Of a stretch of 39,812 nt of DNA, positions 1 to 39,812 are shown piece by piece. How positions within the stretch are numbered: position 1 is the stretch's first letter; the number at the start of each line of letters is the position of its first letter. The notes under the pieces are model-generated. The model made no database searches. It was given only the letters and a program-made list of their open reading frames with translations, and was not told the origin of the DNA. Source of the stretch: Christensenellaceae bacterium Phil1. Lineage in GTDB: Bacteria > Bacillota > Clostridia > Peptostreptococcales > Anaerovoracaceae. Both the position numbers and the translations under genes were made by a program. Where the stretch lies: assembly GCA_963648745.1 (NCBI GenBank), contig CAVJEY010000004.1, forward strand, positions 1-39,812, in the 5' to 3' direction.

Positions 1-8
1 AATGCTTT

Positions 9-33
9 AAGAGCTCCACATTGAGGAGCTCTT
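9..33 (+). terminator. Inverted repeat AAGAGCTCC-N7-GGAGCTCTT. Possibly the terminator of a gene lying upstream of the window.
   Basis: A 9-bp perfect stem read directly from the sequence. Only a weak T-rich tail (TAGTGCTTTC) follows. Confidence 0.25.
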
Positions 34-99
34 TAGTGCTTTCATGGGTAAAGATTTTGCTACTACAGCATTAGAGGCGATACAAGGAAGGAGAATGTT

Positions 100-501
100 A
101 TGAAACTTTTGTACCCTGCTATATTTACACCTTTTGGTGACAGAGAGGGATATACCGTAGTTGTGCCTGATCTTCCGGGCTGCGTAACTGAGGGAGACAG
201 CCTTATAGATGCTATAGAAATGGGCGTTGATGCCGCAAGCGGCTGGATTCTTGGTGAAGTCGAAGAAGGTAACGGCTTCCCTGCTGCCAGTGACCTGAGA
301 GATATCAACGCAGAAGACGATGACAGCTTTGTAAGTCTTATCGTTCTTGATATGGCTGCTTATGCCAAGCAGTACGGAACTAAGGCTGTAAGGAGGAATA
401 TAACTATTCCCGCATGGCTTGACACCTATGTTCAGAAGAACCGTTTGAGCCTTTCAAAACTAGTGCAGGACAGTTTGCTGAATCTCGCAAGTAAGGCTTA
501 A
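100..501 (+). CDS. hicB: HicB-family antitoxin (type II toxin-antitoxin component)
   Basis: ATG preceded by AAGGAAGGAGA. The N-terminus YPAIFTP..GYTVVVPDLPGCVTEGDSLIDAIEM is typical of the HicB fold. The C-terminal part (RRNITIPAWLDTYV) is RHH-like. Confidence 0.75.
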   Translation: MKLLYPAIFTPFGDREGYTVVVPDLPGCVTEGDSLIDAIEMGVDAASGWILGEVEEGNGFPAASDLRDINAEDDDSFVSLIVLDMAAYAKQYGTKAVRRNITIPAWLDTYVQKNRLSLSKLVQDSLLNLASKA

Positions 502-670
502 ATAAAACAGTATTTTGCGTTATAGGAAAAATATCAGGAATACCTGACAGACTTTTGCATATACCATAATGCACTAAGCCGGTCGGTCAAAAAGAGCCTT
601 GGAACTGTGTTCTGAGACTCTTTCTGCATATAATTCGAGGTGATACACAGAGGAAAAGTTTACTTGTTTA

Positions 671-1645
671 TCATACCTTAATCACAGTGAATCTCCCTGC
701 AAGCTCCTCCGCACCTGCATGAAACCAGCTCATAATATTCCACCAGCTTATTCCTGCCAGACCGTATTCCTCAATCAGAGAAAATTTGGCTTCCATGCTT
801 CTTGCATCCTCAAACCACACCTCATGCTCCGCATTGTCCTCATCGGTATAATGATAGTATGGTGACATGGCATGCTCATCAAACATAATCTCCGCTCCAT
901 AGTCTGCCGCCCTTGTCACCGCCTCATCATTTGTTATTTTTTCTGCCTTTGACTCGCCCTTTACAAACGGCAGCTTCCAGTCATAGCCGTAGTTTGGAAT
1001 TCCCATCAGTATTTTTTCCGGCGGAATTTCAGTCAGTCCGTATTCGACGACTTTTCTTACGGCATCAATGGGTGCGACAGCCATTGGAGGCCCGTATGTA
1101 TAACCCCATTCATATGTCATAAGCAGACATAAATTGGCCGCCTGACCTATCAGCTCATAATCGTGCCCCTGATACAAAAGTCCCTGCTGGTCTGCCGAGG
1201 TCTTGGGCGCAAGCGCAGCCGTAACTATATATCCTTCGGGGTTAAGCCGCCGTCTGGCTTCTGCTATGAGCTTCGCATACTGCTCCCTGTTTTCAGGATA
1301 TACATATTCAAAATCAAAATCCACACCGTACATATTTTTCTGTTCAATGTTGTCTGCAATGTCTTTGAGCAGATTCTCCTGAGCTGCGGGGTTTTCAAGC
1401 AGCGCCTTTGCTCTGTTGTTGCTGAACATTCCCGTTTCGTCCACAGGCGTAAGCACCATCAGTGCTTTCACTCCCGCCTCCGCCGCAGGCGCCCTGAGGG
1501 CGTCATCATCAAGCTGTATAATATGGCCGTCCTCTGCAAAGCCGTAGCTGAAGCAGGATACAAAGGTCAGTGAAGGCAGCCACTCAGAAAGCACCTCCTG
1601 CGATACAGACGGGTATGCATATCCGTTCACAAAAATATCTCTCAT
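671..1645 (-). CDS. Glycoside hydrolase family 18 protein (YaaH/YdhD-like spore peptidoglycan hydrolase type, no LysM domains)
   Basis: GH18 catalytic motif YGVDFDFEYV (DxDxE). I chose the ATG at 1645 because GGGAGG lies 7 nt upstream; the track start at 1663 contains that RBS. Confidence 0.75.
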   Translation of the reverse strand: MRDIFVNGYAYPSVSQEVLSEWLPSLTFVSCFSYGFAEDGHIIQLDDDALRAPAAEAGVKALMVLTPVDETGMFSNNRAKALLENPAAQENLLKDIADNIEQKNMYGVDFDFEYVYPENREQYAKLIAEARRRLNPEGYIVTAALAPKTSADQQGLLYQGHDYELIGQAANLCLLMTYEWGYTYGPPMAVAPIDAVRKVVEYGLTEIPPEKILMGIPNYGYDWKLPFVKGESKAEKITNDEAVTRAADYGAEIMFDEHAMSPYYHYTDEDNAEHEVWFEDARSMEAKFSLIEEYGLAGISWWNIMSWFHAGAEELAGRFTVIKV

Positions 1646-1696
1646 TATAAAACCTCCCTGCATATCATATGCGGGGAGGCTCTGCAGCGCTACAGA

Positions 1697-2338
1697 CTAG
1701 TAGCCCAGATAATCATTTACAAGTATTACATGGATTCTTCCCGTAGAGCAGAATCTTGTCGAAACGGTATAGCAGCAGATGGTATTGCCCTGCGACAGAC
1801 AGTTGCCGCATTTACCGGTTACTGCGCATGGAGTTTTTTTGTCAAGTCTTGTGCAGTTTGGAGGACAGGCATCGGTTTTGATTCTGGCAACAGCCTCGTC
1901 TTCACTGCCCACTATCTTGTTGACTCCCGCAACAAGCACCACTTTTTCGGGTCCGTAGCAGAGTGCTGCAACTCTGTTGCCTGTGCCGTCGATGTTAACA
2001 AGTATACCATCCATTGTAACGGCATTTGAGCTCATAAAATATACATTGGTGGTAAGAGTTCTGACTCTCTCCGCAAACATATCGTCCGGATCCGTATACT
2101 TAAACGGATCAACCCAGTCCACGTTCATAACTGCAAGTCTGTCTTTTAATCCTATCTGTCCAAGAGTCACAGAACCGCCGCAGGCAACCTTGTCCCCTTC
2201 GTTTATAAAGCTGAGGGCAAGTCCCAATGCCTCCTCTGTGTTGTCGCAGTAATATCCCTTCATGCCTCTTTTTTCGAGGGCTTTAATTACAGTTTCAGCC
2301 TTGACCCTGTTCGCTTTTTTTATATTTTCGTCAAACAT
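1697..2338 (-). CDS. LUD-domain (DUF162, LutC/YkgG-like) lactate-utilisation family protein with a Cys-rich C-terminus
   Basis: 213-aa ORF with an ATG start and AAAGGAACAGG upstream. Family recognised from the N-terminal KALEKRGM..YY and the NxDGTGNR core. Confidence 0.6.
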   Translation of the reverse strand: MFDENIKKANRVKAETVIKALEKRGMKGYYCDNTEEALGLALSFINEGDKVACGGSVTLGQIGLKDRLAVMNVDWVDPFKYTDPDDMFAERVRTLTTNVYFMSSNAVTMDGILVNIDGTGNRVAALCYGPEKVVLVAGVNKIVGSEDEAVARIKTDACPPNCTRLDKKTPCAVTGKCGNCLSQGNTICCYTVSTRFCSTGRIHVILVNDYLGY

Positions 2339-2464
2339 ATTATCCTGTTCCTTTCTGTAGTTATTCTATAACAATTATATCACTGTCCTGCCTCTGTTAT
2401 CAACAGGCTGCAGCTTGTACCTTCAAAAAAACATGATTTTTTGTTAATTTTTTATCATTTTCTG

Positions 2465-2493
2465 TTGCTTTTTCACACGCTATGGCTTATAAT
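2465..2493 (+). promoter_or_regulatory. Candidate sigma-A promoter: -35 TTGCTT, 17-nt spacer, -10 TATAAT
   Basis: Hexamers read at 2465-2470 and 2488-2493. No plus-strand ORF follows for about 330 nt. Confidence 0.4.
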
Positions 2494-2604
2494 AGACTCA
2501 TTGCTTGACTAAATTTTAACGATTTTATATTTTGAACAATTGTAAAAAACCACAAATATATTTTATCGTTAACATTTCGACATTTACAGCAATCGCTTGT
2601 TCAG

Positions 2605-2645
2605 GAAGCTTACCTGTTCACGTATTTTTCGGAGAAGCTTACCTG
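2605..2645 (+). repeat. Two copies of the 12-mer GAAGCTTACCTG (2605-2616 and 2634-2645)
   Basis: Perfect direct repeat seen in the sequence, inside the non-coding region upstream of spoIID. Confidence 0.8.
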
Positions 2646-2754
2646 AAATGCACAAAATTATTTCTGCAGTGAACATATGATACTCCCGCGCCTGCCGGCT
2701 TGCGGAGCACAGGTTCAGACAATGCAGATAAAATTTGATTTTCAAACCTCACTT

Positions 2755-2783
2755 AAAGGCATTTCTTCGGAGATGCCTTTTTT
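2755..2783 (+). terminator. Intrinsic-terminator-like hairpin: 11-bp stem with one G-U pair, UUCG tetraloop, U6 tract
   Basis: AAAGGCATTTC-TTCG-GAGATGCCTTT followed by TTT. It lies 40 nt upstream of the spoIID ATG, with no upstream plus-strand gene to terminate. Confidence 0.6.
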
Positions 2784-2822
2784 CCTGCCATAAATCAGGC
2801 TCTGTGTGCATAATATATATCT

Positions 2823-3854
2823 ATGAAACGCACAACAGGAAGAAAACGAAAACCACATATTAAAAGCCCGGCTGCCTGCCTTAAATACCCTGCAGCGCTT
2901 CTGGCTGCCGCATTTATACTGTTTGCAGGATTTCCCTACATATTCAGCAGCATATTTACCGTGCCGTCCGTCACTGAAAAATCGGAGGCCACGCCTGATT
3001 ATCTGATTGATATGCCCGAAACTGTAAAAGTATATCGCACGCTTACAGGCAAAACTGAAACCGTTGATTTCGAGGAATATGTCAAAGGCGTGGTTGCAGG
3101 CGAGGTGCCGCACACATTCAAAAAAGAAGCAATGAAAGCTCAGGCGGTTGCCGCAAGGACATATTCGGTCGCAAAAATTACGGCTGGCAATTCATCTGAT
3201 CATCCTTCCGCGCCCGTATGCGATACAACTCACTGTCAGGTATACAGAGACAGCGAGGAACTGAAAAATCTGAAAGGCAGTGAGTGGATTAAAAAAAGCT
3301 ACACTAAAATATGCAGTGCTGTAGAAGCCACTGAAGGTCAGATCATGTACTACGACGGCAGGCCTGTAAAGCATGCCCTTTTTCATTCCTCCAGCGGCGG
3401 ACGCACCGAAAACTGTGAGGATGTGTTTGTATCTGCAGTGCCCTATCTTGTCAGTGTGAAAAGTCCTTATGAGGACGATGCGACTCACAAAAAAGAAACA
3501 GCCAGCTTCAGCTATGCAAAACTGAAAAGCCTGATAGCCGCATCATATCCTGCTGTTTCAACCGGTGCTGTAAATAAAAATAACGTTAAAATTATATCAA
3601 ACAACGAGGGCGGCAGCGTAGCCAAAATGCAGATAGGAGATGCCGTGCTTTCGGGTGTTGAAGTCAGGACTGCGCTGGGTCTTTTTTCGGCAACCTTCAC
3701 TGTATCTGCAAACGATAAAAACGCAGTGTTTACTTCCACAGGCAGCGGTCACGGCGTAGGTCTCAGCCAGTACGGAGCCAACGGCATGGCAAAAGAGGGC
3801 TATGACTACAAACAGATATTAAAACACTATTATACAGGTGTTGAGGTATATTAA
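2823..3854 (+). CDS. spoIID: Stage II sporulation protein D (SpoIID/LytB lytic transglycosylase)
   Basis: N-terminal TM segment. SpoIID signatures AMKAQAVAARTY, HSSSGGRTE and GHGVGLSQYGANGMA. Confidence 0.9.
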   Translation: MKRTTGRKRKPHIKSPAACLKYPAALLAAAFILFAGFPYIFSSIFTVPSVTEKSEATPDYLIDMPETVKVYRTLTGKTETVDFEEYVKGVVAGEVPHTFKKEAMKAQAVAARTYSVAKITAGNSSDHPSAPVCDTTHCQVYRDSEELKNLKGSEWIKKSYTKICSAVEATEGQIMYYDGRPVKHALFHSSSGGRTENCEDVFVSAVPYLVSVKSPYEDDATHKKETASFSYAKLKSLIAASYPAVSTGAVNKNNVKIISNNEGGSVAKMQIGDAVLSGVEVRTALGLFSATFTVSANDKNAVFTSTGSGHGVGLSQYGANGMAKEGYDYKQILKHYYTGVEVY

Positions 3855-3880
3855 AGGCTCTCTCGCGAGAGCCTCTTTAT
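3855..3880 (+). terminator. Rho-independent terminator of spoIID
   Basis: AGGCTCTC-TCGC-GAGAGCCT followed by CTTTATT, immediately after the stop codon. Confidence 0.6.
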
Positions 3881-3936
3881 TCGTTTCAGCGGCCTCATCT
3901 CATCAGTGTTAATCTGTTCTTTTGCAGCCGTAAATA

Positions 3937-3965
3937 TTGACAGTTTGTTGTATCGGTGTTACACT
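3937..3965 (+). promoter_or_regulatory. Candidate sigma-A promoter: -35 TTGACA, 17-nt spacer, -10 TACACT
   Basis: Hexamers read directly, about 40 nt upstream of the 4005 ATG. Confidence 0.4.
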
Positions 3966-4004
3966 CGTGGCAATAAGGTCGGTTGAAGGGAGAATGATAT
4001 AATA

Positions 4005-4937
4005 ATGTTTGTATCAGTAAATGTAATGCTTTTTGTATATGTGGCGGCTTTATGCGCAGGCATGATTCAGATCACATTGAACGCTCTTATAGTCACAAAA
4101 ATTCATTCCGTAACATACAGCCGGAGCCTTACTCTCAATATAATTTTTTTCTTTTACATGACTATAAATTTCCTGCTGTTTTTCTGCAGGCAGTTTGCAC
4201 AATTAAAGGTCGTCAGCAGTTCTCTGATTATTATTTTTGATTTACTGTATGCTTTACTTGTATGGGCATGGACAAGATACAGCTTTTCACTCACAGGCAA
4301 AGAGCCCGGATGGTTAATAAAATACGTTGCACCCGCAGTATGCGGTACCTACTTTATATGCTGGACAGTAACTGATTTTTTCTTTATGGCTGACAACCAG
4401 ATAGACATCTCATTGGCAGGTAAAACAGTAACAGCCTTCGGCGAAGTAATAATTCTGGTCATGCTCATAGAAATCACATGGTACAGCTATATACATATAA
4501 AGGGCAAAAGAGGTTATGCCCTCTGCCTGAATATCATAATGACTCTGTATTTTCTATACTACTTTGTATATGATCTGGACTGCATATTCAGATTTATCGG
4601 TCCGAAAAACTGGCCCGGATATCCTTTTGATCTGCTGCTTCCGGTATATATCATATTTAATGTCATATGCATTATTTCAAATTATGCAAGTCTCTGGAAA
4701 AGAAACGAGCTTTACAGCAAAGATGCAATAGAAGAATTACTGGAAGCCTTAGACCCCGACAACAGACTTACAGCCCGTGAAAAAGAAGTTCTTATTCTTA
4801 TGATACAGGGCAAAACCAACAATCAGATAGCTGAAGAGCTGGTTATCTCGATTTATACCGTCAAAAGGCATACCAATAACATCTTCAAAAAAACAGAAGT
4901 CAGCAGTCGTGCAGAGTTAAATGCATTACTGCACTGA
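4005..4937 (+). CDS. Polytopic membrane protein with a C-terminal LuxR/GerE-type HTH (membrane-anchored LuxR-family regulator)
   Basis: About 240 aa of hydrophobic segments, followed by LTAREKEVLILMIQGKTNNQIAEELVISIYTVKRHTNNIFKK (the LuxR HTH signature). Confidence 0.8.
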   Translation: MFVSVNVMLFVYVAALCAGMIQITLNALIVTKIHSVTYSRSLTLNIIFFFYMTINFLLFFCRQFAQLKVVSSSLIIIFDLLYALLVWAWTRYSFSLTGKEPGWLIKYVAPAVCGTYFICWTVTDFFFMADNQIDISLAGKTVTAFGEVIILVMLIEITWYSYIHIKGKRGYALCLNIIMTLYFLYYFVYDLDCIFRFIGPKNWPGYPFDLLLPVYIIFNVICIISNYASLWKRNELYSKDAIEELLEALDPDNRLTAREKEVLILMIQGKTNNQIAEELVISIYTVKRHTNNIFKKTEVSSRAELNALLH

Positions 4938-4943
4938 GTCTGA

Positions 4944-4971
4944 ATTGCCGGCCCTGCCGGTAATTTTTTTT
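4944..4971 (+). terminator. Rho-independent terminator
   Basis: ATTGCCGGC-CCT-GCCGGTAAT (9-bp stem with one G-U pair) followed by T8. Confidence 0.65.
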
Positions 4972-5124
4972 ATACAATGCCTCAGATATTCCCGTAACCC
5001 CTGTATAGCACCCGGTGCTATATGCAGAATGGTTCCGGAAGTGGAATTGTTTTATTCAGATTGTTTTGTTTAATATAGAAAAAACAGAAAATTTACAACC
5101 ATTTGTGAAAGGAGTAATCTGAAA

Positions 5125-6743
5125 ATGAAACAACTGAAAAACATGAAATGGCTAATCGCAGCTTTAGTACTGACATTATCTATATGTTTTGCTTTGACCG
5201 GCTGCGGCAGCGGCGATTCCTCTGAAAACGGGGCATCAGTAACAACAAAATATGGTACATATGTTGGCGTAGACAATGACAACGGGGTAAAATCATTCAA
5301 AGGCATCCCGTATGCCAGGCAGCCTGTAGGTGATCTGAGATGGAAAGAGGCCCAGCCCCTGGAAGAAAGCAGTGAAACTATAGACTGCAGTGAATATGGC
5401 AACACTCCGATCCAGGTAAAGGATGAGTTTGAAGGAGCATCACTTACACCTCAGGGTGAGGATTGCCTGACAGTAAATGAAAAGATACAGAAGCAAAGAA
5501 ACCGGTTATGGTCTGGATTTACGGTGGCGGCAATACCAACGGCGGAACAGCAGATCCAATGTATGACTGTATGAATCTGGCCGAAAACAATGATGTGGTT
5601 ATGGCTTCCTTCAACTACAGAGTCGGTGTGTTCGGTTTTCTTGATCTTTCTGAAATAGGCGGCAAGGACTATGAATATTCCCGCAACCTCGGAGTGCTGG
5701 ATCAGATTGCTGCTCTGAAGTGGATAAAGGAAAACATTGCATCTTTTGGCGGAGATCCTGAAAACATTACTGTATTCGGCGAGTCCGCAGGCGGATCCGC
5801 TATCATGCGTCTTATGTCAACAGAAAAAACGGACGGTCTTTTCCAGAAAGCTATAATTCAGAGCGGAGGCCCTGCAAACATTCTTCATATGGGCGAAACT
5901 CCAGCCGATGAGGTTGCTTCAAGCAAATATGTTGCAAAGCAGTTCATGGAAATCACAGGAGCAGAGAATCTTGACGAGCTGCTGGCAATGTCTGCAGAGG
6001 ATATTCAGAAGTACAGCGAACAGCTGTCCGATGAAATCGGTGACGACCTTGATGTTGCGACATGGGGCTGCATTGCAGACGGTTATGCATTCTCAGAAAA
6101 TGTATTTGACAGCATTGCAGACGGCGCAGGTTCAGGCGTTGATATTATGATTGGTACCAACAAAAACGAACTTAACTATTTCTATCTCTACGATGAGAAT
6201 CTTGACAAGAGTATGGAAGAAGAATTCCCGGAAGGTACAACTCTGGGTAAAGATTTCAGTAAGAATCAGGAAGCGGCAGAAAAATATATTGAACATCTCG
6301 GAGATGATCCGGAAAAGTATATAAAATTCGGCAGTGAATACTGGATTATTCAGCCGTCACATATCTTTGCAGACCTTCAGACACAGTACAGCAATGTATA
6401 CGTGTACGAATGGGACTGGAACTCTCAGATTGATAAACTCAAGGCTGCACATGCGACAGAGCTTGCATTTGTATTTGGAAACTTCGATACAGATGAAGCC
6501 AGAAGGTATAACGGGGAAAACCTGTCCGAAGAATTTTCAAAACAGGTTCAGTCGGCATGGGTTAACTTCGCAACCAGCGGCAATCCTTCAGTAGAGGGTG
6601 TATGCGACTGGCCGAAATATGAGCTCGACAAGCGCATGGTTATGACTATCGACGAAGACAAATGGGAAGCAGTAAGCGATCCTGATAAAGACGGCCGTGA
6701 ATATCTGAGAGATATGCATGACGTCAAGGCTCCTGCAAAATAA
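5125..6743 (+). pseudogene. Type-B carboxylesterase/lipase family lipoprotein, interrupted by a -1 frameshift near 5480-5483
   Basis: ORF 5125-5574 carries a signal peptide and lipobox (LTGC) and the EDCLTVN motif. ORF 5508-6743 continues in another frame with KPVMVWIYGGG (readable upstream of its ATG) and the nucleophile motif GESAGG. The frames switch at a GAAAAG A4 run. Confidence 0.7.
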
Positions 6744-6758
6744 CTTCCCTGTACATTT

Positions 6759-6784
6759 AAAGGCTCTCCTGTACGAGAGCCTTT
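6759..6784. terminator. Bidirectional terminator hairpin between the convergent esterase and rubrerythrin genes
   Basis: AAAGGCTCTC-CTGTAC-GAGAGCCTTT, a 10-bp stem flanked by A/T runs on both sides. Confidence 0.6.
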
Positions 6785-6802
6785 AAAATCATCCTGATCG
6801 TC

Positions 6803-7336
6803 CTAGTAATTTTCTTTTCTTACTTCAAAGAAGCTCTGAGGATGGCTGCATACAGGACATACTTTCGGCGCGTCTTTGGAGCTTACCAGATGTCCGCAGT
6901 TTCTGCATTCCCAAAGGGTTTCTTCTTTTTTCTCAAATACTGCAGTTTCTCTGACATTTGCAAGAAGCGCGCGATATCTTTCTTCATGAGCTTTTTCGAT
7001 AGCCGCAACAGCTCTGAATTTATATGCAAGCTCTTTGAAGCCTTCTTCCTCCGCCTCTTTTGCAAAGGTGTCGTACATATCGGTCCATTCGTAGTTTTCG
7101 CCCTCTGCCGCTGCCAGAAGATTACCTGCCGTATCTCCCAGCTCGCCTAAAGCCTTAAACCACATTTTTGCGTGTTCTTTTTCGTTTTCGGCTGTCTTTA
7201 GAAACAGCTCCGCAATCTGTTCATAGCCTTCTTTTTTGGCGATGCCTGCAAAGTATGTATATTTGTTTCTTGCCTGTGACTCTCCTGCAAACGCTGTCTG
7301 CAGATTTTTTTCTGTTTTTGTTCCCTTTAATTCCAT
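6803..7336 (-). CDS. rbr: Rubrerythrin
   Basis: Ferritin-like diiron ExxH motifs ([19 protein letters not shown]) plus a C-terminal rubredoxin-type CxxC..CxxC (CRNCGH..CPVCSHP). The ATG at 7336 has AAGGAGA 7 nt upstream, so the track start at 7375 was rejected. Confidence 0.9.
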
Positions 7337-7362
7337 TGCTATTTCTCCTTTTCTAAACCTGA

Positions 7363-7734
7363 CTATGCTTTCCATAATCCATGCAGATTGCAGTATTCGT
7401 ATACGGAAACGACCTCATCATCAGGGGTTACTGCAAATTCAGCCACGGGTTTCTGCCCCGGAGCAAGAATTTTTCTCTGGTTACCCTGCTTTGTTTCAAG
7501 CGCTATCCACTGAATATAGTGTTCTTCCAGCATAGGATGCTCTGCCGAACCTACGGTTACTGTAACCTTACCGTCTTTAACCTCATATACAGGTATGTGT
7601 TTTTCGCCTGCCGCATCGGTTGTGTTTGGAATCAGCTCCTCCATCTTCTGTCCGCAGCACATTACAGGCACTCCCCTGTTTTCTACAAAAGCTATAATAT
7701 TTCCGCAGTGTGAACATTTATAGAATTTCATCAT
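7363..7734 (-). CDS. dfx: Desulfoferrodoxin (2Fe superoxide reductase)
   Basis: Center I CxxC..CC (CSHCGN..MCCG). Center II ligand context ([25 protein letters not shown]). The ATG at 7734 is preceded by GGGAGG. Confidence 0.9.
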
Positions 7735-7783
7735 ATCATTTACCTCCCTGTAAATCACATCAATCTTTAATGTATTCATATAT

Positions 7784-7820
7784 TAGCATATGTTTTTTAA
7801 TTTTTCTGTTGCATATGCTA
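7784..7820. promoter_or_regulatory. Perfect 9-bp inverted repeat TAGCATATG-N19-CATATGCTA in the dfx/crp divergent intergenic region
   Basis: Read directly from the sequence. Candidate operator or hairpin. Confidence 0.35.
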
Positions 7821-7832
7821 CAGTTTTGCGAT

Positions 7833-7845
7833 ATATTATTAATAT
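7833..7845. promoter_or_regulatory. 13-bp perfect palindrome ATATTATTAATAT (PerR/Fur-box-like 6-1-6 element)
   Basis: Read directly. It lies between dfx/rbr and the Crp/Fnr gene. AT-rich palindromes can arise by chance. Confidence 0.3.
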
Positions 7846-7882
7846 GTTATATTCCCTGCAGATAATATTCAGGAGGTGATTT

Positions 7883-8512
7883 ATGAAATTTTTTGACGGT
7901 GTTTCTGTTGAGGATGTCAGGAGAATGATTGAATGCTTTGACACAGCACCTAAAAAATACAGACCCGGCGAAACCATAACAGAGCTTTCATATCAGCTGT
8001 CATCAATAGGTCTTGTGCTGTCGGGCAAAGCTCATCTTTACTGCATAGACTATGAAGGCAATGCGCAGACTATAGAATATTTCAAAAAAGATGATGTTTT
8101 CGGGGAGCTTTTCTGCCTGCCGGCAGGTACACTTGAATATATTGTCGAGGCTGACAGAGACTGCGAGGTTATGTTTATCCCCTACTCCACAATAACCTCA
8201 CCCTGCAGCAATCTGTGCAGCTGCCATATAGAGGTGATTCGCAATCTGTTCCTTATGGCCGCCAGAAAATCACAGGAGCTCGCCCTCAGGATAAGCTTCA
8301 TATCCAGAAAAACCACAAGGTCAAAGCTTATGACATATTTTGAATATATGTCCGATATGGCAGGCAGCAGCACTTTTGAAACTCATGTTTCACTATCAAA
8401 ACTGGCAGATTATCTGTGTGTTGACCGTACCAGCCTGATGCGTGAGCTGCGCCACCTCAAAGAAGAGGGAATTATAGATTCGGACAGGAGAAAAATAAGG
8501 CTGCTGCAGTAG
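7883..8512 (+). CDS. Crp/Fnr-family transcriptional regulator
   Basis: cNMP-binding-like N-terminal domain (FGELF) and a C-terminal HTH (SLSKLADYLCVDRTSLMRELRHLKEEGII). RBS is AGGAGGTGA. Confidence 0.85.
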   Translation: MKFFDGVSVEDVRRMIECFDTAPKKYRPGETITELSYQLSSIGLVLSGKAHLYCIDYEGNAQTIEYFKKDDVFGELFCLPAGTLEYIVEADRDCEVMFIPYSTITSPCSNLCSCHIEVIRNLFLMAARKSQELALRISFISRKTTRSKLMTYFEYMSDMAGSSTFETHVSLSKLADYLCVDRTSLMRELRHLKEEGIIDSDRRKIRLLQ

Positions 8513-8528
8513 CAAAGGAGGCTGACAC

Positions 8529-9026
8529 ATGAGAAGAAAAGACAGACAGATGCCGGAGGATTTTGCCCTTGGCATCATAGACAAATGTTCATTTGCACAG
8601 GTTGCCATGACAGACGAAAAAGGCAATCCCTACTGTGTGCCGCTTTCAATTGCAGGAGATGGGAGCTGCATATATTTTCACAGCGCCGCCGAGGGCACCA
8701 AAACAGATATTCTGAGGAAAAATCCAAAGGTTTATGTTAGCTGCGTCGGAGATGTTGTTCCTGCCACAGATAAGTTCACAACAGAGTTTGAGTCTGCTGC
8801 GTTTTGCGGCACAGCCTGTGAAGTTACAGACAGAGAAGAAAAAATCAAAGCGTTAAGGCTGATATGTGAGAAATATACACCTGCAAATCTTGACAGCTTT
8901 GAGGCTGCTATAAAAAGAAGCCTTGACCGCACTGCAGTATGGCGTATTTCCATAGACAGTATTACAGGCAAACGAAAAAAATATGATGAATCAGGAGAAG
9001 AAATGAAATTCGGGAGGATGAAGTAA
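8529..9026 (+). CDS. Pyridoxamine 5'-phosphate oxidase-like (FMN-binding split-barrel) family protein
   Basis: MRRKDRQM..FALGIIDKC..AQVAM..G.PYCVPLS is the typical N-terminus of this family. RBS is AAAGGAGG. Confidence 0.65.
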   Translation: MRRKDRQMPEDFALGIIDKCSFAQVAMTDEKGNPYCVPLSIAGDGSCIYFHSAAEGTKTDILRKNPKVYVSCVGDVVPATDKFTTEFESAAFCGTACEVTDREEKIKALRLICEKYTPANLDSFEAAIKRSLDRTAVWRISIDSITGKRKKYDESGEEMKFGRMK

Positions 9027-9688
9027 TGAAAAGAAGAATAATAGAAATCGACAGAGAAAAATGCAACGGCTGCGGTGCGTGCGCAGAAGCATGCCATGAG
9101 GGCGCCATCGCCATGATAGACGGCAAGGCTCAGCTCATAAAAGATGACTACTGTGACGGTCTCGGCGACTGTCTGCCTGTCTGTCCTACAGATGCCATAT
9201 CATTTGTGGAACGTGAAGCCGCACCTTACGATGAGGCTGCAGTAAAGGCAAGAATGGGTTCAGGCTGCCCTGGTCAGGCTTTGAGAGAAATACAGCATAC
9301 AAAAGAAAACAGCAGCATATCCGGAGAAAGCAGACTCAGACAGTGGCCGGTTCAGATAAAACTGGTGCCTGTTAACGCCCCATATTTTGACAATGCGGAT
9401 CTGCTGATTGCAGCTGACTGCACAGCCTTTGCCTACGGCGCATTTCACGATGAATTCATAAAAGACCGTATAACCCTGATAGGCTGTCCGAAGCTTGACG
9501 ATATTGACTATTCGGAAAAGCTTACCGCAATATTGAGTGAAAACAGCATCAGAAGCATTACGGTTGTAAGAATGGAAGTACCTTGCTGCGGCGGACTTCA
9601 GTACGCTGTCACAAATGCTCTGGCCAAAACAGGCAAGGATATACCGCTCAATGTTGTGACCGTAGGAATAGACGGCAAAATCAGATAG
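9026..9688 (+). CDS. 4Fe-4S dicluster domain protein with a conserved C-terminal Cys-containing domain
   Basis: CNGCGACAEACHEGA and CDGLGDCLPVCPTDA ferredoxin motifs. The start overlaps the upstream stop codon (TAATG). Confidence 0.75.
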   Translation: MKRRIIEIDREKCNGCGACAEACHEGAIAMIDGKAQLIKDDYCDGLGDCLPVCPTDAISFVEREAAPYDEAAVKARMGSGCPGQALREIQHTKENSSISGESRLRQWPVQIKLVPVNAPYFDNADLLIAADCTAFAYGAFHDEFIKDRITLIGCPKLDDIDYSEKLTAILSENSIRSITVVRMEVPCCGGLQYAVTNALAKTGKDIPLNVVTVGIDGKIR

Positions 9689-9696
9689 AGAACTTA

Positions 9697-9728
9697 AAGA
9701 GGGGCTGCACACACAGGCAGCCCCTCTT
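9697..9728. terminator. Bidirectional terminator hairpin between convergent genes
   Basis: AAGAGGGGCTGC-N8-GCAGCCCCTCTT, a 12-bp GC-rich stem. Confidence 0.55.
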
Positions 9729-9730
9729 AG

Positions 9731-10315
9731 CTATATCAGTTTGTAAAACAGTCCGTGCCTATTGCAGCACCATACCAGCCTGCCATGACCGCGCTTCCTG
9801 ATTCTGACCTGCATATCCCATTCGGGATACTGCTTTATCATCTGGAGCCTGTCGCCTGTCATAAATGCGGCAAACATCAGATGGTGGTCTTTTTGCATAG
9901 GATGCTCTGTTGTGATGTACCACTCATCTTCTACAACTTCAACATTAACATCGTGTTCCTTATCAGGTTTTTTCATTTCAAGCGCCGAAAGCCTTCTGCC
10001 GCAGCAGGAAACCTCTGCACTTCCTGTGCATACCGTAATGTTGCCGCAGGACGGACATACATAGAATTTAAGATTTTTCATATTGCCTGTTTCGGGCATT
10101 TTCTCTGCAGCTTCGCCTGCAAGTATATCATCTATGTTAACCTTGAAGAATTCTGATAATGCAACAAGCAGAGAAACATCAGGAATGCCCTGCCCCCTTT
10201 CCCATTTTGAAACGGCTTTGTCAGATACGCCAAGCACATCTGCCAGCTCGCTTTGTGTCATTTGTTTTTCTTTTCTGAGTTTGAGTATAAGTTTTCCGGT
10301 TTTTTCATTATCCAT
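9731..10315 (-). CDS. XRE-family HTH fused to a complete desulfoferrodoxin-like domain (putative redox-sensing regulator)
   Basis: The N-terminal segment MTQSELADVLGVSDKAVSKWERG is an XRE HTH. The C-terminal FYVCPSCGN..SCCG..KEHD..EHPM..DHH..CCNRHGLF parallels the neighbouring Dfx motif by motif. The ATG at 10315 has GAGGTGA upstream; the track start at 10324 is GTG. Confidence 0.8.
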   Translation of the reverse strand: MDNEKTGKLILKLRKEKQMTQSELADVLGVSDKAVSKWERGQGIPDVSLLVALSEFFKVNIDDILAGEAAEKMPETGNMKNLKFYVCPSCGNITVCTGSAEVSCCGRRLSALEMKKPDKEHDVNVEVVEDEWYITTEHPMQKDHHLMFAAFMTGDRLQMIKQYPEWDMQVRIRKRGHGRLVWCCNRHGLFYKLI

Positions 10316-10340
10316 ACCAATCACCTCAAAGATATATTAA

Positions 10341-10392
10341 AACAAAACAGCAGATAACACAATCCACGCTTCGTAGACAACTTCATCTGCTG
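10341..10392 (-). terminator. Possible terminator of the DUF3990 operon
   Basis: On the minus strand, CAGCAGAT-N29-ATCTGCTG is followed by TTTTGTTTT. The large loop lowers confidence. Confidence 0.35.
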
Positions 10393-10397
10393 CCCGT

Positions 10398-10616
10398 TTA
10401 TGCCAAAGAATGCTTTCTTGTTTCAATATACAGATCTATATCCTCAACAATGTAATTCACACCTGTGGTGTGCAGAGCTTCAAAACAGGAATAAACATAC
10501 TCCCACACCCCATATCGTGTAAACAATTCTGCCACCTGCCTGCCGGTCAGCTTTTTGGCAGACTTATATTGTTCCGTACAAAAAATCATGAAATTGCCCT
10601 GTCTGCTCATAGTCAT
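10398..10616 (-). CDS. DUF3791-family small protein (copy 2)
   Basis: 72-aa ORF. Its ATG overlaps the upstream stop codon (ATGA). Family assigned from memory of the usual DUF3990/DUF3791 co-occurrence. Confidence 0.55.
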   Translation of the reverse strand: MTMSRQGNFMIFCTEQYKSAKKLTGRQVAELFTRYGVWEYVYSCFEALHTTGVNYIVEDIDLYIETRKHSLA

Positions 10617-10849
10617 CCCTCCGGAAATGTAATAGTACCGGTCTTTCGTTCTTCGTCATACATATTGAACAGGGTCAGCGGGCTGAAATGCCACATCTTG
10701 GTATCTTCCTGTTCCAGCAGGGAATATACCTTTGAGCCGTAAAACTCTTTTGCTGCCGTAACCTCATCACATTTGTATTTTTCAACAATCAGGCAGACCA
10801 CTTCAGGAATAATCAGGAGAAGCAATGCTTCAAATTTTTTCTGTTCCAT
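10613..10849 (-). CDS. DUF3791-family small protein (copy 1)
   Basis: 78-aa ORF. Its ATG shares 1 nt with the DUF3990 stop codon (TGATG). Confidence 0.55.
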   Translation of the reverse strand: MEQKKFEALLLLIIPEVVCLIVEKYKCDEVTAAKEFYGSKVYSLLEQEDTKMWHFSPLTLFNMYDEERKTGTITFPEG

Positions 10850-11340
10850 CAGAATTCCTCCTTCTCTACGATTCCTGCAAACTTCAAATACCCAAGTGCT
10901 TTTTCAGAAGTAAGCACCAGCTGATTATACAGCTTTTTCACCTTTAGTGCTTCAATCGTCTGTTCTTTTGTAAGTACCCCTGCGGTATAAAGAGCAAATG
11001 TGGTATAAACATCATCATTTGCGACAGGCCCGTAAACAAAATCATAGATCTCGCCCTTATAATTTCCGGAGCGGTTATCAGAAACAAAGTCCAGCCACTT
11101 GTCATCAGGTGCCTCAAAACGCAGAACCGAACATTCAAAAAAAGCTTTTTCATCATCTATTTCGTAAATGCTTACAGTAGGCACTCCTTTTTTACGCTGC
11201 CTCGTTACCTTGCCGGCAAACCCTGCTGCCTGTGTCCTGTTAGTCGTAGTATAAAAGCCATAACCAAAATCGAGAAATCGGTTTTGAACCACCAGTTTGG
11301 GTTCGGATACCGCAAGATTACTTCCATGATATAAAATCAT
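10849..11340 (-). CDS. DUF3990-family protein with ADP-ribosyltransferase-like motifs
   Basis: 163-aa ORF. N-terminal ILYHGSN and GYGFYTT resemble the H and Y elements of H-Y-[EDQ] ART/PARP folds. RBS is GGAGGGAG. Confidence 0.6.
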
Positions 11341-11592
11341 ATTGCTCCCTCCAACATTATATCAGCAATTGCCTGTTCTTCCCGCATAATTATAGCTAGA
11401 ATTTTATTCATAGCTGCTGCCCACCTACATCATACACAACGCACATAAATATATCAATGTTTTATTGTGTATTTGCCTGATAAAATCCCCATTCAATTCA
11501 TACGTTTTGAAGCCCTGGTCCGGTTTGTGTAAGCAAAACGCGACAGGCCTCATGCAAGAGTTCTTTTCCCTCTGTTGTAAGAACTTACTGCT

Positions 11593-11732
11593 ACGTTTGA
11601 CCTACCGCAGTTCGCTTTGCTCACTGGGTTAGGTCATTTCGCCGTAAACTTCTGCCAATCCTGCTATCGCACTCTTGGGAAGTTCTGACGTTTGACCTAC
11701 CGCAGTTCGCTTTGCTCACTGGGTTAGGTCAT
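11593..11732. repeat. Two perfect 45-bp direct repeats (11593-11637 and 11688-11732, period 95 bp), each containing the dyad TGACCTA..TAGGTCA
   Basis: Both copies read ACGTTTGACCTACCGCAGTTCGCTTTGCTCACTGGGTTAGGTCAT. Each is preceded by a diverged smaller hairpin (AGTTCTT..AAGAACT and AACTTC..GAAGTT). Confidence 0.9.
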
Positions 11733-11743
11733 AAAAAAGAAGC

Positions 11744-12259
11744 CTATACAGACTCCTTCATATTTACTCTATTCTCAATGTAGTCCTGAATCTCATCGCG
11801 CGGAATATCAAGAGCTGCAGCAAATTCACCGAATATCAGCTCCTCTGCCTCTTTCATGAATCTTTCGTCAACGGCTCCCAGTTTCTTTTTGCGTGCCTCG
11901 GCTTCGCGTTTTTTCTGGTGTATTGACATAGTCATCTCAATTATATTCATACAGTCATGGCTCTCCATAACCTCTCTGTAGTGTTCTTTGAGCTGGTTCA
12001 GATTATGGCTGTAATATGCGGATGTATCTATATGAGGGATTTTATCTATAAGCTCCTCTGCGCGTTTTCTGGATATCACAGGGCGCATATATATCTTGTC
12101 ATTGTCTACAGGAATGGATATTTTGCATTCCTTGTAAAGCGGCTTAAGTATATAGTACAGCCTGCCCTTTATGTCGCCCATTGATTTGAGCGTAGTAATC
12201 TCCTTAATCTCGCATACTCCGGTTCTTCCATAAAAAATCAATTCTCCAACACTATACAA
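11744..12259 (-). CDS. CarD/CdnL-family (CarD_CdnL_TRCF domain) transcriptional regulator
   Basis: YSVGELIFYGRTGVCEIKEI is the N-terminal Tudor-like RNAP-interacting domain. A TTG start at 12259 lies 4 nt after AGAGGTGA. The longer track ORF also starts with TTG and would contain a terminator hairpin. Confidence 0.7.
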   Translation of the reverse strand: MYSVGELIFYGRTGVCEIKEITTLKSMGDIKGRLYYILKPLYKECKISIPVDNDKIYMRPVISRKRAEELIDKIPHIDTSAYYSHNLNQLKEHYREVMESHDCMNIIEMTMSIHQKKREAEARKKKLGAVDERFMKEAEELIFGEFAAALDIPRDEIQDYIENRVNMKESV

Positions 12260-12277
12260 GCTATCACCTCTTACTGC

Positions 12278-12305
12278 ATAAAAAGAAGTCCTGACAACAG
12301 GACTT
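12278..12305 (-). terminator. Rho-independent terminator downstream of folT
   Basis: On the minus strand, AAGTCCTG-TTGT-CAGGACTT is followed by CTTTTTAT. Confidence 0.6.
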
Positions 12306-12369
12306 ACGTTAAAAAACCACTCGTTGTTAAAGATATTATAACATACTTTGCAGAAAAAATCCAATAAAT

Positions 12370-12897
12370 TTACAATGCAAATTTCAATCTCTCCACAATC
12401 AGCTTATAAACAAGCGGTATGCATATAATCTGAACTATAAGGATTGCGATACAGTTAGGGAGTCTGAGTATCACATAGGCCAGATAAGTGCCGTCTGCAC
12501 CGTACATAGGCCACAGGCACAGCGTTGTAAGAAACAGCTTGATTAAAAATACCGCAGCAGATGCAATAACTGTTCTTATTATCAGAGACCTGCCTGTAAG
12601 ATTCTTTCGGTAGAATACAAATCCGTATACCACACCTGCAAGCACCAGAGTTGCTGTTATTCCCGGATTGTATACTCCAAACGGGATAAGTATGCTCCCT
12701 GCAGTATCTGCAACGCCGTATGCTATGCCTGACCACATAGGGCCATAAAGCACTGCAACAATAAATATTGCAATGAAATCAGCGCTCAGATGGTAAACAG
12801 GCGTAGCGGGCACTATTCTGTTTAATACAAGGCACATTGCTGTCATCAGCGCTGTAACCACAAGTCTTGCCGTGCTGCTGCCAATAGCATGCTGCAT
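12370..12897 (-). CDS. folT: ECF-transporter S component, folate family
   Basis: 175-aa protein with about 5-6 TM segments. RBS is AAAGGAGG. It lies directly downstream of a THF riboswitch. Confidence 0.8.
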   Translation of the reverse strand: MQHAIGSSTARLVVTALMTAMCLVLNRIVPATPVYHLSADFIAIFIVAVLYGPMWSGIAYGVADTAGSILIPFGVYNPGITATLVLAGVVYGFVFYRKNLTGRSLIIRTVIASAAVFLIKLFLTTLCLWPMYGADGTYLAYVILRLPNCIAILIVQIICIPLVYKLIVERLKFAL

Positions 12898-12964
12898 AAA
12901 AAAAACCTCCTTTCACCTCAGTAACTACACTAAAGTGAAAAGAGACTGCTTCAGACCTTAATGT

Positions 12965-13054
12965 AGTAGTGGATGCAATATTGTACCGCGGATTCCCTTC
13001 GTTTATGGACAACATCCCGTTCCATAACACTTAACGCACAATATTTACTCTACT
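12965..13054 (-). promoter_or_regulatory. THF (tetrahydrofolate, folT-motif) riboswitch aptamer
   Basis: The minus strand reads AGUAGAGUAAAUAUUGUGCGUUAAGUGUUAUGGAACGGGAUGUUGUCCAUAAACGAAGGGAAUCCGCGGUACAAUAUUGCAUCCACUACU. This matches the conserved blocks GCGUUAAGUG, GGGAUGU, ACGAAG, CGCGGU and UUGCAUCC of the THF-I aptamer as I remember it. A downstream helix (UUUCAC..GUGAAAGGAGG) can sequester the RBS. Confidence 0.85.
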
Positions 13055-13062
13055 TGACATCT

Positions 13063-13091
13063 ATGGTATCACAGATTTATTTTCTATTCAA
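13063..13091 (-). promoter_or_regulatory. Candidate promoter of the riboswitch-folT unit: -35 TTGAAT, 17-nt spacer, TG-extended -10 TACCAT
   Basis: Hexamers read on the minus strand. The -35 element overlaps the stop codon of the upstream permease gene. Confidence 0.4.
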
Positions 13092-13869
13092 GTCCTCTTT
13101 TCCTTAACATTCTGTTTTCCGCTATTGAGAATACGAATCTGTCTATTATAATTCCGACAATTATTATCACTATCATTACCGCCATTACCTGATTGATGTC
13201 GGCAAGGTCTCTTCCCAGCATCAGCACATAGCCAAGCCCCACAAAGGATGACATCACCTCACCCGACATCAGAGCTCTCCATGCAAATGACCACGACTGT
13301 CTCAGTCCCGATACAAACCCCGGAAGCGCTGCCGGAAGCACCACACGAAACAGTATGTCCCTCTGTTTTGCCCCCATCGTCCTTGCCACCTTTGTGTATA
13401 TGACAGGTATGCTTCTGATTGAATTTTCGATTGCAAGGGACACACTGAAAACAGAGCCCATAACAACTACAAATATTATAGCTTTCTCTGCAAGTCCGAA
13501 CCACAGTATCGCAAACGGCACCCAGCATATGCTCGGCAGCGTCTGTATGCCCATAAGCAGCGGCTTCAGATTTCTGTTGAGATATTTAACATATGTAATC
13601 AGCACACCCATTACGGCACCTGCCGCAAGAGCAATGGCAAATCCGATTACCGCCCTTTTCATGCTGAAGCCCACCGCTGCAAGAAGCGTACCCTTTTTTG
13701 CCATGCTGACAAGACTTGCAACAACTCCCGCAGGAGTCGGAAACGCATAGGATTTCCACCAGCCGAACACATCAGAACCAAAATACGCAGCCGCCTGCCA
13801 GACAGCTATAAGAGCTATAAAGAAGAAAACATCCTTTATGCTAAACTCTGTCATATTCCTCTTTTTCAA
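13084..13869 (-). CDS. ABC transporter permease, NitT/TauT (SsuC/TauC-like) family
   Basis: Six predicted TM segments and the BPD_transp_1-type loop motif (ARTMGAKQRDILFRVVLPAALP). The track start at 13869 is TTG with GAGGTG 7 nt upstream; the alternative ATG is at 13854. Confidence 0.85.
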   Translation of the reverse strand: MKKRNMTEFSIKDVFFFIALIAVWQAAAYFGSDVFGWWKSYAFPTPAGVVASLVSMAKKGTLLAAVGFSMKRAVIGFAIALAAGAVMGVLITYVKYLNRNLKPLLMGIQTLPSICWVPFAILWFGLAEKAIIFVVVMGSVFSVSLAIENSIRSIPVIYTKVARTMGAKQRDILFRVVLPAALPGFVSGLRQSWSFAWRALMSGEVMSSFVGLGYVLMLGRDLADINQVMAVMIVIIIVGIIIDRFVFSIAENRMLRKRGLE

Positions 13870-14611
13870 TCTTATCCACCTCTACTTTTAATCCGTCAAG
13901 CAAATGCTTCCGTATATCAACAAATTCTTCAGAATCAAGCTGCCTCGGCCTTGGCAGATCTATTTTCACTACGCTTTTGACAACGCCGGGTCTTTCTGCC
14001 AGTATGATTATCCTGTCTGCAAAATACAGAGCCTCCTCAACACTGTGAGTGACATATATTATAGTTCTCCCGGTTTCCTCCCAGATAGCCTCAAGCTCTG
14101 CCCTGAGCTTGTTTATTGTCTGCTTGTCAAGCGCCGAAAAAGGTTCGTCCATAAGCATTATCTTACTGTCCATGGTAAGCGCTCTTGCCAGAGCCGTGCG
14201 CTGCTTCATGCCTCCCGAAAGCTCGTGAACGGCATACTCTCTGAAATCCCACAGATGCACCATTTTGAGATACTTCTCCGCCCTTGTTTCCTGCTCATTC
14301 TTTGGCACTCCCGCAAGCTTCATACCAAACTTCACATTTTCCATGACATTGAGCCACGGATAGAGCGCAGGCTCCTGAAACATGACAACTCTGTCTGCTC
14401 CGGGACCTCTGACCTCCTTGTCATCAAGTATTATCTTTCCCGATGTGGGGGTTTCAAGTCCCGCTATGAGATTAAGCAGGGTGGACTTGCCGCAGCCTGA
14501 CGGTCCTACTATACATATAAATTCACCGTCTGATATTTCCATGTTTATATCCGATAATGCAGGCTCTGCCGCATTCTTAAAAGTCTTCGAAAGGCCTTCT
14601 GTTTTCAGCAT
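13841..14611 (-). CDS. ABC transporter ATP-binding protein (SsuB/TauB-like)
   Basis: Walker A GPSGCGKST, signature LSGGMKQR, Walker B IMLMDEPFS. Confidence 0.9.
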   Translation of the reverse strand: MLKTEGLSKTFKNAAEPALSDINMEISDGEFICIVGPSGCGKSTLLNLIAGLETPTSGKIILDDKEVRGPGADRVVMFQEPALYPWLNVMENVKFGMKLAGVPKNEQETRAEKYLKMVHLWDFREYAVHELSGGMKQRTALARALTMDSKIMLMDEPFSALDKQTINKLRAELEAIWEETGRTIIYVTHSVEEALYFADRIIILAERPGVVKSVVKIDLPRPRQLDSEEFVDIRKHLLDGLKVEVDKIEKEEYDRV

Positions 14612-14617
14612 TGTTTC

Positions 14618-15622
14618 TTACCTCTGTTCAAGTGATTTGAGAATACTTGTATCAACATAGCCTTCATCAGGCTCTGTTGCAATAAAGCCCTGTGAAACGC
14701 CTACCTCTGCAAATTCCTCAAGGGCGCCTTCTGCTATGTCGGCAGTTATATTAAGTCTTGCGAAAGCGCTGTCTATAACCGATGCCTCGTAAGCTTTGCC
14801 TGTAGCCTCCTCTATCTGCCCGCATATTATATCCGCAGCTTTTTCTTTCTCTGCGTTGATATACTCTGTCGCATCAAGATGAACCTTTACAAATGCTTCG
14901 ACGATTTCAGGGTTTGCCTCCATGAAATCTTTTCGTACAACCACAACAGCCGTAGGATAATTGCCTCCTGCCATAATCTCATCGTAATCAAGCACGATTC
15001 TGGCGCCGCATTTATCCTCCAGTATGCTTCCCCACGGCTCCGGCACTATTGCCGCACTTATGCTGCCGCTGTCAAACATGGTCTGCACATCCGCATTTTC
15101 AACCTCAACTATATCGACCGTACCGCCTTCCGAAACAGGTTTGAGCCCATACTCATCCAGCAGGTCAAGCAGTGACAGATGCTGGGTGTTGCCAAGCTGC
15201 GGCACCGAGACTTTTTTGCCGTCAAGGTCTGCAACCGATTCAATATCGGAGTCTGCGCTTTTCAGCAGCACAGCTCCCGCATCACAGGCATTTGCAATTA
15301 TAACGACATCACCATGAGATTTGACATTTGCGTTTATTGCGGGCACAGGTCCTATATATCCAAGATCTATCTCTCCCGCAAACAGAGCCTCCACCTCTGC
15401 AGGTCCTGCATTGAAAGCTGTCCATTTCACACTGTATTCATCTCCCAGAGCCTCTTCAAGCATCCCCCGGTCCTTGATGTAGAGTGCCTGCGCATGAGTT
15501 ATATTCGGAAAATACGCAACCCTCACCTCGTTTGAAGCCGCCTCGCCGCCTCCGCAGGAGCACAGCACACCTAAAGTCATTGCAATGCACAGAACAAGTG
15601 CAGTCAGTTTTTTCATTTTCAT
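14618..15622 (-). CDS. ABC substrate-binding lipoprotein, NMT1/SsuA/TauA-like
   Basis: Signal peptide plus lipobox (LCSCGG). The AYFPNITHAQAL motif is typical of the sulfonate/nitrate/taurine SBP family. Confidence 0.8.
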   Translation of the reverse strand: MKMKKLTALVLCIAMTLGVLCSCGGGEAASNEVRVAYFPNITHAQALYIKDRGMLEEALGDEYSVKWTAFNAGPAEVEALFAGEIDLGYIGPVPAINANVKSHGDVVIIANACDAGAVLLKSADSDIESVADLDGKKVSVPQLGNTQHLSLLDLLDEYGLKPVSEGGTVDIVEVENADVQTMFDSGSISAAIVPEPWGSILEDKCGARIVLDYDEIMAGGNYPTAVVVVRKDFMEANPEIVEAFVKVHLDATEYINAEKEKAADIICGQIEEATGKAYEASVIDSAFARLNITADIAEGALEEFAEVGVSQGFIATEPDEGYVDTSILKSLEQR

Positions 15623-15630
15623 TTCCTCCG

Positions 15631-17454
15631 CTACATATATTTCTCAAGCTGAGCCATAACAGTATCAGCCGCCTCAGCCACAGATAAACCTTCGGTATCT
15701 ACAGTAATATCAGGCGATACAGGCACTTCATATTCACTTGATATTCCTGTGAAATCAGGAATTTCTCCTGATCTCGCTTTTTTGTAAAGACCTTTTACAT
15801 CTCTTTTTTCGCAGGCCTCAAGAGATGTGCTTACATACACTTCTATGAAGCTTTCACCGATTATGTCAGCCGCATTTTTGCGGTCGGCCTCATACGGTGA
15901 TATGAATGAGGTCAGGACTATAAGACCGGCATCATTCATCAGCTTTGAAACCTCTGCAATACGCCTGATGTTTTCCACTCTGTCAGCCTCAGTAAAGCCA
16001 AGGTCCCTGTTAAGGCCCATTCTCACATTGTCACCGTCAAGCAGCATTGTGTGCCTGCCGCGGGCCGCGAGGCGTTTTTCCAACTCGTTTGCAAGAGTTG
16101 ATTTGCCTGAACCCGAAAGCCCCGTAAACCACAGAGTAAACGGTTTCTGTCCAAGTCCCGCAGCTCTTGTTTCCCTTGTTATGTCCATATTGTGCCATGT
16201 CAGATTGTCTGCCCTTCTGAGAGTATGCCTTACAACTCCGCAGGCGGATGTCATATGAGTCACAACATCTATAAGGATGAAGCTTCCCATCGTCCTGTTT
16301 TCATCAAAAGGCGCAAGCACTGTTTTGTCCGATACCGATATGTCGCAGCAGGCAATTTCATTTTTAACAAGAGTGTCAGCCTCTAAGTGAAGCCCGCTGT
16401 TCACATCAACTTTGTATTTAATGTTCATTACCGAAGCTGGAAGCGTCCTGGTTCCCAGCTTGAGCAGATAGTTTCTGCCTGCAACAAGCCTGTCCTCATC
16501 CATCCACAGAATATCTGCCGTAAACATATTGCTTACCTGCAGGTGCTCTCCCGATGACAGAACGCAGCCTCTTGAAACATCTATCTCCCTGTCAAGCTGC
16601 AGCGATACAGGCTGGCCCGCTATGGCCTCCTCTGCATCTTTTCCCGCCGCAATTATCCTTCTTACCTTTGCTTTTTCACCGCTTGGAAGTGAGGTTACCT
16701 CATCTCCCTCCGCAATTTTACCTGCTTCTATCTGACCCTGAAATCCTCTGAATGTATGATCTGGTCTTGACACTCTCTGCACAGGCATAATAAATGCATC
16801 GCCAGCCTCCTCTAAGGAAACATCTATGTTTTCGAGGTATTCCAGCAGTGGCGCTCCCGTGTACCAGCTCATATTCTCGGATTTTCCGGTTATATTGTCG
16901 CCTATGGTTGCAGATACAGGTATAATCTGCAGGCTCTCATAGGAGAACTCGGCAAAGAACTCGTTTATCACTCCCGCAATTTCATCAAATTTCTCTCTGC
17001 TGTAATCTATAAGGTCCATTTTGTTTACTGCAATTACGAAGTGCCGTATTCCCATCAGAGAGCATATGCGCGCGTGCCTTCTGGTCTGCACCAGCACTCC
17101 CTGCGAGGCATCGACAAGTATTACCGCAAGATCCGCAAATGACGCGCCTACTGCCATATTTCTTGTATATTCCTCGTGACCGGGCGTGTCCGCAACTATG
17201 AAGCTTCTTTTTTCGGTTGTAAAATATCTGTATGCGACATCTATTGTGATGCCCTGCTCGCGTTCGGCCATAAGCCCGTCAAGCAGCAGAGAATAATCTA
17301 TGCCGCCGCCTGCGCTTCCCACCCTGCTGTCAAGTTCAAGTGCTCTTTTCTGGTCTGTGAATATCAGCTTGGCATCATAGAGCATATGACCTATAAGGGT
17401 GGATTTCCCGTCGTCCACACTGCCGCAGGTTATGAATTTAAGTAAATCTGCCAT
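15631..17454 (-). CDS. cysNC: Bifunctional sulfate adenylyltransferase subunit 1 / adenylylsulfate (APS) kinase (CysN-CysC fusion)
   Basis: N-terminal GTPase G1 motif GSVDDGKST plus DTPGH. The C-terminal APS kinase P-loop is GLSGSGKST. The start overlaps the cysD stop codon by 1 nt. Confidence 0.92.
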   Translation of the reverse strand: MADLLKFITCGSVDDGKSTLIGHMLYDAKLIFTDQKRALELDSRVGSAGGGIDYSLLLDGLMAEREQGITIDVAYRYFTTEKRSFIVADTPGHEEYTRNMAVGASFADLAVILVDASQGVLVQTRRHARICSLMGIRHFVIAVNKMDLIDYSREKFDEIAGVINEFFAEFSYESLQIIPVSATIGDNITGKSENMSWYTGAPLLEYLENIDVSLEEAGDAFIMPVQRVSRPDHTFRGFQGQIEAGKIAEGDEVTSLPSGEKAKVRRIIAAGKDAEEAIAGQPVSLQLDREIDVSRGCVLSSGEHLQVSNMFTADILWMDEDRLVAGRNYLLKLGTRTLPASVMNIKYKVDVNSGLHLEADTLVKNEIACCDISVSDKTVLAPFDENRTMGSFILIDVVTHMTSACGVVRHTLRRADNLTWHNMDITRETRAAGLGQKPFTLWFTGLSGSGKSTLANELEKRLAARGRHTMLLDGDNVRMGLNRDLGFTEADRVENIRRIAEVSKLMNDAGLIVLTSFISPYEADRKNAADIIGESFIEVYVSTSLEACEKRDVKGLYKKARSGEIPDFTGISSEYEVPVSPDITVDTEGLSVAEAADTVMAQLEKYM

Positions 17455-18359
17455 CAGAAATATCCCTCCCTTTTGCGTCTTTCCATGCTGCCTGCCGCCT
17501 CGTGATCTATAACTCTGCTGGTTCTCTCCGAGTTTACGGCTCCTAATGTCTCCTCGATTATCTTATCGAGGGTATCGGCATCAGACTCGCATCCGCCTGT
17601 CAGCGGATAGCAGCCTAAAGTTCTAAAACGGACTTTTTTTGTTACTATTTTATCGTCAGGACCGAGATATTTCCTGATACGGTCATCATCTATCATAATT
17701 ATGTTGCCGTCTTTTTCGACCACCGGTCTTTCTTTGGCAAAATAAAGCGGCACTATATCTATGTTTTCTCTTCTTATGTACTGCCATATGTCTTTTTCAG
17801 TCCAGTTCGAAAGAGGGAACACTCTGATACTTTCACCTTTGTTTATGCTTGTGTTAAACAGCTTCCACATCTCCGGGCGCTGATTTTTGGGATCCCAACC
17901 GTGAGATTTGTTTCTGAAAGAGAATATTCTCTCCTTGGCTCTGGATTTTTCCTCATCTCTCCTGCCGCCGCCGAATGCCGCTGTAAATCCGTATCTGTCA
18001 AGAGCGTCTTTGAGAGCCTGTGTTTTCATAATGTCGGTATATGCCGCCCCGTGCTCAAACGGATTGATGCCTCTTGCGATGCCGTCCTCGTTTCTGTAGA
18101 CAATCATCTCAATTCCAAGCTCCGCTGCCCTGCGGTCACGAAATTCTGTCATTTCTCTGAATTTCCATGTAGTGTCGATGTGCATAAAAGGAAACGGCGG
18201 CTTTTCGGGATAAAAAGCTTTCATTGCAATATGAAGCATTACCGAGCTGTCTTTTCCTATCGAGTAGAGCATTACGGGTTTTTCGCACTCTACCGCAACC
18301 TCTCTCATTATGTATATGGCTTCCGCCTCCAGTTTATCAAGATGTGTTAATTGTGACAT
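17454..18359 (-). CDS. cysD: Sulfate adenylyltransferase subunit 2
   Basis: 301 aa with the PAPS-reductase-fold ATP-PPase motif ([12 protein letters not shown]). Classical CysD length and termini. Confidence 0.92.
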
Positions 18360-19483
18360 ATCTGTTCCTCTATTTCATATCCGAAGTAATCAAAATAAAA
18401 TTTAAGCTCCCTGTTTATTTTTGCTTTGAGCGAAGGACTCAGAACAAGCCTGTTTGGTCTGTACTCCTTCTGTGTGTCCTGATAGCTTTCAAAATACGGC
18501 TCTGCCCTGTCAAATCCGTCAAGGTGAAGCTGCTCATATATATATTTCATGTTTTCAACCGGAGTTTTAACAAAGCTCTCATGCCTTATCAGCACAAGAT
18601 CGCCCTCCGGAATATTTTCGATATCCCTGAGCATTTTAGTATTCATTTTTTTGAACACCTCTATGGCTGCGTTTTCAATCATCTCTCCGTCTGCCATTCC
18701 CTCAAGACTCATAAGCTCCATCATTGACGTCAGAGCTTTGATTACCGACGGCACTATCTTGTACGGATTCCTGCTTATAAGTATGAATTTGCTTCCGGGA
18801 TATTTCTCTGTCAGTTTATCCACATTGCAGGAATTGTCCGGGCTTTTTAATACAAGCTGTCTGCCGTGTTTGACGAGAGTTGTTTTTTTGAGAAGAAAAT
18901 CATATTTGCGCTCCCACTCTCTCTGCAGCTTATCGCTCATTTCATCGGTATACAGCGTTGACAGATACTCTCTGTAGTTTTTGGGAAATACCATCATATG
19001 ATTAAACGAGTGCGTGGTGTATGTGGACAGAGCGTACAGATCCTCCATGGGAAGATCAAGTCTGTACTCCATATTGTCCATGGGTCTTGCATCCACCAGA
19101 ATTTTTTCCTGCGCATATTTCAGAAGCCAGCCAAGAAGTATGCTGTTGTTAAATGTAACAGTGCTTACAGGGTCAAGCCATCCAAACTGCGGATCTCTTG
19201 ACATTGTGTACTGCACATTGGTGGTTCCAGACCTCCATATGCCTATTATATGTACCGGCGGCTTTTTTATCTTTGTCAGTTTTACCGGTATATACATTAT
19301 GAGAAGCTCCAGCAGCGCAAACGGGAAAAGAATCAGACTCATAACGGTTATATATATAACCTGCGGGATTTTTCCCGGCGATATATCCCTGATATTTCTG
19401 AAAAGCAGCCTTAGCCATATGTCAAATCTGGCCGCCGCAAGGTAATGTGCTGAATTGATTAACGGTTTTTTCTTTTTTGTCAT
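18347..19483 (-). CDS. PAPS-dependent sulfotransferase-family protein with an N-terminal hydrophobic segment
   Basis: 5'-PSB motif IWRSGTT and a 3'-PB-like RNPYKIVPS. The ATG at 19483 is preceded by AAAGGAAG (the track start at 19504 is TTG). The 3' end overlaps cysD by 13 nt. Confidence 0.75.
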
Positions 19484-19553
19484 ACTTACTTCCTTTTCTG
19501 CCAATAACCCACGCTCTATTATATTCCCGTAAAATAAACTGAAAATAAACTAA

Positions 19554-19588
19554 CCACCCTGTCCGGCGTATTCTGCCCGGCAGAGTGG
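19554..19588 (-). terminator. Imperfect GC-rich hairpin followed by a T-rich tract, between sulP and the sulfotransferase gene
   Basis: On the minus strand, CCACTCTGCCGGG..CCGGACAGGGTGG is followed by TTAGTTTATTTTCAGTTTATTTT. A TATAAT box (19518-19523) lies downstream of it. Confidence 0.3.
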
Positions 19589-19611
19589 TCAGCTGCTGTA
19601 TATTGATATCT

Positions 19612-21255
19612 TTACATATGCTCCTGCTGTGCAATCACTATTGCCTGTTCTGCACTCTGGAACACGTACTGCTCACCTATGATATCTATGAGTCCTCCTC
19701 TTCTCATTGCGTCAAGCACCTTAGGCTGCACGCTTGTAAGGTACACCTCTGTACCGTTTGCCTCAAGCTCTCTGACAAGATCTATCATGGCCTCTATTCC
19801 CGAAAGATCTATCATAGGCACTCCTCTCATTGAAAGTATCAGAGCCTCGGCACTTTCCTGTTTTCTCAGCTGTCTGACAAGTTTGTCAACCACCGCAAAA
19901 AATATGGTTCCGGTAAGGTATGCAATTCTGACCTTGCCCGATATCGAAGGCAGATGAACCCCGACCTCATCCAGCCTGTCTTTGTCTATTTCACTTACCG
20001 ATATATCGATGTCCGTAAGCTTCACGATGATAAGGAACGATGAGAACGCAACCCCTATTATTATTGCCTGGGTTAAATCCAGCACCACCGTTGCAATCAT
20101 CGTTATAAAGAATTTGAGCATTCCCGATTTGAATTTGTGGTCAAATATGAAATGTATGTTTTTCCAGTCGTTCATTCTCCACGCGGTGACAATAAGTATT
20201 CCCGCCAGCGCCGAAAGCGGCACCTCAGACATTACAGGGGAAAGCACAAACATTGAAAGCAGCAGAATCACAGCATGGAATATGCCTGTTATTCTGGTCT
20301 GGCATCCCGATTTGATGGCAACGCTGGTTCTTGCTATGGCCGCTGTTGCAGGTATGCCGCCAAAAAAAGGTATAATCATATTGCCTATGCCCTGCGCAAT
20401 CAGTTCTCTGTCCGCATTAAGCTCTTCTTTTTTCATCCTGCCGGCTGATGCTCCGCAAAGCAGGCTTTCTATCATACCCAGCGCCGCAATGGAAAGCGCA
20501 GGAACAAACAGATCCCAGAACTGTGCCGTATTGATACTTCCCGGTGAAAGCCTTTCGTCAAGAAACAGGCTCTTTGGTATCTGGCCTACTGTTTCGACCT
20601 CAGGATTCAAGAAATGACATACAATAAGAACTAATATAAGGGCTGCAAGAGATGACGGTATTCTGTCATTGAGCTTCTTTGGCCATACAATCATTATGAC
20701 TATTACCGCTGCGCCGATTACAACAGCCTCCCAGTTGGGGGCAAAACCGTTTGTGAAATATGAAATCACCCTGGTTATTGCAAGATCGCCCGAAGATGTG
20801 ACCCCGAAGAAATTATCAAGCTGTCCCAGCGCGATTATGAGAGCTATGCCTGATGTGAATCCTGTAATTACAGATGACGGAATATAGTAGATAACTCTGC
20901 CGAGTTTAAGAATACCGGCTGCAATCAGAATTATTCCTGCCATAAAACAGGCCGTAAGTATTCCCTGCATACCGTATTTTGAAGCTAAAGTGACAAGTAT
21001 GGCTGTCATTGCGCCTGTAGGCCCCGATATCTGAAATGAAGCCCCCGAAAAAACACTTATTATAATGCCGCCGATTATGGCTGTGACAAGGCCTGCCGCT
21101 GCAGTTGCCCCGGAGCTGACACCAAATGCAAGAGCCAGCGGAAGCGCTACGGCTGCAACCGTGATACCTGACATTAAATCCTTTGAGAGCTTCCTGCCAT
21201 TATAGCCCGAAAACTCTTCTCTTAAATCCGAAACATAATCTTTAACAAGATGCAT
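19612..21255 (-). CDS. SulP-family anion (sulfate) permease with a C-terminal STAS domain
   Basis: 547 aa, polytopic, followed by a STAS-like C-terminus (ALILSMRGVPMIDLSGIEAM..LEANGTEVYLTSVQPKV). RBS is GGGAGG. Confidence 0.9.
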   Translation of the reverse strand: MHLVKDYVSDLREEFSGYNGRKLSKDLMSGITVAAVALPLALAFGVSSGATAAAGLVTAIIGGIIISVFSGASFQISGPTGAMTAILVTLASKYGMQGILTACFMAGIILIAAGILKLGRVIYYIPSSVITGFTSGIALIIALGQLDNFFGVTSSGDLAITRVISYFTNGFAPNWEAVVIGAAVIVIMIVWPKKLNDRIPSSLAALILVLIVCHFLNPEVETVGQIPKSLFLDERLSPGSINTAQFWDLFVPALSIAALGMIESLLCGASAGRMKKEELNADRELIAQGIGNMIIPFFGGIPATAAIARTSVAIKSGCQTRITGIFHAVILLLSMFVLSPVMSEVPLSALAGILIVTAWRMNDWKNIHFIFDHKFKSGMLKFFITMIATVVLDLTQAIIIGVAFSSFLIIVKLTDIDISVSEIDKDRLDEVGVHLPSISGKVRIAYLTGTIFFAVVDKLVRQLRKQESAEALILSMRGVPMIDLSGIEAMIDLVRELEANGTEVYLTSVQPKVLDAMRRGGLIDIIGEQYVFQSAEQAIVIAQQEHM

Positions 21256-21292
21256 AAATCCTCCCTGTGTATATTAAAAGTAACTACTTTGC

Positions 21293-21301
21293 ATTATATC
21301 A
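21293..21301 (-). promoter_or_regulatory. Extended -10 promoter element TGATATAAT upstream of sulP
   Basis: Read on the minus strand, about 40 nt upstream of the ATG. No good -35 element. Confidence 0.4.
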
Positions 21302-21328
21302 CAGTTTTTCGGTATTTGTTTGCTGTCA

Positions 21329-21343
21329 TGTATACGGTATACA
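21329..21343. promoter_or_regulatory. 15-bp palindrome TGTATAC-G-GTATACA upstream of the sulP promoter
   Basis: Perfect 7-bp arms read directly. Candidate operator. Confidence 0.35.
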
Positions 21344-21365
21344 GCTCAGCAACAAAGTGCATCCG

Positions 21366-21424
21366 GCCAATCGTCGGAAAAATTATCAGCCAATCGTCGG
21401 AAAAATATTTGGCCAATCGTCGGA
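21366..21424. repeat. Three direct copies of GCCAATCGTCGGA with an exact 23-bp period (21366, 21389, 21412)
   Basis: Read directly. The first two copies are identical over 18 nt (GCCAATCGTCGGAAAAAT). They lie between divergent sulP and the AAA ATPase gene. Confidence 0.9.
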
Positions 21425-21495
21425 TTTTTGTTGTATATTTTGATTTTCAGAGTATAATATAGGTAAATACTTAAGTAGGAAGCAGGTATTTTCAA

Positions 21496-22752
21496 ATGAC
21501 AGACTATAAACATAGAGTAGCCGATGACATTTTAATCAGGAAACTTGAAGGCAAAGGTGCCGTGCTTATTGAAGGTCCTAAATGGTGCGGCAAAACAACT
21601 ACTGCGGAGCAGGTTGCAGCAAGCGTCCTATATATGGACAATCCCGAAAAGAAACAGCAGAACATAGCAATGGCAGAACTTAATCCTTCCAGGCTGCTGG
21701 CAGGTAACGTACCGCGGCTTATTGATGAATGGCAGCTTGCTCCTAAACTGTGGGATGCAATACGTTTTCAGGCTGATCATCGCGGTCTCACAGGTCAGTT
21801 CATACTTACAGGTTCTTCAGTGCCTGCTGATACTTCTGAAATAACTCATTCAGGCACCGGCCGGTTCACATGGCTTACAATGAGACCGATGAGCCTGTAC
21901 GAGTCGGAAGACTCCAGCGGTGATGTGAGTCTAAAGTCACTGTTTGACAGCCATACAGATATTGACGGGCAGTCGCACCTTGATATTGAACGGCTTGCAT
22001 TTCTTACATGCAGAGGCGGCTGGCCGCAGTCAATCAGAATGCGTGATGAAACAGCACTGGATCAGGCGTTTGATTACTATGATGCCGTAGTTCACTCCGA
22101 CATAAACCGCGCTGATAATATCGTCAAAAATCCCGAACGCGTAAAACGTCTGATGCGTTCATATGCGCGCAACCAGGGCGGACAGATACCCAACACTGTA
22201 ATTGCTCAGGATATCGCTGCCAATAAAGAAACTGCTGCACTGTATATCAGTGCTCTGAAAAAAATATTCGTTATAGAGGATATGCCCGCATGGAACCCTA
22301 ATCTGCGTTCTAAAACAGCAATACGTTCATCGGATACACGTTATTATACAGACCCTTCAATTGCTGCTGCCGCACTTGGTATCGGTCCTCAGGATCTGTT
22401 AGATGATCTTAATACTTTCGGGTTTTTATTTGAGACATTATGCATCAGAGATCTCAGGGTTTTTGCAGATGCTCTTAACGGTACTGTCTATCACTATCGT
22501 GACAAAAGCGGGCTTGAATGTGATGCCGTGGTTCACCTTAGAAACGGTTCCTACGGCCTTATAGAAATAAAGCTTGGCGGAGAACGTCTGATTGAGGAGG
22601 GTGCTTCAAACCTCACAGCCCTGTGCAGAAAACTTGACACCGATAAAATGAAAAAGCCTTCTTTTCTTATGGTTCTTACCGGTACCGGAGATTACGCATA
22701 CAGGCGCAGTGACGGCATCCTGATTGTACCCATAGGCTGTCTGAAAGACTAG
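21496..22752 (+). CDS. AAA-family ATPase with a DUF4143 C-terminal domain (AAA_14/DUF4143 type)
   Basis: Walker A GPKWCGKTT. The C-terminal LECDAVVHL..GLIEIKLG is the PD-(D/E)XK-like DUF4143 signature. Confidence 0.8.
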   Translation: MTDYKHRVADDILIRKLEGKGAVLIEGPKWCGKTTTAEQVAASVLYMDNPEKKQQNIAMAELNPSRLLAGNVPRLIDEWQLAPKLWDAIRFQADHRGLTGQFILTGSSVPADTSEITHSGTGRFTWLTMRPMSLYESEDSSGDVSLKSLFDSHTDIDGQSHLDIERLAFLTCRGGWPQSIRMRDETALDQAFDYYDAVVHSDINRADNIVKNPERVKRLMRSYARNQGGQIPNTVIAQDIAANKETAALYISALKKIFVIEDMPAWNPNLRSKTAIRSSDTRYYTDPSIAAAALGIGPQDLLDDLNTFGFLFETLCIRDLRVFADALNGTVYHYRDKSGLECDAVVHLRNGSYGLIEIKLGGERLIEEGASNLTALCRKLDTDKMKKPSFLMVLTGTGDYAYRRSDGILIVPIGCLKD

Positions 22753-22753
22753 A

Positions 22754-24001
22754 TTATACTTTAACTTCCGAGACAGGAGGCTTTTGCAGCATTACAGCCT
22801 CCTGCTCAAGTTTGCAGTCATTTATCAGCATATATTCCACAGCTTCACTGCATATCTCAGCATATTTTCTGTCATCTTCATCCTTATACTTTTCAAGCAG
22901 ATTTTCAAGCCTTTTTCTATCGCTTTGAGTAAGAGGTTTTGCAAACTCTCTGAACCTTTCCAAAGTATCTTTTCCCATATAAACAGGTTTAAAACCTATC
23001 CCGGTCTTTTCTCTTAAGTGATTGACAATATAGAAGCCTCCCGCATCAATATCACCAAAATGAAAATATGAACAGCCCGGATTATCATCATACACCTTTT
23101 TCAGGAAATTTCTTCTCGTCCTGTTATGAAACCCGCCCAGGTATATTACAAAATACTCACTGTTATTAAAGTCATGAAAGCTTGTAAGGTTTTCTACTGT
23201 TATAACCTTCCTGCCTGTCACGGCAACGCTGCTTAAATCTTTTAAGGTTTCAGAGGAAAGAGCCAGATCTCCCCTTATATTTTTCAGGTCAATATGCTGC
23301 CCTCCGAGAACAATTTCAGCGCAGCCTTTAATGTACACATATGTAGGAGTATTTACTATCCCGTTTTCTTCAAGAATATGTTCTTTTTCTTCAGATTCAC
23401 CATACTGATACAGCATGGACTGAACTTTACTTCTAAGTTCCTCGGCGGTTTTGGAATCATGAAAAAGCTTAATAGAAAAATCCCTTATATAGGTTTCTTC
23501 CTCATTTTCAAGCACTGCAGCAGCCATTTCAAGAAACTGCCGGTATTTTTCAATATCTCCATCATAAAATTCAACATTTCTGTTGCGTGCAATTCTTTTT
23601 TGCTGTTCTTTAAGATACAGAGTAAGGCTCTGATATCTGCTGTCTGTTCTGTCAGAGAGAATCCTGTCTATAACCGAAAGCAGCGACTCCTGTTTCTGCC
23701 TCCTCGGAACCCGTCCAAGCATACTGTAGCATTCACTGATTTTTTCATTTGCAAGAACAGCTTTTTTTATGGTTCCGTTTTTTTCGTATTCCAGCCGGAT
23801 AACGCCCGCTTCTTCAATTTCCAGAAGAGAATCATTTATCTCCCTGAAAAGATCATATTCGGAGTCATCTGCATATTGGGGGAATTTTTTTGCTACGATT
23901 ACCGCAAAGTTCTGCGACACCCTGTTTTCCCCAAGATAGCTTCTGCTCCTTTCATATTTGTTCAAAAGTTCATTCAGTACTGTTTTCTGATACCTGTCCA
24001 T
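22754..24001 (-). CDS. jetD: Wadjet JetD (Toprim/Topo VI-A-like nuclease subunit)
   Basis: C-terminal Toprim motifs VITVENLTSF (Glu) and FHFGDIDAGGF (DxD). Fourth gene after the SMC-like jetC. Confidence 0.85.
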   Translation of the reverse strand: MDRYQKTVLNELLNKYERSRSYLGENRVSQNFAVIVAKKFPQYADDSEYDLFREINDSLLEIEEAGVIRLEYEKNGTIKKAVLANEKISECYSMLGRVPRRQKQESLLSVIDRILSDRTDSRYQSLTLYLKEQQKRIARNRNVEFYDGDIEKYRQFLEMAAAVLENEEETYIRDFSIKLFHDSKTAEELRSKVQSMLYQYGESEEKEHILEENGIVNTPTYVYIKGCAEIVLGGQHIDLKNIRGDLALSSETLKDLSSVAVTGRKVITVENLTSFHDFNNSEYFVIYLGGFHNRTRRNFLKKVYDDNPGCSYFHFGDIDAGGFYIVNHLREKTGIGFKPVYMGKDTLERFREFAKPLTQSDRKRLENLLEKYKDEDDRKYAEICSEAVEYMLINDCKLEQEAVMLQKPPVSEVKV

Positions 24002-24014
24002 TTCGTATCCCCTG

Positions 24015-27000
24015 TTACAGATCGTATTCTTCTACAATACTTGCTCTGCCTGCTCTTATTGCTGTCAGTATTGTACCTACCTGTTCACCGATAATTTCGA
24101 TTTTAGCCGGTGGTGTCGCAAGTATAACCTGCAGATCCAGGCTGTTGAAAAACTCCATCATTGCTTTTATCCTTTCATCATCCATTTTATCAAACGCCTC
24201 ATCAAGCAGCATCAGTCTCACACTGTTTCCGAATCTGTAAAGCTGATAAAAGGACGCTGCTATTGCAACATAATACGGCACCTGGGTTTCGCTTCCGCTT
24301 TTTTCTCCGTATATATCGGAGAACTTCTGAAGAGAGCCGTCTCTTTTTCTTATTTCAATATCATAGTCCAGATATGATCTGTAATCCGTATATTCGGCTA
24401 CAATTCTGTCACCTTTGTCATCTCTGGTCATAAGTTTATCAAAGAGATCGGAAATCTCTTCTCTGTATTCGGCTTCAAAAGCTGCAGTCCAGAGGCTGTT
24501 GCCCTCCTGGTTGTTCTCAGATGTAATCATTTTATACAAGCCTTCTTTCTGCTTGTCAAAAGTGATTTTGAAATGATAGCTGTCATCCCCGTAATATATA
24601 TTATCAAGTGCCTTGTTGAGATTGCGGAATTCGTTTCTGGCAGCTTCGATATGCTCTTTCATTTTGGAAAGAAAATCACTTCTGAAAATTTCCTCACACT
24701 CTTCTTTTGCAGTTTTGAGTTTTTCTTCGTATTTTACAAGCTCAACCGATTTCAGTTTCTGTGCAGCCGAGATATATTCGTCAATTCCTTCTGTTCCCGA
24801 AGTAAAGTCGCAGCTGTAGTCATAATTAAATGTATACTGCTGTGCTTTGAGAGAATCTGTAAGCTGCATACGCTCGTTCTGAAACTGACTTCTCTGAGGC
24901 GTGAAATTTGATATTATTGTCTCCGGCATCTTTTTCCTGCGGTTATCCGAATATTTTTTCCCGGCCTCTTCATATGCCTTCTCATCATTATCCGCAAGGG
25001 CTCTGAGACTGTCTCTTTCGCTGTCATTTCTCGCTTTATATTCTGCAAGCTGCTTCTGCCCGGCTTCAATATCCCACGATGTTTTGCTTCTGTTTTCTCT
25101 GAATTTTTCCAGAGCGGCATTTACATCTTCCAGTTCTTTTTCTATCGCCTGCTTCTTTATTTCAAGCTCCAGGAGGGATGGATCTTTTTTTGCCTCCTTA
25201 AGCTCCGCTTTAATATTCGCCAGAGATTTTGTCTCTCTTGCCAGATCTGCAGGAGCATTCATATAAAGCTGTATAAGCTCAGGATTGACATCTGCCTCAA
25301 GCTTTATTATCTCATCATATATTATGCTGTTTTCTCTGAGTCTGCTTCGCTGTGCATTTTTTTCCTGCAGTTCTGCTTTTATATGCTCTATCTGCATCCT
25401 GAAAGCATTCTGACCTATATACGGATTCCTATATAACTTCGGATCCATATTTCTTACAACATAGCCCTGATAAAGCATACAGTCCGCCGTAACAGCAATC
25501 CTGTGCTCTTTAAGCTGTTCAACCCTGTCACAGCGCATTACTCTTCCCAGCAGATAGTCAATATATGCTTTTGCATATCTGTTTTCACTTTTTACAACAT
25601 ATGCCAGAGATTTATTGTCCGTCTCCTGACTGACTGTCAGCTTTCCTGTATTGATTATGCCCGCCGAATGTATGTTTTTTCTGTTTCTGTGGTAGCACTG
25701 CAGTGCTGCGTCATAGTATTCCGGCTCTACAACAAGATAAAATTTCTGTGTGTTAAGATAGCCCTCAACAGCATTTCTCCACGTTTCATCTGTTATTTCA
25801 AGAAGCTCTGAAAGTATATAAACTTTTGATGAGATTCCCCTTGCGCTGAATTCTTTTTCTATGTATTCTTTTAATTTTGCCGTGTTTTCAGGATATGTAA
25901 GTATCTGCTTGTGAAGTCTCCTGTTTTTCTCCTGAAGAATCTGAATCTGACTGTCAAGTTCCTTTAATCCGACAGCCAGTTTTGCTCTTTCTTCATGAAG
26001 TGACATCATCTCCTGTTTTGAAAAGAGTTTCAGAGCCTCAACGGTTTCATATTTCCTGTCATCATAATGCTCGGATACAAGTGTATTAAGCTGCTCTGCC
26101 GACACCGGAGTTCTGCCTGCCTCTTTAAGCTTTTTGAGGAATTTTTCCAGGGCTGCCACCTGAACCTTGAGCTGCCCTGCCCGCACCTGCGCTTCTTTTA
26201 TGCTGCTTTCTGCTGCTGCAGCCTTATGCTGCAGTTCCTCTAAAAGTCTGCTTGCTTTATTTTCATGGATAGATACATTTACAGCCAGCAGTTTCTCTGA
26301 AGCAGCTGCGCTTTCTTTTTCAAGCTGCGTGATTTTAATATTAAGACCTGAAATCATCTGCTCTTTTGCAATTATATCTTTTTCGATGGCAGCAAGTTTT
26401 TCTCTGAGCATATCTATTCCCGCTATACGCAAAAGAAAATCATTGACTTTAATATCATAATCTTTTGCTTCTATCCGGTCATAGGTATTTATTATTCCTT
26501 CAAGGCATTCAAGCTGCCTGTTGCTTTTTATGAGAAGCTCTTCAAGCTCGCTCAGGGTTTCAATATTTTCTCTAAGCGCCGCAACATCTATTTTTTCTTC
26601 GGAAAGTACAAATTTATTTATAAATTCCTTAACATTATCCATAGGTTTGAATGCAAGAGATTTGGGAATTATGTCAAAGAATCTGTCATCGAGATTTCCC
26701 ATTCTTCTCTTGAATCTGTCTCTTGCAGCATAATTCTGATCTATATACCTGATGCGTCTGCCTCTTACCCTGAATTCTTCTGCAAGAGCAGCTTTTCCAT
26801 GCACCACAAATGACATATCCTCAAGCCTGCACTCCTCAACATACCACCTGGTTACAACCCTGCTTTCTTCATCAGGTGAAAGCATATGCACACCCATTAC
26901 AAAATATTTTCCTGTCTTTTCCTCAAAAAACTCCAGCGCCACATTGGCAGGAACTGCATTTTTCCTGAGATATGTCTCTCCGACATTACCTGTTTTACAG

Positions 27001-27224
27001 CGCACATACCCTTTAAGATCTCTGTTGCCCTTTTCATTTGCCGCAACGTTGAATTTCCTTGTATTTGTAGTCAGCACCAGCTGTATGGCATCAAGAATTG
27101 TTGATTTGCCGGCAGTATTCTCTCCGCTTATAAGGGTGGAACCGTGCATTGTAATGCATTCGTTTTCAAAGAAGTGCCAGTTAATCAGCCTCACCCGGCA
27201 TAATATCTTCTTCTGTTTCTCCAT
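24015..27224 (-). CDS. jetC: Wadjet JetC (SMC/MukB-like ATPase)
   Basis: N-terminal LINWHFF..GENTAGKST (Walker A), about 700 aa of K/E-rich coiled coil, and C-terminal LMLLDEAFDKMD (Walker B). The ATG at 27224 is preceded by AGGAGG and overlaps the jetB 3' end by 44 nt. Confidence 0.88.
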   Translation of the reverse strand: MEKQKKILCRVRLINWHFFENECITMHGSTLISGENTAGKSTILDAIQLVLTTNTRKFNVAANEKGNRDLKGYVRCKTGNVGETYLRKNAVPANVALEFFEEKTGKYFVMGVHMLSPDEESRVVTRWYVEECRLEDMSFVVHGKAALAEEFRVRGRRIRYIDQNYAARDRFKRRMGNLDDRFFDIIPKSLAFKPMDNVKEFINKFVLSEEKIDVAALRENIETLSELEELLIKSNRQLECLEGIINTYDRIEAKDYDIKVNDFLLRIAGIDMLREKLAAIEKDIIAKEQMISGLNIKITQLEKESAAASEKLLAVNVSIHENKASRLLEELQHKAAAAESSIKEAQVRAGQLKVQVAALEKFLKKLKEAGRTPVSAEQLNTLVSEHYDDRKYETVEALKLFSKQEMMSLHEERAKLAVGLKELDSQIQILQEKNRRLHKQILTYPENTAKLKEYIEKEFSARGISSKVYILSELLEITDETWRNAVEGYLNTQKFYLVVEPEYYDAALQCYHRNRKNIHSAGIINTGKLTVSQETDNKSLAYVVKSENRYAKAYIDYLLGRVMRCDRVEQLKEHRIAVTADCMLYQGYVVRNMDPKLYRNPYIGQNAFRMQIEHIKAELQEKNAQRSRLRENSIIYDEIIKLEADVNPELIQLYMNAPADLARETKSLANIKAELKEAKKDPSLLELEIKKQAIEKELEDVNAALEKFRENRSKTSWDIEAGQKQLAEYKARNDSERDSLRALADNDEKAYEEAGKKYSDNRRKKMPETIISNFTPQRSQFQNERMQLTDSLKAQQYTFNYDYSCDFTSGTEGIDEYISAAQKLKSVELVKYEEKLKTAKEECEEIFRSDFLSKMKEHIEAARNEFRNLNKALDNIYYGDDSYHFKITFDKQKEGLYKMITSENNQEGNSLWTAAFEAEYREEISDLFDKLMTRDDKGDRIVAEYTDYRSYLDYDIEIRKRDGSLQKFSDIYGEKSGSETQVPYYVAIAASFYQLYRFGNSVRLMLLDEAFDKMDDERIKAMMEFFNSLDLQVILATPPAKIEIIGEQVGTILTAIRAGRASIVEEYDL

Positions 27225-27822
27225 TATCTTTTCCTCCTGTATAGGTCTGCAGTCTTTTTTCTGCCGCCTCATAATATTCATTGATATTCTCAACCGGTAT
27301 CGCCATTAAAACTGACGGATATATTATTATTCTCGTGTCTGCACTGTTCACATCGCTGTCAAGATTGGTAATAATATTATACTTTCTAAACAGTGATATC
27401 ATCCGCTTTTCCATGCCCTTATCCATATTGGGCTTGGATTTTATTCTGAGCATGGAGTATTTCTCGCGTATCTCCTCCATTATAACTGTCACTTCCTCCG
27501 AAAAAGTTGAAAGCTCTTTCCTTTTTTCAAGATATAAAAGTCTGAGTATCAGCAGGAGTATGCTGTCTGATTTGTTAAGAGAAAGTCTTCCTGTACCAAA
27601 CTGGTTTACAAGGGCCGCCACGCCCTGATCTTCATTAAGTCTGATATCATAGCCCAGCAGATCAAAATATTCTCTGAACATATTTATATTCTGTCTTACA
27701 AATATATAGTCTTTTCTGGTATCTTCTTTTTTCTTCAGCAGAAAGCACTGGTTGAGCAGTCTGTTGGCTGCTGTCCTGAATTTTTCTTTCTGTGCAGCTG
27801 ATTCATTCAGTATTTCAAACAT
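27181..27822 (-). CDS. jetB: Wadjet JetB (DUF4194, MukE/MksE-like)
   Basis: 213-aa ORF located between jetA and jetC. The LLNQCFLLKK..YIFVRQN..YFDLLGYDIRLNED pattern is typical of DUF4194. Confidence 0.8.
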   Translation of the reverse strand: MFEILNESAAQKEKFRTAANRLLNQCFLLKKKEDTRKDYIFVRQNINMFREYFDLLGYDIRLNEDQGVAALVNQFGTGRLSLNKSDSILLLILRLLYLEKRKELSTFSEEVTVIMEEIREKYSMLRIKSKPNMDKGMEKRMISLFRKYNIITNLDSDVNSADTRIIIYPSVLMAIPVENINEYYEAAEKRLQTYTGGKDNGETEEDIMPGEAD

Positions 27823-27828
27823 TTAATT

Positions 27829-29232
27829 CTACCTCTTGTATATAATAAATTCCGGTATTTCAAATTCTCCCGTCTGTATTCTGCTGTTCAGGCGCTCTAT
27901 AGTATACTGATTGGCTCTGTTGCCCGCATATATGCTTATATATACAAGCCTTATGACATCTCTCTTTGTCTGTACAGGAATTTCACTGACATTGATTTCA
28001 TCTCTGTCACCAAGGAGATTTATTACGTATTCATTGATGTTTTTTCTCGAAAACTTCCGCCTGTTGCGTGCCCTGAGCGCTTCTTTGTACAAAGCTCTGC
28101 TTTCTTCTGACATAACCATATCGCTCCCGAGCTCATCTACCTGTCCGGTCTTTTTTAATACGGGCATGGTTTTAAGTGATTCAGGAGAAATATAGCTCTG
28201 AGGATACAGGGAAAATAAGCCGCGCAGTTCCTCTGCTGTTTCAGGAGAGAACTCTGCTGTCTCATTTTTATTCAGTTCTTCGGCAAGGCCGCTTAATATC
28301 CTTGAAAGTTTTCCTTCTGTATTATTGCCTGCCGAAAGCAGAAATCTTGCTCTCATTACTGCATTTCTCTGATACCTTGTATGTTTGCGGTCTATCTCCT
28401 CTATAATATCGTCGAGGCTGTAAAAGGCGGATTTGATGTCCAGAATTATATTTACAAGTGCATCATAGGCTTCGTCCTGATCATCATTCTGCTCAATTTC
28501 CATGTAGCCTTTCGTCCCTCTTTCCATTATGCTTTCATCTTCCAGTATTTCATCAAGTTTTCTTACAATGGCTGTACGAAAATACGATATATTCTCACTT
28601 GTTTTCATTCGCAGATATGCTTTTGAGCCTATATTCTGATGGTATTCAAAGAACAGATCCAGAACCTCTGAAGCATCCATGTCATTTGTCTGTTTTTCCA
28701 TGTGTCTTTTGATGCTTGCATTCAGTTTTTTGAGTTCTGATATAAGGCGGTCTGTGTTTTCCTTCACACCCTTTATAATCAGTTCATAGGGCCTGCTGTA
28801 AAGCTCACTGTTCTGAAGACTTGCATGTATCTGAGAAATAAGTCCCTGATACTCTGTTTCTTCATTTCTGATCAGAGTATTCATGCTTTCTATCACAGGA
28901 ACAGCATACTCAAAGAGTACAACATTAAGCTGATGATCTGTCTCCTGCTCGTATTCTATCCAGCCGCAGCTTTTGAGCATTGCAACTACACCGTTTGCTT
29001 TTTCTCTCGCATCACTTACCAGTGTTTCATCATCACTGAAAGTCATTTCGGTATCATCTGATTCAAAGTATTCCGTAAGCGCCCTTATAACCACTTCACG
29101 GCTTACTCCATAGGATATTTCGGCCTTGAATGTATTGAATATAAGCATTATGCAGTCTGCATATTCTCTGCGATATTTGCTTGTGAGAGGCTTGAAAAAA
29201 TCCTCCGGCAGTATATTAAAAAGATTGTTCAT
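27829..29232 (-). CDS. jetA: Wadjet JetA (kleisin-like MukF/MksF analogue)
   Basis: 467-aa first gene of the four-gene array, with size and position typical of JetA. The stop codon lies 6 nt before the jetB ATG. Confidence 0.75.
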   Translation of the reverse strand: MNNLFNILPEDFFKPLTSKYRREYADCIMLIFNTFKAEISYGVSREVVIRALTEYFESDDTEMTFSDDETLVSDAREKANGVVAMLKSCGWIEYEQETDHQLNVVLFEYAVPVIESMNTLIRNEETEYQGLISQIHASLQNSELYSRPYELIIKGVKENTDRLISELKKLNASIKRHMEKQTNDMDASEVLDLFFEYHQNIGSKAYLRMKTSENISYFRTAIVRKLDEILEDESIMERGTKGYMEIEQNDDQDEAYDALVNIILDIKSAFYSLDDIIEEIDRKHTRYQRNAVMRARFLLSAGNNTEGKLSRILSGLAEELNKNETAEFSPETAEELRGLFSLYPQSYISPESLKTMPVLKKTGQVDELGSDMVMSEESRALYKEALRARNRRKFSRKNINEYVINLLGDRDEINVSEIPVQTKRDVIRLVYISIYAGNRANQYTIERLNSRIQTGEFEIPEFIIYKR

Positions 29233-29267
29233 TGTTTTCCCTTCACCTTACAGCTTCCGTATCTGCA

Positions 29268-29276
29268 ATTATACCA
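29268..29276 (-). promoter_or_regulatory. Extended -10 promoter element TGGTATAAT upstream of jetA
   Basis: Read on the minus strand, 36 nt upstream of the jetA ATG. Confidence 0.45.
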
Positions 29277-29304
29277 CAGCTGTTAAGATATACACTACAG
29301 TTAT

Positions 29305-31320
29305 TTACAGTTCTTCCTTCCGTATCATCCCATGACTTATGCAGAATCCGTATGATAAAACCCTCCTGCTGCTTCCAAAGACTGCAGTGACAGTATCTCC
29401 TTCAACAGACATTACCATTCCTGTACCAAATGATTTGTGTATAATCACATCTCCCGGTTCAAGCTCCATATTCACGGAAGTTTCATATACAGACCTGCCC
29501 GGCTGGGTTTTCCTGAGTATCTTTTCCATAAGATATACAAACGGCATATAGCAGTCGCTGTATTTAAGTATCATCAGGCTCTCCTTTGCTCTCGTAAGAC
29601 CTACATAAAAAAGCCTCCTTTCCTCTTCAGTGTCTGCCTCCGCACCCGGCATAATTCCGTCAATCGCATCTGCAATTATGACATTGTCGTATTCAAGACC
29701 CTTTGCCGAATGAATGGTGGACAGTATGACATCCGCACCATAATCAGGCGCTTTGTTTTCAATATCATATTCAAGTTCCTCAAGCATATTGAGAAACTCC
29801 CCGGCGCTCATATCCTCTGATGCAAGGCATTTGAGGATGTACATCTTCTCCGCATCTGTGTTTCTTGTGCCGGAAATAAGTGTTTCTACTGTTTCCAGCG
29901 CCTCCGGGGCTGACATGGTTTTAAGCATCCTGATATATGAGGCTGTGCTCCTGATGACCCTGCTTCTGCTGCCGTCCTTTACAAGCAGTTCAAGGCAGTT
30001 CCATATACCTTCTCTGCTTCTGCCGTTTTCATACATGCCTACTGCTGTCTCTGCCATTTTTTTAGTTATATAGCAGCCTGTTTTAGAGTATGTGTTCATA
30101 AACAGCTCTGTGTTTCCCATATCAAAGGAGAGCTTTATCAGATCGGTTACATACCGTACTGTCCTGCCTGTAAAAAATGCTGTTTCCATACCTCTGCAGT
30201 TATATGGTACTCCTTCTTTTTTGAGTCTGTATATGTACGGCAGCGCGCTGTCATTGTTTCTGTAAAGTATGGCTGTCTGTCTGCCGCTGTAAATGCTTCT
30301 GATATGGTTTATGACTCTGTCATACTGCTGGTGCCTTTTTCCCATATTGTCTGTTATCACGGGCTTTGCTTCCGGCTTTGCAGGCAGCATTTTCTTCTTG
30401 TGCCTGTTCCGGTTGTGTTTAATAAACTGTGCGGCTGCTTTTACAATATATCCGTCGGATCTGTAGTCGGTTTCAAGGAGCAGCACCTGCCCGCCTTTGT
30501 ATGTTTTTTCAAATTCCATCAGAGCCTGCGGGTATGCAGCTCTGAACCCGTATATGCTCTGGTCTTCGTCGCCTGCCATAAACAGTTCATTTCTGCCGCA
30601 TACAAGCATCTGAATTATATAGTGCTGTATTTTAGATGTGTCCTGCGCCTCATCAACCAGCAGATATCTGTATCTGTTTCTGAAGTATTCACGGACTCTG
30701 CTGTTTTTTCTAAGTATACGGAATGCGAACACCAGCTGGTCGTCAAAGTCCATCAGACGGTGTTCACCAAGCCTGCGGCAGTACCTCTCATATATATTCT
30801 CTATTGAAATTCTGTCCTCTGTAACTGTTACCGCTCTTATCTCCTCTCTGTTAAGAAGCATATTTTTAATATATGCTATATTCTGCTGTATTTCTCTGAT
30901 GTCAGCCTCATCAGGCCATTTCCCTATCTGTGATATGTAAATCTCCCTTATAGCTGGAAGACTGTCTTCTATGAGTTCAAAGCTGCTGCCGCCTGTAATA
31001 TATGTGTAGTACCTGATTATTTCGCTGCAAAGGGAGTTTATGGTCTTAAATGTCACCGAATCTGAATATTCCCCGCCGAAGTATTTTTCAAATCTGGCTT
31101 TCATATCCCCTGTCGCCGCATTTGTATATGTCACGGTAAGTATATGCTCAGGCCTGATTCCTTTTACATATATCATATATCCGAGCCTTGCAACAAGTGC
31201 TGTGGTTTTGCCGGAGCCGGGCACGGCAAGAAGCAGACAGAGATTGCCGCCTTTAACAGCCTCCGCCTGCTGGTCATCAAGCGTCAGATTGAATTTTTCT
31301 ATGTACTCTTCAAATGTCAT
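29305..31320 (-). CDS. UvrD/PcrA-like SF1 DNA helicase with a C-terminal Tudor-like tail
   Basis: Motif I AVPGSGKTT, motif II LLVDEAQDTS, motif Ia/III context, and C-terminal HKSFGTGMVMSVEGDTVTAVF. Confidence 0.88.
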   Translation of the reverse strand: MTFEEYIEKFNLTLDDQQAEAVKGGNLCLLLAVPGSGKTTALVARLGYMIYVKGIRPEHILTVTYTNAATGDMKARFEKYFGGEYSDSVTFKTINSLCSEIIRYYTYITGGSSFELIEDSLPAIREIYISQIGKWPDEADIREIQQNIAYIKNMLLNREEIRAVTVTEDRISIENIYERYCRRLGEHRLMDFDDQLVFAFRILRKNSRVREYFRNRYRYLLVDEAQDTSKIQHYIIQMLVCGRNELFMAGDEDQSIYGFRAAYPQALMEFEKTYKGGQVLLLETDYRSDGYIVKAAAQFIKHNRNRHKKKMLPAKPEAKPVITDNMGKRHQQYDRVINHIRSIYSGRQTAILYRNNDSALPYIYRLKKEGVPYNCRGMETAFFTGRTVRYVTDLIKLSFDMGNTELFMNTYSKTGCYITKKMAETAVGMYENGRSREGIWNCLELLVKDGSRSRVIRSTASYIRMLKTMSAPEALETVETLISGTRNTDAEKMYILKCLASEDMSAGEFLNMLEELEYDIENKAPDYGADVILSTIHSAKGLEYDNVIIADAIDGIMPGAEADTEEERRLFYVGLTRAKESLMILKYSDCYMPFVYLMEKILRKTQPGRSVYETSVNMELEPGDVIIHKSFGTGMVMSVEGDTVTAVFGSSRRVLSYGFCISHGMIRKEEL

Positions 31321-31380
31321 ATCGGTAACTCCGCTGCTGATGTATTATTTAACAGGCTGCTCCATATATCCATTTCTGTA

Positions 31381-32382
31381 TTATCTGTCGCTTTTCACAG
31401 CTTCTTTTCTGGCCTGTTTTTCGGTTTTTTTAATCGTCTTTAAGTATTCGACTTCGACAGGAGAAAGTGTTGCCTCCTGATATTTTCTGTATTCGGCCTT
31501 TGCTTTTTCTGTTGCGGTATAATGCGATATTTTCCCCGAATCAGACAGCAGTTTTCTACCGCCCGAAGACAGTACAGCATCAAGCTGCTCTATATAGTCG
31601 CTCATATACATAGGTCTGTGCTCAATTGCATTAATCTCAGCCAGGTCAAAATAACCCGAAACAAGTCTGCTCATTATTTTCAGTTCATCTTCGTCCAGAT
31701 AATTCTTCGCTATTGTAATATCCTTCATTACAGGCATATCACCCGAAAATGTTTTTAATCCCATAAAAGATTTCTCTGCGTCCGCTCTTTCAAATATTAC
31801 CTCTGCCGCAGTATGACCATGCGCTGCATAGTGCAGTTTGTTTTGAACAATCCTGAAAAAATGTACGGATTCGCTGCTTCGCGGATCATAGTCGACACTT
31901 GTAGCATATAAATCCAGAACCTGCCTGTACAGGACTTTTTCCGATGATCTGATATCTCTTATTCTGTCTAAGAGTTCTTTCCAGTACATTCCTCCACCAT
32001 TGCCTTTAAGGCGTTCATCGTCCATCGCAAAGCCTTTGATAATATACTCTTTCAATCGTTCTGTTGCCCATTTTCTGAAACTGGTAGCTATTGACGACTT
32101 AATCCTGTATCCCAGAGATATAATCATATCAAGGTTATAATGCTTAACAGTATAGGTTTTGCCATCAGCGGCAGTTGTTCGGAAATTCCGAACAACTGAA
32201 TTTTCTTCAAGCTCCCCTTCTTCAAAAATATGTTTTATATGTTCACTGACATTCGATTTGCTGGACTGGTATAAATCGGCCATCTGCTGCTGCGTAAGCC
32301 ATACTGTTTCATCCTCCAGTTTAACCTCAATGCCTGCACTTCCGTCTTTGTTTGTATATATGAGAATTTCACTTTCGTTCAT
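31381..32382 (-). CDS. RhuM-family protein (the family often annotated as a DNA-binding protein in type I R-M clusters)
   Basis: N-terminal IEVKLEDETVWLTQQQMADLY..SNVSEHIKHIF and NLDMIISLGYRIKS are characteristic RhuM blocks. The RBS AAGGAG overlaps the upstream stop codon. Confidence 0.85.
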   Translation of the reverse strand: MNESEILIYTNKDGSAGIEVKLEDETVWLTQQQMADLYQSSKSNVSEHIKHIFEEGELEENSVVRNFRTTAADGKTYTVKHYNLDMIISLGYRIKSSIATSFRKWATERLKEYIIKGFAMDDERLKGNGGGMYWKELLDRIRDIRSSEKVLYRQVLDLYATSVDYDPRSSESVHFFRIVQNKLHYAAHGHTAAEVIFERADAEKSFMGLKTFSGDMPVMKDITIAKNYLDEDELKIMSRLVSGYFDLAEINAIEHRPMYMSDYIEQLDAVLSSGGRKLLSDSGKISHYTATEKAKAEYRKYQEATLSPVEVEYLKTIKKTEKQARKEAVKSDR

Positions 32383-32397
32383 CTGTTCATAATCTCC

Positions 32398-32616
32398 TTA
32401 ATAAGGTAGTTTATCTGTAAAAGTATATTTGCCCTTGCCATATCCTTTTTGAGGTTTAATAACACCATATTCAAGCATCTTCTTTATCAGAGCCGATGCC
32501 GGTGATGCAGTTATGTCAAGAATATTCATCACATCACTTCTTCCAAAAATCCTGTCATTTCCCAGTGCATTCCTGAGCATATGAATATTCTTTTGGGTTT
32601 TCCCCGAAACATTCAA
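32398..32616 (-). CDS. Small winged-helix protein, probably the detached C-terminal wHTH of the upstream Fic protein
   Basis: The track start at 32616 is TTG and overlaps the Fic stop codon; the first ATG is at 32580. The sequence DVMNILDITASPASALIKKMLEYGVIKPQKGYGKGKYTF looks like a wHTH. Confidence 0.55.
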   Translation of the reverse strand: MNVSGKTQKNIHMLRNALGNDRIFGRSDVMNILDITASPASALIKKMLEYGVIKPQKGYGKGKYTFTDKLPY

Positions 32617-33428
32617 TGTCCTGTCTGCACTCCCAATGTCCTGTTCTGAAGTTCATTTTTTTCACCAAGCAGCAGATTCTTTAGAAACAGTTCCAGATAC
32701 TCTGTAGTCTCGTGAACGCCATTAACAAGGTCATTATAGTTTGCACGCACCAGTGCATTTCTGAAATACCATGCGTTTTGTGCAAATATATCATTTGTCA
32801 CATCAAAGCCCAGTGTTCTCAGATATTTTATAAAAAACACCGCAGTTGTTCTGGTATTTCCTTCACCAAAAACATGAATCTGCCACAATCCGGATACAAA
32901 TGCTGCAATATGATGTATTATTTCATCCATGGAAAGTCCTTTGTAGCTGTACTTTTTTTCCTGCAGAATATCATACTCTAAGGTTGCCTCAAGTTCTGAT
33001 GCGCTCCCGTAGGTAACTGTCGCTCCGTCTAATATCCATTCTTTTTTGGTAATGTTGTATTCTCGTATTTCACCTGCATTCTCATATATACCCTGAAACA
33101 GTTTTTTATGAACAGTCAGATACTCTTTTGGGGTGAGTGAAAATGATCTCTCTGACAAAAGTTTTGCTATTCTCTGAGAGACTTTATCTGCCTCTTCCAC
33201 ACGACCGTATTCCGGATTTTCTTCATAGTAGGCTTCAAGCAGCTCTCCGGCTTCGTCTATAGTGATTTTGCCTTCAATATTCTGTATTGCAGTTCCTGCA
33301 AGATATTCTGAAGTCTTAAGTCCGTCCACATCCTGAAGCCCTATTGCGGTACGCCATGCATAGGCTCTGTCACGCCTGCTGGGCTCTGACTGCTTTATAC
33401 ATTCTCTAAAAGGATCCTGTGAACACAT
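32613..33428 (-). CDS. Fic/DOC-family protein with a non-canonical active-site motif
   Basis: The Fic motif reads HVFGEGNTRTTA, against the canonical HxFx(D/E)GNGRxxR. 271 aa, ATG start. Confidence 0.85.
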   Translation of the reverse strand: MCSQDPFRECIKQSEPSRRDRAYAWRTAIGLQDVDGLKTSEYLAGTAIQNIEGKITIDEAGELLEAYYEENPEYGRVEEADKVSQRIAKLLSERSFSLTPKEYLTVHKKLFQGIYENAGEIREYNITKKEWILDGATVTYGSASELEATLEYDILQEKKYSYKGLSMDEIIHHIAAFVSGLWQIHVFGEGNTRTTAVFFIKYLRTLGFDVTNDIFAQNAWYFRNALVRANYNDLVNGVHETTEYLELFLKNLLLGEKNELQNRTLGVQTGH

Positions 33429-33607
33429 TGCGTTTTCCTCTCTTTATTCTTCAATCTCTGCTCTGGTTATCTTATTATTTCTACAGTTATTAATTCTGAA
33501 AGATAATTATCCTGAGCGACATTATAATTCAGATTATGTATTTATCCATCATATCATCTCCATGGTTTATTCGTACCATACTCAGGCACTTTCGCTATTC
33601 CATTAGG

Positions 33608-33693
33608 TCTTAATAACCCTACCCTTCAAAATAGTTATATATACTCTCCTCAACCTCATCCTTCATACTGAATATGATGTTAACAACCGGAAG
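33608..33693 (-). repeat. 86-bp relic copy of the 3' end of the 957-aa helicase gene (direct repeat A)
   Basis: 83 of 86 positions identical to 34787-34872. It encodes LPVVNIIFSMKDEVEESIYNYFEG-stop but has an in-frame TGA immediately upstream and no start codon. Confidence 0.9.
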
Positions 33694-33727
33694 TTTTCAT
33701 GCTTTTTAGTTTTCATTTTTAAAACTC

Positions 33728-34738
33728 TCAATCCTGTTGAGAGTTTTTGACTTCTTCCTCTGCTATATCGTACAATTCAGCCAGTTTCCTCTGCAGAATA
33801 CTCTTATCTATCAGTTTTGTCTTATACTCAGCAATCATTGTCTGAGATAAACTTCTGCTCAAAGAGTATTCCACAACATCTGTATCTGCATTTTTACATA
33901 GAATCATCCCAACACTCGGGTTCTCTTGCGGCTTCTTAACATCTCTGTCCAATGCTTCCAGATAGAAATCCATCTTCCCCATATATTCTGGTTTAAAATC
34001 ATCAATTTTTAAATCAATCGCGACCAGGCATCGCAGTTCTCTATGATAGAAAAGAAGATCTACATAATAATCATTATTTCCAACTTGAACGTGATACTCT
34101 TCATCAACAAAAAGGAAGTCTCTCCCAAATTCAAGCAGAAATTTCTTCATATTTTTCAAAATTGCTTTTTTCAAGTCATACTCTTTATAAGGCTCTGGAA
34201 GATCTAGAAATTCCAACATATACATATCTCGAAGCACACCAGTCATATCTTTGCTCTCAATCGCTGATGAAGCCTTACCATTTGATAAAAGCAGACGCTC
34301 GTAATATCCACTGTCAATCTGTCTTGCCAGCTCTTTTGCCTTATATTTCTCTTTGGAAGCCAGTTTCAGGTAAAATTCCTTTTCTTCATAGCTTTTGGTT
34401 TTGGATATAATATGCATATTATTTGACCATGTATTTTCTCTCAACAGCGTTGAGAGTTCTGGTCTATCTTTATATGTTTCATAAAATTGTTTCATCCTCC
34501 ATATATTCTGTGATGAATAGCCTCTGATGCCAGGCTCTCTGCTAAGGATATATTCGGACAAGGCTTTAACTGTAGATTTTCCCCAGCCGTTTACTTCGAT
34601 TTGCTTTGAAACATACTCTCCAATAGCCCAATATAATTCTATGACAGTGGAATTAACCTGGTACTCCGCTTTATGCTTTGCCGAATAGATCATTTCAAGC
34701 ACATCATCAAATAATCTTGCAATTTCATTTTCATTCAT
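33728..34738 (-). CDS. DUF1016 / YhcG-family PD-(D/E)XK nuclease-like protein
   Basis: Characteristic blocks ELYWAIGEY, NIWRMKQFYETY, YYVDLLFYHRELRCLVAIDLK (D..D/ExK) and GKMDFYLEALD. Confidence 0.85.
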   Translation of the reverse strand: MNENEIARLFDDVLEMIYSAKHKAEYQVNSTVIELYWAIGEYVSKQIEVNGWGKSTVKALSEYILSREPGIRGYSSQNIWRMKQFYETYKDRPELSTLLRENTWSNNMHIISKTKSYEEKEFYLKLASKEKYKAKELARQIDSGYYERLLLSNGKASSAIESKDMTGVLRDMYMLEFLDLPEPYKEYDLKKAILKNMKKFLLEFGRDFLFVDEEYHVQVGNNDYYVDLLFYHRELRCLVAIDLKIDDFKPEYMGKMDFYLEALDRDVKKPQENPSVGMILCKNADTDVVEYSLSRSLSQTMIAEYKTKLIDKSILQRKLAELYDIAEEEVKNSQQD

Positions 34739-34786
34739 GCCTTATTCTCCCCTCTTCACACATGTATTTTCTCTATTCCATCCAGT

Positions 34787-34872
34787 TCTTAATAATCCTA
34801 CCCTTCAAAATAGTTATATATACTCTCCTCAACCTCATCCTTCATACTGAATATGATATTAACCACCGGAAG
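34787..34872 (-). repeat. 86-bp direct repeat B (the functional 3' end of the helicase gene plus 11 nt of 3' UTR)
   Basis: See repeat A. It differs from A at 3 positions: 1 in the UTR and 2 synonymous. Confidence 0.9.
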
Positions 34873-37671
34873 CTCTTTGCCTTTGTCATTTGTAATTGTC
34901 TTTTGAACATACTCCGCAGGCTCCATATCTCCCATATAGTAAAAATCTGTACCTTCACCGTCGCTTTTTTTGACAAACAGCAATATCCTTAATCCGGAAG
35001 TTTCATATTCTCTGATTGCTTCAACCTCTTTGTGCTCCAGCGTTACCCGGTTTCTTGTCATCCAGCTGAAACAGCCCGGATTAATAAAAGAATCCTCATA
35101 TTTGGTACTGCCGGCTATATCGTCATTTTTATGATATGTAACAAATACCGGACATGTATTGTATTTAATCCTGTAGCCGTACATCGTGGATTCTTCGTTT
35201 TTGTCCCAGTTAAGTATCCTACATACGTCTTTTCTTGAATATTTGTCATACAGTATAAACCCGCTGCGAAATCTGCTGCTGTCAAAGTCTGTTATCATTT
35301 TTTTGACGCAGTATGAAATCATGTCCGAAAGATATGTATTAAGTGGCTCGCTGTTTATCCTGTCAAAGTATGACCTGTCCATAACAAACCTGCTGCCTTC
35401 GACAGAAATATTCTGCTTCACATCATATGCCGCTATATCGCCGTCCTTCATAAACTGTCCATTAAGGTTGTTAACTGCAGAAGCTGCTGTATCCATATCA
35501 GGTTCATATCCAAATCTGTCATACACAAGTGTTTTGAACTCATTAATATCAGTCTGCTGCTTTGCTTTGAGCAACACCAGTAATGCAGCCTCTTCAAACC
35601 TCTTGCAGTTAAGTATTTCAGACGAGTAAAAAGCTAAAAGCTTCCTGTCATCATCCGCCATATCCGGATGGCTTTCGTTATCTATACTTTTTGCAAAATC
35701 ATAATATGAACTCTTGTTTTTGTATTCTACAAACGCATATGGCTCTCTACCGCCCTGCTCTACAAAGTCTGTCATCATCGGAACTCTTCCGAGACGATAT
35801 TTCATAAGCTCATATTCTTTTTTGAGCTCTGCCTTGGTTGAAAGATTGGTTTCTTCTATGGCTTTGTATATGCGTTCCTTTGAAATTCTGTCAAAGTTTA
35901 TGGTCGAGCAGCCCGGTATCGTACTGCTGCCTGTGTTTATGAGCTTGCGAATAGTATCCTTGTTGTATGAACGCTCTCCGTACAAGGCTATCGGCACAAG
36001 ATAGTTGTTGCTGTAATTTCCTATGAAATCTATTACGGTCAGGTATTCTTTGCCCGGATATTTCCTGAGGCCTCTTCCAAGCTGCTGCACGAATATTATC
36101 GCGGACTGAGTCGGCCTTAACATTATAAGCTGGTTTACAGACGGAATATCCACGCCCTCGTTAAAAATATCGACTGTAAATATGTAGTCAAGATACTCAT
36201 TGCCGTCGCTTTCAAGCAGCTCTATGGCTTTTTCTCTCTGCTCCTCGCTGTCGGCTCCGCTTAGTGCGACGGTCCTGTAGCCTCTGGCATTAAATGCATC
36301 TGACAGTTCTTTTGCTTCTTTGTTTCTGCTGCAGAATACAAGGCCCTTCACTCTGCCCTCAGAGCTACTGTAGTATCTTGCATTGTCTATTATATGAGAT
36401 ACCCTCTGCTCACACACCAGACTGTTAAAATCGCTGTTATCATCAAGAATATTGCCATCTACCGATATTTCTGTCACTCCAAAATAGTGAAACGGCACAA
36501 GCATATTTTCTTCAAGAGCCCTGTGCAGTCTGATTTCGTAAGCTATATTGTAGTCAAACAAGCTGAATATATCAAAGCCGTCTGTTCTCTCAGGGGTGGC
36601 TGTCATTCCAAGCATAAATTCAGGCCTGAAATACTCTATTATTTTTGTATAGGTCGCCGCGCCTGCTCTATGTACTTCGTCTATAATTATGTAATCGAAA
36701 TAATCCGGTGCAAATTGCTGCAGGTTATCATCCTTTGACATAGTCTGTACCATTGCAAATGTATAGTCATAGTCAAAATGCTTATTGCTGCCTGAAACTA
36801 CTCCCGCATTTATATCATATCCCAGCACACGCTTAAAGCTCTCCATTGCTGCCCTCGCTATGTTTTCTCTGTGAACAAGGAACAACACTTTTGAGGCTTT
36901 GAACTTCCTGACATCAAAAGCAGACAAATAGGTTTTGCCTGTTCCTGTTGCAGATATCAGCAGGGCTTTTTGTTTGCCTTCTTTTCGGAGTGCTTCCAGC
37001 TGCCTTAAAGCTTCGTACTGCATTTTGTTTGGATTTATTTTTTTGAGTGCAATTACAGGAGTTTGTTTTTCTATCGTTTTAACCTGTGCATATATTTTTT
37101 CGTATTCCTCAATCCATTCTTCCGTAACTTCAGTTGCGTTTGCAAAAGTACGCTCAAATTCCTTAAAAATATTCTGCATTACAGAACCGTTTTCAAGAGA
37201 AGATAATTTGAGGTTCCATTCTTTGTTCTCCGCCAACGCTTTTTGAGTGAGGTTACTTGAGCCTATGATAAAAGAATAGCTGTCCTTGTGTCTGAATATA
37301 TATCCTTTGGCATGAAAATCTTCATCTGTTACTATTTTTAACTGTATATTTTTGAATTTCAAAAGACGTCTGAGTGCTCCGGGTTGGGTAAAATTCTGAT
37401 ACTGTGATGTTATGATTTTGCCTTTGACGCCTTTTTCCTCAAGCTCTTTTAATGTGTTAATCAACGATGCAACACCGCTACCTGTAATAAATGCTACAGA
37501 AAAATAAAATTCATCACATGCTATGAGCTCGCTCTCTATGCTTGTAAGAACTTTCATTCCTCTTTTGTAATCATTTACAAGAAGCTTCGGGTTGTATTTC
37601 TCGATAGATTTCATATTGCAGTCAATAAAACCGTTGGTCAGACCTGCTGCAAGATTTGTACTGATATCCAT
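34798..37671 (-). CDS. PLD(HKD)-nuclease / SF2 (ResIII-type) helicase / DUF3427 three-domain protein
   Basis: HKD motif HAKGYIF..GSSNLT (about aa 120-141). Helicase motifs ATGTGKT (241-247), DEVH (331-334), TATP (357-360) and QQLGRGLR. About 300 aa of C-terminal region recognised as DUF3427-like. Confidence 0.85.
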   Translation of the reverse strand: MDISTNLAAGLTNGFIDCNMKSIEKYNPKLLVNDYKRGMKVLTSIESELIACDEFYFSVAFITGSGVASLINTLKELEEKGVKGKIITSQYQNFTQPGALRRLLKFKNIQLKIVTDEDFHAKGYIFRHKDSYSFIIGSSNLTQKALAENKEWNLKLSSLENGSVMQNIFKEFERTFANATEVTEEWIEEYEKIYAQVKTIEKQTPVIALKKINPNKMQYEALRQLEALRKEGKQKALLISATGTGKTYLSAFDVRKFKASKVLFLVHRENIARAAMESFKRVLGYDINAGVVSGSNKHFDYDYTFAMVQTMSKDDNLQQFAPDYFDYIIIDEVHRAGAATYTKIIEYFRPEFMLGMTATPERTDGFDIFSLFDYNIAYEIRLHRALEENMLVPFHYFGVTEISVDGNILDDNSDFNSLVCEQRVSHIIDNARYYSSSEGRVKGLVFCSRNKEAKELSDAFNARGYRTVALSGADSEEQREKAIELLESDGNEYLDYIFTVDIFNEGVDIPSVNQLIMLRPTQSAIIFVQQLGRGLRKYPGKEYLTVIDFIGNYSNNYLVPIALYGERSYNKDTIRKLINTGSSTIPGCSTINFDRISKERIYKAIEETNLSTKAELKKEYELMKYRLGRVPMMTDFVEQGGREPYAFVEYKNKSSYYDFAKSIDNESHPDMADDDRKLLAFYSSEILNCKRFEEAALLVLLKAKQQTDINEFKTLVYDRFGYEPDMDTAASAVNNLNGQFMKDGDIAAYDVKQNISVEGSRFVMDRSYFDRINSEPLNTYLSDMISYCVKKMITDFDSSRFRSGFILYDKYSRKDVCRILNWDKNEESTMYGYRIKYNTCPVFVTYHKNDDIAGSTKYEDSFINPGCFSWMTRNRVTLEHKEVEAIREYETSGLRILLFVKKSDGEGTDFYYMGDMEPAEYVQKTITNDKGKELPVVNIIFSMKDEVEESIYNYFEG

Positions 37672-38078
37672 TATATTTCTCCCTGATTTACCAATGCCTC
37701 AACAACCGGTCTGTCTGCTGCTGCCCAGTCGATTTCGCTAAGGCTGTGCAAATCTTTCCATACAGCGTTTATGTGCTCTTTTAGCACTATATGCCTGTCC
37801 TCCATATTACAGATAAAGCAATGCATTCTTATGGCAAAGTCTGGGTAGGTATGCTCTACGGTATAAAAATGCTTCATAGACTCTGCCGGAATATGCACTT
37901 CCATTTCCTCTATAAGTTCTCTGTGCAAAGCTTCCGCAGGTGTCTCCCCCTGCTCTATTTTGCCGCCCGGAAATTCGTATTTGTATGACACATAATCATA
38001 TTTGCCTTTGCTTCTCTGCGCGCATAATATCTCGCCATTATTCACAAGTATAGCGCCTGATACTTCTATTGTTTTCAT
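37671..38078 (-). CDS. NUDIX hydrolase (MutT/NudG-like nucleoside triphosphate pyrophosphohydrolase)
   Basis: NUDIX box GGKIEQGETPAEALHRELIEEMEV. The stop codon TAA shares 1 nt with the helicase ATG (TAATG). Confidence 0.88.
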   Translation of the reverse strand: MKTIEVSGAILVNNGEILCAQRSKGKYDYVSYKYEFPGGKIEQGETPAEALHRELIEEMEVHIPAESMKHFYTVEHTYPDFAIRMHCFICNMEDRHIVLKEHINAVWKDLHSLSEIDWAAADRPVVEALVNQGEI

Positions 38079-38303
38079 CCCTGCTGCCTCTTAATTCTTT
38101 TTGATAGTTACATTCTACCACGCCCAAGTGTATTTGTGCAAAAAAGTTGCCCTCACATACCCCTGCAGGCTATACTTTGATTCAAATTTTGTGCATCAGA
38201 ATTATCAGCTCCGCATCTTTCCGGGCAGTTACATAATACACTGCATATTGTCCCTAAAACGGTACATTATTTACAGGTAACAAAATCTGTTTCCGCTCAT
38301 ACT

Positions 38304-38597
38304 ATGAAGTATACTGTTCAGAAAGGGGATTTTAATTTGATTCAGGACGGAATAGAAATAAACAGAACCACGCCAAGGCCGTATGTAGGCATGCCTGTTG
38401 AGATTGATGACGAGCCTGCAGACAATACCGAAAAACAAAAACCTGCATGCTGCAGTGATTTTGAAGGCTGCGCACCTGCAATGGCGTATGTGCCATGGCA
38501 GGCATGGGAAAAGACATATGAACCGGAAGAAGGGCTGATGAACGGAACTATATTTCCTTGTCTCAACCTGCCTTTCTCAGGAGGGCGATGCAAATGA
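38304..38597 (+). CDS. cotJA: Spore coat-associated protein CotJA
   Basis: Conserved C-terminal block AMAYVPWQ.W...Y..E.GL..GTIFP.L..PF. The start codon is uncertain because there is no clear RBS at 38304. Confidence 0.75.
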   Translation: MKYTVQKGDFNLIQDGIEINRTTPRPYVGMPVEIDDEPADNTEKQKPACCSDFEGCAPAMAYVPWQAWEKTYEPEEGLMNGTIFPCLNLPFSGGRCK

Positions 38598-38836
38598 ATG
38601 AGCTTTCAAAAAAAGTGGTGACGCTTGCCTTTGTATTAAAAGATACTCAGCTTTATCTTGACACTCACCCACACGATGAGGCAGCGCTTGGTTTCTATGA
38701 CAAATACAGAAACCTGTTTGAAAAAGCTGCTGCGGAATATGAGCAGCAGTACGGACCGCTTACACCTGCTGGAGTTAATATCAAAGACGGCTGGACATGG
38801 GCAACAATGCCATGGCCTTGGGAAACGGGGGAATAA
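38594..38836 (+). CDS. cotJB: Spore coat protein CotJB
   Basis: LAFVLKDTQLYLDTHPHDEAAL..Y is the CotJB signature. The ATG at 38594 overlaps the cotJA stop codon (ATGA); the track start is 38558. Confidence 0.8.
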   Translation: MNELSKKVVTLAFVLKDTQLYLDTHPHDEAALGFYDKYRNLFEKAAAEYEQQYGPLTPAGVNIKDGWTWATMPWPWETGE

Positions 38837-38839
38837 TTT

Positions 38840-39439
38840 ATGTGGACTTATGACAGAAAACTCCAGTACCCTATAAATATAAAGAATCCTAATCCTGCGA
38901 TGGCTAAATTCATCATATCGCAGTATGGCGGACCTGACGGTGAAATAGGCGCTTCCCTGAGATACCTTTCTCAGAGATATTCCATGCCTTACCCGGAGGT
39001 TGCTGCAGTACTTACCGACATCGGTACTGAGGAAATAGGACATTTTGAAATGGTGGCGGCTATTGTCCACCAGCTCACCAGAGATATGACAATAGAGCAG
39101 ATAAAAGAAGCCGGATTTGAAGATTACTTTGTCGATCATACGGCAGGCATATATGCGCAGGCAGCCGCGGGTTTTCCTTTTGATGCGCTGTGCTTTGCCT
39201 CAAAAGGCGATGCCATAACAGATCTGACGGAGGATCTTGCTGCAGAGCAGAAGGCACGAACCACCTATGACAATATATTAAGACTTGTTGATGACCCTGA
39301 TGTCATCGAACCTATTAAGTTCCTCAGAGCAAGAGAGGTTGTTCACTTCCAGAGGTTCGGAGAGGCACTGAGAATTGTTCAGGACAGACTGGACAGCAGG
39401 AATTTTTATGCCTTTAATCCCGAATTTGATAACTGCTAA
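38840..39439 (+). CDS. cotJC: CotJC (manganese-catalase-family spore coat protein)
   Basis: YGGPDGEIGASLRYLSQRY and EEIGHFEMV ferritin-like motifs. Third gene of the cotJ operon. Confidence 0.9.
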   Translation: MWTYDRKLQYPINIKNPNPAMAKFIISQYGGPDGEIGASLRYLSQRYSMPYPEVAAVLTDIGTEEIGHFEMVAAIVHQLTRDMTIEQIKEAGFEDYFVDHTAGIYAQAAAGFPFDALCFASKGDAITDLTEDLAAEQKARTTYDNILRLVDDPDVIEPIKFLRAREVVHFQRFGEALRIVQDRLDSRNFYAFNPEFDNC

Positions 39440-39462
39440 ACCGCAGGCTACGGTTCACAGTC

Positions 39463-39496
39463 AAAAAACAGCGCCCGTATTTTCTATGGGTGCTGT
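39463..39496 (-). terminator. Rho-independent terminator of the minus-strand ATPase gene (possibly bidirectional)
   Basis: On the minus strand, ACAGCACCC-N11-GGGCGCTGT (one G-U pair) is followed by TTTTT. Confidence 0.55.
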
Positions 39497-39510
39497 CATT
39501 GTGATTTGTT

Positions 39511-39812
39511 TCAGATACAGAATGCAGCATAGAGAGGAACGATTTTTTTATTGTCCTCAAAGCCGAAGTTTTTGGCAGAGAGCCTGATGGCATAGGCGGG
39601 CCTGTAGGTGTCCATATAGACCTTTAAGCTCTTGGCTCTGGTGTTGTCGGCAGATTTAACCTCAATGGGAATAAGCTGCCCGTCACGCTGAATGATAAAA
39701 TCAATTTCAGCACTGCGCCCGGACTCCCAATAGCAGGTGCGGTAGCCGTTAATGGTAAGCTGCACATTGACATAGTTCTCCGCCATACCGCCCTTGAAAT
39801 CGTTGATTTCCT
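39511..39812 (-). CDS. 3' part of a second AAA ATPase / DUF4143-family gene (the 5' end lies outside the window)
   Basis: The reading frame is open to the window edge. SAEIDFIIQRDGQLIPIEVKS is the DUF4143 PD-(D/E)XK-like block. Confidence 0.7.
   Translation of the reverse strand, partial: EINDFKGGMAENYVNVQLTINGYRTCYWESGRSAEIDFIIQRDGQLIPIEVKSADNTRAKSLKVYMDTYRPAYAIRLSAKNFGFEDNKKIVPLYAAFCI

Follow-up and report, generated by a model that had tools for sequence, protein, structure and literature searches.

What does a gut bacterium use activated sulfate for when the genes that make it stand beside a sulfotransferase gene? The locus considered here lies in a stretch of 39,812 nucleotides (the window) from a Clostridia bacterium that is common in the human gut but uncultured. 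It raises the question of whether its PAPS feeds sulfur assimilation or the sulfation of some acceptor, and if the latter, of which one. A fairly probable answer, in our opinion, is that the locus constitutes a self-contained sulfation module in which PAPS genes are combined with a lipid-directed, Stf-like sulfotransferase and a general SsuA-type importer.

Organization of the locus

Seven co-directional ORFs occupy positions 13084-21255 on the minus strand in the order sulP, sulfotransferase, cysD, cysN-cysC, SBP, ATPase and permease, as the original prediction had it, and in profile searches the gene identities pass or match curated models. The features, in ascending order of position, are as follows.

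13084..13854 (ATG) or 13084-13869 (TTG), minus strand: ABC permease, NitT/TauT type, final operon gene (PF00528, 72 bits)
13841..14611, minus strand: ABC ATPase, NitT/TauT type (PF00005, 120 bits)
14618..15622, minus strand: lipoprotein SBP, SsuA (aliphatic sulfonate) family, NitT/TauT type (TIGR01728 SsuA_fam, 231 bits vs 163.5)
15631..17454, minus strand: CysN-CysC fusion, ATP sulfurylase GTPase subunit plus APS kinase (NF004035, 845 bits vs a cutoff of 715)
17454..18359, minus strand: CysD, sulfate adenylyltransferase small subunit (NF009214, 500.5 bits vs a cutoff of 413)
18347..19483, minus strand: Stf-like PAPS-dependent sulfotransferase (Sulfotransfer_3), 378 aa (PF13469, 77.1 bits vs a cutoff of 27)
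19518..19545, minus strand: promoter-like TTTTCA-16-TATAAT of the six-gene sulfation operon (10/12 consensus positions)
19529..19596, minus strand: intrinsic terminator-like hairpin and U-tract, 3' of sulP (-36.3 kcal/mol, z = -3.72)
19612..21255, minus strand: SulP/SLC26-family anion permease with C-terminal STAS (PF00916, 255.5 bits; PF01740, 62.8 bits)
21366..21434, no strand assigned: three tandem 23-bp repeats with the common 13-mer GCCAATCGTCGGA, 110-180 nt upstream of sulP

The sulfotransferase and cysD overlap by 13 nt and cysD and cysN-cysC by 1 nt, exactly as had been claimed; gaps of 8 and 6 nt follow on either side of the SBP gene, and the ATPase and permease genes overlap by 14 nt. 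Between sulP and the sulfotransferase, in contrast, lies a spacer of 128 nt that contains the hairpin with its U-tract and the promoter-like site. None of 200 shuffles was as stable as the hairpin, whose pairing is preserved among relatives despite sequence change, and the promoter-like stretch with the 5'UTR is nearly invariant in six aligned relatives, the single substitution falling within the promoter spacer. Because both elements are conserved, the layout is one of 1 + 6 genes: sulP is a transcription unit of its own, and the other six form one tight operon. The presence and order of the seven genes thus stood, but not their reading as a single unit. The seven-gene block recurs on more than ten independent human-gut contigs and is therefore beyond chance. 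A THF riboswitch begins 29 nt downstream of the permease stop codon.

SulP scores 329 bits against TIGR00815, under the cutoff of 380 for the sulfate-permease subfamily; among equivalog models, DauA and BicA come closest to it, and its nearest solved structures are 6ki1 (deposited as a 'low affinity sulfate transporter') and other SLC26 transporters. We presume that it imports sulfate. The 13-mer GCCAATCGTCGGA upstream of it was matched three times, with 0.04 matches expected by chance, and 11 related loci carry one or two repeat copies at the equivalent position, irrespective of the upstream neighbor; judged from this pattern, the repeats are a candidate operator of the sulP promoter.

PAPS synthesis and the sulfotransferase

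The PP-loop SIGKDS can be read in the CysD translation, and the CysN-CysC fusion retains GSVDDGKST, DTPGH, NKMD and the kinase P-loop GLSGSGKST, its CysC domain scoring 221.8 bits against PF01583. Pfam scans of the 39.8-kb window, taking listed ORFs of at least 120 aa not inside a longer annotated gene, found neither a PAPS/APS reductase nor a sulfite reductase, in agreement with the earlier impression; the sole PF01507 match is CysD itself. Similarly, no second PAPS_reduct or NIR_SIR gene lies within ~10 kb in any of the Pfam-annotated relative loci.

Comparison with these relatives bears most directly on the use of the PAPS. In at least 12 further Clostridia lineages (loci L004, L007, L008, L011/L093, L012, L014, L015, L018, L089-L092, L094 and L095), cysD-cysNC comes immediately after the gene of a sulfotransferase 32-57% identical to that of the window. 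The CysD proteins of linked relatives fall into two groups, at 78-90% and at just 36-38% identity to that of the window, and the linkage thus spans two unrelated CysD/CysNC lineages. The anion carrier adjoining the module differs as well, being SulP here, TauE in L093 and L094, ChrA in L007 and BT_0412 in Bacteroides. With the support of this comparison, we infer that PAPS is probably made for the dedicated sulfotransferase and not for assimilation; the proposal that the enzyme is dedicated, and possibly membrane-associated, is backed by the recurrence of the triad in at least 12 lineages with no reductase nearby.

The sulfotransferase starts at an ATG preceded by an AAGGAAG ribosome-binding site, giving 378 aa, and the mechanical ORF from TTG 19504 would give 385 aa. 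Both anticipated cofactor motifs could be located, the 5'-PSB RSGTT (WRSGTT) at residues 84-88 and the 3'-PB RNPYKIVPS at 238-246; G81, R84, G86, T87, R238, P240 and S246 are invariant across 28 homologues, as is E147, the glutamate of the PxE motif. The expected terminal hydrophobic segment was found N-terminally, at about residues 42-67 (19-residue Kyte-Doolittle mean 2.37). Since the crystal structures of Stf9 and Stf1 are soluble and have long N-terminal regions, these hydrophobic helices may belong to a soluble fold.

The structure prediction and profile check that had been suggested gave a confident AF2 model (mean pLDDT 91.9) with the Stf9/Stf1 fold. In both profile and structure searches the top PDB entries are those of Stf1 (2zq5) and Stf9 (2z6v), with profile E-values of 3e-24 and 1.8e-20 and TM scores of 0.62-0.66, at a structural-alignment identity of just 16-18%. 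These are followed, by sequence and by structure, by the sulfotransferase domains of CurM and olefin synthase (4gbm, 4gox), and then structurally by tyrosylprotein sulfotransferases (TM 0.41-0.45).

The importer, the acceptor and competing explanations

The nearest PDB entries to the SBP are TauA (6ssy) and SsuA (2x26). In the SBP, the two Gly and the Thr that coordinate the sulfonate are retained as G73, G91 and T146, and the amine-binding Glu106 and Asp205 of TauA are replaced by Gly116 and Ala225; by its sequence, the SBP is SsuA-like and not TauA-like. The best NCBIfam models of the ATPase (SaoA, TauB and NtrCD) all score under their cutoffs. Window-type cysD-cysNC stands directly upstream of a homologous SBP-ATPase-permease set in seven loci (L096, L108, L117, L118, L130, L162 and L173), which carry differing sulfotransferase-type neighbors, and it therefore seems that the importer is linked to PAPS supply or to a sulfo-compound rather than to a single acceptor. 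The predicted NitT/TauT-type importer was recovered, but its suggested role in delivering one enzyme's specific acceptor fits poorly with a cassette that has other sulfotransferase-type neighbors. In addition, 44 of 76 loci with SBP homologues adjoin a LacI-type regulator and have no PAPS genes, which argues for a sulfation-independent role of the importer family.

As to the acceptor, a hydroxy-fatty-acyl or other lipid-type alcohol appears most likely, considering the acyl-carrier protein (ACP), serine-palmitoyltransferase-like (SPT-like), KdsR-like and acyltransferase genes that neighbor the relatives. A CAT-like acyltransferase lies alongside the module in six lineages, L093 holds ACP, SPT-like (NF047600, 525 bits) and KdsR-like genes, and an SPT-like and SDR pair also adjoins a homologue in a Thermotogae MAG and in a Thermoplasmatales MAG. 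The 39.8-kb window itself contains none of these ACP, SPT-like, KdsR-like or acyltransferase partners, nor the two-component system present in relatives. Among characterized enzymes, Stf3 sulfates hydroxylated menaquinone-9 (PMC7404182), and ErSULT, a gut Sulfotransfer_3 enzyme with Stf1 as its closest PDB entry, acts in the same way on 3- and 16-hydroxy-C16 acids (PMC13449962). The lipid assignment thus draws on relatives of 32-57% identity and on characterized enzymes likened by family and fold. The N-terminal hydrophobic helix (KD 2.37) was also counted as a lipid clue.

Alternatively, the ABC importer could bring in the acceptor as a small molecule of host or dietary origin, such as a steroid, bile acid, phenolic or hydroxylated sulfonate, which would make the locus a Firmicutes counterpart of BtSULT. 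The gut Bacteroides precedent named in the original prediction is real: BT_0411-0416 follows the same logic of anion importer, PAPS genes and sulfotransferase (PMC9417993). Bile acids, phenols and fatty acids do occur in sulfated form among the products of cultured gut bacteria (PMC13449962), and the importer is co-transcribed with the sulfotransferase. However, SsuA-type NitT/TauT SBPs bind small anionic sulfonates and not sterols, and the positions that coordinate the sulfonate are kept here; unrelated sulfotransferase-type genes accompany the same cassette, and more distant sulfotransferase homologues have no such importer yet do have lipid-biosynthesis neighbors. We therefore regard this explanation as unlikely.

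Less likely again is a cell-envelope glycan or peptide, such as a sulfated wall polysaccharide or a RiPP, as the acceptor in place of a lipid. It would accord with the tyrosylprotein sulfotransferases ranking next in structure after Stf9, Stf1 and CurM, with the sortase found 3' of the module in L089-L091 and with the radical-SAM/SPASM genes 5' of the cysD-cysNC-ABC cassette in L173. Yet the tyrosylprotein sulfotransferase matches are far weaker than those to Stf, no glycosyltransferase, polysaccharide-export or precursor-peptide gene stands beside the enzyme in the window or the annotated relatives, and the recurring partners are acyltransferase, ACP and SPT-like genes.

Sulfur-starvation regulons classically comprise a sulfate permease, CysDNC and an SsuABC-type importer (E. 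coli cys/ssu). Ordinary assimilation, with PAPS passed to reductases encoded elsewhere (the search spans the window and the relatives' loci, which leaves the remaining genome as a possible place), the SsuA-family SBP as part of sulfur acquisition and the sulfotransferase as a side user or passenger, is nevertheless the least probable explanation, given that the sulfotransferase is the first operon gene and overlaps cysD, that the triad is kept over distant Clostridia and two CysD lineages with a reductase never within ~10 kb, and that no ssuD/ssuE or tauD desulfonation gene was found in the window.

Returning to the lipid-directed sulfation module, sulfate would enter the cell, presumably via the separately transcribed SulP-STAS permease, be converted to APS by CysD and the CysN domain, and then be phosphorylated to PAPS by the fused CysC domain. 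With this PAPS, the translationally coupled Stf-like sulfotransferase would sulfate a hydroxyl group of a hydrophobic acceptor, at the membrane or close to it. The co-transcribed importer may take up an anionic sulfo-compound, or possibly sulfate itself, and would serve the module generally and not one enzyme-specific acceptor.

Comparison with known systems

Rhizobial NodPQ-NodH illustrates the principle of dedicated supply, in that the CysD/CysN-CysC paralogues NodP and NodQ provide PAPS for a pathway-specific sulfotransferase; NodH, however, acts on a lipo-chitooligosaccharide, belongs to another sulfotransferase family and has no transporter cassette. The CurM and olefin-synthase domains sulfate a beta-hydroxyacyl thioester, a chemistry resembling the 3-hydroxy-C16 activity of ErSULT, but they sit inside PKS megasynthases, where sulfation creates a leaving group for decarboxylative elimination, and the window locus has neither thioesterase nor PKS. 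Mycobacterial Stf1 (2zq5) and Stf9 (2z6v), the best profile and fold matches, are of similar length (~380-410 aa). The window enzyme has no cyp128-like hydroxylase partner, and the genes of the mycobacterial enzymes (Stf1, Stf9 and Stf3) are not in an operon with cysDNC.

The importer resembles E. coli SsuABC/TauABC (PMC6906117) in that its SBP passes SsuA_fam and keeps the sulfonate Gly/Gly/Thr, accompanied by a NitT/TauT ATPase and permease. It differs in the absence of SsuD, SsuE and TauD, in the Gly/Ala at TauA Glu106/Asp205 and in SsuB and SsuC equivalog scores far under cutoff. It is embedded in a PAPS operon, for which no Ssu or Tau counterpart has been described.

ErSULT of Eubacterium ramulus ATCC 29099 is likewise a human-gut Clostridia Sulfotransfer_3 enzyme with a mycobacterial Stf as its nearest structure (PMC13449962), the likeness being one of Pfam family and nearest structure. 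Its IMG annotation, EC 2.8.2.40, is the JGI name of a 28%-identical member of the window's sulfotransferase family. For the host of the window, only human-gut MAGs are known, and these bear the labels Anaerovoracaceae, Eubacteriales or Clostridiales; it is not E. ramulus. The ErSULT paper describes no PAPS or ABC gene neighborhood (PMC13449962).

The Bacteroides thetaiotaomicron cluster BT_0411-BT_0416 (BtSULT, cholesterol sulfation) also places a sulfotransferase beside PAPS genes and a presumed sulfate importer (PMC9417993), and both enzymes fall under Sulfotransfer_3 (PMC13449962). It belongs, however, to another phylum, and only here are CysN and CysC fused, the carrier a SulP-STAS protein and an SsuA-type ABC importer co-transcribed. 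The window enzyme falls in an Stf-like clade, with only ~25% identity to the Bacteroidota hits that were found, and nothing at the locus points to steroid acceptors such as the cholesterol on which BtSULT acts. The locus thus adds to the gut sulfation clusters already described in Bacteroides and Eubacterium ramulus.

Gene layout and the sulfotransferase

The original prediction placed seven co-directional genes at 13084-21255, and all seven were recovered as minus-strand ORFs that fill this span, with identities taken from curated models.

Genes of the locus, listed from sulP onwards
19612-21255, minus strand: SulP-family permease with STAS domain (curated models)
18347-19483, minus strand: Sulfotransfer_3 protein (PF13469, 77.1 bits against a cutoff of 27)
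17454-18359, minus strand: CysD (500.5 bits against a cutoff of 413)
15631-17454, minus strand: CysN-CysC fusion (845.2 bits against a cutoff of 715)
14618-15622, minus strand: SsuA-family lipoprotein, the substrate-binding protein (SBP) of the importer (TIGR01728, 231.1 bits against a cutoff of 163.5)
13841-14611, minus strand: ABC ATPase (curated models)
13084-13854, minus strand: ABC permease (curated models)

The overlaps reported earlier, 13 nt between the sulfotransferase gene and cysD and 1 nt between cysD and the cysN-cysC fusion (cysNC), proved exact on re-measurement, and the remaining operon junctions measure +8, +6 and -14 nt. In the translations, CysD, CysN and CysC retain intact nucleotide-binding motifs (SIGKDS, GSVDDGKST, DTPGH, NKMD and GLSGSGKST). 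The SulP permease has the Sulfate_transp plus STAS architecture, with a TIGR00815 score of 329.3 bits, under the cutoff of that model (380.45), and its matches to the DauA and BicA models likewise all lie under cutoff.

The PF13469 match spans residues 83-331 of the sulfotransferase. The 5'-PSB motif RSGTT and the 3'-PB-like motif that had been claimed for it were located at residues 84-88 and 238-246 (RNPYKIVPS), forming a 5'-phosphosulfate-binding loop, W83-RSGTT-88, and a 3'-phosphate-binding motif, R238-NPYKIVP-S246; G81, R84, G86, T87, R238, P240 and S246 are invariant among 28 homologues, and the motifs align with the equivalent motifs of the mycobacterial structures 2z6v (Stf9) and 2zq5 (Stf1). 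A structure prediction had also been proposed, and the resulting AF2 model is confident (mean pLDDT 91.9, pTM 0.90) and has the sulfotransferase fold, all 17 of its 17 Foldseek matches in the PDB with E <= 1e-3 being sulfotransferases. The best matches of the family profile are 2z6v (E = 3e-24) and 2zq5 (E = 1.8e-20), which the model matches with Foldseek TM values of 0.66 and 0.62, respectively; behind them, with the model and the profile alike, come the sulfotransferase domains of CurM and of olefin synthase and then the tyrosylprotein sulfotransferases. Judged from sequence and model, 18347-19483 is predicted to encode an Stf-like sulfotransferase of the PAPS-dependent type, translationally coupled to cysD and cysNC.

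The destination of PAPS and the transcription units

The central proposal was that PAPS is made here for the dedicated sulfotransferase rather than for assimilation, and it finds support in the conservation of the gene order in distant relatives, since a sulfotransferase gene followed directly by cysD and cysN-cysC also occurs with homologues of only 32-57% identity. Two groups of related loci can be told apart. In the first, the triad is accompanied by a CysD that is 90% (L089-L092, from Anaerovoracaceae) or 78% (L007) identical to that of the window. The second comprises L004, L008, L011/L093, L012, L014, L015, L018, L094 and L095, of which L094 and L095 were annotated by Pfam only; in those compared by tblastn, CysD and CysNC are just 36-38% identical to their counterparts in the window and thus represent a second PAPS-gene lineage. 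The earlier statement that the window holds no PAPS/APS or sulfite reductase stands, in that the ORFs scanned (those listed for the window with at least 120 aa and not nested in a longer annotated gene) yielded CysD as the sole protein of the PAPS_reduct fold and no such reductase linked to cysDN, and none was found in the flanks of about 10 kb around the annotated relatives. Two independent PAPS-gene lineages tied to one sulfotransferase family, with a reductase in no annotated flank, are hard to explain by assimilation. We regard this comparative linkage as the strongest evidence that PAPS would serve the sulfotransferase, a role that it supports.

An anion carrier usually adjoins the module, and its family differs: SulP in the window, TauE in L093 and L094, and ChrA in L007. 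An orthologous pair of an OmpR-family response regulator (45-49% identity) and a HAMP histidine kinase adjoins the triad in six lineages (L004, L007, L008, L011/L093, L089-L091 and L094); by tblastn, this two-component system is not in the window.

The spacer between sulP and the sulfotransferase gene measures 128 nt. After sulP it folds into a strong hairpin (-36.3 kcal/mol, z = -3.7) with a U-tract behind it, and then comes the promoter-like stretch TTTTCA-16-TATAAT. Among relatives, the hairpin varies in sequence and keeps its pairing, and the promoter-like stretch and the 5'UTR are near-invariant, with a single substitution, in the spacer. Because of this conserved terminator-like hairpin and promoter-like site, we read the layout as two predicted units, sulP alone and a six-gene operon with the sulfotransferase gene first. 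A 23-bp unit is repeated three times in tandem at 21366-21434, each copy holding the invariant 13-mer GCCAATCGTCGGA, where chance would give 0.04 matches. Eleven related loci have one or two copies equally far upstream of sulP, regardless of the upstream gene, and the repeats are a candidate operator for sulP.

No riboswitch was found ahead of the sulfation genes with Rfam at the gathering threshold, the sole match being a downstream THF riboswitch (RF01831, 81 bits, 12965-13054, minus strand), which starts 29 nt past the ABC permease stop codon. Directly downstream of it lies an ECF S-component of apparent folate type (12370-12897, minus strand); this is the next gene after the operon, and the riboswitch belongs to it.

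Besides a large defence island, the rest of the window encodes regulators, oxidative-stress proteins and a split carboxylesterase. The island (21496-38078) adjoins sulP, and its content is strain-variable, with McrBC, for example, in the related locus L083. Besides the two systems listed below, it encodes a PDC-S01/DUF4143 ATPase, a GajB-like UvrD helicase, RhuM, Fic, a PDC-S02/YhcG nuclease and a NUDIX protein.

Defence systems of the island
22754-29232: type I Wadjet JetABCD
34798-37671: type IV restriction enzyme

The carboxylesterase (PF00135) is divided between two overlapping plus-strand ORFs, 5125-5574 and 5508-6743, which cover profile positions 4-89 and 106-500; the break reflects a frameshift, pseudogenisation or an assembly error. 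A cluster of genes for defence against oxygen at 6803-9688 (rubrerythrin, desulfoferrodoxin, a Crp-type regulator, a PNPOx-like protein and a 4Fe-4S protein), together with a Mn-catalase near the window end (38840-39439), is consistent with a strict anaerobe.

The ABC importer, the proposed PAPS-supply cassette and the possible acceptor

The importer was originally suggested as a possible carrier of the acceptor substrate or of a sulfonate, and its distribution speaks against the first of these. A homologous transporter lies directly downstream of window-type cysD-cysNC in seven further loci (L096, L108, L117, L118, L130, L162 and L173), in which the neighbouring gene is not that of the Stf-like enzyme. 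In some, a family of about 380 aa without Pfam assignment, carrying the motifs HIGxPKTGT and YLRRQDxxxxS, stands between cysNC and the SsuA-like SBP.

Members of the family of about 380 aa
L096, 3323-5641
L118, 8582-9706
L130, 3180-4319
L162, 2663-3811

Since just these two motifs suggest a sulfotransferase, and profile-profile and PDB profile searches gave no significant match to sulfotransferases, we call the family putative sulfotransferases. L096 additionally carries a CysQ-like phosphatase, and in L173 the neighbours are radical-SAM/SPASM genes. In L108, an ASST-type arylsulfotransferase gene (5243-7243; PF05935, E = 8e-46) overlaps cysD. ASST enzymes are described as a PAPS-independent family, and to find one joined to PAPS-synthesis genes is unexpected. 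The recurrence of the five genes cysD-cysNC-SBP-ATPase-permease with different sulfotransferase-type neighbours argues that they form a unit whose importer would serve PAPS supply or a shared sulfo-compound, and not the acceptor of one particular enzyme.

As for what the importer carries, G73, G91 and T146 of the SBP align with the sulfonate-coordinating Gly61, Gly79 and Thr132 of TauA, the equivalent of Gln30 falling outside the alignment. We reject a taurine importer, because Glu106 and Asp205, with which TauA binds the taurine amine, are replaced by Gly116 and Ala225. The SBP scores 94 bits against the TauA equivalog (cutoff 304), and the SsuB and SsuC equivalogs give 170.7 bits (cutoff 395) and 110.1 bits (cutoff 347); no SsuD/SsuE or TauD desulfonation enzyme is present among the scanned window ORFs of at least 120 aa. 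The "Sao" names of the best NCBIfam matches, far under cutoff, refer to a selenoprotein/organometallic transport system and are uninformative for these ABC genes. SBP homologues sharing 49-61% identity occur widely in Lachnospiraceae and in further Clostridia; a LacI-type regulator adjoins 44 of 76 such loci, with nothing sulfur-related there.

Clues to the acceptor come from the neighbours of related modules. A CAT-fold acyltransferase (weak PF00198; 50-69% identity) accompanies the module in six lineages. In L093 the order runs MarR, OmpR-type response regulator, kinase, ACP, Stf-like sulfotransferase, cysD and cysNC, followed by TauE, a serine-palmitoyltransferase-like (SPT-like) enzyme (NF047600, 525 bits, under its cutoff of 640), a KdsR-like reductase (235 bits, under its cutoff of 400) and a CAT-like acyltransferase. 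This cluster (4363-16018 of L093; Oscillospiraceae MAG026, JAEDDG010000019.1) is a candidate for making a sphingolipid-like lipid that carries sulfate, as are L036 and L024. One MAG of Thermotogae and one of Thermoplasmatales likewise have an SPT-like and SDR pair next to the sulfotransferase homologue. By tblastn, the window contains none of these lipid-pathway partners. Our best guess for the acceptor is a lipid-type alcohol, which for this species we infer from the acyltransferase, ACP, SPT-like and KdsR-like neighbours of relatives and from the hydrophobic N-terminal helix of the enzyme.

Taken together, these observations permit a joint reading that we put forward tentatively and consider rather unlikely to hold as a whole, namely that the operon would make a sulfated lipid and would contain a modular cassette for PAPS supply, with an ABC system that feeds in sulfate or organosulfate. 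The product candidates would then be sulfated lipids of hydroxy-fatty-acyl or of sphingoid/ceramide-like type, and gut Clostridia would pair the cassette with Stf-like enzymes, with the HIGxPKTGT family of about 380 aa and even with ASST-type enzymes. If true, this would make a NitT/TauT-family ABC system a sulfate or organosulfate feeder not recognised before.

Host lineage and comparison with known systems

Among genomes, "bacterium G02651-L1" (CAVDMD01) matches best, at 96%, ahead of "uncultured Clostridiales bacterium UMGS973" (URGK01) at 92%, and both carry the block. An origin from Eubacterium ramulus is ruled out, the closest genomes and all named members of the CysD and sulfotransferase clusters being MAGs labelled Eubacteriales, Anaerovoracaceae or Clostridiales, and the name E. 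ramulus is absent from the sulfotransferase matches and clusters. The block occurs commonly in human-gut assemblies: the CysD variant P0165 is found on 392 contigs and the 90% cluster of the sulfotransferase has 340 members; the seven-gene order is identical on more than 10 independent contigs, with varying defence genes upstream of sulP. The runs with window-matching DNA are metagenome contigs with at most 45% of words in common, and the RNA runs are unrelated libraries that bear the same label.

Sulfated metabolites of the microbiome, cholesterol sulfate and sulfated hydroxy fatty acids among them, are just beginning to be assigned to genes. To our knowledge, the genes assigned so far comprise a single cluster from Bacteroides and a single enzyme from E. 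ramulus, ErSULT, the latter being the only characterised gut Firmicutes sulfotransferase. The present locus is a candidate sulfation unit in a prevalent uncultured gut lineage, with importer, PAPS synthesis and transferase compact enough to be expressed as a single piece. In Firmicutes, Thermotogae and Thermoplasmatota, the comparison also connects Stf-like enzymes with genes of sphingolipid and acyl-lipid type, and it reveals a recurrent cysD-cysNC-ABC cassette. These findings offer leads on the acquisition and use of activated sulfate by anaerobes.

The closest solved relatives of the window sulfotransferase are the Stf proteins Stf9 and Stf1. Stf3, of the same mycobacterial group, sulfates hydroxylated menaquinone-9 (PMC7404182) and has a partner hydroxylase, cyp128, that makes the acceptor hydroxyl, whereas the window lacks a counterpart, no P450 or other hydroxylase being present among its scanned ORFs of at least 120 aa. 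P0074, a protein 28% identical to the window enzyme, is named by JGI "omega-hydroxy-beta-dihydromenaquinone-9 sulfotransferase". ErSULT, a Sulfotransfer_3 enzyme, sulfates 3- and 16-hydroxyhexadecanoic acid and has Stf1 as its nearest PDB structure (PMC13449962, where homologues were defined by at least 40% identity). It and the window enzyme are both Sulfotransfer_3 enzymes of gut Clostridia with a mycobacterial Stf as nearest PDB entry. With the cluster BT_0411-0416 of Bacteroides thetaiotaomicron (PMC9417993), the locus shares a sulfotransferase adjoining cysD, cysN, cysC and an anion importer, but the importer family differs, being SulP in the window; the best Bacteroidota match to the sulfotransferase family, P0091, is 25% identical. 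Given the Bacteroides precedent and a characterised gut Firmicutes sulfotransferase, the concept is already known and the locus does not represent a novel type of system. What is new is the translational coupling of an Stf-like enzyme to CysD and CysN-CysC, with a separately transcribed SulP and an embedded NitT/TauT importer, in an uncultured and prevalent gut lineage.

Follow-up and report, generated by a model that had tools for sequence, protein, structure and literature searches.

A type IV restriction module of the SauUSI type and its NUDIX partner, predicted to act on modified cytosine nucleotides

In staphylococci, the chief obstacle to genetic manipulation and horizontal transfer is SauUSI, whose relatives are found in thousands of lineages of bacteria and archaea. 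Published work shows that SauUSI cuts DNA carrying 5mC or 5hmC, and single-molecule studies show that one hemimethylated site is enough. The enzyme is fully active alone, both in vitro and from a clone in E. coli, and mutagenesis identifies H119, K121, N139 and E150 as essential residues (Xu et al. 2011 and a further SauUSI study). A MutT/NUDIX neighbour of SauUSI genes has already been reported, in 60 or more linked pairs, by Xu et al. (2011), who left open what it does, and an independent report describes co-localised NUDIX and restriction genes in 23/23 cases in S. suis. Deletion of nudix in S. aureus did not abolish restriction, showing that the NUDIX is not required for it (Monk et al. 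2012). This neighbour has stood without explanation since 2011.

On the NUDIX side, the closest solved relative of the protein considered here is 3GWY (Q5LBB1) from Bacteroides fragilis. [quoted passage not shown] Its own authors read it as an anti-mutagenic sanitiser and drew no tie to restriction. E. coli NudG (Orf135), the next outgroup, also prefers 5-methyl-dCTP.

The window, that is, the whole 39,812-nucleotide stretch of DNA analysed here, carries, within a defence island, a further copy of the SauUSI-type type IV restriction module (Table 1). In the ORF list, a 135-aa NUDIX gene precedes a 957-aa PLD/SF2-helicase/DUF3427 gene, and base 37671 is common to the NUDIX TAA stop and the ATG of the large gene. 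The GGGAG sequence lies 7 nt ahead of the restriction-gene ATG, while a candidate promoter, weakly evidenced by a consensus scan, precedes the NUDIX ATG by about 34 nt. Co-directional neighbours of the pair encode YhcG/DUF1016, Fic, RhuM, a UvrD/GajB-like helicase and type I Wadjet JetABCD. The first-pass annotation had described both ORFs, their TAATG overlap, the HKD, SF2 and NUDIX-box motifs, and a co-directional array headed by the pair and running into Fic/RhuM, a UvrD-like helicase and Wadjet. All of these are present as described, and Pfam confirms its calls of NUDIX, HKD/PLD, SF2 helicase and DUF3427 domains.

Table 1. The NUDIX-restriction gene pair and its parts, with positions in the window
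Feature	Position	Strand	Basis
NUDIX hydrolase gene, 135 aa, PADLOC PDC-S07 family, predicted 5-methyl/5-hydroxymethyl-(d)CTP pyrophosphohydrolase	37671..38078	-	ORF, Pfam, PADLOC, 3GWY similarity
SauUSI-family type IV restriction endonuclease gene, 957 aa, predicted 5mC/5hmC-dependent and ATP-dependent	34798..37671	-	PDB 7clg_A, PADLOC mREase_IV, Pfam
TAATG stop/start overlap of both genes (translational coupling)	37669..37673	-	Sequence
GGGAG, Shine-Dalgarno-like sequence for the restriction gene, within the 3' end of the NUDIX gene	37679..37683	-	Sequence
Candidate promoter of the pair: TGCACA, 17-nt spacer, TAGAAT, with TG extension	38112..38140	-	Consensus scan only, 9/12 positions
PLD-family nuclease domain, ~aa 1-192, catalytic H120, K122, N140, E151	37096..37671	-	Pfam PLDc_2, SauUSI alignment
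SF2 DExH helicase-like translocase ATPase, ~aa 211-619	35815..37041	-	Pfam ResIII and Helicase_C, limits from SauUSI
Coupler domain, ~aa 620-807, N-terminal part of DUF3427	35251..35814	-	Collinear with SauUSI coupler 618-805
SRA-like target-recognition domain, ~aa 808-957, predicted 5mC pocket Y833, F843, V844, D860, W870	34798..35250	-	SauUSI alignment

Strong homology indicates that the 957-aa protein is an orthologue-level relative of SauUSI. It matches SauUSI (PDB 7clg_A) at E 2.5e-228 and 763 bits, with residues 10-955 on chain positions 11-951, and the PADLOC mREase_IV model PDLC03658 at E 3e-235 over model positions 9-951 of 953. At 957 versus 953 aa, the two enzymes fall in the same length class and align collinearly over their full length. 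They share a PLD nuclease, an SF2 DExH ATPase, a coupler and an SRA-like target-recognition domain, and a NUDIX gene lies upstream in both. Pfam detects PLDc_2 (8.3e-13, aa 68-173), ResIII (2.1e-40, 211-362), Helicase_C (2.5e-12, 437-536) and DUF3427 (1.7e-78, aa 681-955). The essential SauUSI residues align with H120, K122, N140 and E151, which are invariant in the homologue alignment; H120 and K122 form the HKD motif, and GSSNLT occupies aa 137-142. Equally invariant are the SF2 motifs: Walker A SATGTGKT (240-247, with K246), DEVH (331-334), TAT (357-359) and QQLGRGLR (529-536).

By this alignment, the DUF3427 region corresponds to the SauUSI coupler plus a predicted SRA-like domain that reads 5mC. 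In an ungapped block offset by +2, the SauUSI pocket residues M829, Y831, F841, I842, D858 and W868 become Y831, Y833, F843, V844, D860 and W870, giving four identical positions, one conservative change (I842 to V) and one difference, the replacement of the DNA-inserting Met-829 by Tyr. The gene junction also differs, with a TAATG overlap in the window versus a 2-nt spacer, TAATATG, in S. aureus (primer sequence, Monk et al. 2012). The window's host, a spore-forming anaerobic Firmicute, is unlike that of SauUSI. DISARM, Dpd, Pbe and type I R-M were considered and rejected, as DrmC (4.9e-8), DpdK (3.6e-4), PbeA (1.5e-33, over the helicase) and REase_I (2.9e-24) score far behind mREase_IV; none of the companion genes of these four systems is found in the window.

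The 135-aa protein matches Pfam NUDIX at E 3.6e-16 and PADLOC PDC-S07 at E 5.2e-44, and its Nudix box retains the catalytic Glu residues (G39-x5-E45-x7-R53-E54-L-x-E57-E58-x-E-V). At the last Gly of the box consensus, the window protein has Glu and the active enzyme 3GWY has Asp. The window protein aligns with 3GWY at E 5.1e-36 and 46% identity; the PDC-S07 model matches both proteins (E 2.2e-42 for 3GWY), and they share the KFxYxSxxYEFPGGK insertion, YPDF and DWAxADxP. Phylogenetic analysis nests 3GWY among the restriction-linked NUDIXes in 176/200 bootstraps and excludes MutT and NudG in 197/200. Another marker is the site of MutT N119 and NudG D118, which we take to be the position that contacts and reads the base. 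Asp occupies it in the window protein (D122), in 3GWY, in NudG and in 77/77 linked NUDIXes from the best 80 of at least 590 loci, whereas MutT, which acts on 8-oxo-dGTP, has Asn.

NudG and MutT resemble the window protein in their small single-domain NUDIX fold and Nudix box. Assignment as a MutT equivalog was nevertheless rejected (TIGR00586, 82.9 bits versus a cut-off of 97.9, with Asp instead of the 8-oxoG-reading Asn), as was assignment as a NudG equivalog (PRK10546, 73.5 bits versus 156, with NudG outside the clade). Judging from the characterised relative, the window NUDIX is predicted to be a pyrophosphohydrolase specific for 5-methyl-dCTP, 5-methyl-CTP and 5-hydroxymethyl-dCTP. Counting against this transfer of substrate, the source protein is only 46% identical, and the 3GWY gene stands alone in the Bacteroides fragilis group, adjoining a DprA-like gene rather than a restriction gene. 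Neither NudG nor MutT is linked to a restriction gene, unlike the window NUDIX.

Adjacency of NUDIX and restriction genes goes far beyond chance. The survey covers the best-scoring 80 of at least 590 restriction-gene loci, with more divergent relatives under-sampled. Among these best 80 of at least 590, a NUDIX gene adjoins the SauUSI-like gene in 77 of 78 informative loci, immediately upstream in 70 and immediately downstream in 7, and the linked loci span Bacillota, Bacteroidota, Fusobacteriota, Gammaproteobacteria, Spirochaetota and Archaea. Within the same best 80 of at least 590, all 68 NUDIX-first loci examined have a stop-to-start distance of at most 13 nt, and the genes overlap in 39 of the 68. 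The first-pass annotation is right in its proposal that the two genes make up one functional unit; the unit is conserved and is a defence module within a defence island. Linkage is kept in both gene orders, and the NUDIX gene is downstream or convergent, and uncoupled, in many loci.

Approached from the NUDIX family, 39 of 60 informative metagenome loci adjoin a SauUSI-like gene. The association is asymmetric: among the best 80 of at least 590 loci the restriction gene almost never occurs without a NUDIX, while the NUDIX often occurs without the restriction gene. Lone NUDIX genes sit in housekeeping-like contexts, and PDC-S41, a second nuclease-helicase defence candidate, has partners from the same NUDIX family. 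One sampled locus has an intact restriction gene with no NUDIX within 6 kb, which counts against the explanation favoured below.

The explanation we favour, to which we give an even chance, is that the NUDIX destroys modified dCTPs which, once built into host DNA, would turn it into a SauUSI substrate. The SRA-like C-terminal domain would flip out 5mC or 5hmC in incoming DNA, base flipping would turn on the SF2 ATPase and translocation along DNA, and the dimeric PLD nuclease would then shred the modified DNA. The NUDIX, for its part, would turn 5-methyl-dCTP, 5-methyl-CTP and 5-hydroxymethyl-dCTP into monophosphates. Modified dCTP might be released when restricted methylated DNA is broken down, or stem from phage metabolism or the turnover of m5C-RNA. 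[quoted passage not shown] By removing those precursors, the NUDIX would play a protective role like that of the methyltransferase in classical R-M, except that it would work on the dNTP pool. Its gene leads the operon and is translationally coupled, so the NUDIX would be made whenever the nuclease is.

The specificities match, since SauUSI cleaves 5mC and 5hmC DNA and 3GWY clears the same two modifications from the pool. Depletion of the 5hm-dCTP and 5m-dCTP pools of cytosine-hypermodifying phages may be a secondary, non-exclusive gain. That restriction proceeds without the NUDIX agrees with a protective function and not a catalytic one. Against the explanation, S. aureus survives the loss of nudix while SauUSI remains intact, so under laboratory conditions the NUDIX is no essential antitoxin. 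We know of no NUDIX linked to the other 5mC-dependent type IV enzymes McrBC, McrA and Mrr, which counts against the safety-partner reading.

A mainly offensive NUDIX, hydrolysing the 5hm-dCTP and 5m-dCTP pools of T4-like and XP-12-like phages and so complementing cleavage by the restriction enzyme, seems to us unlikely. In its favour, 3GWY is as good on 5-hydroxymethyl-dCTP, essentially a phage metabolite, as on 5-methyl-dCTP; PDC-S07, the NUDIX family, is a PADLOC defence candidate in its own right; the pairing with PDC-S41 points the same way; and a 2025 review calls monitoring of the 5hmdCTP pool an as-yet-undiscovered defence opportunity. However, offence leaves the asymmetry of the linkage unexplained, phage dNMP kinases could re-phosphorylate the product, and the nudix deletion left the barrier unchanged in an assay of transformation (Monk et al. 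2012). The NUDIX has also been viewed as unrelated to cytosine modification, either a general MutT-like house-cleaner or a handler of SauUSI ATP, dATP or pyrophosphate: Xu et al. (2011) proposed breakdown of pyrophosphate from ATP hydrolysis, and Monk et al. (2012) degradation of mutagenic NTPs. The weak matches to MutT and NudG models agree with this, but both fall below the equivalog cut-offs, and the 8-oxoG-reading Asn of MutT is Asp in every linked member from the best 80 of at least 590 loci. Moreover, a generic sanitiser would not remain tied to a single restriction family in two gene orders and in lineages as far apart as several bacterial phyla and the archaea, and free pyrophosphate is, to our knowledge, no substrate of NUDIX enzymes, making such a role improbable.

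Direct regulation of the restriction enzyme, with the NUDIX as a protein partner or inhibitor or as a remover of a nucleotide cofactor or signal, would account for the tight translational coupling, which suggests matched stoichiometry, and NUDIX domains are known in published signalling-type conflict systems. It is very improbable given that SauUSI alone is fully active, that its structural and single-molecule analysis needed no partner, that coupling is absent from the many downstream or convergent arrangements, and that the module has no signal-generating enzyme. The suggestion in the first-pass annotation that the NUDIX acts on nucleotide-derived signals finds no support, its nearest characterised relative being a 5-methyl/5-hydroxymethyl-(d)CTP pyrophosphohydrolase. 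That annotation also placed the pair in no named system, reading it as an unnamed two-gene defence system of a nucleotide pyrophosphatase and a nuclease-helicase. Domain architecture and island context are as it described, but "unnamed" is already refuted: the large protein is SauUSI-family, PADLOC covers both genes with mREase_IV and PDC-S07, and the linkage has been in print since 2011. This reading retains hardly any probability.

Taken by itself, the window yields a routine annotation: a defence island that contains a type IV restriction module. For SauUSI-type restriction in general, we place a little below an even chance the broader proposal of a two-component system in which the NUDIX is a pool "immunity" factor, perhaps also depleting modified phage dNTPs, and, through PDC-S41, a portable safety module. 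No work joining the NUDIX-restriction linkage with 5-methyl/5-hydroxymethyl-(d)CTPase activity was found in the searchable literature, and joining them offers a cheaply testable idea of how modification-dependent nucleases avoid autoimmunity set off by stray modified nucleotides. If true, it would add a new type of "immunity" component, whose target is the pool and not DNA; the NUDIX would be the first partner of a modification-dependent restriction enzyme to be described as dedicated to self-protection, and the likeness of PADLOC PDC-S07 to a defence gene would be explained. It also carries a warning, as SauUSI-like genes cloned without the NUDIX may be toxic in hosts carrying 5mC.

Among known systems, the methyltransferase of classical R-M is a functional analogy only: it too is a linked partner that spares host DNA, and the nuclease is rarely found without it. 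Unlike that methyltransferase, the NUDIX would act on the nucleotide pool, would prevent a mark instead of adding one, and is non-essential in laboratory conditions. Human DCTPP1 and the nucleotide-depletion defences (dCTP deaminase, dGTPase) are comparable in that they too change DNA content by attacking the dNTP pool. In outline, the published account has DCTPP1 clearing 5-methyl-dCTP and so controlling DNA methylation. Its fold is MazG-like, in contrast to the NUDIX fold here, and the NUDIX target would be modified dCTP only, rather than a canonical pool.

By sequence homology, the 957-aa protein belongs to the SauUSI family of type IV restriction enzymes. The first-pass annotation had presented the two genes as an unplaced two-gene system; this reading is superseded, the pair being a SauUSI-family type IV restriction enzyme (REase) and its known NUDIX companion. 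Named models do fit: the large protein is a full-length match to PDLC03658, the PADLOC model of type IV methyl-directed REases (E 3e-235), and the small one matches PDC-S07, a PADLOC defence-candidate model (E 5.2e-44). Both ORFs, their TAATG overlap and all the motifs quoted in that annotation are present in the window sequence. Base 37671 is common to the NUDIX stop and the large-ORF ATG, and a Shine-Dalgarno-like GGGAG lies 7 nt 5' of that ATG. As weak evidence on transcription, a promoter-like site lies about 34 nt 5' of the NUDIX ATG, and no terminator-like site is seen in the window sequence between the REase and the next gene. Pfam identifies NUDIX in the small protein, and PLDc_2, ResIII, Helicase_C and DUF3427 (E 1.7e-78, aa 681-955) in the large one.

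SauUSI of Staphylococcus aureus is ATP-dependent and cleaves DNA with 5-methylcytosine (5mC) or 5-hydroxymethylcytosine (5hmC). Residues 10-955 of the window REase align with residues 11-951 of its solved structure, 7CLG (E 2.5e-228). The structure paper describes an N-terminal PLD nuclease (1-191), an SF2 DExH ATPase (221-617), a coupler (618-805) and an SRA-fold target-recognition domain (806-953), and 5mC flipping has been modelled with a pocket of Y831, F841, I842 and W868, base reader D858 and gap filler M829. In the ungapped C-terminal alignment block, Y831/F841/I842/W868/D858/M829 correspond to window Y833/F843/V844/W870/D860/Y831, that is, four identical positions, one conservative and one different. 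Pfam DUF3427 thus corresponds to the coupler together with the domain that reads 5mC. The nuclease residues H119/K121/N139/E150, essential by mutation (Xu et al. 2011 and others), are H120/K122/N140/E151 in the window. The family is large, with at least 7999 clusters at 90% identity (E 1e-20 or better). Looked up by exact sequence, the window REase itself has no existing record.

The NUDIX protein falls below the curated cut-offs of both MutT (82.9 vs 97.9 bits) and NudG (73.5 vs 156 bits). Its closest solved relative is 3GWY, the Bacteroides fragilis protein Q5LBB1 (E 5.1e-36, 46% identity), which matches the same PDC-S07 model (E 2.2e-42) and has in common with it the signature QR..EFPGGK..RE..EE..YPDF..M..C..EH..W..DWA.AD.P. 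Homology to the solved 7CLG and 3GWY settles the predicted folds of both members of the pair. [quoted passage not shown] 2016). In a neighbour-joining tree rooted on E. coli MutT, 3GWY is nested among REase-linked NUDIXes. With 36 taxa and 200 bootstraps, the smallest clade joining the window NUDIX to 3GWY leaves out MutT and NudG in 197/200, and in 176/200 it leaves out the separate clade of REase-linked NUDIXes that lie downstream of the REase or convergent with it. At the position of MutT Asn-119 and NudG Asp-118, whose functional meaning is taken from work on MutT and Orf135 (NudG), 3GWY, the window NUDIX (D122) and 77/77 linked NUDIXes all carry Asp. E. coli NudG, the next outgroup, likewise favours 5-methyl-dCTP. 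The 3GWY gene itself was checked for REase linkage and is not linked; the B. fragilis-group genes stand alone, beside a DprA-like gene. Specificity for 5-methylated and 5-hydroxymethylated dCTP would therefore be transferred to the window NUDIX by phylogenetic nesting, not by common context.

The linkage of the two genes is known from the literature and is confirmed here on new samples. A conserved MutT/NUDIX gene, SAUSA300_2432, adjoins sauUSI, with at least 60 linked pairs (Xu et al. 2011), and a 2025 Streptococcus suis preprint reports PDC-S07 and type IV R-M co-localised in 23/23 cases. A scan with an alignment of the SauUSI family, covering a single genome for each species, gave at least 590 loci, of which the best 80 (45-62% identity) span Bacillota, Bacteroidota, Fusobacteriota, Gammaproteobacteria, Spirochaetota, Bathyarchaeota, Thermoproteota and Methanolobus; two are truncated at the REase 5' end, leaving 78 informative. 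In this survey, of the kind the first-pass annotation had called for, NUDIX adjoins the large gene in 77/78 loci: directly upstream on the same strand in 70, directly downstream on the same strand in three and convergently downstream in four. The stop-to-start distance is at most 13 nt in 68/68 NUDIX-first loci, with overlap in 39. Only one informative locus has no NUDIX within 6 kb (L071, a Haloplasma contractile MAG); its intact 949-aa SauUSI-like gene (5986-8835) is preceded by 1.46 kb of DNA with 21% GC and no ORF of at least 90 aa.

From the NUDIX side, metagenomes were scanned with an alignment of the NUDIX family (identity to the window protein 36-56%), giving 60 informative loci. A SauUSI-like gene adjoins in 39, in both gene orders, and a PDC-S41-like gene in one; the other 20 have neither, and their neighbours are heterogeneous. 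Individually sampled NUDIX clusters include REase-linked ones, others in housekeeping-like contexts and one overlapping a PDC-S41 gene. Together, the two samples point to an asymmetric association: the REase is almost never without NUDIX, and NUDIX is often without the REase.

In a second frequent layout the NUDIX gene follows the REase gene, either in the same orientation or convergently (L013, L023, L037, L040, L063, L075, L076 and many of L110-L172). The NUDIXes of six of these homologous loci (L013, L023, L037, L063, L075, L076) form their own clade in 182/200 bootstraps, a test run without L040; the L040 protein branches apart from the others in the tree. Members of this clade have neither the KFxYxS insertion nor the YPDF motif seen in the window/3GWY group. 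Some linked REases align only partially (e.g. L110-L112, L150, L159, L160, L175) and may carry different C-terminal readers.

SauUSI targets 5mC/5hmC DNA and the NUDIX relative destroys 5m-dCTP and 5hm-dCTP, the same two modifications. Polymerases incorporate 5-methyl-dCTP and 5hm-dCTP as well as dCTP, the probable cellular source of modified dCTP is degraded methylated DNA, and one hemimethylated site suffices for SauUSI translocation and cleavage (2025 SauUSI preprint). From matching specificities, ready incorporation and a single-site trigger follows the best-supported reading, in which the NUDIX would be a safety partner working on precursors. By clearing the pool of modified dCTP, it would prevent SauUSI targets from being introduced into the host's chromosome during replication and repair. 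Modified dCTP could come from DNA freshly shredded by the REase, from phage metabolism or, conceivably, from turnover of m5C-containing RNA, and such a flux would be harmful to the host. A nudix deletion in S. aureus Newman gave a viable mutant that was still not transformable (Monk et al. 2012), so the NUDIX is dispensable for restriction. A safety role would account for this dispensability, for viable deletion in media without a 5mC source, for the near-obligate linkage seen from the REase side, for the NUDIX-first, translationally coupled layout and for linkage that survives changes of gene order. Of this chain, the data show who the two genes are and that they are conserved and linked, as well as what the homologue does; that the window NUDIX has the same activity, that a damaging 5m-dCTP flux exists and that the host is protected are inferred. 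The chances are about even that the whole chain holds, with NUDIX guarding the host of a SauUSI-type REase by removing modified dCTP.

The same activity could deprive phages of the 5hm-dCTP or 5m-dCTP pools that they build, a role that does not exclude host protection and finds an echo in a 2025 review listing 5hmdCTP pool monitoring as an undiscovered opportunity; we regard it as possible but rather doubtful. Pyrophosphate breakdown was the original guess for the NUDIX, whose function "remains to be examined" (Xu et al. 2011), yet a pyrophosphate or generic MutT-like role does not agree with the placement in the family or with the linkage and is quite unlikely. Direct regulation of the nuclease by NUDIX is very improbable, because SauUSI by itself is active both in vitro and in E. 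coli.

The pair forms the edge of a defence island that runs through YhcG/DUF1016, Fic, RhuM, a UvrD/GajB-like helicase, type I Wadjet JetABCD and an AAA_14/DUF4143 ATPase; the continuation into Fic/RhuM, helicase and Wadjet noted at first pass thus stands. The island is bordered by sulfate-assimilation genes at one end and by the cotJABC spore-coat operon at the other. The host bacterium is an anaerobic, spore-forming Firmicute. No cytosine-5 methyltransferase was found in the window. Three single-gene PADLOC candidates are consecutive between Wadjet and the REase gene (31381-34738, minus strand). No GajA-like gene is adjacent to the helicase. The true JetC start is probably further downstream, since the listed ORF overlaps JetB by about 110 nt. 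With two DUF4143 genes, related genes stand on either side of the island plus cotJ operon. Elsewhere in the window, the split of the carboxylesterase gene probably reflects either a frameshift in a pseudogene or an error in sequencing, and a HicA partner of the HicB-like gene, if there is one, would be a small ORF or fall upstream, beyond the window edge.

Features of the window, with strand and supporting details
Feature	Coordinates	Strand	Details
HicB-like antitoxin	100-501	+	window start
Split carboxylesterase	5125-5574 + 5508-6743 (span 5125-6743)	+	overlapping ORFs on consecutive parts of Pfam COesterase model
AAA_14/DUF4143 ATPase	21496-22752	+	PDC-S01; one flank of island
Type I Wadjet, complete	22754-29232	-	
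JetD	22754-24001	-	
JetC	24015-27293	-	TTG start
JetB	27181-27822	-	
JetA	27829-29232	-	
UvrD-family helicase	29305-31320	-	best PADLOC match GajB, E 5e-69
RhuM	31381-32382	-	PDC-S05 (PADLOC)
Fic	32613-33428	-	PDC-S72 (PADLOC)
YhcG/DUF1016 PDDEXK nuclease	33728-34738	-	PDC-S02 (PADLOC)
PLD/helicase/DUF3427 ORF	34798-37671	-	957 aa
NUDIX ORF	37671-38078	-	135 aa
Second DUF4143 gene, C-terminal part	39511-39812	-	cut by window edge

PDC-S07-type NUDIX genes are also paired with a PADLOC PDC-S41 protein (E 1e-240) in L087 (5001-7402), L093 (2595-7783) and L170. This partner of about 625-665 aa combines an N-terminal PD-(D/E)xK-like motif, D83...E96-F-K98, with a Schlafen-group-3/DUF2075 helicase domain; a PDB sequence search with it gave no match. 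The two genes overlap by 4 nt in L087, and in Tepidibacter hydrothermalis (L093) the order is PDC-S41-like, NUDIX, SauUSI-like. The pairing suggests that PDC-S41 may also be modification-dependent. Among NUDIX genes of L106-L175 with no SauUSI-like neighbour, the aligned neighbours include a restriction endonuclease of HpaII type (E 4.5e-130) and one of Bpu10I type. HpaII systems use a cytosine-5 methyltransferase, and 5-methyl-dCTP sanitation would make sense there too.

Among known systems, assignment to DISARM, Dpd, Pbe or type I R-M was rejected on PADLOC model comparison. The literature search found no paper tying the SauUSI-partner NUDIX to 5-methyl-dCTP hydrolysis, and the 2025 SauUSI preprint considers self-cleavage only through the gain of a methyltransferase. 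The remaining interest lies in the NUDIX, for whose role the assembled evidence yields a sharp, testable hypothesis.
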